59,348 bases of DNA. Origin: a virus. Lineage: Duplodnaviria > Caudoviricetes. Of the stretch, positions 1 through 59,348 are shown one piece after another. The position numbers were made by a program, and so were the translations under genes. The stretch is taken from positions 1-59,348 of IMG/VR virus record IMGVR_UViG_3300032242_002944. One strand, written 5' to 3'. Positions within the stretch are counted from its first letter, which is position 1. The number at the start of each line of letters is the position of its first letter. Under the pieces are notes generated by a model. The model was not told where the DNA came from and did no database searches. It was given only the letters and a program-made list of their open reading frames with translations.

Positions 1-123
1 CCACACCGCAAGCCGACACGCCTGCGCGACGTCCTCGTCTTCGCGTGCGTGCTTGCGAATCAGCGGAGCGAAGCGCTTCAGCTCCTCTTCAAGGACGGGT
101 TTCATCGGCAGCGGGCCTGGGAA
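1..123. repeat. Terminal direct repeat, left copy (circular-assembly overlap)
   Basis: 1-123 is identical to 59226-59348; it falls inside the sigma-factor gene start, so it is most likely assembly overlap of a circular/permuted genome. Confidence 0.95.
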
Positions 124-249
124 TCGCTCTCACAGACAGAAATCGTCCACTCAGACCGTGGCATCGAACAGCACAGCCAGCGCTTCCTCACGAATAATTG
201 ACTCCAGTCCAACTTGAACACTTCTTGAGTCTCGTACCACAAGTAAATC

Positions 250-432
250 ATGTTCAAAAAGATCCCTCTTGGTAGCTTAATCGACTTGGACCCCGCGAAG
301 GCCGAGGGGCAGATCCGTGAAGCGATCTACTCCCAAGGCACTGTTGACGGGGCGGCGATGGTCCTAGGCTGCACTACCCGGACCCTGTACCGGTGGATGA
401 AGCGTCTCGGCATCACCCTTCGTGAGCGCTAA
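250..432 (+). CDS. Small Fis-type helix-turn-helix DNA-binding protein
   Basis: GTVDGAAMVLGCTTRTLYRWMKRLGI matches the Fis/NtrC HTH_8 pattern (GN...AA..LGI.R.TLYR...KLGI). Confidence 0.75.
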   Translation: MFKKIPLGSLIDLDPAKAEGQIREAIYSQGTVDGAAMVLGCTTRTLYRWMKRLGITLRER

Positions 433-1131
433 GAAAAACAGCAGGCTGCACACCGCGTGCGCCAGCGGGCTCTCGCCGCTCTCGGGGTCGACCCGGCGGC
501 CGAGCACGTACTCCACCATGTGACGGAACGCCGCTTGGAAATACCTCCAGGCCGGCGTGACGTGCCGCCAGTTGTCGCGCGAGTACTTCTTGGCGCCGAA
601 GTCCAGCACACGAACGACCGGATCCAGCCCGTCGAACGGGACGAGCGTCCAGTCCAGCTTGCCGTTGTCGAACTTCATACCGACACTCGGAGGTAGGAGT
701 ACGTTAGGTACTGAGACCCCACCTGGCTGCACTGAATGGCTTCCACCGAATTCAATGTTACACAGGACCGATACCCCTCCCTCAATCGACTCGGCTGCCC
801 GCGCGTTCGGGTGAGAGTCAGCGATGTTCCGGACTTCACCGACAAACACGACAAACTTTCCGCGAGCAAGTGCATAACCCGCCTCCACCAGCGCGCACCT
901 CGGCCCGCCGTCCGTCAGCACCAACACTGCGTCCGCCTCGTCGAGGTCCCGGAGGTTGTCCCCCAGGATCTTTTGCCGAGCTTCGCGATCTGTAGGCTCT
1001 TGCGTGTCTGCTTCCGTCTCATCGTGCCACCTGGACGTAATTTCGAACCCCTCCATCCAGAGCTTGTTGACGGCGATGCGGGCAGAGTGAACGTTCTTGA
1101 GGGCGGCTGAAATAAAAACCTTACAGGGCAC
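364..1131 (-). CDS. Fusion of nucleoside 2-deoxyribosyltransferase-like domain and dATP/dGTP diphosphohydrolase (DUF5664-like) domain
   Basis: N-half KVFISA...DLDEADAVLVL...ALVEAGYALARGK (NDT-like fold); C-half GMKFDNGKLDWTL...GAKKYSRDNWR...AAFRH...DPESGESPLAHAVCSLLF (DUF5664 pattern). Confidence 0.75.
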   Translation of the reverse strand: MPCKVFISAALKNVHSARIAVNKLWMEGFEITSRWHDETEADTQEPTDREARQKILGDNLRDLDEADAVLVLTDGGPRCALVEAGYALARGKFVVFVGEVRNIADSHPNARAAESIEGGVSVLCNIEFGGSHSVQPGGVSVPNVLLPPSVGMKFDNGKLDWTLVPFDGLDPVVRVLDFGAKKYSRDNWRHVTPAWRYFQAAFRHMVEYVLGRRVDPESGESPLAHAVCSLLFFLALTKGDAETLHPPVQGPGSAA

Positions 1132-1318
1132 GGCGGCTTACCTTTCGAATGATTTGTAGATCCTGCGTTGCGATAACCCATCCGCCTACGTCGAGGCGGC
1201 CGTGGTCGTCGCAAGAATATAAAACGTTGTGCCACCGGACCCGCAGCGGCGAAAGCGACGCAACCTCTGCGACTTCGGTCTGGTCCGTGAATTCGTTGAC
1301 GAGTAGGATACGCATCAC
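1121..1318 (-). CDS. Hypothetical protein
   Basis: Overlaps both neighbours in the minus-strand operon. Confidence 0.55.
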   Translation of the reverse strand: MMRILLVNEFTDQTEVAEVASLSPLRVRWHNVLYSCDDHGRLDVGGWVIATQDLQIIRKVSRRAL

Positions 1319-1860
1319 ACGATCCAGAACTTTCCGCCAGGGTTGCCCGCCTGCCAGCGCATCCAGGCGTACGCCGTTGCGTCCGTTTTGCCGTCTCCTG
1401 TGAACGACGGCCTGCGGGACAGAACCAGGACGTCGGGGGTGTGTTTTTGAAAGAATGGCAGACGCTTCCGCCCCTCCAGGAAGTTGAGGCGGAGGAGCAT
1501 GGTCACGTTAGGGGCTAGCCACATCGCTCGCTGGATGAACTCCAGGGCGTGTTTGTAGGGGGGGTTCGCCACAACGTGGGTGTACATTTGTGGTTTACCG
1601 AAACCCATGAAATCTTCTTTGAAAAACGACTTGTAGATCGGCCTGTGTTCCTCCGGAATGTCCTGTATGTCGACGCCGTCCAGGCTGTGGATGTACTTCT
1701 CCCCTCCAGCAGGGCGACACTCCCGTCGGACGACGCCACCGATAGCCCCGGTGCCGCACCCGGCATCCAGAACGTCTCCGTGAAGCATCCCGAAATGGGA
1801 GATCATGGCCTCCGTCGCCCACTGCGGCGTCTCGTAGAAATCGTGTTCGTGGCGCGCCAT
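1315..1860 (-). CDS. DNA amino-methyltransferase (probable N6-adenine)
   Basis: DFYETP, VLDAGCGTGAI (SAM-binding), NPPY catalytic motif, LLRLNFLEG..R, RPSFT...TDATAYAW; start placed at ATG 1860. Confidence 0.85.
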   Translation of the reverse strand: MARHEHDFYETPQWATEAMISHFGMLHGDVLDAGCGTGAIGGVVRRECRPAGGEKYIHSLDGVDIQDIPEEHRPIYKSFFKEDFMGFGKPQMYTHVVANPPYKHALEFIQRAMWLAPNVTMLLRLNFLEGRKRLPFFQKHTPDVLVLSRRPSFTGDGKTDATAYAWMRWQAGNPGGKFWIV

Positions 1861-1961
1861 CACGACCCCGCGATCGCGTAAATCACGGCCGCGGCCGTGT
1901 AGGCCGAAGCTGCCGTGAAGACGACGACAAGTGCAACGTGAAACCATCGATCTTCTTGCAT
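1860..1961 (-). CDS. Small membrane peptide
   Basis: MQEDRWFHVALVVVFTAASAYTAAAVIYAIAGS; one hydrophobic segment; stop abuts the MTase start. Confidence 0.5.
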   Translation of the reverse strand: MQEDRWFHVALVVVFTAASAYTAAAVIYAIAGS

Positions 1962-2023
1962 TTGAGCACCTTGGGGGCGAGTAGGCGACGCGCGCCTTTG
2001 ACACTCACCATAACCCAGACTGC

Positions 2024-2206
2024 TCAAACGGCAAGCGATAACGTGCTCCGGTAGCGTCGATGCCCTTGCAAGGTCGCCGAACGGAAACTGTAACCGCGCA
2101 CAGTCAACCACGATGCACGGCTGCCGGGGACGTGGGTGAAACACCGGAAAGCAACCGATGAGCGACCAGAGCCGGCCAGCATAGGTGGGACGCTGATGTG
2201 GATCAC
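2024..2206 (-). CDS. Microprotein-array family member (60 aa, MIHISVPP...SLAV)
   Basis: GTG start overlaps the integrase TGA (GTGA); MIHI N-terminus as in array members at 45690-45982. Confidence 0.5.
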   Translation of the reverse strand: MIHISVPPMLAGSGRSSVAFRCFTHVPGSRASWLTVRGYSFRSATLQGHRRYRSTLSLAV

Positions 2207-3198
2207 TGGGACCCCCGTGTGCCGGTTCGGGTCCACTGCGTCTCGATCAGGACCGCCAGGCTGGCGGACGTCTGCTGGCCGTAGACGCGGTCCACCATCG
2301 CGCTGGTGGTGTGGCCCATTAATTTTGCCACAACGTCGTTGCGAACACCGCCTTGCACGAGGATCGACCCGAACGTGCGGCGGAGGTCGTTCCACGTCAC
2401 GGCGGGCACACCGGCTCGCTCGGCGGCGGACGCGAGGTCGCGGCGGGCGTTCGTCCACTCCTGGACGGGCAGGTGCGGGAGCGCTTGCTCCAGGAGCCCT
2501 TGGAACGGGGGCGGCACCGGGATGCGGCGCCAGGCGCCCTCGGTCTTGCTGCCGCGGATCTGGATCGTCCGGTCGGTCGGGTTGTAGTCCTCGGGCCGCG
2601 CACGGAACAGCTCGCCGCGGCGGGCACCGGTGGCGACGACGAACGCGACGGCCGCCGCTCGCTCGGGGTCCAGGTGCGCGCACAGCGCGTGGACCTGGTC
2701 AAGGGTCAGATGCGTCGTCTTGGGCGTGTAGTCCGACGAGACCCACAGCGGTTTCAAAACGTCGACATGTGTCGAAAAGAGCCCACGTTTCGTAGCACGC
2801 AGGATGATCTGGCGGAGCCCGATCCACTCTTTATACAAAGTCGACGTGCTGGCACCTTCGGCCTTGCGCGTCTGAAAATAATCCTCTACCGTGGCCACCG
2901 TGATCTTTGACAACTGAGGCGGCAGGAGCCGGACCAGGTGACCCACTTTGCACTCGTACATATCGAGTGTGCCGTCGGGGACCTTGCGGCTCTCCAGCTC
3001 GCGCAGGAACAGGCCGGCCTCGGTCTTTAGGCTCGCCGCTTCCTTGGCGGCGTAATCCGGATCCGCTCGCTCAAGCTCCCACTTGGCGGCGAGGCGTTCG
3101 GCTACCTTGCGGTTTTTCGTGCGGCAGGATCGCTTTTTCGTGACGCCGTTTTCGGTCCAGCTAGTCCAGTACCTTCCGTTGACCTCATAGATGCGCAT
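2203..3198 (-). CDS. int: Tyrosine recombinase / integrase
   Basis: TGARRGEL (Arg I), KT, WNDLRRTF (HxxR box with H>N), LMGH...MVDRVY (catalytic Tyr); SAM-like N-terminal region. Confidence 0.92.
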   Translation of the reverse strand: MRIYEVNGRYWTSWTENGVTKKRSCRTKNRKVAERLAAKWELERADPDYAAKEAASLKTEAGLFLRELESRKVPDGTLDMYECKVGHLVRLLPPQLSKITVATVEDYFQTRKAEGASTSTLYKEWIGLRQIILRATKRGLFSTHVDVLKPLWVSSDYTPKTTHLTLDQVHALCAHLDPERAAAVAFVVATGARRGELFRARPEDYNPTDRTIQIRGSKTEGAWRRIPVPPPFQGLLEQALPHLPVQEWTNARRDLASAAERAGVPAVTWNDLRRTFGSILVQGGVRNDVVAKLMGHTTSAMVDRVYGQQTSASLAVLIETQWTRTGTRGSQ

Positions 3199-3353
3199 CC
3201 GTCTATATACTTTGTCCGGAGGTCACTCGCAAGGACGCGAAGCGACTTTCCGACACGAAAGCGCGGCATACTGCGCATGATGTTGTACGCGTGCGACCGT
3301 GACACTCGCAGGAGCTGGCACACGGCGCGGACGGATAGGACTTCTAGGTGCAT
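3102..3353 (-). CDS. xis: Excisionase-like winged HTH protein
   Basis: LSVRAVCQLLRVSRSHAYNIM...P.FRVGKSLRV pattern directly upstream of int. Confidence 0.75.
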   Translation of the reverse strand: MHLEVLSVRAVCQLLRVSRSHAYNIMRSMPRFRVGKSLRVLASDLRTKYIDGCASMRSTEGTGLAGPKTASRKSDPAARKTAR

Positions 3354-3511
3354 CGGCTGCCCCCTTCGCTGTACCGTTCTAAAAGCAGACCGGTAGAGGG
3401 GATAGCCCGCGTCGTGAAGATTCCTCGTCGAACATACGAAGCTGGAGAGCCAAACAGCTCGCTATACCCGCGAGCCGCGACGTAGGCTGCCGCCAACCAC
3501 GCGGCGTTCAT
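3344..3511 (-). CDS. Microprotein-array family member (55 aa, MNAAW...GSRCT)
   Basis: ATGA-coupled to upstream ORF; ends S-R-C-T; end overlaps xis start (ATGCACCTAG). Confidence 0.55.
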   Translation of the reverse strand: MNAAWLAAAYVAARGYSELFGSPASYVRRGIFTTRAIPSTGLLLERYSEGGSRCT

Positions 3512-3660
3512 TGGAACCTGCTGACGTCTCGCGACGGGATGCGGGCATTGTGGACATACGAGATGGACGTGTCCCAGACGAATGAAATTCCTGGAAGCGG
3601 GTTGTCGCTCAGAACGCCTCGACAGAGGAGAACGCCCAGGCGGAGGAAAGGGGCGGTCAT
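3508..3660 (-). CDS. Microprotein-array family member (50 aa, MTAPF...VSRFQ)
   Basis: ATGA overlaps at both ends; ends S-R-F-Q. Confidence 0.55.
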   Translation of the reverse strand: MTAPFLRLGVLLCRGVLSDNPLPGISFVWDTSISYVHNARIPSRDVSRFQ

Positions 3661-3800
3661 TGGTGATGACTCCGTAGCGGTGCGAACAGGACGTGACCCT
3701 CGAACGTCGAACGGGACCACTCTCCGACAAACGATATCTGGACGTTGAGGTTTTTGGTTCGGGTTCTGAGGGCGCCCATGCGGAGGTAGTGTGGGCTCAT
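3657..3800 (-). CDS. Microprotein-array family member (47 aa, MSPHY...RSHHQ)
   Basis: Starts just after the terminator; ATGA-coupled to next ORF. Confidence 0.5.
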   Translation of the reverse strand: MSPHYLRMGALRTRTKNLNVQISFVGEWSRSTFEGHVLFAPLRSHHQ

Positions 3801-3804
3801 ACCG

Positions 3805-3835
3805 AAAAAGCCCCCCTGGATTGCTCCAGGGGGGC
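3805..3835 (-). terminator. Rho-independent terminator
   Basis: Minus strand GCCCCCCTGGA-GCAA-TCCAGGGGGGC-TTTTT: 11-bp stem, GNRA loop, U-tract. Confidence 0.85.
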
Positions 3836-3844
3836 CGGTCGGCG

Positions 3845-4171
3845 TCACGCTGTCTTCAGCTTATGCGGCCATGGACTCACATCCGCAATTGCCGCGATCG
3901 CGACCCGGTGAACGCCGGGCAAGTACATCGCCCTTTGGAATTCGCCCGTCTTGAACGTCTTGTCGTACTCACCTGCGTCCGCGATGAAGGTCGCATCCTC
4001 CAGGTGCAAGAACCGGCTCGTAACCTTCTTCACTCGGCCGACCCAGTAGAAGGTCACCGTGCGAATCAGGATGACTTCGCCTTCCTGGAAGTCAGGGCAC
4101 GACGTGCCCCACTTCGCAAGCGCATCTTGAAACTTCGAAAACTCGTTCGCCGTCAATTCGCCAAAATCCAT
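3845..4171 (-). CDS. Conserved phage hypothetical protein (small beta-barrel/Sm-like; distant relative of 57383-57703)
   Basis: VILIRTVTFYWVGRVKKVT..FLHLEDATFIADAG alternating beta pattern. Confidence 0.65.
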   Translation of the reverse strand: MDFGELTANEFSKFQDALAKWGTSCPDFQEGEVILIRTVTFYWVGRVKKVTSRFLHLEDATFIADAGEYDKTFKTGEFQRAMYLPGVHRVAIAAIADVSPWPHKLKTA

Positions 4172-4189
4172 TGTTCGATCCTCTTTCTT

Positions 4190-4648
4190 TCAAACCGGGA
4201 AGTCGTCCTCGTCCGCAGCCTTCGGAGCCGGACGCGCGCCAGGGGCGGCCCGGAACTTCAGATTGAGGTCGTCGAGACCCTTCTTGTCGACCTCGATCTT
4301 GACCTTGCGCGGCCCGCCGACGTTGAGCCGAGCGCGGTGTACAGTCTTCAGCGTTCCGCTGTTGTCCGTGTACGAATCAGGACTGACGCTGATGTCGATA
4401 GCGTTGTCCGTGATGCCGTTCAGAGTGGCCAGATCCGCTCCGTCCCAGCCACATGCGATGAGCTGCTCGCGGGCGATCTCATTAGGCTCACCCGTCTTCC
4501 GCAGCACGAAGACGTCAGAAGTGATCTCGCCCCCTTCTTGGTCCCCGCCCTCAATGCGGAGAAGCAAACGAACGAAAGGTGCATCCTTGGCCGTCTTTCC
4601 CCACTGGAAGCTCACAACGCGAGCCGCATAGTTACCAATCGGAATCAC
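4190..4648 (-). CDS. Single-stranded DNA-binding protein (DUF669-like)
   Basis: IPIGNYAARV start, OB-fold-like strands, acidic C-tail DEDDFPV; follows Sak4-like ATPase. Confidence 0.7.
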   Translation of the reverse strand: MIPIGNYAARVVSFQWGKTAKDAPFVRLLLRIEGGDQEGGEITSDVFVLRKTGEPNEIAREQLIACGWDGADLATLNGITDNAIDISVSPDSYTDNSGTLKTVHRARLNVGGPRKVKIEVDKKGLDDLNLKFRAAPGARPAPKAADEDDFPV

Positions 4649-5532
4649 TTGTCACCTACCTTGTCCTGTACTCGATTGAGTAGTTTCTGGAGCCGCCCAG
4701 GTGCGCGCTCCGCGATAATCGCCTCCACCTTCTCTTGGTCCTCTTTGGGCAGTCGGTCAAGCAGCTTTCGGAGGTCCGCGACGATTTCGTCCGTGGGGCG
4801 TGGGACCGCCCGTTCCCACGCCTTATAGAACGTCGTCCAATCCAGCGCGACGCGAGACTCGATGGGGTAGCGGCAACCGCTGGTAAACGCAGGATTTGGC
4901 CCGAAATCCAGGATGCGGCTGCCCGTCCCACGAGCCTTCTTCTGCTCCTCGTTGACGCTCACTTCGTGCCGCGCGTACGCAATGGCGTCTGCCCATTCCT
5001 GAACAAGCTGGGAAATCTTGACGCTCTTGGACTCCAGGAGCTTCAGGTCGACCTTGGCGTAGTCCGTCCCGTCGGGGTTCACGACGTTGCGGATTGCAGA
5101 GTGCCCAATGCCGATGAAGTGCATCCCGCGGGATGCCTGGAGCGAGTCGACCATGGACAGGATCTCCCGCCACACGAGCGGGACTTTTTCGTAAAGCTTC
5201 CCGTAGGCCACGTCAGCGAGCACCTTGACGCCAGCCGCCTTGCACACCTCCCCGTGGATGATGGGCTCCAGCCAGTCGAGCGAGTCGACGACCAGCGTCT
5301 TGAAGTCGTGCGGGTCGTTCTTCAGCGACCGCAGCACGCCTCGCACGTCATCCAGGGTCTCCGGCTGCCAGAACGGCGCGTCGACGGCGACGAGCCCCGG
5401 CTCCAGGGCGATAAAGCAGCACCCCGGCGCGCCCGACGCGAACGTAGTCTTGCCGACCTTCGTGTCACCGTAGAGGACCATCTTGATGGGCTTCTTGCGG
5501 CCATCACGTTTTTGCAAATCCTTCAGATTCAT
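4645..5532 (-). CDS. Sak4-like / AAA_24 ATPase (ssDNA-annealing recombinase)
   Basis: YGDTKVGKTT Walker A, TLVVDSLDWLE Walker B, YGK, EWADAI; start placed at ATG 5532. Confidence 0.85.
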   Translation of the reverse strand: MNLKDLQKRDGRKKPIKMVLYGDTKVGKTTFASGAPGCCFIALEPGLVAVDAPFWQPETLDDVRGVLRSLKNDPHDFKTLVVDSLDWLEPIIHGEVCKAAGVKVLADVAYGKLYEKVPLVWREILSMVDSLQASRGMHFIGIGHSAIRNVVNPDGTDYAKVDLKLLESKSVKISQLVQEWADAIAYARHEVSVNEEQKKARGTGSRILDFGPNPAFTSGCRYPIESRVALDWTTFYKAWERAVPRPTDEIVADLRKLLDRLPKEDQEKVEAIIAERAPGRLQKLLNRVQDKVGDK

Positions 5533-5539
5533 GATTGCC

Positions 5540-6262
5540 TCATCCGTTCGAACAGGTTGAATGAAAGTCACACATTCTTCCGTACTTGAAGCACGCGGTA
5601 GGGTTCCGCGGGTAGACCTCAAGCTCCATTTGTTTCACGATCCCGTCGAGGTCCGCCACCAGCGCCTCGTAGTCTCGCGCCGTACGGTAGAGCTTCTCGC
5701 GGCGGCACACCGCCCCCTCGCGCACACGCTCGGTCAGGTGCGAGTAGTTGTCGTATTTCTTGATCAGCGGTCGGTGGACCATGTCCAGCAAGACGTAGTC
5801 CACGTTGAACCCCAGCGACTGCGCCGCCAGCGGGTAGAGCGTCGTCTGCCGGTCGAACGCTTTCATCGGAAGAAACTTCGACAGGTCCATTCCAGTGGTC
5901 TTGTGCTCGACCACACAGGTTTCGCTATCGACGCGCCACACGCCGTCGATCTTGCCGGTAATCGTGTGCGTCCCGAAATCGACGGAAAAGGGCATCTCAG
6001 CCCCGAGACGTTCGACCACCGTACCCAAGTGCTGATCAAAATAGGCAAGACACAACCCCCTCGCGACGGCCTCGTCGGCGTTCGCCGCGGGCGTGTCCCA
6101 CGTTGGCGGCGTCACGCCGTCCCATGTCTCCTGCCATGCGTGGAACAGCGTCCCCACGGCGGCCTGGTAGGTCTCGGTTTCTCGTTGTTTTTGCAGCCTG
6201 GTGATTTGGTAGAGTCTTGGGCATGTCTGGTAGGCGTCGATGGAGCTTGCGGAGAGACGCAT
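5540..6262 (-). CDS. PD-(D/E)XK / Cas4-like exonuclease
   Basis: LSASSI...CPR, GTLFH, E..F...GKIDG...VEHKT, Q...Y, C-terminal C..Y...CDF...C. Confidence 0.85.
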   Translation of the reverse strand: MRLSASSIDAYQTCPRLYQITRLQKQRETETYQAAVGTLFHAWQETWDGVTPPTWDTPAANADEAVARGLCLAYFDQHLGTVVERLGAEMPFSVDFGTHTITGKIDGVWRVDSETCVVEHKTTGMDLSKFLPMKAFDRQTTLYPLAAQSLGFNVDYVLLDMVHRPLIKKYDNYSHLTERVREGAVCRREKLYRTARDYEALVADLDGIVKQMELEVYPRNPTACFKYGRMCDFHSTCSNG

Positions 6263-6281
6263 GGGCAGGTATTCTAGCACC
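6247..6281. promoter_or_regulatory. Back-to-back leaderless promoters with overlapping -10 elements
   Basis: +: TTGCGG-17 nt-TATTCT-6 nt-ATG(6282); -: TGC-TAGAAT-8 nt-ATG(6262). Confidence 0.6.
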
Positions 6282-7580
6282 ATGCTGCGGGACTACCAGT
6301 TGGACATAGTGGAACGTGTGAAACAGAGCTTCGCGTCGGGCCACGTTGCTCCCCTCGTCGTAATCCCCACAGGCGGCGGCAAGACGATTACCGCCATGGA
6401 GATCGTCCGCCGCGTGAAGAAAACCAGCCGCGTCGTGTGGCTCGTCCACCGCGAGGAGCTAGCGCTCCAGGCCATGCGCGCCGCCTCCAAGATGGGCATC
6501 ACCGTGGGCGGTGTCGGCGCCACGCTGCCCGAGGGTGACGTGAACGGCAAGCTTCTCGTCTGCATGGTCCAGACCCTTATGTCGCGCGGGGCGCCGCCCG
6601 CCGCGCTGGCGGTCACGGACGAGGCCCACAACTTTATTGCAAAAGAGTTCAACAAGGTCGCGCTTTCGTACCCCAAACGCCTCGGCCTGACGGCTACGCC
6701 TTGCCGCGGGGACGACGCCGGGCTCGGGAACGCTTTCGATGACCTAATCGTGGGCCCGGACATCGGCGAGCTTATCGCGAACGGGTTCCTGGTCCGCTGC
6801 GACGTGCTGCACCCCAGCCGCACCCTCAAGGCCGGCGAGATCGCCCAGGACCCCGTGGACGCCTACAAGCAACACGCAGGCGGGCGGAAGACCATCGTGT
6901 TTTGCAGCAACTTGAACGCCTGCCGGCAGTCGCTGGCGGACTTCAAACAGGCGGGCATCAAGGCCGGCTTCGTGTACGGCGACATGGACCCCGACGACCG
7001 CCGCGCTGAAATTGACGCGTTCTCGCGAGGCCAAATTCAAGTACTTCTCAACGTCGGAATTCTCCACGAAGGCTTCGACGTCCCGGACACGGAGTGCGCC
7101 ATCATCGCCCGCCCCATCGGCACGCAGGGACTCTGGCTCCAGATCATAGGCCGGATTCTAAGGGCCGCCGCGGGCAAGAAGACCGCCCTCTTGATCGACC
7201 TATGGGGGAGCATCCACCTCCACGGCCCGCCGGAGGCGAAACGCGAGTACCGGCTCCACGGCCTGGGAATTCAGCAAGTGGACGGCCAGGCGCGGCTGTG
7301 CGCCGTCTGCGGCACCCCGCTCGGCAGCGCCCGCGTGTGCCTAGCGTGCGGGTTCAGCCCTGACGACCCCGTCGCGCCCAAGGTGGTGCGGACCAGCCTG
7401 GTGAAGTACGCGGCCAAGCGGCGGGAGTCGAACGAGGACCGCGCCGCCACGCTGCGGCGGTGGCTCCAGGAGGCAAAGGCGCTCAAGCAGAAGCCGGGTC
7501 GGGCCTTTTTCAAGTACAAGGCGGTCTACGGCGAGCCGCCCAGCCCGGAAGTCATGTTCCATTTGAGAAGTCCCAAATGA
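6282..7580 (+). CDS. SF2 DEAH-box helicase with C-terminal zinc ribbon
   Basis: LRDYQ, PTGGGKT, DEAH, GLTATP, EGFDVP, QIIGRILR, CxxC..CxxC. Confidence 0.92.
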   Translation: MLRDYQLDIVERVKQSFASGHVAPLVVIPTGGGKTITAMEIVRRVKKTSRVVWLVHREELALQAMRAASKMGITVGGVGATLPEGDVNGKLLVCMVQTLMSRGAPPAALAVTDEAHNFIAKEFNKVALSYPKRLGLTATPCRGDDAGLGNAFDDLIVGPDIGELIANGFLVRCDVLHPSRTLKAGEIAQDPVDAYKQHAGGRKTIVFCSNLNACRQSLADFKQAGIKAGFVYGDMDPDDRRAEIDAFSRGQIQVLLNVGILHEGFDVPDTECAIIARPIGTQGLWLQIIGRILRAAAGKKTALLIDLWGSIHLHGPPEAKREYRLHGLGIQQVDGQARLCAVCGTPLGSARVCLACGFSPDDPVAPKVVRTSLVKYAAKRRESNEDRAATLRRWLQEAKALKQKPGRAFFKYKAVYGEPPSPEVMFHLRSPK

Positions 7581-7601
7581 GCCGTCGTGCTAGACTAATG
7601 G

Positions 7602-7928
7602 GTGTCTGAAACCCAAATCATGCGCGACATCCGCTTTGCCGTGAACTCCACCGGCAAAGCGACTTTGTTCAGGAATAACGTAGGCTTCGACGAGTCGAAG
7701 AAAATCAAGTACGGGCTCGGCAAGGGCTCGGCCGACCTCGTCGGGTTCATTCACGCGACGGGGCAGTTTCTCGCCATCGAGGTCAAGACCCCCGTCGGCC
7801 GCCTCTCCAAGGAGCAGAAAGCGTTCATTTCTTTTGTGAACGCACGCGGGGGGCGGGCTTTCGTCGCGCGATCCGTGACCGCGGCGCTTTCAGCCCTTGG
7901 AATGAGTGAAGAAGCTTCTCCAGCGTAG
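7602..7928 (+). CDS. VRR-NUC domain nuclease
   Basis: SETQI...RNNVG...GSADLVG...AIEVKT..GRLS.EQ..F. Confidence 0.88.
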   Translation: MSETQIMRDIRFAVNSTGKATLFRNNVGFDESKKIKYGLGKGSADLVGFIHATGQFLAIEVKTPVGRLSKEQKAFISFVNARGGRAFVARSVTAALSALGMSEEASPA

Positions 7929-8061
7929 CCATTTCGTACTCTGCCGTCGTGTCCTTCAGCGTGCCGTCACGGTAGAGCTTCATGCACTCTTCGTACGAGC
8001 AGCCGAGGACGAGCAGACACGCGAGGGAAAAGTGCTGGCCGGAGGACTTGAGTTTGGACAT
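7825..8061 (-). CDS. Hypothetical protein
   Basis: Preceded by TTGCCG-16-TATGCT-7-ATG leaderless promoter; 3' end overlaps VRR-NUC convergently. Confidence 0.5.
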   Translation of the reverse strand: MSKLKSSGQHFSLACLLVLGCSYEECMKLYRDGTLKDTTAEYEMATLEKLLHSFQGLKAPRSRIARRKPAPRVRSQKK

Positions 8062-8101
8062 AGGTCAAAGCATAACACGCTAAGTATCTTCGGCAACCCC
8101 A

Positions 8102-8259
8102 CTTGACCAGCCGGCTCCCTAGACTTACGCGCGCGCCCAGGAAAGACTTTCCCTCTAATACCATTCTTATAATCTATATAGATAGAGTATAGGAATAGGA
8201 AGGGAAAGGGAAGTTTTCGCGCACGCACGCGCGTAACAACGGGATTAGGCAGTGTCAAG
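8102..8259. other. Imperfect palindromic AT-cored element 1, putative replication origin
   Basis: CTTGAC..TTACGCGCG..pyrimidine tract-ATCTATATAGAT-purine tract..CGCGCGTAA..GTCAAG, directly upstream of primase-helicase. Confidence 0.55.
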
Positions 8260-8262
8260 ACG

Positions 8263-8291
8263 TTGCGACCACACCGGAGGGCGGCTAGAAT
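8263..8291 (+). promoter_or_regulatory. Sigma70-type promoter for primase/polymerase operon
   Basis: TTGCGA-17 nt-TAGAAT, then GGAG RBS before ATG 8312. Confidence 0.6.
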
Positions 8292-8311
8292 GAACGCCCC
8301 ATGGAGACTCA

Positions 8312-10459
8312 ATGACCAACGCTGCCCAAAAACAGCCCGTTTTGAACGTCCGAGATTATCTAACCCGAGGTTTTGCCGTGCTCCCGATTCACCGGGCGAC
8401 GGCGGGTGTGTGTTCCTGCGGGAAGGCGGCGTGCTCGGCGCCGGGGAAGCACCCTCTCACAAAAAACGGAAGCCGTGATGCGTCTCTTTCTCGCATTGAT
8501 CTGGTCCATTGGAGTCAAGAAAATCCTGGGTGCAATTGGGCCGTCGCGACCGGCCTCCCGCTTCCTGAGGGCGGTTACCTCGTCGTCCTCGACGTCGATC
8601 CTCGAAACAACGGCGACCACTCGCTGGCTGAGCTGGAAGAAAAACACGGAGAACTCCCTGCAACCCTGGTACAGGCAACTGGGGGCGGCGGGTGGCACTA
8701 CCTGTTTCGAACCACTGAGCCAGTCGCGAATTCCATCCTTGCTCCCGGACTTGAAACAAAAGGAGTTGGAGGGTATGTGGTCGTGGAACCCTCCATCCAC
8801 CCCTCCGGACGAACCTATTCGTGGGCCACGCCGCTCTCGCACGCGATTGCGGATCTACCGACGTGGGTCGTAACGCAGTCGCCCCGCAGCCGCCCCGAGT
8901 ACCTGGAGAACGACCCACTGTCCACGTTTCTTGGACGGGTCGCCGAGCACATGGGCTGGCTTGGGGACTACCTGGGCAACGGCAAGCGGGCATGCAAGTG
9001 CCCGTGGCTGGAGGAGCACTCCCGGCCGCTCTGGCACACGCGAGACAGCGGGACGGTGATCCTGCCGCCGCGGACCGGCGACAACTTGGGCGGGTTCGCG
9101 TGCCTGCACGCTCACTGCCAGGGCAAGGGCGTGTCGGACTTCCTGGCGGCGGCGTCCGACTCGGCGAAAGACTACGCGCGGACGTTCTTCGCCGCGCCGG
9201 CAGCGCCCCCCGCTGCGTCAGGGGGTGGCAATGCGCCGCCGAGCGCCGGCCCGCAGCCTACGGGGGCGCGGCTCACGCCGGCGGACCTTGTGGGGGCGGT
9301 TACGAAAGACGGAGATTGGAAAATCTCCCCCGTGGAGGCGAATGCCGTTCATATTCTCTGCCGTGATCCCGACTGGGTCGGTGTGCTGCAATACGACGAG
9401 ATGCGAGGGACGGCGGTGGCGGCACGCCAGCCGCCCTTTTCCACGCCTTGGGGGGCACAGTACCCTAGAGATTGGACGGATGCTGACGACCTCTCAACTC
9501 TCGGCTGGCTTCAGCAAGGCCCCTACGCCGCGCAGTGGTCGGACACGCGGGTCCGGAACGCCATCCACGTTGCCGCCCACAGGGTCCCCGTAAACGAGCT
9601 TTACGACTACCTAAACGGGCTCCAGTGGGACGGCACGCAGCGGGTCGATACGTGGCTCACGCAGTACATGGGCACTGTCGATACGCCGTACGTCCGCGCC
9701 GTCGGGCGCATGTGGTTGATATCGGCAGTCGCAAGAGCGCTTGACCCGGGCGCGAAAGCGGACTATGTATTGGTGATGGAGGGAAAGACGTCACTCGGTA
9801 AGAGCCAGGCGCTGGAGATTCTAGCGTCCACGAGGTTTTACATGAGTGACCTCGGCAACTTGGCGTCGGAGAAGGCCGCCGCGGAGCGCATCCGGTCGAA
9901 GTGGATCATCGAAGATGCCGAGATGACGGCGATGATGGGGGTAGACTCGCATGTGTCTAAGTCTTTTATCACGCGCCGAGAAGACAATTATCGCGAAAGT
10001 TACGCTCGTCGCGCCCAAAGTTTCAAACGTCGATGCGTTTTCGCGGCTACCGTCAATGAGTTTTCTTACCTCACGGATCCGACCGGGAACCGCAGGTATT
10101 GGCCGGTACGGGTCCTATCTGTCGACAAGGCCACCCTCGTCCGCGACCGGGACCAGCTCTGGGCCGAGGCTTGTGTACTATACCGCGCTGGTGACCCGTG
10201 GTGGCCCGTAGATCAACTCACGGTTGACCTTTGTGAGGGGGAACAGGAGAGGAGGCGTATTGTTGATCCATGGGAGCGTGCGCTTGACCTGTCTTCTGTC
10301 AAGCGTTTCAGTGGTTTCGGAGCTATCTACGCTAAACTTGGGATTGAGGCTTCAAAGCAGACGCACGAGACTGAGCGACGCTTGGCGAAGGTACTCCAAC
10401 GTTTGGGGTACGACACTCTGGTCGAAAATGGTATGACGGTGTGGGTACGGAAACCGTAA
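8312..10459 (+). CDS. Bifunctional primase-polymerase (Prim-Pol) fused to VirE/VapE-like P-loop helicase
   Basis: CSCG...C..PGKHP, VVLDVDPRN, TGGGGWHYLF, PSIHPSG; C-terminal WDG..R, GKTSLGKS, TGNRRYWPV, RDQLWAEA. Confidence 0.9.
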   Translation: MTNAAQKQPVLNVRDYLTRGFAVLPIHRATAGVCSCGKAACSAPGKHPLTKNGSRDASLSRIDLVHWSQENPGCNWAVATGLPLPEGGYLVVLDVDPRNNGDHSLAELEEKHGELPATLVQATGGGGWHYLFRTTEPVANSILAPGLETKGVGGYVVVEPSIHPSGRTYSWATPLSHAIADLPTWVVTQSPRSRPEYLENDPLSTFLGRVAEHMGWLGDYLGNGKRACKCPWLEEHSRPLWHTRDSGTVILPPRTGDNLGGFACLHAHCQGKGVSDFLAAASDSAKDYARTFFAAPAAPPAASGGGNAPPSAGPQPTGARLTPADLVGAVTKDGDWKISPVEANAVHILCRDPDWVGVLQYDEMRGTAVAARQPPFSTPWGAQYPRDWTDADDLSTLGWLQQGPYAAQWSDTRVRNAIHVAAHRVPVNELYDYLNGLQWDGTQRVDTWLTQYMGTVDTPYVRAVGRMWLISAVARALDPGAKADYVLVMEGKTSLGKSQALEILASTRFYMSDLGNLASEKAAAERIRSKWIIEDAEMTAMMGVDSHVSKSFITRREDNYRESYARRAQSFKRRCVFAATVNEFSYLTDPTGNRRYWPVRVLSVDKATLVRDRDQLWAEACVLYRAGDPWWPVDQLTVDLCEGEQERRRIVDPWERALDLSSVKRFSGFGAIYAKLGIEASKQTHETERRLAKVLQRLGYDTLVENGMTVWVRKP

Positions 10460-10482
10460 ACGAGATACACGGGGAGCGAATC

Positions 10483-10836
10483 ATGGTAGAGGCGATCAAC
10501 TGTGCGGACTGCAACTCGTCGGTCGAATGGCACGGGAAACTTCCGGAGGACCCGAATGACTGGATTTGCGCCGACTGCCACTCGGACCGCCAGGACGCGG
10601 AGATTGCCGACCTGCGAGCGAAGCTCGCGGCCGTTGCCGCTCGCGTCGAGCGTGTTTGCAGCATGGAGGCGAGTACCGCCAAAATGCGTGAAAACACGTC
10701 GTCTCGGCGCACGCAGCAGAGCGCTATCCACCGCGCCGAGGCGGACATGGCGCTCAAGCTGAAGACGAGCATCCTGCAAGCGCTCGAAGAGGGGCCGCTG
10801 GAGACGCTGTTTCGGAAGGTCGGTGGCGGACGATGA
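10483..10836 (+). CDS. Hypothetical protein (CxxC zinc-ribbon + coiled coil)
   Basis: CADC...CADC; GGGGAG RBS. Confidence 0.6.
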   Translation: MVEAINCADCNSSVEWHGKLPEDPNDWICADCHSDRQDAEIADLRAKLAAVAARVERVCSMEASTAKMRENTSSRRTQQSAIHRAEADMALKLKTSILQALEEGPLETLFRKVGGGR

Positions 10837-11267
10837 GCAACAACGAAATGCCCGAGTACATGCTCGTTTCCAAACACGGAAACGATTACTACGGAGCCCC
10901 AACACCAAACGCGAATAAGTTCCACAGTAACGACGTCCCTGTGGACACGTACGTACGCGTCGACGTCGCTGCGGCCGAGGCAGCGGAGCTAGACAAGGCG
11001 AAACGGCAAGCGGAGTATTGGAAAGGGAAGTGGATGAATGCAGTAGGTCACGGTAAGTTGACAAACTCCGACCCCCAGGGCGTCATCGAATACACACCAC
11101 CGCCCGTGCCGACGCTGAGAGACCAGTTTGCGATGGCTGCGCTCCCTTCTATCATGCGAGCGGTGTGGGGTTTTGCACAAGATGATGCGAACGATAGATG
11201 CGCCAAACTCGCGTATGCCGTCGCCGACGCCATGTTCGCCGCGCGGGGGCAGAAGGGTGGCCCGTGA
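10833..11267 (+). CDS. Conserved phage hypothetical protein
   Basis: C-terminal TLRDQFAMAAL...AYAVADAMFAAR motif common in phage accessory proteins; ATGA coupling. Confidence 0.7.
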   Translation: MSNNEMPEYMLVSKHGNDYYGAPTPNANKFHSNDVPVDTYVRVDVAAAEAAELDKAKRQAEYWKGKWMNAVGHGKLTNSDPQGVIEYTPPPVPTLRDQFAMAALPSIMRAVWGFAQDDANDRCAKLAYAVADAMFAARGQKGGP

Positions 11268-11560
11268 GGGGCGACAATACGAAAGGGAATCCATCGTTCA
11301 ACCACACTCGCGAGGACTCCGAACTTACTCCTTGTGATTTGTGCGCGAAGCTCATGCGACCTCGGGCGCTTCGAGCGGCGCTACGCGAAGCCATCGAAGA
11401 CATGAAGTATGCTGAGGCTGAAGCTGCAAAACTGCGCCGTCACTTGTCAGAAGTGCGTGACGTTGTGCTGTTAGAGAAGGCCAGGTTCAGCGCGAACTTT
11501 TCGTCCGGAACAGATACATTCGACCGTATTTTCGAAGTACTCGACAAGGACCCAAAATGA
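11264..11560 (+). CDS. Hypothetical protein
   Basis: GTGA-coupled; CxxC and coiled coil. Confidence 0.55.
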   Translation: MRGDNTKGNPSFNHTREDSELTPCDLCAKLMRPRALRAALREAIEDMKYAEAEAAKLRRHLSEVRDVVLLEKARFSANFSSGTDTFDRIFEVLDKDPK

Positions 11561-11637
11561 TGTTCAACGTAGCCCAAGCCCTCGTAGCCGTACTCGTGGC
11601 GTTTTGCCTTCTCGTGGCGGTGTCTGACGACCGATGA
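11557..11637 (+). CDS. Small membrane peptide (26 aa)
   Basis: MMFNVAQALVAVLVAFCLLVAVSDDR; ATGA overlaps at both ends. Confidence 0.55.
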   Translation: MMFNVAQALVAVLVAFCLLVAVSDDR

Positions 11638-14378
11638 CGATCGCTTTTGACGTAGAGACCGTGCCATTTCGAGCCGGGCGGATGGCGCCGCAGCTCGTGG
11701 TCGTGTCGTGGTTCGACGGCACGACGCGCGGTCTCGTCAAGGTAGAGGACGCCGAACCCGTCGTAAGGAAGTGGCTCCTTGGTCCTGAATTCCTGGTTGC
11801 TCATAACGCCTCGTTCGACTCGACCGTCCTTTGCAACGCGTTTCCTGAGCATGTCCATCTCTGGTTTGATAAGTACCACAGGGGGGAGGTTGGCTGCACA
11901 ATGCTGCTGGCGCAACTTCACGACATCGCCAACGGCTGTTTTCGGGGGAGCTTCGATGATTCGGGTACCTACCGGAAGCGGCTCTACAACCTGTCGGACT
12001 GCCACCAGAGGCTATTTGGAACGTCCCTAGAAAAAGACGTTTGGCGGATGCGCTACGAGGAGTTTCTGAATGTTCCACTTTCTCAATGGCCCCAAGGTGC
12101 TAAGGCATACTCGGAATTGGACGCACTCGCTGCGTTCCGGGTGGGCGCCGCCCTCGGGCCGGTCAACGATTGGGCCAGGCAATCACGGTACGATTTCTGC
12201 CTCAAGCTGTGCTCTATATGGGGTCTTCGCACGGATATTCGGGCCGTTGAAAGCCTACGAGACCATCTTCTCCGGGAGCGAGCTGGGCTGGAGCAGCTAT
12301 TACGCGAGCTGCGGCTGGTCAGGTCAAGCGGTCAAAAAAACACAAAAGCCATCCGTGCCCGCGTTCGCTCCGGCGGCGGTTCGAAACTCACAAAAACGGG
12401 ACTTCTTGCGATCGACGCCGAAGCCTGCGAAGGTCTGGACGACGCGGCGCTGAAGATTTACAGCAAGTGGAGCGTGCTCGGCACGACGCTGGCCAAAGAC
12501 GTGCCCATGCTCCGTCTCGGCGAGACGTACCCGATCCACACGTCGTTCGGCCTCGCGGACAGCGGACGCACGACGAGTGCGAAGCCAAACTGCTTCAGCG
12601 GAGACACGGAGGTTCTTACGAGAAGAGGTTGGGTAGACCTTCGAACTTACGTCGAAAGCGGTAACACCGAAGAGGTAGCACAATTCCACACGGAGTCTCA
12701 AACGATATCGTTTACCGCCCCTATTGGCCGCGTCGTTGCTCGCGATGAGGTGTTGCACATAAAGAGTGACATATTCGTCAATTTGAAAGTAACAAAGAAT
12801 CACAGGTGCTTGCTTCAAAATCGAAAAACGTCAAAGTGGCGAGTTTTCGAAGGGGCAAACTACCCGTCCGACCACAAGCAGCACGGCGCTGGCACGTTCG
12901 TTGGCGGCACGACTCACTTGTCCGACGACGAGGTTGTAGTTCTGGCTGCTGTCCAGGCAGACGGGTCCTACCTCTGGCACGGGAGGAGCGCTGCGATACG
13001 TTTCGCGTTTTCCAAACAGCGAAAAGTAGAGCGACTCAAGTCAGCTCTCGAAAATCTCGGCGTAAAGTTCCGACTATCAAAGGCCGACGCTCGTGGTAAA
13101 CAGTATTTCTACATCCCTGAGTGCGATCTTGTTCGTTACGTACAAGCGCTCATGCCTCAGAAGAACTTTGGGTGGTGGGTGCTCGATCTTGACAGAGCAA
13201 CGCTTGATAAATTTGTCAACGAAATCTGGTTCTGGGACGGTTGCAGCACTAGAAACTCTCACTATTCTAGCAACGCGATCGAAAACGCCGAGATCGTACA
13301 AGCTGCCTGCGCATTGTCTGGAATCTCTTGCAAAATCCGCAAATACCACTCACACCTGGGCGCAAACACGAACTATCAAGTTGACAGAAAGCACAAGAGT
13401 TACAGCCTCACGACTAATACGCGAACGGAAAGCCTAGGCGAGCAGGACGTGTTTTGCGTTAGCGTCCCTTCGTCTTACTTGCTCGTCCGCACAGAAGGCG
13501 TGATCAGTGTAACCGGGAACTGTCAAAATTTCGGTAGAAGCGGAGGCGTACGTGGTTGTTTTATACCTCGCCAGGGGTTTCTGTTCGCTGCGGTCGATTT
13601 CCCGGGACTGGAGTTGCGCACCGTATCACAGGTCTTACTTGAAAAAGTCGGATGGTCCAAGCTCGCAAGCCGTATCAACAGTGGGGAAGACCCCCACATC
13701 GCGGTCGCGGCTATCATGGCGGGAGTCAGCTACGAGGACGCGTTCCGATTATATAACGAGGCTGACTCTAGGATAAGCGAGCTTCGACAATTCGGCAAAG
13801 CGGCTAACTTTGGCTTCCCAGGCGGCATGTCGGCGAAGACGCTCCAGGCGTCGTCCAATGCGAACCCGGACTTGCGCAAGAAGGGCATCACGATGACCCT
13901 CCTCCAGGCGGAAGAACTACGCGAGGCGTGGTTGGCGGCGAACCCGGAGTTCCATGAATATTTTCGATTTATCCGGTCTCTTATGCGCGCGGACGGGCTT
14001 TATGACGTACAGCATTTGTACTCCGGCCGCTGGCGCCGTGGGTGCAAGTACACGGAGGCGGCTAACACGTTGTTTCAGGGTCTCGGTGCCGACGTCGCCA
14101 AGCACGCGCTTTGGCTCGTCCAGCGCGCCTGCTACGCGAAGCCTGAGAGCCCGCTCTACAACTGCCGCACGGTGCTGTTCGTCCACGACGAAGTCGTCTG
14201 CGAGGTCCCCGAGAGCGACCCCATACCGCCCGCCAACGAGCTGAGCCGGCTCATGACCGTCGGTGCGAACAAGCTGCTGACGAAGGTGCCGCTGGAGACG
14301 ACCCCAGTGCTCATGCGTCAGTACGGTAAGTATGCCAAGCCGAAATTCAACGAACAAGGAGTCATGATTCCGTGGTAA
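11634..14378 (+). CDS. polA: Family A DNA polymerase with 3'-5' exonuclease, intein-containing
   Basis: ExoI DVET, ExoII HNASFD, ExoIII Y...D; motif A DFPGLELR, motif B RQFGKAANFG, motif C VHDE. Confidence 0.93.
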   Translation: MTIAFDVETVPFRAGRMAPQLVVVSWFDGTTRGLVKVEDAEPVVRKWLLGPEFLVAHNASFDSTVLCNAFPEHVHLWFDKYHRGEVGCTMLLAQLHDIANGCFRGSFDDSGTYRKRLYNLSDCHQRLFGTSLEKDVWRMRYEEFLNVPLSQWPQGAKAYSELDALAAFRVGAALGPVNDWARQSRYDFCLKLCSIWGLRTDIRAVESLRDHLLRERAGLEQLLRELRLVRSSGQKNTKAIRARVRSGGGSKLTKTGLLAIDAEACEGLDDAALKIYSKWSVLGTTLAKDVPMLRLGETYPIHTSFGLADSGRTTSAKPNCFSGDTEVLTRRGWVDLRTYVESGNTEEVAQFHTESQTISFTAPIGRVVARDEVLHIKSDIFVNLKVTKNHRCLLQNRKTSKWRVFEGANYPSDHKQHGAGTFVGGTTHLSDDEVVVLAAVQADGSYLWHGRSAAIRFAFSKQRKVERLKSALENLGVKFRLSKADARGKQYFYIPECDLVRYVQALMPQKNFGWWVLDLDRATLDKFVNEIWFWDGCSTRNSHYSSNAIENAEIVQAACALSGISCKIRKYHSHLGANTNYQVDRKHKSYSLTTNTRTESLGEQDVFCVSVPSSYLLVRTEGVISVTGNCQNFGRSGGVRGCFIPRQGFLFAAVDFPGLELRTVSQVLLEKVGWSKLASRINSGEDPHIAVAAIMAGVSYEDAFRLYNEADSRISELRQFGKAANFGFPGGMSAKTLQASSNANPDLRKKGITMTLLQAEELREAWLAANPEFHEYFRFIRSLMRADGLYDVQHLYSGRWRRGCKYTEAANTLFQGLGADVAKHALWLVQRACYAKPESPLYNCRTVLFVHDEVVCEVPESDPIPPANELSRLMTVGANKLLTKVPLETTPVLMRQYGKYAKPKFNEQGVMIPW
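12591..13520 (+). mobile_element. Intein (310 aa) with LAGLIDADG homing endonuclease
   Basis: Block A CFSGDTEVLT, block B VTKNH, LAAVQADGS and EIWFWDG endonuclease motifs, block F DVFCVSV, ends VTGN followed by Cys+1; interrupts SAKPN|CQN; visibly more AT-rich than flanks. Confidence 0.9.
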
Positions 14379-14704
14379 AAGCAATTGCGATCAGGGCGGA
14401 CGGAACGACGTTTCCGCTCCCTGACGGCACAGTCGGAAAAACAGTTGTGATCCCGGACATGCGAGGCTTGAAGCCGGCAACGGCAACAGCCGCGTCGTTC
14501 GCGTTGGGCCGCAGAGAAGATGGGCCGATGGTCCCTTACGTGGAGTTCGACGCCTGCGGCGTCGCGGTGGGACCTAAAGGACAGAAAACCATCATTTACG
14601 CTGAAACGGAGCGCCGCCGCGTAGTGGACCACGGAGCCGTGAACCGCTCCGTTCGTGAGAACACTTTCAAAATTCTTCAGCGAGGGCTTGATCGTGACGA
14701 CTGA
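14372..14704 (+). CDS. Hypothetical protein
   Basis: Overlaps pol stop and thyX start. Confidence 0.55.
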   Translation: MVKAIAIRADGTTFPLPDGTVGKTVVIPDMRGLKPATATAASFALGRREDGPMVPYVEFDACGVAVGPKGQKTIIYAETERRRVVDHGAVNRSVRENTFKILQRGLDRDD

Positions 14705-15479
14705 AGCCTCAATCATCCTCGACTCAATCTCCCCGTCCGGCGCGCGGCTGACGACGTTCCGTCTGCGCTACCCGCGGATCATCCACAGCGAGTTCATGAC
14801 GCACCGCGTGTTCAGCCGGAACGCGTCGTCGTCGCGCGCGATCCCCATTTCCAAGCTTATCGACCAGGTTCGCACCGACCCGTTCGTGCCGGAATCGTGG
14901 CCCAGCAACCGCCCCGGGATGCAGGGCGGCGAGCCCATCGCGCACCCCAAGGCCGCCCGCGCGCTCTGGCTCCAGGCCGCCCGCCACGCGGCGAATTCCG
15001 CCGAAGCGCTGGCGGACTTCGGGGTCCACAAACAACTCGCGAACCGGCTCCTGGAGCCGTTCCTGCACATCGACGTCCTGGTCTCGTCGACGGATTACAC
15101 GAATTTTTTCAAACTCCGGTGCGACGCGGCTGCACAGCCGGAGATTCAAAAACTCGCTCTTGCCATGCGCCACGAGCTGGAGCGGTCCATCCCCATCGCG
15201 CGGCCCGTTCACAGTCCGTTCCACCCGGACCCGCTCGTAGCGACCGGGAAGTGCGCCCGTGTGTCGTACTCCAAGCACGACGGGGCCGTCGACGAGTACG
15301 CGGACCGTGCGCTTGCGATGAAGCTGCTATCTTCGCGTCATATGTCCCCGTTCGAGCACGTCGCCCGCGCCGGCGACGGAACGAAGAACTTCCGCGGCTG
15401 GATCCAGCTACGCGAAGAGGTCGAGCTGAGCCGAGGGCGCCTCGACGAGAAGAATCTTCTCCCCTTTTTCGCCACCTAG
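14694..15479 (+). CDS. thyX: FAD-dependent thymidylate synthase
   Basis: HSEFMTHRVFSRNASSSRA (RHRxxS...S.R motif), HKQ..NRLLEPF, AQPEI, ARVSY, H.SPFEH. Confidence 0.92.
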   Translation: MTTEASIILDSISPSGARLTTFRLRYPRIIHSEFMTHRVFSRNASSSRAIPISKLIDQVRTDPFVPESWPSNRPGMQGGEPIAHPKAARALWLQAARHAANSAEALADFGVHKQLANRLLEPFLHIDVLVSSTDYTNFFKLRCDAAAQPEIQKLALAMRHELERSIPIARPVHSPFHPDPLVATGKCARVSYSKHDGAVDEYADRALAMKLLSSRHMSPFEHVARAGDGTKNFRGWIQLREEVELSRGRLDEKNLLPFFAT

Positions 15480-15564
15480 ATCGCGGTCGATCGGCACGTA
15501 CTCCGCCGGGGGCAGCTCCAGCTCTAGCTGGGTAGCCGCCCCCGGCGGGTCCGGTAGGTGCTGT

Positions 15565-15714
15565 TCAGGGGGATTGATTCCCGCGAAGCTTGGCTTCTTC
15601 TGCAATGTCGGCCGCCTTCCGAGCGAGATCGTACTGGTCCACCTCGCGGCGAACCAATGCAGATCCTAGCGCGGAAATCAGCACTCGCAAGATCGTGAGC
15701 AACGTTTCGTCCAT
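15565..15714 (-). CDS. Small membrane protein of lysis cassette (49 aa)
   Basis: MDETLLTILRVLISALGSALV...; manually translated, follows lipoprotein. Confidence 0.5.
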   Translation of the reverse strand: MDETLLTILRVLISALGSALVRREVDQYDLARKAADIAEEAKLRGNQSP

Positions 15715-15715
15715 G

Positions 15716-15895
15716 TTACTGCCCGTACTTCGCGTCCACTTGTTTGCGGCAAGTGTCGATTTCTGCGCGGGTATTGTACTCCGCCACGCACTCCTGAAGC
15801 TCGGCCGTGTAGGCAGCGGCTTTCGGGTCCGGGACGGGCGCCTTGAACGCCGCGCAGTTACTTGTCAAGAGTAAGAAAGCTAGGCAGAAGCGCAT
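15716..15895 (-). CDS. Small lipoprotein, putative o-spanin (59 aa)
   Basis: MRFCLAFLLLTSN-C lipobox-like, two further Cys; overlaps holin-like gene. Confidence 0.5.
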   Translation of the reverse strand: MRFCLAFLLLTSNCAAFKAPVPDPKAAAYTAELQECVAEYNTRAEIDTCRKQVDAKYGQ

Positions 15896-16019
15896 TCAGC
15901 ACCGACCCGACAAGGCCGCCAACAGCGGCGACGTCGTTATGCCCGAGGTACATGGCCCCGAGGACGAACGACAAAACCGAAACCAACGCCGCGACCTGCG
16001 GCCACGAATTTACTTTCAA
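15858..16019 (-). CDS. Putative holin (53 aa, two TM segments)
   Basis: TTG start after AGGAGG; MKVNSWPQVAALVSVLSFVLGAMYLG..VAAVGGLVGSVLNALLP. Confidence 0.55.
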   Translation of the reverse strand: MKVNSWPQVAALVSVLSFVLGAMYLGHNDVAAVGGLVGSVLNALLPSFLTLDK

Positions 16020-16285
16020 GACTCTCCTCCTAGCGTGTGACGTGCGAGAAACACCCTAAGGTCGGCGATGACCGACCGAAGCTCGTGGACTTCCGTGCGC
16101 AGGGCTTCAATCTCCCGCGTGAGGCTGTCCTTGTGAACCCCCGCTGCCGCTGCGCCGGTCTCCAACCCTCTGACGCGCGAGTCTAGGTCGGAGAGCTTTG
16201 CCGCAGACCCGTCAAAATGCCGGGCGGCAAGCCAGCCAGCCGCCCCAACCAAGGCGGTCAGGAAAAGCGGGCCGATGTCTGTCAC
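16016..16285 (-). CDS. TM + coiled-coil protein (i-spanin/holin-like)
   Basis: N-terminal TM (LFLTALVGAAGWLAA) then heptad coiled coil. Confidence 0.55.
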   Translation of the reverse strand: MTDIGPLFLTALVGAAGWLAARHFDGSAAKLSDLDSRVRGLETGAAAAGVHKDSLTREIEALRTEVHELRSVIADLRVFLARHTLGGES

Positions 16286-16470
16286 GTCGAGGGGCTTTCT
16301 GCGGGGGATTTCGCAGCCGCAAGCTCGGCCTCGAAGGCCTTCATGTCGCGTTCGTAGTTCGCCTCATCCAGCGCTACAAGCTGCTTTTGCGCGTGGATGA
16401 GGCTGCGCCACGTCTGGAGGCGAGCGAGACGCTCTTTCTGAAGGTCGGTCATTTCGGGCGACGATTCCAT
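16282..16470 (-). CDS. Small coiled-coil protein (possible fibre chaperone)
   Basis: AGAGGG RBS, directly after fibre gene. Confidence 0.5.
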   Translation of the reverse strand: MESSPEMTDLQKERLARLQTWRSLIHAQKQLVALDEANYERDMKAFEAELAAAKSPAESPST

Positions 16471-16487
16471 GATTGCGTGTCCCTCTT

Positions 16488-17594
16488 TCAGACGTCCGCC
16501 GTTACGCGGACGATGTTGGTGCCGTCGGCGTATACGATTGCGCGCTTGCCGTTGGCAATCACGATTCCCGTCCCGGACGCGCCAATAACCTGAATCGACT
16601 GGGCGCCGGACGTGCCGTTGTACACGATCCATTTCCACCCGGCCGTGAGCGGCACCACGAGGTTCCGCTGCAAGGTAAGAGCGCCGCCCGTAAATTCCAT
16701 TATGTTGGCCTGGTAGTCGCCCGCCACGGCCGTGTAGTTCGCGTCGCTCGGCCACGTCCGCACGGCACGCAGGCCGTTCATGGCTTGCTGGTAGCCCGTG
16801 GAGGCCCTCTGGAGGAGGATGCCTCCCGAGGCGTAGAGCGTCGCGCCGCTTACGGGGCTCGCCGTGGGTGCCGTCGCTGCATTGCCGACGTACGTCACGA
16901 GGTCGCCGGCGTTCGCCGGCAGCTCCGTGGCCGTGATGGCGGCACCCCTGTTGAGAACCGTGGCTCGCTGCCCCACGGCAAGCTCCGCCACCTCGGCCAT
17001 GACGACGCCAGCCGTCGAAAGCTCAAGGCGAACAGGGCCGCGTAGGCCCGTTGTGCCGTCTGTCTTCGCCGCGCCGCCCTGGAGTCGCAGGGCGCCACCG
17101 TTGACGTTCGTCGCCGCGGTGACGAAGGCGGACTGCGCCGTGATCGAAAGCGTGGTCGTCGCTACGTCCGATGACCGGGCCGCCTGAATGATCGATGGCG
17201 TCGCCTTTGCCTGCTCGATTTGCAGCTGCGTGGATCCGAAGGTCCATGTGCTGCCCCCGGCGGGAGACAACACAACGCTGGTCGACGCGTAAACGTATGT
17301 TCCCCCGGAGCCCGAGGATGTGCCAATCAGCAGGTTGTTTCCCGTGTCGGACGAGACGATGGAGAGGTCGCCGGTCCCGAGCTGATTTCGGAACGCCAAC
17401 GCCGTCACGTTGTTTGGTACGCGCAGGTAGCCCGACTGAGCCGGGGACGTTCCGATGGCGATATTGTTTGTGCCCGGGACGACGCTCGCCACGGCCGATA
17501 GCGCGGTGCCAGAAGAGACGACGACGCCTGTGCCTACTGTGCCTGCAATGACGGATGTGCTGATATCTGAGAAAGCCCAACCTCTGCGAATCAT
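16488..17594 (-). CDS. Tail fibre / receptor-binding protein
   Basis: G/A/T/S-rich beta-type sequence; C-terminal ...VYNGTSGAQSIQV..ASGTGIVIANGKRAIVYADGTNIV typical of fibre tips; end of virion operon. Confidence 0.7.
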   Translation of the reverse strand: MIRRGWAFSDISTSVIAGTVGTGVVVSSGTALSAVASVVPGTNNIAIGTSPAQSGYLRVPNNVTALAFRNQLGTGDLSIVSSDTGNNLLIGTSSGSGGTYVYASTSVVLSPAGGSTWTFGSTQLQIEQAKATPSIIQAARSSDVATTTLSITAQSAFVTAATNVNGGALRLQGGAAKTDGTTGLRGPVRLELSTAGVVMAEVAELAVGQRATVLNRGAAITATELPANAGDLVTYVGNAATAPTASPVSGATLYASGGILLQRASTGYQQAMNGLRAVRTWPSDANYTAVAGDYQANIMEFTGGALTLQRNLVVPLTAGWKWIVYNGTSGAQSIQVIGASGTGIVIANGKRAIVYADGTNIVRVTADV

Positions 17595-17601
17595 GGCGTC
17601 C

Positions 17602-18018
17602 TCACTTGGGGGGTTGGCTCGAAGCGTGGACGCGGAGGGTTCCCGTGCTGGACGACGTCACGGCAGACAGGTAGAGGTCCTCCGTGACGTCAATGCGGAC
17701 GTCGGCGAACCCGCCCGGCGGCAGGCGCTGGGCGAAGGCGTTACTGAGGGCGATCGTGCTGCCGGCAGAGATTACCGTCGCGGAGTTCATGTCTGCGGTG
17801 GACACGTTCTGGAATCGGACGTACATATCGACAGTGCCATCGTTATGCAGCGTGAGATAGAGCCCCGTCCCAACGCCGAACTCGTCCCAGGACTTGCCGC
17901 CCCACGCGATTCCGCGAAGGTCATAAACCCGGACCGTGTTGTCGACGGTCAGAGCGAAGCCGTTGCCCCGGCGCGGCGGGACGGGGTTGAACGCCTGTGA
18001 TTGCCATTCGTAAGCCAT
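17602..18018 (-). CDS. Virion structural protein (beta-rich)
   Basis: Preceded by TATAAT and AGAGGG; located before fibre gene. Confidence 0.55.
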   Translation of the reverse strand: MAYEWQSQAFNPVPPRRGNGFALTVDNTVRVYDLRGIAWGGKSWDEFGVGTGLYLTLHNDGTVDMYVRFQNVSTADMNSATVISAGSTIALSNAFAQRLPPGGFADVRIDVTEDLYLSAVTSSSTGTLRVHASSQPPK

Positions 18019-18043
18019 GGGGCCCTCTTATTATAGCTCAAAG

Positions 18044-20929
18044 TCAGCGTTTGCGCGAGTACGACCCGCCGGCTTCCAGGTTTTGAGTCATGCTCATTTG
18101 CGTAGGAGCGGAATTCTTGATAGGTTTCGCGCCCTTGGGTGAGTCTGCCGCCGCGTCCGTTTGCTGTTCCGCGTGCCATTGCTGCTGGATTGTCGCCGTC
18201 CGGCGCGGGTCAACGTACGGGTCAGCCGCCAGACCGGTGGATTTCCCCACCTGGCGACGGGTGCCGAACTTCTGCGGCTCTTTGGCCGTTGCGGTATATT
18301 CCAGCACCTTCTCCGTATGGGCAGCCTTCAATTCAGGGTAGATCGCCTCGACCGCCTTGGACCCGTGCGGGGTCGGGTTGGCCAGCTCGGCTACGGGGTC
18401 CGCTAGGGCCTTGACCACTTGGTTGACCTTGGCGATCTGCGACTGCGACGGCGGCCGGTTGGAGCTGAATTTGGGCTGGAGCGGGTTGCCCTGGGGCGAG
18501 TTGGTCGCCATGGTCTTGGCGAGGTATTCCACGGCCATTTGGGACTTGATCTGGGAGTCCATCACAACCTTCGGGTATTGTGCCACTGCCCATTGCAGCG
18601 CCTTCCCAACGGTCCGGCCGGCCCAGCCAGGGTCCGAGGCGGCTTGCGTTGCCCCTTGTTTGATTTTATTGTAATTCGCGGAATTGATGACTGGAGGCGT
18701 CCCTACGTAAGGGGATTTACCCTGGGCCATACGCCGAGCCGACGCGGACAGGTTTTTATCCAAATCCGAGTAGGAATGATCCATCCGGCGCAGCAGGTCG
18801 ATGGCGCCCTTGCCCGTGCCGATGTGGCCGCCGAGGGTGGCCGCCCCGTACGCAGCAGCGCCTCCCAGCGGAGAGTGGCTCGCCAGACCGCCGATGCCGA
18901 ACGCCAGGGACCGCAAGATGCCACCGGAGAGCATCCCCTTGCTCTGCTGGACCCGTTGGAGGGTGTGAGCGAGCTGTGCCGCCCCTTCGGACAGCCGAAG
19001 GTTGTGCCCCAAAATCAGAAGAGAATCATTCAGGACGTCCTGCGTAGGGTGCAAATTGCGAAGGTCAAAGTGCTCGACCGTACGCTTGGCCGCCTCGTGT
19101 CCCTTGCGGAAATACTGCAAGACCCAAGGCATGACGGTCTGGACCTCAGACGCGCTCGGGTCGCGGAACAGCTTGAAAAACTTGTCCGTAGGGATAGGCT
19201 TTTGGTAGAACGAGTTCTTAGGGTCTACGCTCATCTTGAGGTAGCCCTCCTCAAAAAGCCTTCTCCCTGCAACAATTTGCTCGTGGTGTGGGGTATTGAT
19301 GGCGTCGAACTTCTGCGCCCAGGGGCCGAAATACTCCTCCGTACGCTGGATGTTGCGGAGCTTGTCGTACAGGCCGTTCACGCGCTCGGCGACGATCTTG
19401 GCGACGTCAGCGCCTACGACACTGCCTTTTCCTGCCGACGCTGCCACCAACCGGTTCATTTCCCGGCCGGCCTTCTTTCGCATTTCGTCGACGGTCCATG
19501 CCATGCCACCTACGTCGCCCGTTCGCTCGAACTTCTCTCCGCGCTTGAGCGTGTACTCAAGGTCTCGCGTAAGCTCCTTAGCCCACTTCTTGCCTTCAGG
19601 TTCCGCGATGCCTCGGACTTCGTCGATGACGTCCTGAAAAATGCTTTTGGCAGCGCTGTGCGCCGCATAGACTCCCTGTGCAGGCATTTCGTGCGCCTTT
19701 TTCTGCATGTTCCGCAGGCGGGCGTCTGAATGGCTTTCGTCGAGAATTTCGCGAGAGGCGTCGATGGCGTCCTCGGCCGCCTTTCGGCCGTTCATCTCGG
19801 CCTTACCGAGAATGCTTTCCCGTTGGTCCGCCAGAAAGCGTGCTTCAATTCCGGAAGGCTGTGTGTGCAAAAGCGGTGCAATTTGTTCGGCCGTCTGGCC
19901 TGTCAAAGGTGCCGTGCGCTCCGCCATCCCCTGCGCGGACCCGATCGGGATGTTGATCGATCGCTCTTTGCTCCCGACCACGCCCTCGTACGCGGGCTCC
20001 ATGCCCCGGCGGAGGTAGGCTGCTTCCTCCTCCGTGCCGAGCGCGAACGGGGTATCAGGCGCATCAGGTATCGCCGGTCCCCGGTTCAGGTCGTGGGAGA
20101 TCGGTACCGGGGCGCCCTGCCGTGCGGCAGCGTTCGGGTCCACGGCGGCCTTTTCGGCAGCCTTGGCCTCCGCCTTGATGCCCTTGCCGAGCGCACCAAA
20201 AGCGTAGTGCGCCGGCACGCCGATGGCAGAGAACAGGAGCCCGCCCATGAGCGCGCTGCTGACGACGTGCTCGACGAACAGGGCGGGGTTTTCGAGTTTG
20301 TCTTCGTTCGCTGCGTCCATCGCGGAGAACGCGGCGCCTTCGGCGAAATTCGACCCCGCCGTGGACGCAAGCTCCCCCATCCCCGCGCCGGTGAGAAGCC
20401 CCCCTGCCTTGCCTCCAAGTTTGCCGGCGATGACAGTCTTTGGGCTGTAGACGTTGGCGGCAAGATTTCCAATTTTGCCGGCGTTCGACTGGTTGAACGC
20501 CTCGATGTAGTCGCTGGCGTCGCTTTCGTTGTATCCCTCCGCCTCCAGGATCTTCTGGAGCGCCAGCTTCGCGCCCGGGAACGAGTTGGAGAAGTAACCG
20601 GCGGCGCCAGACGTGATGTTGCCGCCTACGGACTCTGACCACTCCTTGGTCAATTTTGCGATTTTGTCTTTGTGGTCGGCCTCCTCGTCCGTTGCCAGTC
20701 GGCCGCCCTGTGAAGCGGCAGCCATCGCGACGTCACGGGACACGCGGCCGTACGACCCGTCCCTGAAAAAGACGGGGTACTTGTCTTCTTGGTCCGGCGT
20801 GACGTCGTCGAAGGTGTACGGCTGCGATGCGTCGATCGTGACTTCAGGGATCGACGCAGGCTGTCCGGACGGCTCCGCAGGAGCCGCCTCGGAGTACGCC
20901 AGGAGCGGGTTTACGAGGGGGACACTCAC
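18044..20929 (-). CDS. Large internal virion / DNA-ejection protein
   Basis: 961 aa, helical, Gly/Ala hydrophobic hairpins; podovirus position. Confidence 0.6.
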   Translation of the reverse strand: MSVPLVNPLLAYSEAAPAEPSGQPASIPEVTIDASQPYTFDDVTPDQEDKYPVFFRDGSYGRVSRDVAMAAASQGGRLATDEEADHKDKIAKLTKEWSESVGGNITSGAAGYFSNSFPGAKLALQKILEAEGYNESDASDYIEAFNQSNAGKIGNLAANVYSPKTVIAGKLGGKAGGLLTGAGMGELASTAGSNFAEGAAFSAMDAANEDKLENPALFVEHVVSSALMGGLLFSAIGVPAHYAFGALGKGIKAEAKAAEKAAVDPNAAARQGAPVPISHDLNRGPAIPDAPDTPFALGTEEEAAYLRRGMEPAYEGVVGSKERSINIPIGSAQGMAERTAPLTGQTAEQIAPLLHTQPSGIEARFLADQRESILGKAEMNGRKAAEDAIDASREILDESHSDARLRNMQKKAHEMPAQGVYAAHSAAKSIFQDVIDEVRGIAEPEGKKWAKELTRDLEYTLKRGEKFERTGDVGGMAWTVDEMRKKAGREMNRLVAASAGKGSVVGADVAKIVAERVNGLYDKLRNIQRTEEYFGPWAQKFDAINTPHHEQIVAGRRLFEEGYLKMSVDPKNSFYQKPIPTDKFFKLFRDPSASEVQTVMPWVLQYFRKGHEAAKRTVEHFDLRNLHPTQDVLNDSLLILGHNLRLSEGAAQLAHTLQRVQQSKGMLSGGILRSLAFGIGGLASHSPLGGAAAYGAATLGGHIGTGKGAIDLLRRMDHSYSDLDKNLSASARRMAQGKSPYVGTPPVINSANYNKIKQGATQAASDPGWAGRTVGKALQWAVAQYPKVVMDSQIKSQMAVEYLAKTMATNSPQGNPLQPKFSSNRPPSQSQIAKVNQVVKALADPVAELANPTPHGSKAVEAIYPELKAAHTEKVLEYTATAKEPQKFGTRRQVGKSTGLAADPYVDPRRTATIQQQWHAEQQTDAAADSPKGAKPIKNSAPTQMSMTQNLEAGGSYSRKR

Positions 20930-22620
20930 TTTTTGGTGTTACCAATGAGTCGGTGCCAGTCCGCCTGAAGGTCTTTCGGCAACTGCGAGACCATCTCAGG
21001 AACGATTTGCGACAACAGCATCTGCTTCACCGTCGCCTTTGCGGCAGCGGCTTCTTCGTCTGATTGGAAGCTGGACCCGACAATAGCCAAAGTCTTCTTC
21101 GCGCTGTCGTTTTCGGAGTTCATTCCGGGCTTCTGGAAAGACGTCTCGATAGCTGCCTTTGCAGCCGCGGCTTTCGTGTTGAAAACTGTAGACGCGAGCC
21201 TGTTCCCGATTTCGCTGACGTACTTGCCACCGGGGAGCAAATGCTGCTCGGCATTCATCGGGAGCCACCCCTCTTTGACGGCTTTCTGATAATCGTCCAC
21301 GTACTTCAAAATGTTGGGGATAGTCTGGGCGAGCGTCGCCTGGTGCGTATACGCCTCGCTCTCCAGCTTATGCTCCTCTTGCTTGTTAGGGTCCTGGAAC
21401 TTCAGGTCGATCTTCGGGTGCTTGTCGTTGATCGGGATGATCCCCGACATCTGGCCCATGCCTTCCGCGATTTGTGCAACAGAAAGCCCCGCCGTGTTCT
21501 CCTTCGAGTTCGCAAGTTTGGCGGCCTCCAACGTGAGCGTGTCGATACGCCCCTGTTGGTAGCGCGCGTTGGCCATGGCCGCTGACGCAGCCGCGGCGTC
21601 GGCCTTTTTCTGGTCCTCGAACTGACGCTTTTGGATTGCAGTAAGCGTCTGCTCCATCACTTTCTGGTTGATGGGCAGCCCGCGCTGGGCTGCGTCGGCC
21701 TTGATGCGCTGCTGCGCGTACTCCCACATATGAGCCCGCCGGTCGGCCTGGTACACGCGAAGCTCTTGCGCCTGCCGCATGTTGTCTTCCAAGTCCATCC
21801 CGTACTGCTGGGCGAGCTTCATCTTCTGGTCAATCGCGTACTTCTGCGCGTCAATGTCGCGCTCGATCGCCTTGTCCAGCATCTGGAGCGCGGGAGACAC
21901 GCCGCCCCCGTAAGGGGACGTCAGCGCGCTGCCGATGAGAGCGAGCGACGTGCCGAACATGCCAAGCGCCGACTGCGACTTGAAATAACGGTCAGGGTCG
22001 ACAGAAGAATTCTGGTACGCCGCCATCATGGCGTCGCGTCGCTCTTGAATCTTCTTGCGCTCGCCTTGGAGGGCCTGATACTGCTCCTCGTGACGCGCGT
22101 CCATCTCGCCAAGAGACGTGACGGCGTCCTGCTCCATCCCCGCCTTAGCACGGGCGGCGTCCTGCTCCAGGACACCTTTCTTCTGCTCCAGCTCCAGCTC
22201 ACGGGCGTTCAGATACGCCTGTTTCTTGCCAGGCGCGACCTTGCTAAGATCGGTGATGGGGCTGGGAGCTGCGGCTGCCGCCACGGCGTCGGCGTCGGCA
22301 CCGGGCGGGGGCGTCGTCGTGACGTTATCGCCTTGGACGGTCGTCAACGGGGCCTGAATCGGCGGCGCAACGCCAGGGGGCGGAACCGTGGTGATGTTGT
22401 CGCCCTCAACCACCGTTGCGGGGGCCTGGATCGCAGGCGGCTCCGGTGGCGCCTCCGACGGAAGGCCGCCCGTCAGGGCCATGTGCCGTGCCGTAGCGTA
22501 GTCCACCATCTCGGGCGAGCTGCGGCCGTCCGCTCCCTGGGCCCACGCACGAACACGCGCAAGGGCATCCGGAGTGGGGGCCGCGTCGGATACGGGCGCA
22601 GTGATGCGGGGGTCGATCAT
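20926..22620 (-). CDS. Internal virion / ejection protein
   Basis: Pro-rich N-terminus, coiled coils, VDPDRYF...ALQMLDKAIERDIDAQK segment. Confidence 0.6.
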   Translation of the reverse strand: MIDPRITAPVSDAAPTPDALARVRAWAQGADGRSSPEMVDYATARHMALTGGLPSEAPPEPPAIQAPATVVEGDNITTVPPPGVAPPIQAPLTTVQGDNVTTTPPPGADADAVAAAAAPSPITDLSKVAPGKKQAYLNARELELEQKKGVLEQDAARAKAGMEQDAVTSLGEMDARHEEQYQALQGERKKIQERRDAMMAAYQNSSVDPDRYFKSQSALGMFGTSLALIGSALTSPYGGGVSPALQMLDKAIERDIDAQKYAIDQKMKLAQQYGMDLEDNMRQAQELRVYQADRRAHMWEYAQQRIKADAAQRGLPINQKVMEQTLTAIQKRQFEDQKKADAAAASAAMANARYQQGRIDTLTLEAAKLANSKENTAGLSVAQIAEGMGQMSGIIPINDKHPKIDLKFQDPNKQEEHKLESEAYTHQATLAQTIPNILKYVDDYQKAVKEGWLPMNAEQHLLPGGKYVSEIGNRLASTVFNTKAAAAKAAIETSFQKPGMNSENDSAKKTLAIVGSSFQSDEEAAAAKATVKQMLLSQIVPEMVSQLPKDLQADWHRLIGNTKK

Positions 22621-23396
22621 TTGTACATCGCCAACAGGGACTTGAAAGCGTGGTCGTCCGCGGGCTGCGGGATCGACGCGGCCATCTTGCGGGCCTGGTC
22701 AAGGTCTGCCTTCTCCCGCGCCGCCTGCGCCATGGCGGCCGACCGCGCGTCGTACTGCGCCGTCTGCGCGTCAGCCCAACGAGCGGCTTCGGCCGCAGCG
22801 CGGGGGTCGACGGGGGGGCCGTCCGGGACGACCTTGCCGTCCTTCGCGGCGATCTCGGTTTCGGCAGCTTCCTGCGGAAGGTGCTTTTTCACCATGTGCT
22901 TCGCGACAGACAAGTCTCGTCCGTCAGGGTCCATGGTCGTGTCCTGCAAGTACTTCACGCCCGTGTGCTCGGACGGCACGTACACAGGGCCGGTTCCTGG
23001 CAAGGCATCGTTGGGGATAGTCCGAGCCATATGCCGCGCCGTAGCGAAATCGCGGAAGTCAGGCGACGCCTTCGTGTCAAGCTCCTGCTTGTCGCGAGCA
23101 AACGTCTTCGGCTCGTACGCCGCCCGGTACGGGTCCGGCGCCCCGTCGTCTTTCGGGAGAGTGCGCGCCATCGCCCGTGCGGTTTCCAAGTCGCCTCGGC
23201 TCGCCCAGGCACGAGCCCGCGCCAGCGCTTCCGGAGACGGGCGCGCGTCGGACGCGGGGGCAAGGAGGCGCGGGGCAGCCGCCCTCGCCGGGGCGGGGAC
23301 GGAGATCACCATCTCCGGCAGGGTCACCTCCTGCGGCGCAGGCGCAGGCGGGTGGAGTAGAAACAACGGACGGCTGGGGGATTTCTTCTTTTCCAT
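22617..23396 (-). CDS. Pro/Ala-rich hypothetical virion-region protein with repeated D-x-x-x-A-[RK]-x-M motif
   Basis: ATGA coupled; repeated motif shared with next gene. Confidence 0.55.
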   Translation of the reverse strand: MEKKKSPSRPLFLLHPPAPAPQEVTLPEMVISVPAPARAAAPRLLAPASDARPSPEALARARAWASRGDLETARAMARTLPKDDGAPDPYRAAYEPKTFARDKQELDTKASPDFRDFATARHMARTIPNDALPGTGPVYVPSEHTGVKYLQDTTMDPDGRDLSVAKHMVKKHLPQEAAETEIAAKDGKVVPDGPPVDPRAAAEAARWADAQTAQYDARSAAMAQAAREKADLDQARKMAASIPQPADDHAFKSLLAMYK

Positions 23397-23408
23397 TGTT
23401 GTCTCAGA

Positions 23409-24728
23409 TCACTGAATCGGGATCTTTTGAATGTCGCGCCTAATTTGATCCGTGCCGTTTGGGTCTTTGAATTTATCGTAAACACGATTTGCGAAATCGA
23501 AAGCCCCCCCGGCGGCCTGGACCCCGCCGCCGATCGCCTTGATATCGTTCACCGTGCCTTCGCTGTGCTGCTGCGCGGCAGACGTATTTGCATTCTGCCG
23601 ACCCGTGCCCGCGTTGTAGGCGTTCACGACGCCCGTTTGGCCACCCGTGAGCAACCCGCCGGCGGTGTTCACTCCCTGAAAGTACCCATTGTACTTCCCG
23701 AGGTTGTAATCCGAGTCGATTTTTGCCGTGTCCGTCAGCAGCCCGCGGCGATCCGTGTTGCCCCCCTGAATGTAGCTCGTGAGGCTGTTGCCGTACGCCG
23801 TGTTTGCCTGCGTGTCTGTGCCGTAGATGTTCGTCAGGTTGTTGTACGCACCAGCTTGCATCTGGGCCATGAGTCCCGCCGCCGCGTTGCCGGCCTGCTG
23901 GTTGTTCTGCCCGGCTTGCATCATCGCCGTGCGATTCGCTAGCGCGGACGCACCCGCGCCACCTCGCGCGCTGTTGGCCACGCTCATGGCCTGGGCGTTC
24001 GAAGCGTCGAGGCCGGCCGTGAGCTGCGCCCGCGCCGCGTCGGCCGCGGGACCTTTACCCTCGGCGAGGAGCTTCAGCGACGCGCGCAGCGGGTCCGCCT
24101 CGCGCTTCGCGACGTCGGCGTCATGCTGTGCTCGGATCAGCCCCAGGCCCTCGCCGTACTTCTTCTCCCACCCGTCAACGTCGGGGAGCGTCGCGTGGCT
24201 GTTGAGCAGATCTTTGGCGTTCTTGACAACGTCCCCTGACATCTGGGTCAAGGTAGCGTTGGTCTTGGCGGCTACGCCAGAAGGCGAGCCGCTGGCGGTC
24301 TTGGCGTCCTCCTCGCGGTTGCCTTGCTGCCAGAAGGGCGTTGCCGCCAGCTTCTGCTTCATCTGGTCGATGACTTGCTGACGGCCCTCTGCTTTGGAGT
24401 GATCCGTTTTGTCAAGACTGTTGTTAGAGGACTGGAAAGCGTCGAGCTGTTTCCGCAGGTAGTCGTAAGCATCCCGCTTTGACATTTTGTAAATGTCAGC
24501 GGGCTGGAGATTGGAACCGGAATATGCCAGAATGTACGAGACTGCGTCGTGTAGATCCGGACTAACGTCCTCCTTGTACCACCCCTCATCCAGCGGCGTC
24601 TTGCTGCCGTCGGCGGGAGGAGTCGAGTACAGGTAGCTCGGGGCTGCCGCCTGCTGCGGAGGCGCCTGCGGAGCGGGTGCGGGGGTCGTGATCAGCCCTC
24701 CGCCCCCGTCTACGGTTCGGAGTGCCAT
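23409..24728 (-). CDS. Putative DNA-pilot / internal virion protein
   Basis: Q/A/N/G-rich helical segment (GKGPAADAARAQL...AQAMSVANSARGG), Gly-rich C-terminal hydrophobic stretch. Confidence 0.55.
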   Translation of the reverse strand: MALRTVDGGGGLITTPAPAPQAPPQQAAAPSYLYSTPPADGSKTPLDEGWYKEDVSPDLHDAVSYILAYSGSNLQPADIYKMSKRDAYDYLRKQLDAFQSSNNSLDKTDHSKAEGRQQVIDQMKQKLAATPFWQQGNREEDAKTASGSPSGVAAKTNATLTQMSGDVVKNAKDLLNSHATLPDVDGWEKKYGEGLGLIRAQHDADVAKREADPLRASLKLLAEGKGPAADAARAQLTAGLDASNAQAMSVANSARGGAGASALANRTAMMQAGQNNQQAGNAAAGLMAQMQAGAYNNLTNIYGTDTQANTAYGNSLTSYIQGGNTDRRGLLTDTAKIDSDYNLGKYNGYFQGVNTAGGLLTGGQTGVVNAYNAGTGRQNANTSAAQQHSEGTVNDIKAIGGGVQAAGGAFDFANRVYDKFKDPNGTDQIRRDIQKIPIQ

Positions 24729-24729
24729 G

Positions 24730-25092
24730 TCAGCCCCCTCGCCAGTTCAGTTGGTTCTGGTCCAAAGGCGCGCTACCGAACGCCGGCGTGGCCAGCGGCT
24801 GCGGCCGAGGCTCCGGCACGGACGACCCCGCGTCGACCTTTGCGGCGGGCTGCACCGGAGGCGCGACGAGCGACGGTGGCGCCTGCACGGGCGCAGGCGG
24901 GGCGCCAGGTCGCGGCGCAGGGCCGCCCGACGCCATGTCGGCGACGGCGCCGACCGTCCCGATCATGCTGCCCGCCGCGCCCAGGGCCCCGGCCGCTTCC
25001 GTGGCCGTGGTGGCCGCCGCGGCGGCGCCCAGCGTGCCTGCCCCGAAGGCGGACGCGATGCCCGCAGTAAGTGCGCCGATCACAGGAGGCAT
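24730..25092 (-). CDS. Small Gly/Ala-rich internal virion protein
   Basis: Hydrophobic Gly/Ala N-terminus, Pro-rich tail. Confidence 0.5.
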   Translation of the reverse strand: MPPVIGALTAGIASAFGAGTLGAAAAATTATEAAGALGAAGSMIGTVGAVADMASGGPAPRPGAPPAPVQAPPSLVAPPVQPAAKVDAGSSVPEPRPQPLATPAFGSAPLDQNQLNWRGG

Positions 25093-25460
25093 CAGACTTC
25101 CCTCGCGAAGAATTGGCCGTTACGGCCAAAAGACGGACCTACAACACGGTTGAGTATAGCACAAACGCCCTTGTTTTGCGAATAAAACAGCAACAGTTTC
25201 CCCTTGTTCACCTTGACAGCGTGTTCCGCGAGCTGCGTAACAGCCCGGTGGACGGAACGCGGGTCGCTTTCGGGATTCGAGATTAGCGAATCCACATAAG
25301 TTACGCTACTTTGCGTGTGGTAGAAGAAGACGCACGCCGTGTACGGTACCCACACCCCCGTGGGCGGCACGCGGTCACGGTGGAGCGGCCCCGTCCCGCG
25401 CTTTTGCAGCCAGGACGCAATTTCGGTCAGCGCTAGGGCGTCGACAGCTTCGACGGTCAA
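25092..25460 (-). CDS. Hypothetical protein, possible acetyltransferase-fold virion assembly factor
   Basis: Position between tail and ejection genes; YVDSLISNP...R pattern. Confidence 0.45.
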   Translation of the reverse strand: MTVEAVDALALTEIASWLQKRGTGPLHRDRVPPTGVWVPYTACVFFYHTQSSVTYVDSLISNPESDPRSVHRAVTQLAEHAVKVNKGKLLLFYSQNKGVCAILNRVVGPSFGRNGQFFAREV

Positions 25461-26410
25461 AGCTGTTCCTCTTCCTCGTTGGGCAGAACCTCGTAATCCT
25501 CCGGCGAGGGCGTGCGAAACTCAGAAACCGTGTAGGCTCGCCCTGACGGAATCTTTCGGGCTTCTTCCAGCCTGTTCTTGTAGTAATTTCTCTGGAAATC
25601 CTGATAGTTCCTATTGCTCTCCGCCTCCCCTTGAGTCATTGGGATCGGGAACGGAGGTTTCGTGTCGTCTTGCGGCTCTATTCTCATGACATGAGCGAGC
25701 TGGGCTGTTACGTAGTTCTTTTTCGCCGCTTCGATGGACTCCCTGGTCGGGATGATCTGGAAATCTGTGTTTGGCGTCATGTCAACGTCCGTGTGCGCAC
25801 TTCTGTCCAGCTCGTTCGCGTCGAGAGTGCGCGCAAGAAGCAGCCCCGCCTTGCTGGCCGTCGGCACGTAAGGCTTAGGCTGCGGAACCCCCGCCGCGCG
25901 CTCTTTCACTGCGGCAGAAAACCTCCCCATTCCTTCGGGCGGGGGCTCATAGTGCTTGGTTTCATCCGCGATGACTGTCCCGTGAATCTGGTCAACCAGT
26001 CTGTCGTCTACCCATCTCGGAGCGTCGGGCCGTGCGTACTGACTCTCCTCTGAGAACGTGGCGTGATAGGGCGTTTTCCAGATATCAGGGGAATGGATTT
26101 TGTTATCGCTTGGGTTCACCTCAGTGACTGCCCGCGGGTCTCCGTGTTGGCCTGCTCGCCAAAAACCGCGGGTGTCATAGTCTTTCTCGTATGCGGGAAT
26201 ATCGTGAGCTTTTGCCCAAGCCAGGTACTGCTTCTCTTCTTCCGGAGTCAGCTTAGTCTCGTAAGGCTGACCGTTCCAGTATTGAGACGGCGTTTCGCGC
26301 AGTTCCCCTGGTTGGACATATTCTACTTTTGGCACAACGTATGCCGGCCTGGGTTCCCCCAAAGAAGGAAGCGGCTTTCCAGCGAACATCGGCAATTTAG
26401 GGTCCGCCAT
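25457..26410 (-). CDS. Hypothetical protein
   Basis: Start ATG 26410 abuts upstream stop; conserved-looking core YDTRGFW...H.PD.WKTPYH.TFSEESQY. Confidence 0.6.
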   Translation of the reverse strand: MADPKLPMFAGKPLPSLGEPRPAYVVPKVEYVQPGELRETPSQYWNGQPYETKLTPEEEKQYLAWAKAHDIPAYEKDYDTRGFWRAGQHGDPRAVTEVNPSDNKIHSPDIWKTPYHATFSEESQYARPDAPRWVDDRLVDQIHGTVIADETKHYEPPPEGMGRFSAAVKERAAGVPQPKPYVPTASKAGLLLARTLDANELDRSAHTDVDMTPNTDFQIIPTRESIEAAKKNYVTAQLAHVMRIEPQDDTKPPFPIPMTQGEAESNRNYQDFQRNYYKNRLEEARKIPSGRAYTVSEFRTPSPEDYEVLPNEEEEQL

Positions 26411-26411
26411 G

Positions 26412-29400
26412 TTACTTCCTGTTCCCCGAAGGCCGCTTGGTCGGCCGCGGCGTGGGGACGAATTCCACGCCAAAGCTCTGGATCGCGTAGCCCTGGCCGC
26501 TGTTGGTAGGGCTTGCGACGTTGTCGTAAAAGTACGCCGCGACGGCAGAGATTTTTTGCGTAGACGGGAACACTTGAAGCACGCGCTGCGTAGCGCCGCC
26601 CGAGAGTGCGGCCATCTCCGCGCTGGTCCAGGTGCGGGAGTCCGTCGCGGTCGTGTTGTAGTCCGTCAGCGAAGACACGAACGTTCCGCACTCGTCCGAA
26701 CTGAGACGCTCCAGCTTGACGGTGATGGACTTCACCCGGTGCCACCCCTCGTCAGCCGCCCCTTCGGGGGTCACGAACGACGTCATGAAGACCATTTGAA
26801 CGAACGTCGCACCGCCGTCCAGGTACGACGACCGATCATACTTGTAAATATTTAGCGCCGTGTCCGCGAAGTACAGGTCGCCGTTCCACACGCAGCCCGT
26901 AACGGGGGTGATGCTGGACCCTGCCGCGTTAGCGAAGTTGAATTTGCTCCACGCCATGTTCAGGTAGTCGAACACCAGCACCGTGCCGTTGTTGCAGAAG
27001 AACCACGCTTGCGAGTCTTTAGGGTACACCACCGCTCCTGTGATGGTGACCGACGACGAGAGCGTATCCTCGACTTGGCGGCCGACGTAGGTCAGCTCCA
27101 GCTTCGGGCCCAGCACATACATCCCGCGCGGGCCGCGGAAGACGAGCCCGACGGGCGTGTACACAACGGAGTTCCTGTCCACGCAGCCGACCTCGTCGGA
27201 GATCAATGTCGGGAGGGAATAGGCGCCGTCCACGCCCTCGTCGTTCGGCCCCTGACCCGTAATAGAGTAAAGTGCGCTGTCTTTGAGGACGATCAAATGT
27301 TGATCCAACCCCTGGAGCGCCACAACCCTCCCGCCTTGAAAGGGCTGGACCGTCAAGCCCTCATTGAACCCTGGGCGCTCGGTGGCGACGTACTCTTTGG
27401 AGAACCAAATCGTGTCGTCGGGCGTCCCGCCGACCCACATGCGTCCTTGCCATGCAGCGATAGCTGTGCCACCCGTAGGACACACGTTGTCTAGCACCCC
27501 CCCTGTCGTGTACAACTGCCGGTAGGAGGCGTTAGGCTCGTCCGAAATGGCAAACGTGTACGTGCCCGTACTGGGAGTTACCTCAACTGTGCGCTTTAGG
27601 AACAACCGATCGTCGTTCTTCGGCGTCATGTACAGCTCAAGCAGCGCCGGTCGGTTGTTCCACACGGAATCTGAAATCTGAGGGGACGAGACTTTTACAG
27701 AAGCGTTCGTGTTGGCGCTCCCAACCGCCGTGGCGACCGAAAAGGGCGCGCTGCGGACAGTGTTTCCGCGCTTGTCGGTGTAGGCCCAGCAGGCCGCGAA
27801 CGTGTATGCCGCCCCGGCAGTGAGGCTGCCACCACTCGCGGACCACGTCACCGTCATACCTGGAAAATCGTATGGCACAGCTTCGTTGATTTGCGTGCCG
27901 TCAAACGTCCGGCAGCCGCCGTTTGGGGTGTACGCTAGCCCGCCGAGGGAGTCGTTCACCGATGGCAGCGTCGACGAAAGGTCCCATTTGTATGAAACCA
28001 AACTCGTGTAGTTGCCGGTGTCGAGGGAATACGCGGCGGCGCCCACGAGAGTTGAAGCGCTGGGCTGCGCGAGCTTGCCTGCGGGCGGGAGCGTCGCCGC
28101 TCCTACCACTACGGGGTTACCGGACGCGGCGCGCGTGCGGCACACGCTAGCTACCTGTGGCTTTACCCACGAAGCCGTAACGGTCCCAGGTCCGCTGGGG
28201 TCATTCCACCACCAAACGAGGGAAATGTTGCCAGTAGTCGTAGTCGTAGAAGGGAATGCAGATGTCAAGACTAGCTGCACGACATACGTATTGTTACCGT
28301 AAGTGATAAGCTCAGGCCGAGACAGAATGTCTGCATTGTAAACAGTTTGAAGGTTACTTGTCCCGCTCGGGAACGCCCCCGTCGTGTTGTAGATGCCAAA
28401 TGACGAGTACTGGTTCGTGCCGGACCGGATGGTCCAGGAAATAAACGCGGTCGTGTTGTTGGTAGCGTTCACCGCGAGCTGCGACGCCGTTGTGGTTGCA
28501 TCAAGAACAGCTTTGGAGCTGGAAGAAGAGATGGTGCCAGCCGATACCGTGGCGACAATCAAGTTCACAGAAGAGGAACTCGTCCCCGTCTGAACAACCC
28601 AAATATAGCCTGAAGAGTAATACGTCGCAATGCCGGTCGTCTGCGTCGCGGTACCGCCGGTGCCGTACGTAAGCGTTGACGTGCTCACGACGGAATGTGA
28701 CGTGTTGAAAGTTTTCAACGTTACGTTGGACGTAGCGATGGCGCCATACGCGATCGAATAGTAAGATCCCGCCGTGCACGCGGACACGTCGAACGATTTC
28801 GCTCCCGTGAGGCCATATGCCGTCACGGACGTTGCGAACTGCATCGTGCTGGGGTCAAACTCCGTGCGTTTGAGTGTGCCCGCCGCTCCGTTGTTCGTCG
28901 TGAAGACGATAAGAAACTTGCTATTGAAGTAGACCACTCGCACGAACGAGTCCGCTCCGCTTGTGCCGAGAGCCTCGATCGGGAACTTCGGTACGACAAC
29001 TTCCTCCGTAGCGACTGCTCGAACTTCGGAATACAGGTTGATAACCGGCGTGCCGCCCGAATCCGTCGACACTTCCAACCACGCCAGCACCTGGTACGTT
29101 GCGTTGGCGTCGCTATCAAAGCCGCAAATCCGTGGAGTGTAGGATGTGTCCCCCTGGGACCCCACTTTGCCGTAACCCGCCACCGCCGTCTCAGTGGCTG
29201 GAAGCGAAATCGCAATGTCGTTCCGGACGAGCGCATTCTGCGCGGCGGAATAGGTGTACGTGGAGCAGTCCGTCTGGAGTGCGAGGGTGTTCCCGGCGTT
29301 GAACAGCCCTGTAACAAACGTGTCCGTGGGCGCCGTTGCCGGAAGCGGCTTGCGGGCGCCATCCTGCGGCACCACATTGGCGCTGGTGTTGATTTTCGTC

Positions 29401-29540
29401 GTCCCGAAACGCTTACGTACGCCGCCTACCTTTCGGTAGATGCAGTTGGTCATCGCCTGCGGACGGACGCCCGCAGTGGTCTCCGTGCTCTCATCCAGAC
29501 CCCCCGCGATCGGAAGGTCAACCGTGATGGTATTGCTCAT
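26412..29540 (-). CDS. Tail tubular / DNA-stabilisation (nozzle) protein
   Basis: 1042 aa beta-propeller-like; GGLDE..., N.....G...KR.G N-terminus; WFSKE, GCVD..SV...P.GL.F...G.Y C-terminal motifs. Confidence 0.75.
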   Translation of the reverse strand: MSNTITVDLPIAGGLDESTETTAGVRPQAMTNCIYRKVGGVRKRFGTTKINTSANVVPQDGARKPLPATAPTDTFVTGLFNAGNTLALQTDCSTYTYSAAQNALVRNDIAISLPATETAVAGYGKVGSQGDTSYTPRICGFDSDANATYQVLAWLEVSTDSGGTPVINLYSEVRAVATEEVVVPKFPIEALGTSGADSFVRVVYFNSKFLIVFTTNNGAAGTLKRTEFDPSTMQFATSVTAYGLTGAKSFDVSACTAGSYYSIAYGAIATSNVTLKTFNTSHSVVSTSTLTYGTGGTATQTTGIATYYSSGYIWVVQTGTSSSSVNLIVATVSAGTISSSSSKAVLDATTTASQLAVNATNNTTAFISWTIRSGTNQYSSFGIYNTTGAFPSGTSNLQTVYNADILSRPELITYGNNTYVVQLVLTSAFPSTTTTTGNISLVWWWNDPSGPGTVTASWVKPQVASVCRTRAASGNPVVVGAATLPPAGKLAQPSASTLVGAAAYSLDTGNYTSLVSYKWDLSSTLPSVNDSLGGLAYTPNGGCRTFDGTQINEAVPYDFPGMTVTWSASGGSLTAGAAYTFAACWAYTDKRGNTVRSAPFSVATAVGSANTNASVKVSSPQISDSVWNNRPALLELYMTPKNDDRLFLKRTVEVTPSTGTYTFAISDEPNASYRQLYTTGGVLDNVCPTGGTAIAAWQGRMWVGGTPDDTIWFSKEYVATERPGFNEGLTVQPFQGGRVVALQGLDQHLIVLKDSALYSITGQGPNDEGVDGAYSLPTLISDEVGCVDRNSVVYTPVGLVFRGPRGMYVLGPKLELTYVGRQVEDTLSSSVTITGAVVYPKDSQAWFFCNNGTVLVFDYLNMAWSKFNFANAAGSSITPVTGCVWNGDLYFADTALNIYKYDRSSYLDGGATFVQMVFMTSFVTPEGAADEGWHRVKSITVKLERLSSDECGTFVSSLTDYNTTATDSRTWTSAEMAALSGGATQRVLQVFPSTQKISAVAAYFYDNVASPTNSGQGYAIQSFGVEFVPTPRPTKRPSGNRK

Positions 29541-29962
29541 GAGTTGGCCGACCTGGAGAGTTCATAAAACGCACCGTTGAAGCACAGAAGCTGCAAGGAG
29601 TCCGCGGGGCCGCCCGCCCAGTCGACGCCGCCCGCTAGCAGAATGTTCGGCGTGGTCGACGAGTTGTGCTTGACCGTCACCGTGCCGGTGCCGACGTTGA
29701 GCAGCACCAGGACCAAGTCGTCCTGCGCGCCCGTGAAGTTCGTAAGGTTGTACGTGTACGGCGAGTTGAGATAAATGATAACCCGTGAACCAGGTACAGC
29801 GTCTGTCACGTCCGGCGTGCTGGAGCCGAACTGGTTCAGTACAAACGGCTTCACGCGGGCGTACAGGTCGTTGACCGCCAGCCGCACCTGTTTTACCATT
29901 TCGTCCAGGAGCCGCGTCCCGGACCGAAACGGTGCGATCTTGTACGTGTTGTTTGTGCTCAC
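29537..29962 (-). CDS. Tail-associated structural protein
   Basis: Coupled within tail operon; beta-rich C-terminus. Confidence 0.55.
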   Translation of the reverse strand: MSTNNTYKIAPFRSGTRLLDEMVKQVRLAVNDLYARVKPFVLNQFGSSTPDVTDAVPGSRVIIYLNSPYTYNLTNFTGAQDDLVLVLLNVGTGTVTVKHNSSTTPNILLAGGVDWAGGPADSLQLLCFNGAFYELSRSANS

Positions 29963-30945
29963 GGGCGGAAGTACCGGCGGAAGCGCAGGTAGCGCTGCCG
30001 AGTCGAGTTCTGGATGTGCTTGGCGTCGCTGGAGCGGCCCTGGTTTATGACCGACCGGATCTTTTTCTCAATTTCGCCCATGGCGCTCGTCAGGAGCGAC
30101 GCCAGCTCCAGGTCCTCGTCCTTCAGCGCCATCCTGCGGGCGGCGTAGTGGGCGATCCACTCGTCGGTGAAATTATAGACCTCGATCGTGGACGACGTCG
30201 TCGCGAACGTCGGCGCGTTCGGGTAGTAGTGCATCCGGAGAGTCGTGCCGTTGTTCGGCTGAGGATAGAACCCGATCCAGTTGCCGCCTTGTAGGTCGGA
30301 CCGAATGTCGTACTTCACCGGCGCGCCGACGGGCAGGAGCACGGTGTCCCGGAAGACGGCGTTGTCCATCCGCTCCATCGGGGACAGCATGACTGGGCCG
30401 GGCCAGCCGGCGGCGATGACCATGCAGGCGTGGATTTTGTAGAAATCCGACGGCAGGGCGTAGTACTGCTGGTTCGCGTTGAGGGAGACCGGAGACGTTG
30501 CGACGCTGTAGACGTTATTGAGCGTGTACGTGCCTGCGACGAACGTGACGGTGATGCCCGTCGTCCCCAGTGAAACGGCCGAGGCAGAGGCGTTCTGGGC
30601 CGTCTGGTACGTCGTGCCGCCGTCCAGGGAGTACTGAAACTGGGCCGGGGTGCCAAGCGTGCCGCCCGTGCTGATCTTGATACGGATGTTGGCGAAGTCG
30701 CCCACCGGGTTGCCGCCAAACGTGATGGTCGGGTCTGAGCCTGTCTGTGTCACTGTGCCGTAGGTGAGCCAACCCTTGCCACCCCAAAAAAACCCGTTGG
30801 CGCTGGTGATAGTCTCCCAAATCTCGGCGCTGCCGGTGTTGAGATAAGTTAGAATCTCGGGGTCCGGAAACCGCGTCGTGGCGCCTTCTTGGTCGGCCAG
30901 CCGGCGGGCGTTCGTGATGATCGTCGAGGCTGCTACCGTAGGCAT
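29959..30945 (-). CDS. Head-tail adaptor with inserted beta domain
   Basis: II.NARRLAD...EILTYLN....EIW N-terminus, QYYALPSDFYKI, FYPQP, helical C-terminus. Confidence 0.7.
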   Translation of the reverse strand: MPTVAASTIITNARRLADQEGATTRFPDPEILTYLNTGSAEIWETITSANGFFWGGKGWLTYGTVTQTGSDPTITFGGNPVGDFANIRIKISTGGTLGTPAQFQYSLDGGTTYQTAQNASASAVSLGTTGITVTFVAGTYTLNNVYSVATSPVSLNANQQYYALPSDFYKIHACMVIAAGWPGPVMLSPMERMDNAVFRDTVLLPVGAPVKYDIRSDLQGGNWIGFYPQPNNGTTLRMHYYPNAPTFATTSSTIEVYNFTDEWIAHYAARRMALKDEDLELASLLTSAMGEIEKKIRSVINQGRSSDAKHIQNSTRQRYLRFRRYFRP

Positions 30946-30957
30946 CGGCTACCATTG

Positions 30958-30995
30958 AAAGGGAAACGCCCCGGCCCCATCTTGGGACCGGGGCG
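30958..30995 (-). terminator. Rho-independent terminator after capsid genes
   Basis: CGCCCCGGTCCCA-AGA-TGGGGCCGGGGCG followed by TTTCCCTTT on minus strand. Confidence 0.65.
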
Positions 30996-31019
30996 CCACC
31001 CTAAGTTCAAGTCAAGTTT

Positions 31020-31253
31020 TCAGCGGGTCATGCACTCAAGCGCGCCCTTGAAGGCGAGCTTGAATGATTCGGCATCGTCATCCTGGATGGCATCCCAGGC
31101 GTCTTGAGCGTAGGAGTCGACCTCGTCGCCCTCGTCCTTTTCGTCAGCCTCGTCCGCCGCTTCCATTTTACCGGAAGACTTGGGCGAAGCCTTGTCCAGG
31201 CCGAGGGCGATCATGAGACCGCCCCCCTTCTTCGGCTTCTCAGAAGTAGGCAT
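31020..31253 (-). CDS. Small acidic hypothetical protein
   Basis: Within head operon. Confidence 0.55.
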   Translation of the reverse strand: MPTSEKPKKGGGLMIALGLDKASPKSSGKMEAADEADEKDEGDEVDSYAQDAWDAIQDDDAESFKLAFKGALECMTR

Positions 31254-31698
31254 AGCCAACACCAGAAGCCGTTACGACGAACATCCAGCTTACCTGCGCG
31301 ATCGACGCAGGGTCGACCTTGGAACCTAGCGCGTTCCAGATTTGCAGGACGAGCTGGGGCCCGCCGGCCGTGGTCATGTCCCACGTCCCAGAAACCCAGT
31401 TGCCTGCGCTGGTGAGGTCGTTGATTTCGAAGCTCGCCCCGACGATCTGCGAGATAAAGTCGGAGTTGTCGAAAACTACGGTGTAGTTTCCCATGTTGTT
31501 GTAGGTGACGGAAGCGATTCCGAAACCTTGGAACAGGCTGTACACCGTAGCGCCGCTGCCAGACGTGGTAGCGGCGGGGATGAGTGCCGTGCCGTTACTG
31601 GGCACCGTTCCAGACGCGAACGCCTGGAACGACCCGGTAATCAGCTTCGCGTCGGGGACGGTAGTCCCCCGCCAAGGCAGGATGTTTGTGTCAGCCAT
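31240..31698 (-). CDS. Virion structural / decoration protein
   Basis: Beta-rich, GIASVT....GNYTVVF motif. Confidence 0.55.
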   Translation of the reverse strand: MADTNILPWRGTTVPDAKLITGSFQAFASGTVPSNGTALIPAATTSGSGATVYSLFQGFGIASVTYNNMGNYTVVFDNSDFISQIVGASFEINDLTSAGNWVSGTWDMTTAGGPQLVLQIWNALGSKVDPASIAQVSWMFVVTASGVGYAYF

Positions 31699-31704
31699 GC
31701 TGGT

Positions 31705-32229
31705 TCACCGGGGGCGGAGGGTGAGGGTGAGGACGCCCGTCGTCACACCAACACCCGTACCCAAAACCGCCAACTGGTACCCGAAGGACCCGCCCTGCAC
31801 GACTTCAGCGTTCGAGACGTTGAGCGAGGTGAGGGACGAACTCCCGTAGGTGTTCACGTTGGCGGCGAGGTTGGCGGTGTTGATTTCGCCGACGTTGGTC
31901 CGGGTGCCCGCAGCATCGCGCTTCCAAATGGTAAGCACGAGGCCGTTGGCGCCGGTGTTCTGGGACAGCGGGGTAACGAGGCTCGCCGAAGCGATGACCG
32001 CGTTGCCCGTGAAGTCCGTGGCGGCGAGAGACCCGACAATGACGTTGTCCACGGCCGTGTTGATCGCGGAGATCGGGTACGTGAATCGGGTCGTCCCGAC
32101 CGCGAGCTGGGCCTCGTACGCCGCGGCGTTGTTCGCCGTGACGCCAGAGGCGTTGTTCGCCGCGTAGGCCCTTTCGGACCCCGCCAGCGACAGGAGCTGA
32201 TTGACAAGAATGGTGCGGTTAGAAGCCAT
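31705..32229 (-). CDS. Putative capsid decoration protein
   Basis: Immediately after MCP, GAGG RBS, beta-rich. Confidence 0.55.
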   Translation of the reverse strand: MASNRTILVNQLLSLAGSERAYAANNASGVTANNAAAYEAQLAVGTTRFTYPISAINTAVDNVIVGSLAATDFTGNAVIASASLVTPLSQNTGANGLVLTIWKRDAAGTRTNVGEINTANLAANVNTYGSSSLTSLNVSNAEVVQGGSFGYQLAVLGTGVGVTTGVLTLTLRPR

Positions 32230-32246
32230 TTTACTGGGTCCTCACT

Positions 32247-33488
32247 TCACGTGGGTTGCGCGAGCGTCATGTCGAGGACACAATGCAGGCCAGGGTTATG
32301 AACAACGAACTGACCGTAGCCGCCCATGCGGCCTTGGAACGCGTTCGCGGTGGGCTCCATGTCGTACTTCGTGCCGTCGAGGGTCAGGAAGTCCGGGAAG
32401 GCGCCCGCGGTGCGGAGGACGATGTCGTCGAGCTTGAGCAAGTAAATCTTGCCCTTCGGGCAGTCCGCATCCGGGAACACGCGGACCGAGGTCCCGCCCG
32501 GCTTGACGAACTCAAGACCAGAGAAGCCGATCTTGCCAACAGTCTCGTTCAGGGCGGTACCAAACTTCTTGGTCTGGTTCGCCATTTCGAGGCTGTAGAA
32601 GTCGTCCGGGTGCATGAACACGTGGCTGGGGTCAGCCCCGAGGTTCGCGCACTCGGTGAGAGCGCGCTTGACCGCGTCCTCGATCTGGAGCCCCTTGCCG
32701 CCCACGCGCACGCCGGCGAGGCGGTGGCGCATAAGCGTGCGGTCCATCGTCCAGAGCGTTCCGACGGAGGCGTCGGCAACGTTGGAGATGTACGCATCGA
32801 GGCCGTAGATGACGTTCTGCGAGTCGCCCGCCGGGACGAGGTAGTCGCCCGTCGCCCAAGCCGCGGGGGCGTTGGCCGTGAGGGTGATGGTACCGAGCGA
32901 AGCGCTGATCGAAAGCACCGTGGCCGGCCCGCCGGCGCGGAGCGTCGGAGCGGAGCCGTACATGGCGCCGGAATTCGAGTAGGCGTTGATCTGGTCGCCC
33001 GGCTCGAAGTTGCGGATGGTGCGTCGGTCGTTCAGGGTGACAGTGACGGTGGAGGGGGCCGTCACGGTCGAGATGCGACCAATCGCGCCGCCGCCGTCGC
33101 CGTAGATCATCCAGCACATGCTGCGCTTGAACTTCTTCGTGGCGCGCTCAAGCTCGCCCGTAAGAATGCGCTCCACGGCGCCCGCGTCGTTGCGCGAAAG
33201 CTGGATCTGCTTGTGATCGACCGACCAAATGACGTAGTTGTCGTTGGAGGTGATGACCATCCGGGCGAACTTCGACGGAGCGCGCAGGGCGAGCGCCGTG
33301 TTGAAGTCCGAGGACCGGCCCGCGACGGGGCCGTAGTTGACGACGACGTCGTAGGCGTTGCCGGACCACGAGGTGTCCTTCGGCGTCATGGCCAGAAGGG
33401 GGGCCTCCTTGTAGTACGTCGACTCCAGCGAGTCATGCCAAATATCCTTCAGGATATTGGCGGTGTTTACCGTGTTTGCAGCAGTCAT
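32247..33488 (-). CDS. Major capsid protein
   Basis: 413 aa after scaffold; ILKD.W....., IYGDGGG.IG.I, IYGL..Y, V.PDADCP.G..YLL; strongly C-ending codons. Confidence 0.85.
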   Translation of the reverse strand: MTAANTVNTANILKDIWHDSLESTYYKEAPLLAMTPKDTSWSGNAYDVVVNYGPVAGRSSDFNTALALRAPSKFARMVITSNDNYVIWSVDHKQIQLSRNDAGAVERILTGELERATKKFKRSMCWMIYGDGGGAIGRISTVTAPSTVTVTLNDRRTIRNFEPGDQINAYSNSGAMYGSAPTLRAGGPATVLSISASLGTITLTANAPAAWATGDYLVPAGDSQNVIYGLDAYISNVADASVGTLWTMDRTLMRHRLAGVRVGGKGLQIEDAVKRALTECANLGADPSHVFMHPDDFYSLEMANQTKKFGTALNETVGKIGFSGLEFVKPGGTSVRVFPDADCPKGKIYLLKLDDIVLRTAGAFPDFLTLDGTKYDMEPTANAFQGRMGGYGQFVVHNPGLHCVLDMTLAQPT

Positions 33489-33499
33489 TGAAGCTCCAG

Positions 33500-34468
33500 T
33501 TACTTATCTCGGAACTTTCCGAGCATAGAATCAATTGCTTGGCGTCTCTCGGCCGCGCGCTGCTCCTTGGTTTTATCTCGACCGGAGGCGACTTCGGCTG
33601 CTACCGCATTCCCGATGTTTGCGGTGGAGGCTCGCTTTGATTCTTTTTCGCTGGGCTTCGATCCAAAAGGCGGTTTGGCCGCCTGCGGGGCAGGCACCTG
33701 TCGTGCCTTTTTCTTACCCTCTACATTTTGAATCCAATCTTGATGAAGTGCAAGCATTTTCTTCGCCACAACTTCAAAATCGGTAGACTCGCCGGCTTTT
33801 TCCTGCATTTCGGTGACATGGTATGCCGCCCGAAGCAGGCTATCGTCGTCGTAGTAGTCCGTCAGCTCCTCGTAGGCTGCGTCCTTGAAGGTATTGACCA
33901 TCACCGCCTCGCGGCGGGACTTTTCGGCCGCAAATGCCTGATATTCCTTTTGTTTTTCCCTCTGCTGCTGCGTCTGGAGCTGCGCTTTCACCTGCTCCAG
34001 CTCGGCCTTGACGGAATCAAAGTCCGGATTCTTGATGGCGGAGGTCAGCTCGCGCTTCATCTCCTCCATTTGCCGGCGCTGCTTGGCCTCGGGGGCGTCC
34101 GCGTCAACGAAGTAGTCGTGGAGGCGGTTGAAAACCTGTTCGGGCTTCAGCCCCAGGTTGGAAAACGCCTTGATCGGGTCGTTGTAGGCGTTCGCCCACT
34201 TCTCGGCCTCTGCCTGGATCTTGGCCTCACGGGCCTCCAGCTCCTTCATCCGGGCCTGGAGGGCAGATTCAGACGCCTGGTACTTCTTCGCGCTCTCCGC
34301 CGCCTTGCGGGTGGCCTCCAGCCGCTGCTGGAGAGCGGCCTGGCGGGCCTTGATCAGTTCGGCGCGCTGCGTGTCGGCCGCGGGCGCGGTGGTTTCGGGG
34401 GTCTGCGGCGCCGCTTGCTCTGCTTCGACGGGCGCCGGTGCGGGGGTGGCTTCGGTAACGTCACTCAT
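33500..34468 (-). CDS. Capsid scaffolding protein
   Basis: Charged coiled coil with disordered N-terminus, between portal and MCP. Confidence 0.75.
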   Translation of the reverse strand: MSDVTEATPAPAPVEAEQAAPQTPETTAPAADTQRAELIKARQAALQQRLEATRKAAESAKKYQASESALQARMKELEAREAKIQAEAEKWANAYNDPIKAFSNLGLKPEQVFNRLHDYFVDADAPEAKQRRQMEEMKRELTSAIKNPDFDSVKAELEQVKAQLQTQQQREKQKEYQAFAAEKSRREAVMVNTFKDAAYEELTDYYDDDSLLRAAYHVTEMQEKAGESTDFEVVAKKMLALHQDWIQNVEGKKKARQVPAPQAAKPPFGSKPSEKESKRASTANIGNAVAAEVASGRDKTKEQRAAERRQAIDSMLGKFRDK

Positions 34469-36417
34469 TGCGGAATCGAACCTGTTTGGGTTGCAGCGGC
34501 CAATTGACTAGCGGTCAAACCCGAGTCACCGCCGGGTGCGGGACCGGGACCGGGGCCCGGAGGGGGTCCCGGAAGTGCGGGGGGTGCGGGTGCGCCCATG
34601 TCGGGGGGCGGAGGTGCGCCGCCCCCGTCAGGGGGAGGGCCTTGCTGGGCAGCCGCCGCTTGCTGAAGCTCATCCTGGACAGCCAGAATGAAGTCTCGCA
34701 AAAGCTGGAGGCGCTCTTCCGGCTCGCCGGAGTTCTGGGCGCGCAGGAGGGCCTGGTTCGCCTTCTTCATGCAAAGCTGGAGGTCGAAGAACGGCTCAGG
34801 GGCCGTGTAGGCTTCCTCCAGCGGAACGTCTTCGTCCAGCATCCGCTCAATGATGCGCTCGGCGGTCTCGTATTTGGCACGCTCCAAATCGTCGAACCGC
34901 TCAATGTCCGGGAATTCCAGCAAAGATCGGCCCTCTTCGGGCGAGATGAACTTTGAGTTGATCCAAGACTCGACTTGCGCCGCGCGCATGGTAGGCTCTT
35001 GCTTCAGCATCGAGGTTGGGAAGACCTCCAGGCTGAACGTGTCCCGGTCCATGCGAACCTTTGAGTAGTCGATTTGCTGCAAGAACTTCCGATAGCCGCT
35101 CTTGCCAGGGGCAGTGATGGTGACCTCGCCGCCGTCGTCCACGATCTCTTCAAAGAGGCGGATCATGTGGTCGGCGACGTCGATGCAGAACTGCTCATAG
35201 AGCTTGGACGCCACGTAGAACCGCTCGCTCCGGTTCTCGTTGTGGAGCTGGAGGGCGATGCCCGTCGCCTCGCGGAGGGCCTTGGGCAGATCGCTCTGCG
35301 CCGCGGTCTGGGACACGCCTGTCGTGTCGAACGACATGCTGTAGACCTGTTTGACGAGGTCCCAAAGCTGGGGCTGGAACGGTGCGGGCTGGATGACGGA
35401 CGGGACGAAGCCTTGGTTGTGCTCAATCACCGGCCAGGGGGAGTTGTCCAGCATGTCGATGTTGATCTCGCTGCCGTTGGGCACTGCGAGATAACTGGGG
35501 GCCAGCTCCGCCATCTGTTGGACACGACGGGCGATCGTGTTTACGGTGTACTGGTGCGACATGAGCTGCCGCCCGAAGCCCGTCCCAAAGTACCCGAGAC
35601 TGGGCGGCATTACGTACAACGGGAACAGCGGCGCGCGGTCGTACTCGTATTTCTCTTTCAAAAGAGTCGCGTTCGACACGCAGATCGAGTGCCAGCCGTC
35701 TTTCGCCTTCGGGCCGCTCGCGAGGTGCCAGGCTTCAACGACGATAATTGCGTCGCTGTCCGTCGCGCTGGACGCGGAGAAGTAGTCGGAGAACTGAGAG
35801 TCCGCTCGTTCGATCTTCTCAGCGAACTTCGGAAACCGCTCCTTCAGGACCAGCCGGTCGACGAGCCGTGTCAGGTAGATCGTTCGCGGGGCTCCGTAGA
35901 TAGAATCCCTGGGGTCGACATCGACCTCCCAGGGCAGGACGCGGTCGTAGCAGATATCCTCGCCGTCGCGGTAAACGAACGCGAAGCCGGTCCCGTAGAG
36001 GACCGAATCGCGGATGATGGAGAAGTTGGTCGGCCAGACCTTGGACTTGGTGAACTGACCCTCAATCGCCTGCCCGAGGAGCCGTGCGCGCTTCTGCTGG
36101 GAGAACGACCCCTCGCTGGTCAGCGGCATCGGCAGTGGGCGGGCCTTCGCGAGCTGCGTCGAGAGCGCGTCCACGTTTGGACGCACCACGTTCAAGGTCA
36201 GCGTCGGGTCCGTGTCCCCGGAAGACCCAGCCCAGCCGTACAGGCTGGACACCGAAGCAGCCTCGGCGTCGTCATACAAAGAATTTGAGTACAAATACTG
36301 CTGACGCCGCGAACCGGTGCGATTGCGGATTCGTTGAACGTGGGAAAAAATAGCACCAGCAGTGTCTGAAACGCTGGAAAGCCACCACCTAAGATCGCTT
36401 TTTGAAGAATCAACCAT
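34465..36417 (-). CDS. Portal protein
   Basis: 650 aa; LNVVR..VD, RDSVLYGTG, VVEAWHL, G.G.QL, TGVSQ...Q, Pro-rich tail. Confidence 0.85.
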   Translation of the reverse strand: MVDSSKSDLRWWLSSVSDTAGAIFSHVQRIRNRTGSRRQQYLYSNSLYDDAEAASVSSLYGWAGSSGDTDPTLTLNVVRPNVDALSTQLAKARPLPMPLTSEGSFSQQKRARLLGQAIEGQFTKSKVWPTNFSIIRDSVLYGTGFAFVYRDGEDICYDRVLPWEVDVDPRDSIYGAPRTIYLTRLVDRLVLKERFPKFAEKIERADSQFSDYFSASSATDSDAIIVVEAWHLASGPKAKDGWHSICVSNATLLKEKYEYDRAPLFPLYVMPPSLGYFGTGFGRQLMSHQYTVNTIARRVQQMAELAPSYLAVPNGSEINIDMLDNSPWPVIEHNQGFVPSVIQPAPFQPQLWDLVKQVYSMSFDTTGVSQTAAQSDLPKALREATGIALQLHNENRSERFYVASKLYEQFCIDVADHMIRLFEEIVDDGGEVTITAPGKSGYRKFLQQIDYSKVRMDRDTFSLEVFPTSMLKQEPTMRAAQVESWINSKFISPEEGRSLLEFPDIERFDDLERAKYETAERIIERMLDEDVPLEEAYTAPEPFFDLQLCMKKANQALLRAQNSGEPEERLQLLRDFILAVQDELQQAAAAQQGPPPDGGGAPPPPDMGAPAPPALPGPPPGPGPGPAPGGDSGLTASQLAAATQTGSIPQ

Positions 36418-36453
36418 AAGGGTGTCCTATTTTACCACAAAACTTGTGAGGTT

Positions 36454-36939
36454 TCAAGGCAGGTTCTTCCAAGTTCGTTTAAGTTTGATAGAAGAGACTT
36501 GAGCCTGGGAGATTCCGAATTTCTCGGAAAGGTCTGCTTGGCGGACACCCTCAGAGATCAATCTCCTGATTTCCAGCACCTGTTCGTTATTCAACTTCGC
36601 TTGTCCGTGCTCCTGCCCACGCATGGTGCGCACGCGCCGACGCCCTCTTTCGAGCATGTCCATGTAGTTGTCAGCCATTGTCCCGATCTCTAGGTGGGCT
36701 GGGTTGACGCACGCCGGATTATCACATTTGTGACGGACAATAGTTCCGTGATGTCCCACCCCTTCGGGGATAGGCCCGTTCTTCATTTCGTACGCCAGCC
36801 TGTGAGCGTAAGCGGTCTTCCCCCGGAAATGAAGCTGCCCGTACCTCGCAGGGGTTAGCCACGACGTCCACGGCCAACACTCATTAGGCCCGCGAACGTC
36901 TACCTTTGACCAAAAGCGCTGTTGGATGTCTGCTTTCAA
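36454..36939 (-). CDS. HNH homing endonuclease with C-terminal HTH
   Basis: RFWSKVD...ECWPW...YG...AHRLAY...VRHKCDNPACVNPAHLEIGT..DN..DM. Confidence 0.92.
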   Translation of the reverse strand: MKADIQQRFWSKVDVRGPNECWPWTSWLTPARYGQLHFRGKTAYAHRLAYEMKNGPIPEGVGHHGTIVRHKCDNPACVNPAHLEIGTMADNYMDMLERGRRRVRTMRGQEHGQAKLNNEQVLEIRRLISEGVRQADLSEKFGISQAQVSSIKLKRTWKNLP

Positions 36940-37136
36940 AATTGACCATTCGGGAACAGATTTCGCATGACCCGTCGCTTGGCGGCTTCTTCCTGGGCCG
37001 CACGGTCTCGCTCGTGGTCGCCTGGCTTCAGGGGTGCCGGGCCGAGCTGGAGGGCGATCTTGTTGGGGATCGTGAGAGCCGTCACGCCATGCTCGCGCAT
37101 GAGCTTGATGAGTTCGAGAATTTCAGCGTTTTCCAC
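36936..37136 (-). CDS. Hypothetical protein
   Basis: Coupled small ORF (ELIKLMREHGV). Confidence 0.55.
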   Translation of the reverse strand: MENAEILELIKLMREHGVTALTIPNKIALQLGPAPLKPGDHERDRAAQEEAAKRRVMRNLFPNGQF

Positions 37137-37878
37137 TTTGAAAGATCCTATCGTAGTGGTACATGAGCTTGTGAACCGGGTACTTCGCCAGCCCAGCCTG
37201 CGTCATTTCGGCCAAACACCAGTGATTCCCGCGGGTTAGCCCGCCGAACGCGGCGTCTGTCTTCCAGTCGATCCTCGTCATGTCCTTGTAGGGCGGCACG
37301 ACCGCTCGACGGTGCGCGTGCCTCTCGTTCCCGAGCAGACTAGGCAGCGCGTCGTCGTGCTCAACGAGGCTGACCGCCGGAGTCCAGTGCAGCCGCTCCG
37401 TGGCCATACAAAAGAAGTCCATAGGGGCGTCCGCACCGTACTCCAGTAATGGCTTGGGGTACGCCAAGTCCATGAATTTCAAAAAATCGCGAATGACCCT
37501 TTTAGGGGCGCAATACATACCCGTCCCGTCATAACGGGTGACCCACGACAGCCCGGCCCCGATGGCGGCGGGGGCGACAGGCGTGTTGCAGTAAAACGAT
37601 ACCACTTCTTTGGGGACTGCCGATACGGCCGCGTGCGATACCTGAACGAACTTGTCACAAAGAATCAAGTCGTCTTCAAGCAGGGAAACGTGTGTGCAGT
37701 CTTGGGATAGCCCGTGCTCCAGGAGCGCACGCGCAGTCGACCACGGTCCGTGCCTGTCGGGGTCCTCCGCGACCGTATAGTCGGCGTCGCCCAACTCCCG
37801 CTTCATGTCTGACACCAGCCGGACCCGCTCCGGGGTCGGAACGTGCATGATTCCGTAATGGATCTTCACGCGCCCCAT
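37123..37878 (-). CDS. Glycosyltransferase-like protein (GT-A, GT25-like)
   Basis: IMHVP..ER, HVSLLEDD, SLVEH...PSLLG. Confidence 0.65.
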   Translation of the reverse strand: MGRVKIHYGIMHVPTPERVRLVSDMKRELGDADYTVAEDPDRHGPWSTARALLEHGLSQDCTHVSLLEDDLILCDKFVQVSHAAVSAVPKEVVSFYCNTPVAPAAIGAGLSWVTRYDGTGMYCAPKRVIRDFLKFMDLAYPKPLLEYGADAPMDFFCMATERLHWTPAVSLVEHDDALPSLLGNERHAHRRAVVPPYKDMTRIDWKTDAAFGGLTRGNHWCLAEMTQAGLAKYPVHKLMYHYDRIFQSGKR

Positions 37879-38498
37879 GTGTACGCCCCCTTATGCGTCG
37901 TTACGACGGTCGGGTCCATGTAGACCTTCTCTCCGAGAGAGATCCAATCCTGACAGACGCAGTAATCCTCCGAGTACAGTACCCCTCCGACGATCGGAGT
38001 CCGGAACACGGGGTAAAATCGTTCTGGATTACGGGAGTCAGTTTGGTAAGGTTGCAACTTCACCCTTTCCACCAGCCGCTCGGCTACCTCGCGTTTCCAA
38101 ATCATGAAACCTGTGCCCGCATACCGAACCGGCACGAGGCCGGACTCCGTAGGCTCGCCGACAGGCTCCGACATGACGTATTCCAACGGTTTGCGAGGAT
38201 CCCCCTTCTTCGGATACCGCCCCACGATGAACTTCTCCGGAAGGGAACACAGCCGGAGGATGTCCGACGGGTTGAACCCAATGTCGCCGTCAATCCACAC
38301 GATGTGCGTGCAGTCCGTCCGCAAGGCGTTCTGGAGCATCCGGTCGCGGGCCCGCGTGACCAGACTCTCGTACCACAGGTGCCCGCGATAGAGAGTGTGG
38401 TCCGTGCGAGCGAACTCTTGCTGAAGTTTCAGCAAGGATTCCACGTAGTTACCTGCATAGTTCCCGTCGTAGGACGGCGTGGCAATGAAGATTTTCAA
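37866..38498 (-). CDS. Glycosyltransferase (GT-A fold)
   Basis: IFIATPSY, ESLVTRARD, THIVWIDGD (DxD), G.YPKK, GTGFM, SEDY, H.G. Confidence 0.85.
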   Translation of the reverse strand: MKIFIATPSYDGNYAGNYVESLLKLQQEFARTDHTLYRGHLWYESLVTRARDRMLQNALRTDCTHIVWIDGDIGFNPSDILRLCSLPEKFIVGRYPKKGDPRKPLEYVMSEPVGEPTESGLVPVRYAGTGFMIWKREVAERLVERVKLQPYQTDSRNPERFYPVFRTPIVGGVLYSEDYCVCQDWISLGEKVYMDPTVVTTHKGAYTWGA

Positions 38499-38920
38499 GC
38501 TTCGCCGCCCTTCGAGTTGATAGCCTCCTCACCGCCCCCGATGGTGAACTCCACGCCAAAGTACTCCTTGGAAGCCTTAGCGACCTCGACCAGGTCGTCG
38601 TAGGCAAGCAGTACGCACTGCTCCGTGCCGCAGAACGTGAAGATGGCGACCTTGCCGGTGGCCAGCGGGTCCTTCTCCAGGCCCGCGTCGTCGAGAGACC
38701 CCTCCGGCAGGAACGCCGCGAAGAATTCGCCGCCCAGCACGAGCTTCCCCACCCCGCCAGCCGGGTTCGTGCGGTGCTTGACCTTTGCGAACGACGAATC
38801 ATCCTTGTGCGTGATGAAGACCACCCCGCGCTCCAGCTCGCCGCGCCCGAAGGCGCCCGCCACGGCCTTGGCCAGCATGGACCCCACCGCGATAGCCTTG
38901 TAGTGCTCGTCAGTCATCAC
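38495..38920 (-). CDS. Hypothetical protein
   Basis: Coupled in operon. Confidence 0.6.
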   Translation of the reverse strand: MMTDEHYKAIAVGSMLAKAVAGAFGRGELERGVVFITHKDDSSFAKVKHRTNPAGGVGKLVLGGEFFAAFLPEGSLDDAGLEKDPLATGKVAIFTFCGTEQCVLLAYDDLVEVAKASKEYFGVEFTIGGGEEAINSKGGEA

Positions 38921-38923
38921 CAG

Positions 38924-39163
38924 TCACCCTTCTTCGACTCGACGGGCCACACGCGCAAGGAAGTGACGCTTAGCTTCGTCGATTGTGGAGCAATTGACAG
39001 CTCGGGTGTAGGCGCCCCAGAAAGATTGGGAGAGCCGGTCCCAGTTTGCGGGGGCGACGTACGCGACGCCGACGTCTTGCAAAATTTCAACTTCATCTTC
39101 GCTATCAGTTTCATAAATGGCACAGTATTTGGCCTCGTCACCGACTACTACGATATATTTCAC
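38924..39163 (-). CDS. Hypothetical protein
   Basis: GTGA-coupled to terL. Confidence 0.55.
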   Translation of the reverse strand: MKYIVVVGDEAKYCAIYETDSEDEVEILQDVGVAYVAPANWDRLSQSFWGAYTRAVNCSTIDEAKRHFLARVARRVEEG

Positions 39164-40749
39164 TTACGCCTTCCGAACATGTTACGTTCGAATGTCTTCT
39201 GCTTCTGAATCGACCGGCGGACTTGTTTGAACCGTGCCTCCTTCAGGCGCGAGCCCATGGTCTCCACGGGATTTTGCTCTTTGTCAGGGACTGCCTCGTA
39301 GTCGCGGCAGAACACGCTCAGGGCGCCTACCAGTGATGGGATATAGTCGCAATGCCGACCGTCGTTAGTATGTGGGAGCTTGACGGAGACGCCCCCCGTT
39401 GGCATCGGAATCTTCCGCACACGTACGAGGTCAGAACGGAGGACGCGGTTGTCAGGAATCTGGATGTTACCTGCCTCGAAATGATCTTGTAGGGCACGGT
39501 AGTCTCTCGATCTTTCTGACGCTTTCGTCCGCCGCACGGCGAGCGAGAATCCGAACTCCCGGGCGCGCTCGATAAGCGGGTCCGCGAGCCAGCCGTCCGC
39601 AAACACGGTCTGGAGCTTGTACGTTTTCAGCACTTCGCCGATTTCGTACATTACCTCTTTCGAGTCGAGCGGCACGCCCGCCGACCCCCGCCACTCGTTC
39701 GCGTACACGACCTTGCGTTTGTTTCCAATCTTCGTCGCGATGACCAGCGTCCAGCCGTTCGACCGGGTCGCCGCGTCCATGGCCGCGATGTAGGTCGCCC
39801 CCGGCTGGTACGGAACCGACTCGACGCCCGACATGATCGACTCGTCTATCGAGAGCGGGTTGAACATGGCGCTCTCGGGAGAAAGAAACTCCGCAAGAAC
39901 GTCCGTTCGGTAGACTTCCGGGTCGCGCTTGCGCGCCTCCTCACAACGCGCCTCCGTCCACCACACCGGATTCAGGTAGTACGCCGGCGCTTTGCACGCG
40001 ATCAGGTCGACGGTAGGATTCTGAGAATGTCTGGAGATGATGTCGTAGAAAAACCCCTGTGGCGCCGTAGGCGACCCGGTGCCCAGGATGCCGCCCCCTG
40101 GGACCAGACGCTCCAAGGTGGCAGCCCGCGTGCTTTCGATATTGATTACGCTGTCGGACCCGCTGGCGATACGAGAGATTTCGTCGAACACGACGCCTGC
40201 CTGCCAGCGGGCGATCAGGCTCGCACCCTCGCGCTTGTTGGCGACGACGGCGACCTCGACCTCACGACCCGACTTCGGCTGCCGGATGTAGACGTAGTCC
40301 CCCCGCCGCGACACGAGCGGCCGGAGCGCTGGCGACGCCTCGCACCGCCCGATGAGATGCCCGAGCGTGACTTCAGCGAGGCTGATCTCCACGGAGATAA
40401 TGGAGATGCGCGGGACCTCGCCGGGGCCTAGGTGGGAGAAGTTACCGTTGAAAGCCCAATGGACGATAGCCGCCGCGTTCAAAAGGGACTTGCCGGACCG
40501 GATGCCGGCGGCGATGTACATTTCCTTGGGCGGATGCCCGTCCAACATAGACACGTCGCCCAGGCACTCCTGGACGTGCGGGTGGTACGCAAGTTCGAAC
40601 AGGGGGTCACCGCCGATGACACGGCACAACGCCCGCTGGAGCGGCGTCGCCGTCTTCATGCCGAAGTACAGAGGGTCCGTGAAGATCCGCTCAAGCGTGA
40701 TCTTCTGCCCCGTGACGTCGGCTAGCGCTGACTCCCAGTCGATAGGCAT
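39160..40749 (-). CDS. terL: Terminase large subunit
   Basis: TPLQ, AGIRSGKS Walker A, VVFDE Walker B, GSP, AAMDAA nuclease Asp, RHCD. Confidence 0.85.
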   Translation of the reverse strand: MPIDWESALADVTGQKITLERIFTDPLYFGMKTATPLQRALCRVIGGDPLFELAYHPHVQECLGDVSMLDGHPPKEMYIAAGIRSGKSLLNAAAIVHWAFNGNFSHLGPGEVPRISIISVEISLAEVTLGHLIGRCEASPALRPLVSRRGDYVYIRQPKSGREVEVAVVANKREGASLIARWQAGVVFDEISRIASGSDSVINIESTRAATLERLVPGGGILGTGSPTAPQGFFYDIISRHSQNPTVDLIACKAPAYYLNPVWWTEARCEEARKRDPEVYRTDVLAEFLSPESAMFNPLSIDESIMSGVESVPYQPGATYIAAMDAATRSNGWTLVIATKIGNKRKVVYANEWRGSAGVPLDSKEVMYEIGEVLKTYKLQTVFADGWLADPLIERAREFGFSLAVRRTKASERSRDYRALQDHFEAGNIQIPDNRVLRSDLVRVRKIPMPTGGVSVKLPHTNDGRHCDYIPSLVGALSVFCRDYEAVPDKEQNPVETMGSRLKEARFKQVRRSIQKQKTFERNMFGRRK

Positions 40750-41129
40750 CAGTACTGCGTGATGTGCGAGAGCGCAGGGCCGAAGACGATCACCGGCTTG
40801 CAGTACTCCGTCGCCTCAGGGTCGTAGCAGTTGTCCTCCGTGATGGGCCAGCTCAGCGTGAGCACGTTGATCGAGGGATAGTACTGCGCGCGCAGGCGCG
40901 GGACCTCGACGTGGTTGGTGTAGAGCAGCGGCAACGCGCGGCTGCCCGGCACCGGGCACGACACCGGGACTGCGAAGATGAACTCACCCCGCAGGGAGAA
41001 AGAACGGACTCCAGCGAAGGGATCCTCGTTGGTGGTGCCAGCTTCCGGAGCGGTGGGAGTAGGCGGAGATGCCTGCGACAGATCGGAGAGTCTTGAAGAT
41101 TTGTTCGCCACGCCAGTCTTTTCGTACAT
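40749..41129 (-). CDS. Hypothetical protein (start uncertain)
   Basis: Stop abuts terL start (TGATG). Confidence 0.5.
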   Translation of the reverse strand: MYEKTGVANKSSRLSDLSQASPPTPTAPEAGTTNEDPFAGVRSFSLRGEFIFAVPVSCPVPGSRALPLLYTNHVEVPRLRAQYYPSINVLTLSWPITEDNCYDPEATEYCKPVIVFGPALSHITQY

Positions 41130-41385
41130 ACGCGAAGTGTCCTGTTTCGTTAGAATGGGTCAAAAACCCGATGATGACGTTGTTGTCCTCTGCGTCAACC
41201 GCGCAGAGGGTAGAAGTGCTGTCGACAATCGAGATGACGTGCGGCGTCATCCATTGGTAGTAGGTATCGTCGTCCATGTTCGCGAATTCAGGGGCAAATC
41301 GCGCCCCCTTCGTGAAGCTCTTGACGATGAAGTGCCGGTGCTCGGGGAGCATCCGGATGACCTCGATAAGCGGTTTCTCAGTCAT
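40984..41385 (-). CDS. GNAT-like acetyltransferase
   Basis: IIGFL...HFAYVRKDWRGEQIFKTL resembles GNAT motif A. Confidence 0.55.
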   Translation of the reverse strand: MTEKPLIEVIRMLPEHRHFIVKSFTKGARFAPEFANMDDDTYYQWMTPHVISIVDSTSTLCAVDAEDNNVIIGFLTHSNETGHFAYVRKDWRGEQIFKTLRSVAGISAYSHRSGSWHHQRGSLRWSPFFLPAG

Positions 41386-41896
41386 CCTTCTCCTCAATCA
41401 GGACGCCCTCGACCAGCTCCGGTACCTGGTGTGCCGGCTTCATGTGCTGGACCTTCAGCATTTCCGTCTTTGCCCGCTCCCAAAAGAGCGGCTCCTCCCG
41501 GAAAAGCTGCAACGCGAAGTTGAACAGCTTCTCCCTCGCGTCCGTCGCCTGGGGGAGCTGCGCAGGCGCGGGGCCGCCGGTCAGTTGGTGCGTGACGCTG
41601 ACCTCGCGCTTGGTCGCAAAGCGCTCCGGACGCATGAGCTTGTACAGCTCCAGGTGCGCCTTCGAGCTTTTCTCAGCGAATTTGCGCGCACTCTGGAGAT
41701 GAACGTCGGCAGCCTGTGCCTCCGCGGCGAGGATCTGACCCTCGGCGAGCATGGCTTCTTCATCGCCGTTCATGACGTCCGACGCGAGCTGCGCGAGCGT
41801 CGGCCCCGGGATAGCCGCCATGGCGGCAGCGTCCCCCCTTGAGGACCCGTTTCGGAGATATTTGAGAAACTTCTCGAACTTCTCGGGCGGAATCAT
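41378..41896 (-). CDS. terS: Terminase small subunit
   Basis: N-terminal HTH (LRNGSSRGDAAAMAAI), AEAQA helix, RPERF..K; first gene of packaging operon. Confidence 0.65.
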   Translation of the reverse strand: MIPPEKFEKFLKYLRNGSSRGDAAAMAAIPGPTLAQLASDVMNGDEEAMLAEGQILAAEAQAADVHLQSARKFAEKSSKAHLELYKLMRPERFATKREVSVTHQLTGGPAPAQLPQATDAREKLFNFALQLFREEPLFWERAKTEMLKVQHMKPAHQVPELVEGVLIEEKDD

Positions 41897-41953
41897 TTTG
41901 CCGATGGGTTATTCTACCATCGACTGACCTTTTGGTCAATGCTAAAATAATGG

Positions 41954-42481
41954 ATGCGGTTTGTGCTGTCTTTTCTTTGTCTTACGCTCCTCGCCTGCTC
42001 CGTTGCGACCGCGCCGCCGCCTAAGGCGCCTGCACGCCTTCTGCCTCGCGTGGTTTGGTCGGTGTCGAACAGTTTTATGTGGACCGAAGCCGGGCTCGCC
42101 GCCGTCCGGGATGGCGTGGGGGCAATTAACCGCGCGTGCGGGCGGGAGATTCTGCACGAGGGTCGCGGCGGCGTGGTCGTCGTTCAGCGGTTCGCGATGG
42201 AGGACGTAATCGGCGACGAGGAGAACGGCATCGTCCTCGGGCTCTATGACTCGGATGCGAACACCGTATCACTGTACCTACCCGCTACCGAATCGCCGGA
42301 GCTGTTCCATTCGGTGGTGGCGCACGAATTTTTGCACGCGCTTGGAGAGTCCCATTTCGATGGGCCGCCTGGCGTGTCCATCATGGCCCCGACCGTCGAC
42401 AAGCAGTCTCCGGGCGTGACCCGGCTGGATATCGAACGGTTGGGGCCAGGGTGGGAGTGCCCTAGTCTGGCCGCCCCTTGA
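41954..42481 (+). CDS. Lipoprotein zinc metalloprotease (metzincin / matrixin-like)
   Basis: LTLLA-C lipobox, HEFLHALGESH (HExxHxxGxxH), Met-turn SIMAP; leaderless TAAAAT-5-ATG. Confidence 0.8.
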   Translation: MRFVLSFLCLTLLACSVATAPPPKAPARLLPRVVWSVSNSFMWTEAGLAAVRDGVGAINRACGREILHEGRGGVVVVQRFAMEDVIGDEENGIVLGLYDSDANTVSLYLPATESPELFHSVVAHEFLHALGESHFDGPPGVSIMAPTVDKQSPGVTRLDIERLGPGWECPSLAAP

Positions 42482-42653
42482 TGGGGGGCAGGCTGTCCTC
42501 CACAGCCTGGTAGTCTTCTTCGTCTACCAGCGCATGATACACGCCCAAGACCACGTCCATCCCAAACGGCCGGCTGCCGAACGCCGCGTCGCACACTGCA
42601 AGGGCACTGACCAGACGCGCGTGGACGGCGTCCTCGACTTTCTTACTGCTCAT
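42462..42653 (-). CDS. Hypothetical protein
   Basis: Coupled small ORF. Confidence 0.5.
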   Translation of the reverse strand: MSSKKVEDAVHARLVSALAVCDAAFGSRPFGMDVVLGVYHALVDEEDYQAVEDSLPPIKGRPD

Positions 42654-42861
42654 TTTTCACGCTCACGATCTTGTAGGTTGCGGGCAGCCAGTATAGAATA
42701 CGCAGTGCGTCACGAACAGACATGAAGCCGATGGCGTCCCCACGGATTTGCGTGAAGGTCGACAACGTGTCGCCAGTGCCGCAATGCTTGCACAGCGGGG
42801 AACGAAGGAGAAACGACTCCAGGTACTCGCCTTCGTGGTTCTTGATGTAGTACTTTTTCAC
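42643..42861 (-). CDS. Hypothetical protein (CxxC)
   Basis: GTGA-coupled start MKKYYIKN. Confidence 0.5.
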   Translation of the reverse strand: MKKYYIKNHEGEYLESFLLRSPLCKHCGTGDTLSTFTQIRGDAIGFMSVRDALRILYWLPATYKIVSVKNEQ

Positions 42862-43085
42862 GCGACAACGTCCTCCGGGATCATGGAATCGAACGAGTTC
42901 AGGTAGGCCCGCTCCGCGTGGAGCTGGGCGGCCATGGACGCCGCGTGCAACGTGCGGCTGACCTCGATCGGGGACGCCACGATGGCATACCACTGGCCGT
43001 TGGATAGCTGTCCCACAAAAAGACGAGTGGCCGGGTCCGGCTGCGCCTCCAGGTACGTAGATCGTTCGTTCCAGATCAGTAGCAT
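42858..43085 (-). CDS. Hypothetical protein
   Basis: Coupled small ORF. Confidence 0.5.
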   Translation of the reverse strand: MLLIWNERSTYLEAQPDPATRLFVGQLSNGQWYAIVASPIEVSRTLHAASMAAQLHAERAYLNSFDSMIPEDVVA

Positions 43086-43558
43086 GGCCAGTGGTTCTCC
43101 TTGAGTTCGTTTCGTTGGTCGAACACATACGTTTTGGTCAGGTAAGGCGCCATCGGCGTGCCCTCCTTGTGGCCGAGGCCCAGAACGTGGCCTAGCTCGT
43201 GGAGAGCGATCTCATATTCCATTGTCTCGCAGCCGCCTTTGAAGTACATATCCCCCCCTACCCCGGGGGCCGCGTGGCCGCACTCGATGCCGCCATCGGC
43301 GGCGCTGGCGTCCGGTGGGCTCGGCCCCGCGTCGCCGAACACCATGAAGTTGGCGGTATACTCCCCTGGCGGGCACGTCCGGTATAGAATCTTGGACCCG
43401 CAATACGCGTTCCACGTATCGATGGCCTGGTCGATAGGCGCCTCGTCAATCGTCCCGACAGCCGCCACTCGCACGCAGTAGGGGTCGCGGTACGGGCTGT
43501 ATGAGCACGCAGCAAACAGGATGGCCAGGATCACAGCGACAGCAACGGCGAGTTTCAT
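43076..43558 (-). CDS. Lipoprotein zinc metalloprotease (metzincin / matrixin-like)
   Basis: ILFAA-C lipobox, IDQAIDTWN, HELGHVLGLGH, Met-turn TPMAP; leaderless TATGCT-6-ATG. Confidence 0.82.
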   Translation of the reverse strand: MKLAVAVAVILAILFAACSYSPYRDPYCVRVAAVGTIDEAPIDQAIDTWNAYCGSKILYRTCPPGEYTANFMVFGDAGPSPPDASAADGGIECGHAAPGVGGDMYFKGGCETMEYEIALHELGHVLGLGHKEGTPMAPYLTKTYVFDQRNELKENHWPCY

Positions 43559-43572
43559 GGTATGAGCATAGC

Positions 43573-43728
43573 TCAAACGCATCGGCTGTAAAGGCCGAAG
43601 GCCCAATTAGCTAGGTTTTCACAGGACGAGCCGCTCGTGGCTAGGTATCGGGCGCCCGTCATCGACACGGGCATCCGGCGCCGCATCGTCGTCGACAGCC
43701 CCGGCACGTTGATGGACAGGTAGATCAT
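43573..43728 (-). CDS. Microprotein array member (51 aa, MIYLS...LYSRCV)
   Basis: ATGA-coupled; family termini. Confidence 0.6.
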   Translation of the reverse strand: MIYLSINVPGLSTTMRRRMPVSMTGARYLATSGSSCENLANWAFGLYSRCV

Positions 43729-43913
43729 TCGCAGGTGATCTGGCTCTGGCTCTGGAGGGCGGACGTGAGATAGCAGGTGAGGGACCATGTATATGCGGAA
43801 CCCGCAGAGCTGGTCCACATAGTGTATTCAAGCGTTTTGAACTTGGACATACGTGACTTGCACGTCACCGCGTGCGTGGACGCCAGGAAGTACGGGAGGC
43901 GGTACGTGATCAT
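43725..43913 (-). CDS. Microprotein array member (62 aa, MITYR...QITCE)
   Basis: ATGA-coupled at both ends. Confidence 0.6.
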   Translation of the reverse strand: MITYRLPYFLASTHAVTCKSRMSKFKTLEYTMWTSSAGSAYTWSLTCYLTSALQSQSQITCE

Positions 43914-44047
43914 TTGTAGGTCGTCACTAGGACTGCGCACCAACTGGTCCGCGAGCGTATGCGGTCACCGGAAAAAAACGAATGCCCTGCGCGGCAGCAA
44001 ACCGAGCGGCTCGGGGTGTTCCACCATAGGCGGATGTAGGTGATCAT
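43910..44047 (-). CDS. Microprotein array member (45 aa, MITYI...VTTYK)
   Basis: ATGA-coupled at both ends. Confidence 0.6.
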   Translation of the reverse strand: MITYIRLWWNTPSRSVCCRAGHSFFSGDRIRSRTSWCAVLVTTYK

Positions 44048-44208
44048 ACGCACGCGCTCCACAAACAGGCGGGCACCCAGTGCCGGATGCCTGTATAGTT
44101 TTCGTGCGCGACGTACGAGAACGTCGTCTGGCTGTAGAAACGATGGGTGGCCCAAAAGACGGACTTACCTGTTGCGGCCGGGGCGGGGCCGAAGATGGAG
44201 GCTGTCAT
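44044..44208 (-). CDS. Microprotein array member (54 aa, MTASI...LWSACV)
   Basis: ATGA-coupled at both ends. Confidence 0.6.
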   Translation of the reverse strand: MTASIFGPAPAATGKSVFWATHRFYSQTTFSYVAHENYTGIRHWVPACLWSACV

Positions 44209-44339
44209 CGGTACCGGCTCCACAGAAAGGTCGGGTTCGCGCCCTTGAAGCGTGACGTGCCCGAATACCAAGCGTAATCTGAATCCACGCACGACCGGCC
44301 CGAGAACAAGGGGGCGAGCGCGATAATGGCGGCGGTCAT
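44205..44339 (-). CDS. Microprotein array member (44 aa, MTAAI...LWSRYR)
   Basis: ATGA-coupled at both ends. Confidence 0.6.
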   Translation of the reverse strand: MTAAIIALAPLFSGRSCVDSDYAWYSGTSRFKGANPTFLWSRYR

Positions 44340-44488
44340 TGGTACCTGCTGTACAGCTCGTCGGAGTAGTTTTCCATGTGGGCGGTATAGCTCCACTCGC
44401 CCGTGTAGGAGTGCCAGTAATTGCAATGGCTGCGGAACATGCCAACGTCTGTGAGTACGTAGTACCGGAGGTTTAGGTAGGTCAGCAT
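44336..44488 (-). CDS. Microprotein array member (50 aa, MLTYL...LYSRYQ)
   Basis: Start overlaps MTase stop; manually translated. Confidence 0.6.
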   Translation of the reverse strand: MLTYLNLRYYVLTDVGMFRSHCNYWHSYTGEWSYTAHMENYSDELYSRYQ

Positions 44489-45222
44489 TCGCGCAGCCTA
44501 TGGAGCATGTTTTCGTAAATCCCAGGGTTGCGTTCGATGACGACGAACCGGCGGCCGTGCTTGCGGGCGGCCACAGCGGCCGTGCCCGAGCCGGCGAACA
44601 TATCGACGACCCATTCTCCAGGATTCGTGTGGGCCAGGATGGGGATCTCAAACAGCTTGACGGGTTTCTCCGTCGGGTGGGTCTTGCCCCTCAGAATCTC
44701 CGTGATGTCCGTCCACACGTTCGTGCGGCGGTAGAATTCGCTCTTGGCGGGATACTTCTTATTGTATCCTGCATACGGGCGTTTCGTGTCCAGGAGCGGA
44801 ATATTGAACAGCCTGGGCCTGTCTGCGTTGCAGAAATACGCGCACTCTTCCCGCGTGAATAAATACTTGTGCGGGGTCCCGTACGCGCGCTTTTTGGCCC
44901 AGGTTATGAGATCGAGCATTCGAAGTGGAGTACGTTCTTCACACTCACGTATGAAGTCGAAAAACGGTCTGTGACCGACCTTCCCCACCCCGCCCCACAC
45001 ATAGAACGCCGCCCCCCTAAGTGCGGCGCTTGAATAGTGCTGTAGCGTCGTTGCAAGCTCTTTTGGGTCCAGTACATCCCATTCCTCTTTCGTGATACCG
45101 CCGTACGGCGGGTCCGTGACGACTAGGGCGATCGGGTTCTGCGTAGCCGCGGCGATGACCGCAGGATCAGCAGCGTCGCCACGGATCGCCAGGCTGCCGT
45201 CGCTGAACGTGTGCGTGATCAA
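44482..45222 (-). CDS. DNA methyltransferase (N4C/N6A, beta class)
   Basis: VVTDPPY, HPTEKP, VVDMFAGSGT. Confidence 0.92.
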   Translation of the reverse strand: MITHTFSDGSLAIRGDAADPAVIAAATQNPIALVVTDPPYGGITKEEWDVLDPKELATTLQHYSSAALRGAAFYVWGGVGKVGHRPFFDFIRECEERTPLRMLDLITWAKKRAYGTPHKYLFTREECAYFCNADRPRLFNIPLLDTKRPYAGYNKKYPAKSEFYRRTNVWTDITEILRGKTHPTEKPVKLFEIPILAHTNPGEWVVDMFAGSGTAAVAARKHGRRFVVIERNPGIYENMLHRLREC

Positions 45223-45317
45223 TCGAAGTACCCCATGAGGGCGCCGAGGATGACGATGGTCGCGCCGGCCAGGATGATGCCGGTTACAGCAAGGGCGAGG
45301 AGCGCGAGGATGAACAT
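45219..45317 (-). CDS. Small membrane peptide (32 aa)
   Basis: MFILALLALAVTGIILAGATIVILGALMGYFD; TTGA coupling to MTase. Confidence 0.55.
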   Translation of the reverse strand: MFILALLALAVTGIILAGATIVILGALMGYFD

Positions 45318-45318
45318 T

Positions 45319-45498
45319 TTAGAAATCACTCCAGGGGGTGGGTAGGGCGGGCATGGTGGGGAACTGAGGCAGCGTCGGCGGGTCGGTGTGGGAGGTGGGG
45401 TCGGGCTCGGGGATGCACTCCGTGCAGACGTACGTGTCCATGGGCTCGTGGCGGCGGTCGGTGCGGGCGCCGCAGAGATAGCAGGTTCTCTCGCTCAT
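45319..45498 (-). CDS. Small zinc-finger protein with Pro-rich tail (59 aa)
   Basis: CYLC...CTEC; leaderless promoter TTGACC-16-TAGAAC-6-ATG. Confidence 0.6.
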   Translation of the reverse strand: MSERTCYLCGARTDRRHEPMDTYVCTECIPEPDPTSHTDPPTLPQFPTMPALPTPWSDF

Positions 45499-45528
45499 AG
45501 CGGTGTTCTAGCACGGTTTGGGCAGTGG

Positions 45529-45693
45529 TCAATAGGACGAGCACTGGTACTGGTTCACGCAGCTCCAGCCGTCGTTCGAGAACGACAGCGCCGGCTCGGA
45601 CGTTAGGAGGGGGATGTATCCGGGGCCTCGCAAGAACGTGGAGTGGTGTTGGCATCCCGGTCGGAATCTCCCGTGGACGGCAAGGTACATCAT
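45529..45693 (-). CDS. Microprotein array member (54 aa, MMYLA...QCSSY)
   Basis: ATGA-coupled. Confidence 0.6.
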   Translation of the reverse strand: MMYLAVHGRFRPGCQHHSTFLRGPGYIPLLTSEPALSFSNDGWSCVNQYQCSSY

Positions 45694-45827
45694 CGGGACC
45701 AGTGCGCGATGCAGACGGCCAGCGTGCGGTGGTGGTGGTAGGTGCACCACGGGGCTTGTGTGTAGCTCATGGCACTTAGGTAGACGGTCGGGGGCACGAG
45801 CGGGCGGTACTGGAGGATATGGATCAT
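45690..45827 (-). CDS. Microprotein array member (45 aa, MIHIL...HWSR)
   Basis: ATGA-coupled at both ends. Confidence 0.6.
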   Translation of the reverse strand: MIHILQYRPLVPPTVYLSAMSYTQAPWCTYHHHRTLAVCIAHWSR

Positions 45828-45982
45828 TCGCATGTGCTCGCGAGTTGGATGAGCAGGCCGGAGCCGACGAGGCTGGTGTTCTGGACGACGCGGGTTTCGC
45901 GGTCCGTCCGGGAGTGGGAGCGGGTGTGGGAGCGCGACGTGTAGAAGGGGTTGAACCGCCAGTGGGATAGGATGTGGATCAT
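45824..45982 (-). CDS. Microprotein array member (52 aa, MIHIL...ASTCE)
   Basis: ATGA-coupled at both ends; manually translated. Confidence 0.6.
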   Translation of the reverse strand: MIHILSHWRFNPFYTSRSHTRSHSRTDRETRVVQNTSLVGSGLLIQLASTCE

Positions 45983-46149
45983 CGCGCAAAAAAGAACAAT
46001 GAATCTTTGTGTCGAATGAAGCTGTACATGACATTGTAATCAGCCTGATTTGTAAACCTCATCATTAGTTTCACGCCAAACCTGCCGATGCGGGCTTTGA
46101 TCACAGAACTATCTGCGGGAGGGCGCAGAGGGTAGAGCGTTAGTAGCAT
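45979..46149 (-). CDS. Microprotein array member (56 aa, MLLTL...FFFAR)
   Basis: Coupled at both ends; manually translated; visibly AT-richer. Confidence 0.55.
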   Translation of the reverse strand: MLLTLYPLRPPADSSVIKARIGRFGVKLMMRFTNQADYNVMYSFIRHKDSLFFFAR

Positions 46150-46316
46150 GTCGTGTGCTCCAGAAATAGCCGATCCGAAGGCGGTGTGAGGATGTATACA
46201 ATACCGCTTCGGTCACTCGTAGTCGGATATCGGTTCGTGACGGATCTTTGCTTTCCCATAGCTATTCGGGATTCGCCTTTGATAGGCCACCTGCGGCGGA
46301 GGTAGGTTACTTGCAT
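46140..46316 (-). CDS. Microprotein array member (58 aa, MQVTY...HTTCY)
   Basis: 10-nt ATGCnnnTAA overlaps at both ends. Confidence 0.6.
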   Translation of the reverse strand: MQVTYLRRRWPIKGESRIAMGKQRSVTNRYPTTSDRSGIVYILTPPSDRLFLEHTTCY

Positions 46317-46453
46317 ACGGAATACATGAAATTTGCCCGCGTGTAGGCGCGGTCGGTCCAGCCTACAACCCAATAATTGTGCGCGAATTGGTACGGGTGC
46401 CTTTGGAGGTAAAGCCTCGACCCGCTTTTGATACGCGGTATTATGGCCATCAT
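46307..46453 (-). CDS. Microprotein array member (48 aa, MMAII...MYSVCK)
   Basis: Coupled at both ends. Confidence 0.6.
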   Translation of the reverse strand: MMAIIPRIKSGSRLYLQRHPYQFAHNYWVVGWTDRAYTRANFMYSVCK

Positions 46454-46647
46454 CGGTACACGCTCCGGCGGACGTAGAACTCCGGCGTGTTGATATGGCT
46501 GCCCAGGTTGCGGGCGTAATCGAACCCCGGCGCGCGGGTCCGCCGGATGCGGCCGTAGTGCTTCGGGAAGGTGAGCAGTTGGGGCGGCACGCTCAGCGCC
46601 GAGCGCCGGGTGGGGACGTACAGTGTGGCTGTATAGGGGAGGATCAT
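46450..46647 (-). CDS. Microprotein array member (65 aa, MILPY...RSVYR)
   Basis: ATGA-coupled. Confidence 0.6.
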   Translation of the reverse strand: MILPYTATLYVPTRRSALSVPPQLLTFPKHYGRIRRTRAPGFDYARNLGSHINTPEFYVRRSVYR

Positions 46648-46830
46648 CGGAACCGCGACCAGGTGGGCCAGGGGCAGATGGTGTCGCAGTTGCTTCGACT
46701 ATCGCCGCAGCAGTACGACCCGATGCCGGGTGCGGGAGTACATGGCCCGAAGACCGATGGGCCACTCCACGGGGTGGGACAGAGTGCTGCGGGAATCGTA
46801 CGGGTTGACGACGCGGTGGAGGGAGGTCAT
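46644..46830 (-). pseudogene. Frameshifted microprotein array member
   Basis: ATG 46830 frame stops at TAG 46699; the family-type end (WSRFR-TGA overlapping next ATG) is in the +1 frame; span is 187 nt = 3n+1. Confidence 0.5.
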
Positions 46831-46988
46831 CGGAACGTGGTCCAGGCGATCACGGGAGTGTCAAACGACAGGTAGTCGCCATCGATACTGGATCGTAGGG
46901 GGGCGGAGCAGTATCGCCAGTCGGAGCGGGGGCTGACTTTTACACGGATTCCGCTCCGGGTGAAATATCCGGCGTAGGGTGGGAACAT
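46827..46988 (-). CDS. First microprotein array member (53 aa, MFPPY...AWTTFR)
   Basis: Manually translated; leaderless promoter upstream. Confidence 0.6.
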   Translation of the reverse strand: MFPPYAGYFTRSGIRVKVSPRSDWRYCSAPLRSSIDGDYLSFDTPVIAWTTFR

Positions 46989-47023
46989 CGGACAGTGGTA
47001 CCACGCGATTTGGGACTGTGCAA
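46989..47023 (-). promoter_or_regulatory. Leaderless promoter of microprotein array
   Basis: TTGCAC-17 nt-TACCAC-6 nt-ATG with extended TG. Confidence 0.5.
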
Positions 47024-47039
47024 ATTGTTTGGAAGGGGG

Positions 47040-47195
47040 TTGACAAGTGTTGTGAGGCGATTTACGCGCGCCCGCGCGGAAACTTTCTACTCTACTACTC
47101 TCTAATAATCTATATATATATAGTATAATAGTAGTAAAGGGAAGAGAGTTTTTCCTGCGCGTGCGCGCGTAAGTCTTGGCCGAGAGTCTGTCAAG
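47040..47195. other. Imperfect palindromic AT-cored element 2 (inverted relative of 8102-8259)
   Basis: TTGACA..TTACGCGCG..pyrimidine tract-CTATATATATATAG-purine tract..GCGCGCGTAAGTCT..TGTCAAG. Confidence 0.55.
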
Positions 47196-47263
47196 GGGGG
47201 TGGACGATTATTTGCGAGGGTGAGGCTGATGTGGTTCTTTAGAGTCGGAGGTTCCAGTTAGCG

Positions 47264-47611
47264 ATGGCCAACCATGTTATCTATCTGAGCCCTGAGAACG
47301 AAGAGTTCGTCGGGGAGATTTGCCGGCAGGAGTCCTGCAAGGTTTCGAAAGCCGTGTCTATCATCCTGACCGAATGCCGCGCCGCGCGGTCTAGCGCCCC
47401 TGGGGGCGGCGTCGTGTCGTTCGTGGACGCGGTCATCGCCGAGCTTTGGGCCATGGGGTATGTCCGGTTCCCGACCCACGCCGAGGCGGCGGCAATGGGT
47501 TGGTCGCTGGATTATTACAAGCGAGCGGCCAAGGACCGAGCTTGGATTTCTGCTTCGTTGCACACCCGGAGCCTGCGGTCGGCCGGTGCCCGGGAGGCGG
47601 CGGGGACGTGA
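47264..47611 (+). CDS. Hypothetical protein, possible ribbon-helix-helix N-terminus
   Basis: GGAGG RBS; HVIYLSPE...VSKAVSIIL. Confidence 0.55.
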   Translation: MANHVIYLSPENEEFVGEICRQESCKVSKAVSIILTECRAARSSAPGGGVVSFVDAVIAELWAMGYVRFPTHAEAAAMGWSLDYYKRAAKDRAWISASLHTRSLRSAGAREAAGT

Positions 47612-48603
47612 AGAGGCCCCGTCGCCGGGTAGACGCCATCCGCTGGAAGGCCCGCGCCGAGCAGACCTTGGGGCTGAGGGCGGTGCTGGAGATGTTCGCC
47701 CAGCGGCTGATCGAGAACGGGGCCTACAAGCCGGGCTTCGAGCTGCGGCCGGGCAAGCCGCACCCCTGGATGACCGTGGACGAGGCGGCGCTCCTGAAGT
47801 CCAACTACCGCTGGCTGTGCGAGCGGCTGTGGGGCGGCGCGCCGGCCGGGATGACGTGGGAGCGGGAGCCGTGGATAGAACTGAAGGTGAAGTGGTACGA
47901 CGGGGAACTGAAAAAAATCGTACACAAGCTCATGGCGGCTTCACTCCGGGACCGCGCGCTCCTGGGTTTTACCAAGGGGTCGAAAGACTTTTTGCAATTC
48001 TGCATCAAGATTACAGCCATGGCGTACGGCTTCTCCGGCGGGTCCGACGTGGGGTCCGCCGAGAACGGCGGCGGCCTGGCTGTCCGTGACCAGGCGGCCT
48101 GGGACCTGGTACGCCGTATCCGCCAGGCGCCGAGTATGTCACAAATCGAAGGAGCAATGGAGACCATGAAGAACATGGATTTGTATAAAATCAAGATGCC
48201 CGAGGGCTCGGTAGCGGCGGGAGAAGACATTCACGTGGACGCCACGTTCCACCTACCGGCCTGGCTCGCGCGGCGGCTGCGGGACCTCCGGCTGCGATTC
48301 GACACCACGCGGTCCTGGGTCGCCGAGCAGGCGCTGGCCTACGCGTTTGAGCAGGAAGCATTTATTGCAAGACTGGAAGGCTTGGCGGCTGCGGGTCAGG
48401 TGCCGGGTCCGCGGGGCATCCCGCTGGCCGCCCGGGACCCGGAGGCGGGCCGGGCACGGCAGAAAAAAGAAAAAGCGACGTACAGCAAGTTCCTGCAACA
48501 GAAAGAGGCTGAGCGGGCGGCCAAGCGGGCCGCGAAGCGGGCGGCCAAGCAGGCGGACGCCGAGGCTTACGCGGCGGGACGGCCGAAGCCGGGTGGGTCG
48601 TGA
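47608..48603 (+). CDS. Hypothetical protein with RHH-like domain and basic tail
   Basis: GTGA-coupled; ATFHLPAWLARRL...TTRSWVAEQAL; RAAK repeats. Confidence 0.6.
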   Translation: MKRPRRRVDAIRWKARAEQTLGLRAVLEMFAQRLIENGAYKPGFELRPGKPHPWMTVDEAALLKSNYRWLCERLWGGAPAGMTWEREPWIELKVKWYDGELKKIVHKLMAASLRDRALLGFTKGSKDFLQFCIKITAMAYGFSGGSDVGSAENGGGLAVRDQAAWDLVRRIRQAPSMSQIEGAMETMKNMDLYKIKMPEGSVAAGEDIHVDATFHLPAWLARRLRDLRLRFDTTRSWVAEQALAYAFEQEAFIARLEGLAAAGQVPGPRGIPLAARDPEAGRARQKKEKATYSKFLQQKEAERAAKRAAKRAAKQADAEAYAAGRPKPGGS

Positions 48604-48914
48604 CGCTCGACGACACGGTGACCAAGGCGGACATAATCCGCACGATCCGTCTGCTTGAGACGGAAGGCTGGGGCGGGGGTCGCGGCGGGCTGGACCAAAG
48701 GGTCGACCGCCTGGGGGTGCCCTATGCCCACATCGCGGAGGAGGCCCTCCGGGAAGCGGCGGGTGGGGGCCTGTGGCGGGTGGCGGTCGGAGACGAGGGG
48801 CGGGTGGTCGCCGCAGCTCTCCGAGCCCTCTCACGGGAGAGCCAAAAACAAGGGGTCCGTCAGGAGGCTCGCGGCCGTAAACGCGTTTCTGGGACCGGGG
48901 TGGGGGGTAGGTAG
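48600..48914 (+). CDS. Hypothetical protein
   Basis: GTGA-coupled. Confidence 0.5.
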   Translation: MTLDDTVTKADIIRTIRLLETEGWGGGRGGLDQRVDRLGVPYAHIAEEALREAAGGGLWRVAVGDEGRVVAAALRALSRESQKQGVRQEARGRKRVSGTGVGGR

Positions 48915-49154
48915 CCTGACGGGGTGTCGACGCGTTTAAAACGATTCTGGGACCAAGCGACCTGCGGAATTTGGCTGTAAGATAATTGACAAGCATGTCA
49001 GTTCGATTTCGGCCGAGATTTGTGGGGGTTATATGGGCGGATACGGGGTGGGGAGGGGGGGAACCCCCCCAACCCCGGGGGCCGCAGCCCCCACCGGGGG
49101 CGGGAGCCCCCATCCGACATGTAGGTGGAGTGCGCCTACCTACCTACGTGTAGG

Positions 49155-49195
49155 TGGCATGACTCTTGCCTATCAGGGGGTGGCACGAACCTTGC
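49155..49195 (+). promoter_or_regulatory. Two tandem sigma-54 (-24/-12) consensus sites
   Basis: TGGCAT-GACTC-TTGC (49155-49169) and TGGCAC-GAACC-TTGC (49181-49195). Confidence 0.6.
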
Positions 49196-49265
49196 CTACG
49201 GGGCGCGACCGGGGGCGGGGTATGACTTCCGGATTGTCAATCCGGGGCCGAGGCGAGCCGTAGGC

Positions 49266-49421
49266 TCACACTGAGCGGGGCCAGACCAGCCATAGACCCA
49301 CGACGATGCCTCCGAAAGGGCCTCCGATGGCGAAGCCTACCGACACACCGGCGACGAAGATCGACGCCATGATGGAGAAGGCGATGACTCGGCCGAAGGC
49401 GAAGGCGATTTCGTCATTCAT
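49266..49421 (-). CDS. Small membrane protein (51 aa, two TM segments)
   Basis: MNDEIAFAFGRVIAFSIMASIFVAGVSVGFAIGGPFGGIVVGLWLVWPRSV. Confidence 0.5.
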   Translation of the reverse strand: MNDEIAFAFGRVIAFSIMASIFVAGVSVGFAIGGPFGGIVVGLWLVWPRSV

Positions 49422-49584
49422 TAGCTACTTTTGAGGCAAAAAAGGGCAATTGTCAAAGCAAAAGCGCGCCTTCCTTATAAAAAGGGTGCGAAAATGTAGT
49501 CCCTTACCGATCGGTAAGCTGGCCCACCCTTTGCTACACCGCGTTTTTTCTTGACCTCTGCTCAAATCGTGTCACTGTTTGAAT

Positions 49585-49767
49585 ATGCACTCTGCTCAAA
49601 AACTGTCCGCCTCCGACGCCGCCGCCGCAGCTCGTCTCGCCCTCATGGTCTCCGATACCATGCACGCCGCACGCGCCTACGGCGCGGCGGCGGCGTGGAG
49701 CCGCACGGCCTTCCACCTCGCCGCCATCGCGGCTCGCTCCGCTCGCCGTGCCTCCCCCGCCCGCTAA
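49585..49767 (+). CDS. Ala-rich hypothetical protein (putative early gene)
   Basis: Follows TTGACC promoter-like sequence; C-ending codons. Confidence 0.55.
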   Translation: MHSAQKLSASDAAAAARLALMVSDTMHAARAYGAAAAWSRTAFHLAAIAARSARRASPAR

Positions 49768-49786
49768 CCCGAAAGGCTCCCCCACC

Positions 49787-50074
49787 ATGTATACCATCGA
49801 AGTCCGCGCCTACGCCCCCTCCGTCTCCTGCCGCCACGCTGTCCTCGACGCGGCGCTGGCCCTCGTCGTCGCCCGTGAATCACCGCTTGCGTGGGCCATC
49901 GACGGCGGCGCGTCCGTCTCCCCCGGCGACCCTGCATGGCTTTGCGGCAACGTTGGGTACCCCAAGACCGACGTCGACGTTGAGGGCGCCGTCCTCATTG
50001 CCTCGCACGCATGGCGCAAGGGGTACGCGGCCGAAGACGCCGCGCCCACCGAACGCATGATCCCGCTGGTCTGA
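49787..50074 (+). CDS. Hypothetical protein (putative early gene)
   Basis: GAAAGG RBS; C-ending codons. Confidence 0.6.
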   Translation: MYTIEVRAYAPSVSCRHAVLDAALALVVARESPLAWAIDGGASVSPGDPAWLCGNVGYPKTDVDVEGAVLIASHAWRKGYAAEDAAPTERMIPLV

Positions 50075-50223
50075 CCTCCGCCACGGCCCACCCCGCTCCC
50101 ACGGCCCCGCTCGCCCACGCGACCGGGGCCGTTGTCGTTTGCGCACACACCAAAATGCGCCCACGAGGTTGCCACAATCCCGCCCGCATGGCATTGAATA
50201 CTATCCAACCGGAGGTCCCAACC

Positions 50224-50598
50224 ATGCCCATCCACCCCGCCCGCCTCTTCACACTTCGAGTCCGCCTGACGGACAACAGTCTCGTGACAATCAACGCGGA
50301 AGAGGAAATGGCTCCGCAGTTCGGCCCGCAACCCCGTATCCTTGTCGAGGTCATCCACAAGGGCCAGCCGGTCTTCCCCCTGGGCGCGCTTTGGTGTTCC
50401 CTCGCGCCGGCATCCCGCGCCACCATCGACGGCCTCGAAGCCCGTTCCTTGGTCCTCAGCCTCGTCGCCATGCGCCCCGGCGACACCGATAGCGAGTATT
50501 TCAGTATGTACACCGCCGCCCAGCGTGAGTGGGCGGAGGCTCACGGCGAGTACCTCACCATGGTTGCCGAAGAGCGCTACGGCGCCGACGCGATCTGA
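50224..50598 (+). CDS. Conserved-looking phage hypothetical protein (putative early gene)
   Basis: GGAGG RBS; MRPGDTDSEYFSMYT..QREWAE.HGE.L. Confidence 0.7.
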   Translation: MPIHPARLFTLRVRLTDNSLVTINAEEEMAPQFGPQPRILVEVIHKGQPVFPLGALWCSLAPASRATIDGLEARSLVLSLVAMRPGDTDSEYFSMYTAAQREWAEAHGEYLTMVAEERYGADAI

Positions 50599-50667
50599 CC
50601 CAACCCCGACCCCGCCCCGCCCCGGCGCCTCACGGCCCCGGGGCTTTCGGCGTTGGAGGTCCCAACC

Positions 50668-50892
50668 ATGCACACCGCCTATCAGACATGCGCCGATTGT
50701 TCCGTAGTCCTTTCCAACGATGACGCGTCTCACCTGCCCGACGCCGCAGCCGCCCGCACCTTGGCGGGCGTCCAGCGCCTCGGTGCCGTGAGCTACCTCG
50801 GTCCCCTCGTCTCGCCGCAAACGGCGCCTTGTGCCTGCTGCGGCGCCCGGCGGGCCCTCGCGGACGCGTGGGCGAAGTTCCCTGCCCGCTAG
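50668..50892 (+). CDS. Small zinc-binding protein (CxxC...CxxC)
   Basis: CADC...CACC; same 17-bp leader GGAGGTCCCAACCATGC as 50211-50227. Confidence 0.6.
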   Translation: MHTAYQTCADCSVVLSNDDASHLPDAAAARTLAGVQRLGAVSYLGPLVSPQTAPCACCGARRALADAWAKFPAR

Positions 50893-50948
50893 CCAACCCT
50901 AGGCCCGCGATCGCGACCCCGTCCCCCTGACGGGGTCGCACCGGCCCA

Positions 50949-51139
50949 CCGATGTAGGTGCGCATATGCACGCCAGCCCGCCGCACGGAGCCCCGCCCCG
51001 CCCACACGTCGGTGGCGCGCCTATGCGCACACCACCGCACCCCACCTACATGTCGGCGCTCATGCGCGCCTACATTTCCCGCGCCCCGCCGCACCTACAT
51101 GTCGGTGGGGCGCTTCTGCGCGCCCCACCTACACGCCCA
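50949..51139. repeat. Cluster of CACCTACATGTCGG operator-like repeats
   Basis: Exact copies 51043-51056 and 51092-51105, inverted exact copy at 49114-49127, degenerate copies at about 49143, 50949, 50999, 51067 and 51126. Confidence 0.7.
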
Positions 51140-51192
51140 ACAGCCTCGCGTGCTCCTATAGGGGAAGTTGCCAGATTTTTCGGACCCCTCAC

Positions 51193-51744
51193 CTAATATG
51201 CCGCGCACGCTTCCGCAAGTTCGTTTACCTCGAAAGCCGGCGGCTCGACACGGCACGGCATAAGGGCGACCTTGAAACAAGGGACGGCGTCGCATTCAAT
51301 GATTGTGGGGCCCTTGCCGTCCGCCCCTAAGGTCCCCCCCATACGAAAGCGGAGGGCTAGGTCACCCCGGACCCTCGCCTTCCCCGTCTCGGCTTTCCAC
51401 GCCGCCTTGAACGCGCGCACGATACAACCCAGGTAGTCGAGTCCATAACCTACGTACTCAACCGAGGCGCGTGGAGTGAACTGGTCGATACCGCCCCACA
51501 CTTGCCCGCGTAGCTCGTCTTCCGCCCCGTGCATATCCCACACAAGGGTTTTCGCGCCCTTGCATACGAACCCGCGCCCGCCAGGGGCGTTAGGCCATGG
51601 CGCGTCACCGGGGTCCACGCCCGTTATCTGGGCGAGCAAATGCCTGTTAGTGGCCATCAGCACCCCGCGACGAATGGCCATGATCTGCGAATACCCGTTA
51701 CCGGTGAAGGGGGATAGCACCCTTACGGCGTCGTCCCCTTTCAT
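51193..51744 (-). CDS. Hypothetical protein (possibly sliding-clamp-like beta fold)
   Basis: LMATNRHLL...; C-terminal VALMPCRV resembles clamp-like phage proteins. Confidence 0.55.
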   Translation of the reverse strand: MKGDDAVRVLSPFTGNGYSQIMAIRRGVLMATNRHLLAQITGVDPGDAPWPNAPGGRGFVCKGAKTLVWDMHGAEDELRGQVWGGIDQFTPRASVEYVGYGLDYLGCIVRAFKAAWKAETGKARVRGDLALRFRMGGTLGADGKGPTIIECDAVPCFKVALMPCRVEPPAFEVNELAEACAAY

Positions 51745-51820
51745 CGGAACACCTTACCCACGTGATACACGATCCAAATCGCTACGATCCACGCTACCAT
51801 TTTGCCTACCTTCCGCTACC

Positions 51821-52504
51821 TCAAAAATGCGCACAAGCGTCGGCGAAGCCTGACAGCTCCGCCGCGGCGTCGACGGCCTCCCGAATTGACGGCAAAGCAC
51901 GCGCGTCCGCCTCGATGCGTGCGAGGTCCTTTTGCAACCGCCGGATCTCCCCCGTCCCCGCGCCCGACTTGAGCGCTTCCGCTAGATCCGTTCTCATACG
52001 CGCAATGACGGACCGCACTACGTCTGGTCCACTCTCGGCCGTCGCGACATAGATCCGCGCCCACCCCGCAACGTCCGCCCGCAGCCGGCGGAGGTCACCC
52101 GTGCGCTCTTCGGGGACAAGCCATACGCCGGCTCGAACGCCGTACCCTAGCCGGTCTAGTGCATCGTAGACCGTCTCGCGCGCCTCGGGGATAGCGGGCG
52201 CGCACGCTTTCTCATACTCGCGGTCTAGCCCCCCGTCCCACGAAGGGCCCGCGCTGAACACCACGCGCCAAGAGTTACGAACCGAGGTCACGACAAGTTT
52301 TTCCGTCCAAGTGCCGCCGTCGACGGCCCCGAGACTGCCGCCGTCACGCTGTAGGATCCGATGCTGCTTTGCCGCGTAGACCAGTTTCAAATCCGCCCGA
52401 TCCGTCACCATGGCCGCAAGGGCCCGCCGGAGCGCAATTGACGCCGCGGGCGGCTTACAACCCGCGGGGACCCCGACAACGTCTACCCATACGATTTCAC
52501 TCAT
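51821..52504 (-). CDS. Hypothetical protein associated with MoxR/VWA pair
   Basis: ATGA-coupled to VWA gene; VRAGVWLVP segment and C-terminal coiled coil. Confidence 0.6.
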   Translation of the reverse strand: MSEIVWVDVVGVPAGCKPPAASIALRRALAAMVTDRADLKLVYAAKQHRILQRDGGSLGAVDGGTWTEKLVVTSVRNSWRVVFSAGPSWDGGLDREYEKACAPAIPEARETVYDALDRLGYGVRAGVWLVPEERTGDLRRLRADVAGWARIYVATAESGPDVVRSVIARMRTDLAEALKSGAGTGEIRRLQKDLARIEADARALPSIREAVDAAAELSGFADACAHF

Positions 52505-53598
52505 GTTCGTCCCTTCTTTCCGTCTTCGATTTGGATCACTTCGCCGTGCGAGGCGGGCTTTTTCCCGCCGGGCGTGACACACCAGATCAATTGCATCACC
52601 CTCGGCTGGTGGACACGCCCCTCCCCGTACCCGTCCGTAATGTAGACCAAGGACCGATAGCCCTGACCCTCAGCCCATCGGATAAGCGGGGAGAATTCCG
52701 TCCCGCCGCCGCCCATGGGCTCCCACGTCCGGCCCATGGAACGGGCTTTGCCAGTGGACGCCACTTGCGTATCGCCAGCAATTACCGTTATGTCACAATT
52801 CAGAGATTGCACAATCTCTTTCACCCGAGCGGCGGCGAATTTCAGCTCCCGTTCACCCATTGAACCGGACGTGTCAATGGCTATGCACACGTTGGGCCGA
52901 TGGCCAGTGATGCGTCCAAGGATGATCCCGTCCGAGACGCACGCCCCCAGCCGAGCTAGGCGCCCATAGTCGCGCGTCTCGGCGCCTTCTTTCGAAAGCT
53001 CCGTAATGAGCGACCGACGGAGGATTTGGTACCACCGGATCCGCCGCGCGGGCGGGGTCCCCGGCAACTGCCGGACGACCCAACCCGGAACATCACCTTT
53101 TGCCAACCCCGCGGATCGTGCGTCGTCGAACATTGCAGCGCCGTCTTTCGCGGCGCCTTCCGGGCAAGAATGCGCCGCCGCGTAGGCGGGATCGCCAGCA
53201 ACCCCGCCGTCTTCGCCTTCCCCGTCCTCCCCCTCCCCGCCGGGGTCCTGGTAGTATTCCTCCGCCGTGAGACCCTGGGCGCCCGCCCGCGAGACGGTAC
53301 ACCAGCGCAGATCCTTCATGGGCAATTCAAGCGATAGCTTCGCCGCGGCCCACCAAGTGTCTTGATCTTTCGAGACGCCGCGTGTGTAGTGGGCGAGCAT
53401 GTAGTGCAAGGCCTCGCGCGCAACGTCAGCCGGCCCGGCTGACGTGGGGAGCATCACCTTCCCGTCGCCGTGGGACGACGGGAGACGGTGATCGTCGGAA
53501 ATGTCCCATTTGATTGCCGCAAGCGTCGGACCGAGCCAGGGCCAAGCCCGGTCAACGGCCGCGATAGCAGACCAAACTTTGGTGACGCGGGGATTCAT
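52501..53598 (-). CDS. VWA-domain protein with N-terminal metallopeptidase-like (DUF2201-like) domain
   Basis: IDTSGSM MIDAS, DT, GGGGTEF, YITDGYG; REALH in place of HExxH; LTAEEYY. Confidence 0.8.
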   Translation of the reverse strand: MNPRVTKVWSAIAAVDRAWPWLGPTLAAIKWDISDDHRLPSSHGDGKVMLPTSAGPADVAREALHYMLAHYTRGVSKDQDTWWAAAKLSLELPMKDLRWCTVSRAGAQGLTAEEYYQDPGGEGEDGEGEDGGVAGDPAYAAAHSCPEGAAKDGAAMFDDARSAGLAKGDVPGWVVRQLPGTPPARRIRWYQILRRSLITELSKEGAETRDYGRLARLGACVSDGIILGRITGHRPNVCIAIDTSGSMGERELKFAAARVKEIVQSLNCDITVIAGDTQVASTGKARSMGRTWEPMGGGGTEFSPLIRWAEGQGYRSLVYITDGYGEGRVHQPRVMQLIWCVTPGGKKPASHGEVIQIEDGKKGRT

Positions 53599-54698
53599 CC
53601 GGTCACCGTCATGATGCGACGGGCAAGAGAAATGCTCAGGTTGGCTTTGAACGTGGGGACCATTGCCGCGATTTTGGGCGCAACAGCCTCCTTATGGTGG
53701 GTCGCCCAGCCTAGCAGACATTCGAAGGCGATCTCGCAATTCTCCGCCGTAGCAGCCTTCATGACGGCGTCCGCCATATAGGCAACTTGATCCGTGCGCG
53801 CGCCCGACGCGTTCCACGTCACGCGACCCGTCAAGAGATCCGTGACGCTGGGGAGGTCACGGTACGCGGCGTGCGCCCAAAGAGCGGCCCCCGCTTGCGC
53901 TCCGACGGCGCCGTTGATCAACATACGCTCGCCCGCAGGTCCGAGGCCGTGAAGCCGCGCCGCGGCCATGCCGCAAGCGGCGAGAGACCAAGCCCGGGGG
54001 GAGGGCCACGGGCTATCGCCCTCCCCGTCCTTCGGGCGGACGCGAGCCCACTGAGGATGGGCGGAGAGGAAAGATTCGATCTCGGCTCCGACGCCCGCGT
54101 AGACTTCGGAGGCCCTTGTGGCGAGGATCCGCCGGAAAGCTTGCCAGTCGGACAAGCCGCCCTCAACAATGCGCGACTTGTTTTGCACCAATTGCGCCCG
54201 CACCATGGCGCCCGTCTCGGCTCCGTTCATGACGGTCCACGGGATATGGATGAAGCGATTCGCTTGCGGGGGATCGAGGGGCAACCCGTTAGGCGAGTCG
54301 TCCGCCGAATTCGAAAGCGCGATAACGGCGACGTCACGCCCCAGGGCATGGCCCCCCACGCGACGATCCAACGTCAGCCCCAGGAGGGCCGGCCGGAGGA
54401 CGACGGGCGCCGTCCTAAGCTCGTCTACGATCACCAGCCCGCCGACGGCGACCTCGTCCGTCCAACCCGGGCGGGGATAGTCGACGACGCCCCCCACAAC
54501 AGCAGGGACGGCCCCGAAATATGCCTCCCCCGTCTCGCCAGGTGAGAGGAGTACGTAGGGCATACCGTGAGCCTCCGCCACGGCGGCCGCGACGGACGAC
54601 TTACCCTCACCGGGCGCGCCGGTGAAGAGACAAGGCACGCCCCAGCCCCAAGGGGTAGGAGTGAAAATCACGGCACGAATGATATCTGACATGTTCAT
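53595..54698 (-). CDS. MoxR-family AAA+ ATPase
   Basis: GAPGEGKS Walker A, VIVDEL Walker B, SN sensor, ANRF Arg finger, PSPRAW. Confidence 0.85.
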   Translation of the reverse strand: MNMSDIIRAVIFTPTPWGWGVPCLFTGAPGEGKSSVAAAVAEAHGMPYVLLSPGETGEAYFGAVPAVVGGVVDYPRPGWTDEVAVGGLVIVDELRTAPVVLRPALLGLTLDRRVGGHALGRDVAVIALSNSADDSPNGLPLDPPQANRFIHIPWTVMNGAETGAMVRAQLVQNKSRIVEGGLSDWQAFRRILATRASEVYAGVGAEIESFLSAHPQWARVRPKDGEGDSPWPSPRAWSLAACGMAAARLHGLGPAGERMLINGAVGAQAGAALWAHAAYRDLPSVTDLLTGRVTWNASGARTDQVAYMADAVMKAATAENCEIAFECLLGWATHHKEAVAPKIAAMVPTFKANLSISLARRIMTVTG

Positions 54699-54783
54699 GG
54701 TCTTTTTTCCTTTCGCGTCACTACGTGTTTCCAGCGTTCCAAGGCACTTTCCCCTTGCGCAAGTCTAAATCGCGTCTCAATAC

Positions 54784-55068
54784 TCAGTTAGCTCCGCCGC
54801 TATTCCGCGGCGGGGTGACCGCAGGTAGATCCAGCGGCCCCGCAGGGCGCGCCGGACGAGGGCCCGTTCCCATGGTGACAATAATTTCGTCCCCGTCAAC
54901 CTCGACATTGACCGGGGTACCCTTCGCCTCCGCCGCCTCTTTCATGCGGCGAACCACGAAATGGGTAAACGCTTCTTTCGTCTCGCCGATCATCCCGTTC
55001 TGTACGGGCTTTCCGTTCGACTGGTCCACGAGAACGGGGACCATCACAATTTTGAAAAACTTTCCCAT
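54784..55068 (-). CDS. Hypothetical protein
   Basis: GGAGG RBS before ATG 55068. Confidence 0.6.
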   Translation of the reverse strand: MGKFFKIVMVPVLVDQSNGKPVQNGMIGETKEAFTHFVVRRMKEAAEAKGTPVNVEVDGDEIIVTMGTGPRPARPAGPLDLPAVTPPRNSGGAN

Positions 55069-55413
55069 GAGTGCCTCCGACACGTTGGGTATGTGCTCAA
55101 TTCAAAAAACCGCAAGAAAAAACATTTCCGTGCCAACACTCCGGAGGCACGCCGCGTGCTACGCGCGCCCGCCACTGGCGCGCGCTCACGCCCGCCCGCT
55201 CCCGGGGGCACGCGCCCCTGCGCCCGCGCGCAGGCGTCCGCGCCCCCTGGCGGCAAGGAGAGTGAGGGGGTATCGCACGTCAAATACAGCAAATCCCCAG
55301 ATTTTTTAGGCCCCAGCCGCCAACGCGCCCGCGGACGCAGGCGCAGCCGCTCTCCGTAGCAGCCGGCGAAAATCCCGGAATGCACAGTATTTATTTTCGT
55401 GGTAAACTAATGC

Positions 55414-55944
55414 GTGACGCTTACCGCAGACTTATCCGACGGCTTCTTTGCCAAGATACCCCCCCTCTCTGAAAAGCTCCAGGTAGCGCAGGACGACCTG
55501 CTCGCCGTGATGAACTTCGAGAGCGGAGTTTACGCCTCTGCCCAAAACGCAAGCACGAAGGCGACGGGGTTGATACAATTCATGCCCCAGACCATGCGCG
55601 GCATGGGCTGGACGCGGGGACCTGATGAGTTCCGAAAGCTCACGGCTGAGGAGCAGCTCCCCTACGTCGAGCGCTACTTGGGGCCCTACGCCGGCCGCAT
55701 GACGTGCCTGGAGGCGGCCTACCTCGCGGTGTTCCTGCCCGCGTACATCCCGCAGGCGCCCAATCCCGACTACGTGATCGCACCGGCAGGCAGCGTCATC
55801 GCGCGGGTGAACCCAGCCCTCCGAGACGCCGACGGCGCGATACGAGTCTCTTCGACTCGCCGCGCCGTCCTAGCCGCCCAGCGCTCGAAGCGGTGGGGGG
55901 AGATTATGTACAGGGCTGGTTTATTTACCGGGCCTCTTCCCTGA
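55414..55944 (+). CDS. Lytic transglycosylase (SLT-like), putative endolysin
   Basis: AVMNFES (catalytic Glu), ATGLIQFMP.T, EQL.YV..Y, YLAVF.P, NP.L; leaderless TAAACT-5-GTG. Confidence 0.85.
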   Translation: MTLTADLSDGFFAKIPPLSEKLQVAQDDLLAVMNFESGVYASAQNASTKATGLIQFMPQTMRGMGWTRGPDEFRKLTAEEQLPYVERYLGPYAGRMTCLEAAYLAVFLPAYIPQAPNPDYVIAPAGSVIARVNPALRDADGAIRVSSTRRAVLAAQRSKRWGEIMYRAGLFTGPLP

Positions 55945-56031
55945 CGTACTTTATGATCTTGTATTTCCGAAACCGCGGTCCCCAAGCGACCCGCGACATG
56001 CCGACGGCTGGTTCATGCGTGAGCGTAGCAG

Positions 56032-56343
56032 TTACTCGGAAAGCTTGCGCTTTTCGAGTAACCGCTCCAGCTCCTCGGCGTAGAGCTTCCACGCAATGAC
56101 GGCAGACCAAGAGCTAACGGCTCGGTTGGCCCACGCATCGATGATGATGTTACTGCTCACGGTCCGTTCCTTTTTTGCGGCTTCCGCCTTGCGAGCCTTC
56201 GACTCTGCTTTGCGTAGCAACCGATGAACCCTCGTCGCCCGCTCGTTCGCCTCCCGCGTCGCGTTCTTCACGCGGCGTTCGGTCCACACCACGAACGACG
56301 CAGCGGTGACGGCGAAGGTTACGATGGCTGTTGCGAGAATCAT
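56032..56343 (-). CDS. TM + coiled-coil hypothetical protein
   Basis: ATGA-coupled; N-terminal TM. Confidence 0.55.
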   Translation of the reverse strand: MILATAIVTFAVTAASFVVWTERRVKNATREANERATRVHRLLRKAESKARKAEAAKKERTVSSNIIIDAWANRAVSSWSAVIAWKLYAEELERLLEKRKLSE

Positions 56344-56621
56344 CCGAATCGCCTCTCGTACTCTTCGAAGCTCATGAGTTCGCCTTCCAGCACCGTTTCG
56401 AGCGCACCCGCATACGCTTTCCACGCATCGTGGCTGTTGAACAGGCCCACCACCACGGCGTGGTTCTTCTGCGCCGCCTGCTCGAACATCGCGGCTTGCG
56501 CAAGGAGCCGGCCACATTCGGCGCGCAGGCGGTCAACCTCGGCGATGAGGCGAATCTCGTGCGTCGTAGCAAACGGCGGCTGGCTTTCCTCGGCGATGCG
56601 GGTCAACTCTTCGTCAGTCAT
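56340..56621 (-). CDS. Hypothetical protein
   Basis: MTDEELTRI...LIAEVDRLRAE common phage motif. Confidence 0.6.
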   Translation of the reverse strand: MTDEELTRIAEESQPPFATTHEIRLIAEVDRLRAECGRLLAQAAMFEQAAQKNHAVVVGLFNSHDAWKAYAGALETVLEGELMSFEEYERRFG

Positions 56622-56842
56622 CACAACTTGCCCCCTTTGCCGCCGACGAGAAACTGCGCTTGGCGGAGCGTCATCGGGATGATGTTGTACGAAAACCAAG
56701 TGCAGCCGGCGCTGCCGCTCCACTCAGGAGGACCGGAGTGGAACTGCGGAAACACGATCACGTCGACGTCACCGTTGCGCTCGTTTCGGTAGAGTACGCG
56801 CCCGACCTTCTTCAGGTGCTTGTGCCAGACGTAGTCGGTCAT
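56621..56842 (-). CDS. Hypothetical protein
   Basis: GGAGG RBS; coupled. Confidence 0.55.
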   Translation of the reverse strand: MTDYVWHKHLKKVGRVLYRNERNGDVDVIVFPQFHSGPPEWSGSAGCTWFSYNIIPMTLRQAQFLVGGKGGKL

Positions 56843-56952
56843 CGCTTCCTCCAGAAGTCCACCACTTCTTTCAAGGTCGCTGCGGCCAGAGAGCCGCACA
56901 CTGTGCTAACAGCCAACGCAGCCGACCAGCAAACCAAGTCCCAAGGTGTCAT
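56839..56952 (-). CDS. Small membrane peptide
   Basis: GAGGAG RBS; ATGA-coupled. Confidence 0.5.
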   Translation of the reverse strand: MTPWDLVCWSAALAVSTVCGSLAAATLKEVVDFWRKR

Positions 56953-57113
56953 CACACACTCTCCTCGCTCAAAAGCAAGATCAACACGCACAGGTCCATC
57001 ATTTGGATCGTGATATACAACCAATCTTGGTCCATTTGAGCACTCTCCATTCCCCAATCACGAAAAACTCCAGCGACGAAAACTCCGGCGGAGTCCTAGC
57101 CGGAAATCTGCTG

Positions 57114-57383
57114 TCACGTCCTTCGACGTGAGTTCGTTGAAACCGAGCCGTTGCCGTAGCCGTCGCCGTAGCCGTAGCCGTAGCCGTAGCCGTCGCCGTT
57201 GCCGTAGTCGTCGCCGTAGCCGTAGCCGTCGCCGTAGCCGTAGCCGTCGCCGTAGCCGTAGCCGTCGCCGTAGCCGTAGCCGTAGCCGTCGCCGTTGCCG
57301 TTGCCGTTGCCGTTGCCGTAGCCGTAGCCGTAGCCGTGGCCGTAGCCGTAGCCGTGGCCGAAAGGCCCGATGTGCGTAGACAT
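57114..57383 (-). CDS. Gly-Tyr/Asp/Asn dipeptide repeat protein
   Basis: (G-Y/D/N/H)n; TGATG coupling to upstream gene. Confidence 0.7.
   Translation of the reverse strand: MSTHIGPFGHGYGYGHGYGYGYGNGNGNGNGDGYGYGYGDGYGYGDGYGYGDGYGYGDDYGNGDGYGYGYGYGDGYGNGSVSTNSRRRT
57147..57360. repeat. Hexamer tandem repeat GCCGTN (about 35 units)
   Basis: gccgta/gccgtc/gccgtt/gccgtg tandem array. Confidence 0.95.
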
Positions 57384-57703
57384 CAGAGGCCCCAGTTGTC
57401 GTCGACCCAAACGCGGAAGATTTCGCTTCCGGCAGGGACGTCGAAGCCGTTCGGCAGAGGCCGAATGTCCGTCTTTACCTTCGGATTCTGCACCATCCCA
57501 GCGAACCCGACGCTTTCGAATTTGAAGATGTGCAGCGCACGCGACAGCTTGATGCGGCCGTCAACCTCGGTGACATCGCCGGCAACCATCCAGCCGCGGT
57601 CGATGACGAAAACCGCGCGCTTGCCTGGAATGTGCTTCGGCTGAACGTCTTCGGCTCGCACGTACTCGACGTTGTTAATCTTGATGGTCTTGGGAACGGC
57701 CAT
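57383..57703 (-). CDS. Conserved phage protein (small beta-barrel) partnered with Gly-repeat protein
   Basis: GAAAGGA RBS; IKINNVEYVRA...VFVIDRGWMVAGDV...LSRA..I. Confidence 0.7.
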   Translation of the reverse strand: MAVPKTIKINNVEYVRAEDVQPKHIPGKRAVFVIDRGWMVAGDVTEVDGRIKLSRALHIFKFESVGFAGMVQNPKVKTDIRPLPNGFDVPAGSEIFRVWVDDNWGL

Positions 57704-57740
57704 TGTGTTGTCCTTTCGGGTTACTTAGCGCACTATCCAT

Positions 57741-57775
57741 GCGACAAGCTTGTCGCTTTGTGCTATGCTCATACT
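57741..57775. promoter_or_regulatory. Divergent control region: 16-bp palindrome and leaderless -10
   Basis: GCGACAAGCTTGTCGC (57741-57756); TGC-TATGCT-6-ATG(57776). Confidence 0.5.
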
Positions 57776-58144
57776 ATGCGTTTATGGGGAAGAGTCAAGG
57801 TCGGTAGCATCGAATACTCGGTCTACCTGGCCACCAAGGAGGAGAACCCCGACCTCGACGGCGCCGACGCTTACACGTACTGGGACAAGGCGGAGATTCA
57901 CGTCCTCGATATTATCGCGCCGGAGCGGTTCGCGCCAGCGTTGTTCCACGAGCTTTTCCACGCCGCGCTCGAAGCCGGCGGGGGCGACTACTTTCTACAA
58001 ACTCTTCTAGGCAAGAAGTGGACTGCCGAGGCCGAAGACCAGCTCATCCGCTGCGTGGAGGGCGTCTTCGTTGGCGCACTCCAGCAAACGGGCTGGCGGC
58101 CGAAGCTGACGAAACGTACTCGCAAAGCGAAGGAGCCCAAGTGA
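57776..58144 (+). CDS. HExxH zincin-like protein
   Basis: VKVGSIEYSV...I.V...ALFHELFHA...EDQL. Confidence 0.7.
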   Translation: MRLWGRVKVGSIEYSVYLATKEENPDLDGADAYTYWDKAEIHVLDIIAPERFAPALFHELFHAALEAGGGDYFLQTLLGKKWTAEAEDQLIRCVEGVFVGALQQTGWRPKLTKRTRKAKEPK

Positions 58145-58872
58145 GTCACTGGCTGCTCGTCCCGGATTGTCACTGGCCATACGCCAACAAGCGCGCGTTC
58201 GACCTCATGCTCTCCACGGGACCCTACGACGGCGTCGTCGTGGTGGGCGACTTCGTGGACTTTGCAAAAATCTCCAAGCACGACCGCTCCCCCCGGAGGC
58301 TGGCGTCCCTCGACGAGGAGCTGGAGGCTGGCAAGGCCGCGCTTGCGTGCATACGCGCGGCAGTCAGGCGAGCCACGAAGAAGAACTGCATCCTGCACGA
58401 GGGCAACCACGAGGCCCGCATGGAGGCCCACATCGCGAAGCACGCGCCGGAGTTTCAAAAGATCGTCGGGACCGCAAGCCAGCACCTGGACCCTAAGGGT
58501 GGCTGGACCCACGTCCGATACGGGGAGCTGCACCGCATCGGCAAGCTCTACACCACGCACGACCAGGGCCCGGCCGGCCCAGGCTGCGCCGCCAAGACGC
58601 TGGGCATAGTGGGCCGCAACGTGGCGTTCGGGCACAGCCACCGGCTGGAGGTCTGCTACCAGGGCGCCGTGGACGGTTCGCGGCGCGTCGGCGTAAGCTG
58701 CGGCACGCTGGCCGACCTAGACTCCGTGGCGTTCGACTACGCCAAGCCAACCCAGCGGGCGGCGTGGCAGCTGGGCTTTGCAACTGCCCATATTGAGCGG
58801 GACCTGGTGTTCGTCCAGGCCCACCCGATCGTGAACTACACTTGCAGCGTGAACGGTAAACTCTACCGATAA
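58141..58872 (+). CDS. Calcineurin-like metallophosphoesterase
   Basis: PDCH, GDFVD, GNHE, TH, GHSH. Confidence 0.9.
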   Translation: MSHWLLVPDCHWPYANKRAFDLMLSTGPYDGVVVVGDFVDFAKISKHDRSPRRLASLDEELEAGKAALACIRAAVRRATKKNCILHEGNHEARMEAHIAKHAPEFQKIVGTASQHLDPKGGWTHVRYGELHRIGKLYTTHDQGPAGPGCAAKTLGIVGRNVAFGHSHRLEVCYQGAVDGSRRVGVSCGTLADLDSVAFDYAKPTQRAAWQLGFATAHIERDLVFVQAHPIVNYTCSVNGKLYR

Positions 58873-59330
58873 GTCTTCTTGAAAGCTTCCTTCGCTTCCT
58901 TTCTTACCGTCTCCCGGGACAGACCCAGCTCCTCACCGATCTCGTCCCACGTCGCGTCCTGGAGCCGGCGCTCCAGAATGAAGCGCGTGCGCTTGGGCTG
59001 CGACCGAACCCAGTGGAGAACCTCTACCGCGTCGGCGCACGTCGCCCGCGTGTCGGTCAGCTCGGTAATGTCCGTGGGGGACCAGTTGCCCTCGAAGCCC
59101 GCCTTTCGAATCGGCACCGACACGACGTTGAAAATCCGGTGGCGCGCCCGGCTGGCGTACTGCTTCATGCGCATCATGACGCCGTATTCGAACGAGCGAG
59201 TTCCGTCGTACTTCCGCACCTCCCGCCACACCGCAAGCCGACACGCCTGCGCGACGTCCTCGTCTTCGCGTGCGTGCTTGCGAATCAGCGGAGCGAAGCG
59301 CTTCAGCTCCTCTTCAAGGACGGGTTTCAT
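58863..59330 (-). CDS. RNA polymerase sigma-70 family (ECF-like) sigma factor
   Basis: Region 2 EDVAQACRLAVW...YDGTRSF; region 4 ILERR....TWDEIGEELGLSRETVR. Confidence 0.8.
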   Translation of the reverse strand: MKPVLEEELKRFAPLIRKHAREDEDVAQACRLAVWREVRKYDGTRSFEYGVMMRMKQYASRARHRIFNVVSVPIRKAGFEGNWSPTDITELTDTRATCADAVEVLHWVRSQPKRTRFILERRLQDATWDEIGEELGLSRETVRKEAKEAFKKTYR

Positions 59331-59348
59331 CGGCAGCGGGCCTGGGAA
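59226..59348. repeat. Terminal direct repeat, right copy
   Basis: Identical to 1-123. Confidence 0.95.

Follow-up and report, generated by a model that had tools for sequence, protein, structure and literature searches.

Small early or accessory ORFans cluster in phage genomes, for example in host-takeover modules and plastic early regions. RiPP precursor arrays combine a conserved leader with a hypervariable core. In integron cassette arrays, promoterless small ORFs of unrelated content lie in the same orientation between short conserved boundaries. Termination-reinitiation coupling was reportedly treated by Huber et al. in 2019 and 2023. In the review PMC12548453, coupling by termination-reinitiation at overlapping stop and start codons is an established mechanism.

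We analyzed a window of 59,348 nucleotides, the whole stretch of a Caudoviricetes virus record. It contains three chains of small ORFs comprising 18 units (2,850 nt, approximately 5% of the genome), each encoding 43–65 aa (Table 1). An earlier sequence-only reading had described two gap-free chains, together 15 minus-strand ORFs. All 15 were present and started with ATG, and chain 2 is continuous, but chain 1 is broken by 51 nt between c1_2 and c1_3. The third chain, three units at 3344–3800 directly upstream of xis/int, was unlisted in that reading. ATG is the start codon of 18/18 units, versus 40/73 of the other genes, and TGA is the stop codon of 12 of the 15 units in chains 1 and 2. Within the chains, the units overlap at ATGA or ATGCnnnTAA, as had been described. 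Chain 2 is coupled to its upstream neighbour, a methylase gene, via ATGCTGA, and to the downstream gene for an M10-like peptidase via ATGCGTTTGA. A lipoprotein-type (export-type) signal was read by eye in this peptidase, and none was seen by eye in the units.

The C-terminus SRFR, previously assigned to a unit, lies in a frame (46826–46644) without ATG, GTG or TTG. The junction-like remnant at this position shares 80% identity over 20 nt with the c1_1/c1_2 junction, suggesting that c1_2 was frameshifted or truncated. A leaderless promoter (TTGCAC-17-TACCAC) had been proposed to head chain 1 and was not reported by a sigma-70 scan. The expectation that gene callers would miss or mis-start most of the units was half right: public pipelines had independently called 8 of the 18, all among the 15 of chains 1 and 2, and the exact sequences of these 8 are already in a public protein collection.

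Table 1 Positions of the chain units and neighbouring features in the window.
Feature	Position	Strand	Basis or remark
Divergent intergenic region, AT-rich core, upstream of chain 1	46989–47263	.	Site of proposed promoter; sigma-70 scan negative
c1_1, 53 aa, first of chain 1, end TTFR	46827–46988	-	Own frame best, GC3 0.70–0.72; ATGA overlap with c1_2
c1_2, 43 aa, TAG stop, without end motif, followed by gap	46699–46830	-	ORF/frame analysis
Junction-like remnant before c1_3, reads ...WSRFR-TGA, frame without start codon	46644–46698	-	Repeat family D8
c1_3, 65 aa, GC3 0.89, end SVYR	46450–46647	-	Public collection, singleton; no homologue
c1_4, 48 aa, end SVCK, TGC codon = next unit's ATG-C	46307–46453	-	Weak coding signal
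c1_5, 58 aa, end TTCY, 10-nt overlaps at both ends	46140–46316	-	GC3 0.56–0.57, weak
c1_6, 56 aa, without end motif	45979–46149	-	GC3 0.53–0.54, weak
c1_7, 52 aa, MIHIL..., end STCE, GC3 0.90	45824–45982	-	Most C-skewed gene of the genome
c1_8, 45 aa, MIHIL..., end ...HWSR	45690–45827	-	End = 46644 junction minus 6 nt
c1_9, 54 aa, last of chain 1, without end motif	45529–45693	-	ORF/junction analysis
59-aa Cys-rich zinc-ribbon-like protein between chains 1 and 2, C-skewed like the units	45319–45498	-	DUF7573, E 5.4e-5, below curated cut-off
32–36 aa hydrophobic (membrane-like) peptide	45219–45329	-	Sequence
N6/N4 DNA methylase, coupled to chain 2	44482–45222	-	Domain scan, junction
c2_a, 50 aa, 30% aromatic, end SRYQ	44336–44488	-	ORF/junction analysis
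c2_b, 44 aa, end SRYR, paralogue of c2_c	44205–44339	-	blastp E 2.7e-4, z 7.4
c2_c, 54 aa, end SACV	44044–44208	-	ORF analysis
c2_d, 45 aa, MITY..., end TTYK	43910–44047	-	ORF/junction analysis
c2_e, 62 aa, MITY..., end ITCE	43725–43913	-	ORF analysis
c2_f, 51 aa, end SRCV, TGC = next gene's ATG-C	43573–43728	-	ORF/junction analysis
M10 (matrixin)-like zinc peptidase	43076–43582	-	PF00413, E 1e-4, below curated cut-off
Intrinsic terminator hairpin, 12 pairs, 9 G-C, then T run	3809–3836	-	Immediately upstream of chain 3
c3_1, 47 aa, first of chain 3	3657–3800	-	ATG 8 nt past strong terminator
c3_2, 50 aa, MTA..., end SRFQ	3508–3660	-	Sole gene outside the 15 units with end motif
c3_3, 55 aa, end SRCT	3344–3511	-	Overlaps start of xis-like gene (ATGCACCTAG)
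HTH_17 excisionase-like gene	3199–3353	-	Downstream of chain 3
Tyrosine integrase (phrog_1)	2203–3198	-	Downstream of chain 3

Chain lengths were compared with those in 123 control phage loci (1.65 Mb, both strands), counting ORFs of 40–70 aa with ATG-only starts and overlaps of 1–10 nt. The window contained chains of 7, 6 and 3, and the control maximum was 3. Like the ATGA-type coupled pairs in PMC12548453, the units are co-oriented, overlap by 4 to 10 nt and have little or no SD, and a one-ribosome relay along the operon would be expected. NTGA overlaps are also used elsewhere in the genome (39/74 called genes). Unlike ordinary ATGA coupling, the unit runs are uninterrupted beyond anything in the controls and carry CCTCC just past the start codons; the units also share a particular junction sequence that the other coupled genes of this genome lack.

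GC3 and codon log-odds follow the minus-strand unit frames, and this codon periodicity switches frame at each start/stop overlap. GC3 of the units is approximately 0.54–0.90 and is weakest in c1_4, c1_5 and c1_6; coding scores were weak for these three and for the chain-3 units. Stop depletion is confined to the minus strand, and the plus-strand frame sharing third positions contains stops in 16/18 units. The base composition of the first and second codon positions is close to even, unlike that of ordinary proteins (G1 0.22 versus 0.39 in other genes). Given the codon-position composition, 31 Tyr and 15 Trp would be expected; the units contain 64 and 26, respectively, and the departure from codon-position independence was as large as in ordinary genes, which argues for amino-acid-level selection.

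Chance ORFs in GC-rich DNA, an opposite-strand shadow or another genetic code could also produce odd, random-looking peptides with low G1 and no homologues, and mixed-start chains of 4–6 ORFs were common in GC-rich control loci. We regard such an origin as very improbable, because the GC3 frame switch falls exactly at the ATGA junctions, ATG-only chains of 6–7 exceed the control maximum and the plus-strand mirror frames are mostly closed, even though GC3 of c1_5 and c1_6 is only about 0.55. No Rfam match was found at the gathering score. When TGA was read as Trp, no frame-consistent long ORF was obtained, and most well-supported genes of the genome stop at TGA. The codon and chain data support the view that the units have the properties of genuine small genes in translational chains. 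Ribosomes would be handed from unit to unit by termination-reinitiation at the 4–10 nt start/stop overlaps.

The units are ORFans. None of the 18 matched PHROGs and no Pfam match was significant, in agreement with the earlier statement that the family was not recognized; searches found no relative and no homologues beyond the exact public entries. Leave-one-out HMMs failed, ranking 12/15 omitted units 50 or worse of 947. The middles, which had been said not to align, were unrelated (mean pairwise z 0.06) apart from c2_b and c2_c, the only demonstrable paralogues. A common peptide family was thus not supported by the HMMs or by the pairwise middles. The shared fold for which structure prediction had been proposed was not found with AF2, whose two models had pLDDT 57 and 69 and differed in secondary structure. 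A model from the ESM Atlas reached a pLDDT of 0.34, and no confident fold was obtained for any unit.

The odd composition described earlier was borne out: relative to other genes, Y was 2.35x, C 2.48x, H 1.88x and W 1.72x, and E was 0.32x, D 0.44x and K 0.41x. Early or accessory ORFan clusters are similar in having many tandem small genes without annotated function at an operon start, with homologues absent beyond a narrow lineage. The units differ from these clusters in a composition sharply unlike that of the genome's remaining small genes (D+E at most 0.10 versus typically 0.10–0.24; G1 0.15–0.30 versus 0.35–0.52), in a junction cassette common to the units, and in the occurrence of the same unit type at three separate loci, including a locus immediately upstream of xis/int.

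The C-terminal pattern [ST]x[CFY]x-stop was found in 10/15 units versus 1/74 other called genes, the latter being c3_2, and in 1/39 NTGA-ended genes; it occurred in 18/720 internal 4-mers. Of 1018 six-frame ORFs, 18 ended with the motif, 14 of them inside the three chains. With a leave-one-out C-terminal PSSM, 10/18 units scored above all 73 other genes. These counts support the conclusion that the end motif does not arise generally from ATGA coupling in this genome, an artefact that the sequence-only reading had itself raised. The N-terminal recurrences (MITY, MIHIL and MTA, twice each) had been read correctly, and the N-terminal PSSM was weak, placing just 2/18 units above all controls.

Ser at -4 was coded by AGC in 8/10 cases, compared to a background of 22–25% (p approximately 2–4e-4). 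At the nucleotide level, T was present at -6 in 16/18 and C at -4 in 17/18 units, with the middle base of the -2 codon free. This codon had been described as always TnC, which held in 13/15 units and failed in the remaining two. Five TGC codons are also the ATG-C of the following gene. The junctions were the best direct repeats of the region (families D1, D2, D4 and D8; 20–40 nt, 70–82% identical), and CCTCC occurred within the first 30 nt in 10/18 units versus 3/73 other genes. The mixed Ser/Thr codons had been taken to argue for protein-level constraint. This argument is weakened by the AGC bias, the T and C around a free base and the five shared TGC codons; TCC, ACC and ACG are also used at -4, so a peptide-level component is possible. 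The shared termini appear to come largely from one start/stop junction in the DNA.

A diversified peptide library would instead make the C-terminal [LM][WY]S-x-[YFC]-x and the hydrophobic N-terminus protein-level signals, either a protease, modifying-enzyme or export tag or paired end strands presenting the variable middle, on decoys or inhibitors of host defence. Binding surfaces are rich in Tyr, Trp, Ser and Arg, as the units are. The specificity of the end motif, the frequent Trp or Tyr at -5, the exchange of Ser and Thr at -4 via 2–3 nt changes between sister junctions (including D8) and the coupling of a metallopeptidase gene to the last unit of chain 2 are consistent with such a library. 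However, we consider it quite unlikely: the AGC bias, the free middle base at -2 (Y, F, C or S) and the TGC shared with the next ATG point to DNA-level causes, the strict end motif is missing in 5/15 (8/18) units, and the N-terminal signal is weak. In addition, no modifying enzyme was recognized among the scanned neighbours, the export-type signal seen by eye is in the peptidase and not in the units, and AF2 gave no shared fold. RiPP precursor arrays likewise consist of multiple short ORFs in tandem whose ends are alike and whose middles differ. In contrast to these, the conserved parts of the units comprise only about 5–6 residues and are largely DNA-level, no leader-like profile could be built, and no maturation enzyme family was recognized among the scanned neighbours.

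The junction of approximately 20–40 nt might also be a recombination or duplication hotspot for gain, loss and shuffling of unrelated small ORFs, which would account for boundaries that are conserved at three loci although the contents between them are unrelated. We judge this the least probable of the readings. No direct repeats are stronger than the junctions, similar ones occur at loci about 40 kb apart, one remains as a remnant without an ORF, and the end of c1_8 equals this remnant minus 6 nt; however, the repeats are short and just 70–82% identical, and the arrays have no associated recombinase other than the ordinary phage integrase beside chain 3. The units share with integron cassette arrays a common orientation, promoterless and unrelated contents and short conserved boundaries. 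They differ in their 4–10 nt overlaps, which leave no room for attC-like sites, in their boundary repeats, and in that the sole integrase is of the phage tyrosine type (phrog_1).

Translation itself, and not the peptides, might be what matters. Rho prefers C-rich, G-poor, untranslated RNA, and tightly coupled, ribosome-covered leaders of such composition would protect both the long leftward operon and xis/int against RNA decay or termination of the Rho type. Of the 11 coding strands with the strongest C skew in the genome, 9 belong to the units and their two small neighbours. GGAGG is absent from the 2,850 nt of units versus 99 copies in 49,776 nt, the first two codon positions are close to even in composition, and the middles are unrelated. 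Chains occur where the leftward operon begins, at its 5' end, as well as right after the terminator upstream of xis/int, but chain 2 sits mid-operon, past the methylase. Moreover, GC3 far above GC1/GC2 and the two-fold Tyr excess suggest selection on the encoded residues. We thus consider this unlikely, though less so than the other alternatives.

The explanation that we prefer, at about even confidence, is that the units are real, lineage-specific coupled microgenes of an uncultured temperate phage, with a common junction cassette and unrelated middles. The shared termini would mainly be two halves of this single nucleic-acid cassette. It would consist of a weak Shine-Dalgarno-like GGAGC or AGCAGG approximately 8–10 nt upstream, read as Trp/Arg-Ser; T-N-C at the -2 codon, in five cases a putative upstream alternative ATG-C; NNA-TGA; and a pyrimidine-rich beginning to the following ORF, with A[TC]C and then CCTCC within 30 nt. 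Because the SD-like score at unit junctions was no better than at other genes and no RNA structure was predicted at the junctions, its role in reinitiation is one that we only infer. The cassette may be maintained by descent through local duplication, by selection for coupling, or by both. Local duplication was demonstrated only for c2_b/c2_c and is hinted at in c2_d/c2_e, c1_7/c1_8 and c3_1/c3_2, a history that we reconstruct from these likenesses.

As such coupled microgenes, the units would encode basic, acid-poor small proteins rich in Tyr, Trp, Ser, Thr and Arg, probably expressed at a fixed ratio to one another from the 5' portions of both the leftward and the xis/int operons. These products may have an accessory role in host interaction, such as host takeover, anti-defence or exclusion. 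If the units served instead as translated leaders, downstream expression would be tied to the translation state of the cell.

All 15 ORFs proposed for the minus strand, nine in chain 1 (c1_1 to c1_9, 45529-46988) and six in chain 2 (c2_a to c2_f, 43573-44488), were present, each with an ATG start and a length of 43-65 aa. The sole gene outside these arrays that carries the C-terminal motif of the units ([ST]x[CFY]x followed by the stop) turned out to belong to a further chain of three units, whose ATGA/ATGC overlaps and N-termini are of the same kind as those of chains 1 and 2. This chain 3 starts 8 nt past a strong intrinsic terminator, and its end overlaps the start of an excisionase-like gene. 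The three chains together contain 18 units and 2,850 nt.

Coordinates of the chain 3 units, the excisionase-like gene and the integrase
Feature	Position	Strand	Product or C-terminal end	Basis
Tyrosine integrase	2203-3198	-		phrog_1
HTH_17 excisionase-like (xis-like) gene	3199-3353	-		
c3_3	3511-3344	-	55 aa, ends SRCT	
c3_2	3660-3508	-	50 aa, ends SRFQ	
c3_1	3800-3657	-	47 aa, ends SHHQ	

GC3 and a log-odds codon score derived from the genome's long genes matched the frames of the sequence-only reading and switched frame at every overlap. The GC3 of the units ranges from 0.54 to 0.90, with the lowest values in c1_4, c1_5, and c1_6. Coding on the plus strand was rejected, as the plus-strand frame sharing third positions with the units is closed by stops in 16 of the 18 units and stop depletion relative to shuffles was detected on the minus strand only. 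Reading TGA as tryptophan was also rejected, as the read-through ORFs disagree with the GC3 frames and yield no merged, frame-consistent long ORFs. Standard gene callers had been expected to miss or mis-start most of the units. This did not hold for most but held for about half, as eight of the 15 exact sequences are already present in a public protein collection, where they form singleton clusters. None of 10 longer alternative-frame ORFs was found in that collection, a result that is weak for those with GTG or TTG starts, whose first residue is translated differently. With this frame-consistent signal on one side, and on the other the low GC3 of c1_5 and c1_6 and the lack of homologues described below, we consider it very unlikely that the units are not genes at all. 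The reading that we prefer, and to which we give about an even chance, is that they are real lineage-specific microgenes, translated by a ribosome relay, joined by a common junction cassette at the nucleic-acid level and serving a host-interaction function.

The chains consist of co-oriented ORFs in which the stop overlaps or abuts the next start within about 10 nt. When only ATG starts, lengths of 40-70 aa and overlaps of 1-10 nt were allowed, the window contained chains of 7, 6, and 3 ORFs, and none longer than 3 was found on either strand of 123 control loci (1.65 Mb, median GC 0.64). The ATG-only result is the meaningful one, because chains of 4-6 ORFs with mixed start codons are common in the control loci. 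Overlaps of 4-10 nt occur at 16 of the 17 unit-to-next-gene junctions, the exception being the 51-nt gap between c1_2 and c1_3; c1_9 is separated from the following zinc-ribbon gene by 30 nt. Termination-reinitiation at gene overlaps is an established mechanism (PMC12548453). From the junction geometry we infer such coupling in these chains, in which a ribosome relay would carry translation from unit to unit. At one comparison locus with a distant TerL relative (L080, 4414-5401, plus strand), six small overlapping ORFs (GC3 0.82) lie upstream of the terminase, and none of them bears the end motif. Chained small genes may be common in this phage group, though without the cassette.

Two details of chain 1 required revision. 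It had been described as gap-free, with SRFR among the unit ends. However, c1_2 stops at TAG (46699), 51 nt short of c1_3, and SRFR sits in a frame that, although open between 46826 and 46644, lacks any start codon. The remnant at 46644 and the c1_1/c1_2 junction share 80% identity over 20 nt (repeat family D8); therefore, c1_2 looks frameshifted or truncated, or the sequence contains a 1-nt assembly error. Within 46644-46830, this second frame stays open to a junction-like WSRFR-TGA end overlapping the ATG of c1_3, and both frames show high GC3 towards the end. A frameshifted unit, a programmed shift or a 1-nt assembly error might each account for this. The leaderless promoter assigned to chain 1 was not recovered: a scan of 43000-47700 for sigma-70-type -35/-10 elements gave no minus-strand promoter near 46988-47030, and in our own reading the proposed -10 element, TACCAC, lacks the final T of the TAnnnT expected about 6-8 nt before the ATG.

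The ends of the units were then compared with those of other genes. The C-terminal motif proved real and specific, occurring in 10 of the 15 units versus one of 74 other genes (the counts of 73 or 74 other genes rest on a crude home-made gene caller) and in 2.5% of internal 4-mers. Among six-frame ORFs, 18 of 1018 end in the motif, and 14 of these lie inside the three chains. The possibility that it is a ribosome-binding-site artefact of ATGA coupling was checked, and only one of 39 NTGA-ended genes bears it. When C-termini were scored by a leave-one-out PSSM, with the composition of the units themselves as background, 10 of the 18 units outscored all 73 other genes. The recurrence of N-termini stood less firmly: by PSSM, two of the 18 units beat all controls, and six were exceeded by no more than two.

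The information in these ends is mostly carried by nucleotides. Serine at position -4 from the stop is encoded by AGC in eight of 10 cases, compared with a background of 22-25% (p about 2-4e-4), and this AGC often follows GG (GGAGC) or precedes AGG, which gives weak SD-like elements at a distance of 8-10 nt from the following ATG. The -2 codon begins with T in 16 and ends with C in 17 of the 18 units, and its middle base is free, giving Tyr, Phe, Cys, and also Ser. In c1_4, c1_5, c1_7, c2_f, and c3_3, a TGC codon is formed by the ATG of the next gene and the following C. The final NNA and the second codon A[TC]C result from the ATGA overlap plus the GC3 preference. CCTCC, read in two different registers, occurs within 30 nt after the ATG in 10 of the 18 units versus three of 73 other genes. 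GGAGG is absent from the 2,850 nt of the units and occurs 99 times in 49,776 nt elsewhere. The junctions are also the strongest direct repeats of the region (D1, four copies of 22 nt; D2, 41 nt; D4, 37 nt; and D8), and the end of c1_8 equals the 46644 remnant less six bases. A hairpin occluding the SD element by pairing of GGAG with the downstream CCTCC was rejected: no consistent structure was found, and the folds are no stabler than shuffles (junction mean z +0.21 for units versus -0.07 for other starts).

These data bear on the sequence-only reading, in which the ends may reflect protein-level constraint and the units would form a peptide library or share a C-terminal tag. The specificity of the motif favors that model and the nucleotide-level pattern tells against it; overall, it seems to us quite improbable. 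Under the preferred microgene reading, the junction cassette (AGC/GGAGC, T-N-C, NNA-TGA, then CCTCC after ATG) would owe its conservation in the nucleic acid to descent, to selection for coupling, or to both. Repeated junctions are also what a recombinational cassette system might leave, a view we find highly improbable. Unlike an integron cassette array, the units overlap, which leaves no intergenic space for attC, and no inverted-repeat pair is present at the unit junctions. The units likewise differ from a RiPP precursor array in having no conserved leader profile and no maturation enzyme among their neighbors on a Pfam and PHROGs basis.

The earlier observation that the middles do not align was borne out, with a mean local-alignment z of 0.06 over 153 pairs after removal of the ends and only two pairs above 3. 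The only clearly related pair is c2_b/c2_c (blastp E 2.7e-4, z 7.4); the likeness within c3_1/c3_2 (z 4.3), c1_7/c1_8, and c2_d/c2_e lies mostly in the first residues. A single homologous unit family was not recognizable by profiles built from the other members. HMMs built from one chain found their own chain only and never the other, and leave-one-out HMMs recovered no left-out unit at E <0.01, with 12 of the 15 ranking 50th or worse among 947 sequences. In the preferred reading, the middles are unrelated or diverged past recognition. Structure prediction did not reveal a common fold, as the models differed from one another and had low confidence: c2_c with an 18-row alignment (AF2) reached pLDDT 57 with a low-confidence C-terminal hairpin, c2_a as a single sequence (AF2) reached pLDDT 69 with one helix, and the Atlas model of c2_e had a pLDDT of 0.34.

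The units also match no family in the databases searched, in agreement with the first description. None of the 18 matched PHROGs, and no Pfam match was significant, the best being one unit at E 0.075. An exhaustive HMMER search with c2_a against 1.84 billion representatives returned itself and two proteins of about 1,350 aa, which repeat a 13-residue look-alike and were rejected as non-homologous. Searches with c1_3 and with a c2_b/c2_c profile returned only themselves, ESM Atlas gave no usable match for the units, and DNA scans found no relatives of c2_e in JGI metagenomes or of c2_c in IMG/VR. No known RNA family was found, the best matches (E 0.019 and 0.045) being far below gathering scores. 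The window as a whole had no match in a phage database by megablast, blastn or tblastn. IMG/VR scans with the methylase found 22 loci sharing only this gene, those with a 385-aa neighbor, the portal, and the primase found no relatives, and the M10-like peptidase had none in JGI metagenomes or IMG/VR. TerL relatives reached at most 45% identity in IMG/VR (80 loci) and 43% in GTDB genomes (21 loci, from Polyangiaceae and other MAGs), and these loci contained no unit homologue (tblastn E <0.03) and no motif-bearing chain. Closer TerL homologues (73% and 67% identity) were found on contigs from ENA and Logan (7.5 and 12.5 kb). The one sequencing run that contains the stretch is its probable source, available as contigs; two further runs of that study gave only short pieces of <90% identity, mostly in the methylase, and no RNA sequencing runs containing this DNA were listed.

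The window comprises an entire IMG/VR virus record (59,348 bp), which has direct terminal repeats, a GC content of about 61%, and no tRNA genes. The phage is temperate and tailed. Other recognized genes encode a PrimPol/VapE primase, a family-A polymerase, and an N6/N4 methylase; TerL, portal, and major head protein are recognizable only weakly. From about 47.0 to 42.4 kb, the minus strand is an almost unbroken series of overlapping genes running into packaging and structural genes, in which the arrays neighbor the methylase, a zinc-ribbon protein, a membrane peptide, and the M10-like peptidase. The last of these, an M10/matrixin-like zinc peptidase (43076-43582, minus strand), is coupled directly to c2_f, the last unit of chain 2. 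Its translation shows an HExxHxxGxxH-type motif and a lipoprotein-like signal, and its start probably overlaps c2_f as ATGCGTTTGA. Beyond chain 1, a divergent intergenic region (47050-47200) has an AT-rich core (TATATATATA run) between GC-rich palindromic flanks and may be a control region or origin. By eye, a possible ribbon-helix-helix-like N-terminus was noted at 47264 (plus strand), with no Pfam match. The weak match of a 104-aa protein (48600-48914, plus strand) to ribosomal protein S21 (PF01165; E 0.0028) scores 17.8 bits and stays below the cut-off of 27; an S21-like protein in a phage that carries SD-poor, CCTCC-rich microgenes would be noteworthy. Elsewhere, an AAA ATPase gene neighbors one for a protein with a VWA-like DUF2201 domain (E 9.8e-16), the pair lying at 52501-54698 on the minus strand. 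Dipeptide repeats (Gly-Tyr, Gly-Asn, and Gly-Asp) make up nearly all of an 89-aa ORF (57114-57383, minus strand), which has the top coding score per length among the small genes of our gene list; its sole Pfam match is weak (TrAA12-like, E 3.6e-5, below the cut-off).

Base composition is nearly even at codon positions 1 and 2 of the units, with G at position 1 at 0.22 versus 0.39 in other genes; position 3 has a GC content of 75% and far more C than G. The composition of the phage's other small genes is ordinary. Of the 11 coding strands in the genome with the greatest C skew, nine belong to the units and their two small neighbors. Minus-strand genes at 45200-47000 show its strongest C>G coding-strand skew, down to -0.37; as this stretch covers the zinc-ribbon gene and the 36-aa membrane peptide, the skew is a regional property rather than one of the units only. 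Plus-strand genes tentatively placed at 49500-50900 by the crude caller have a C-skewed coding strand and are overlapped by a 336-aa minus-strand ORF (49810-50820), so that either strand may be the coding one. Relative to the expectation from nucleotide composition, the units contain more Tyr (64 versus 31) and Trp (26 versus 15) and less Pro (50 versus 75), and the chi-square of the amino-acid departure is no smaller than in ordinary genes sampled to equal size. Taken with a GC3 that far exceeds GC1 and GC2, this usage points to a degree of residue-level selection, mainly for aromatic residues. The regional C skew would suit translation for its own sake on a C-rich leader, for example as protection from Rho, and the residue-level signal speaks against it; we regard this explanation as unlikely. 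As lineage-specific microgenes, the units would instead yield small, basic, aromatic-rich accessory proteins that, judging from their position and composition, plausibly act on host proteins or nucleic acids.

Coupled small ORFan genes at the heads of phage operons are a known kind. What is unusual here is the length and purity of the ATG-only chains, a private junction cassette common to three loci, a GGAGG-free mRNA with CCTCC after the start, and an odd proteome. No description of such an array turned up in full-text literature searches. As known by sequence alone from a single metagenomic genome, the array is a real, well-delimited oddity rather than an established system. A bolder proposal, which we consider improbable, is a germline "binder battery" of at least 18 Tyr/Trp/Ser/Thr/Arg-rich microproteins made in fixed ratios through a ribosome relay, with the cassette as both a reinitiation signal and a breakpoint for unit duplication, loss or replacement. 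If true, it would allow rapid generation of new small proteins against host defence or takeover targets, and would represent a cassette-style system of microprotein innovation heading the late and xis/int operons.

If the microgenes are translated, about 5% of the genome would encode microproteins of unusual make-up, rich in aromatic and hydroxyl residues and almost acid-free, from the genome's most C-skewed and GGAGG-free mRNA. Their genes are linked by a junction sequence which the other coupled genes of the phage do without. The array would then provide a natural test bed for SD-independent reinitiation signals (T-N-C-NNA-TGA then CCTCC), an example for studying the origin and upkeep of very young genes in phages, and a source of candidate small host-interaction proteins.
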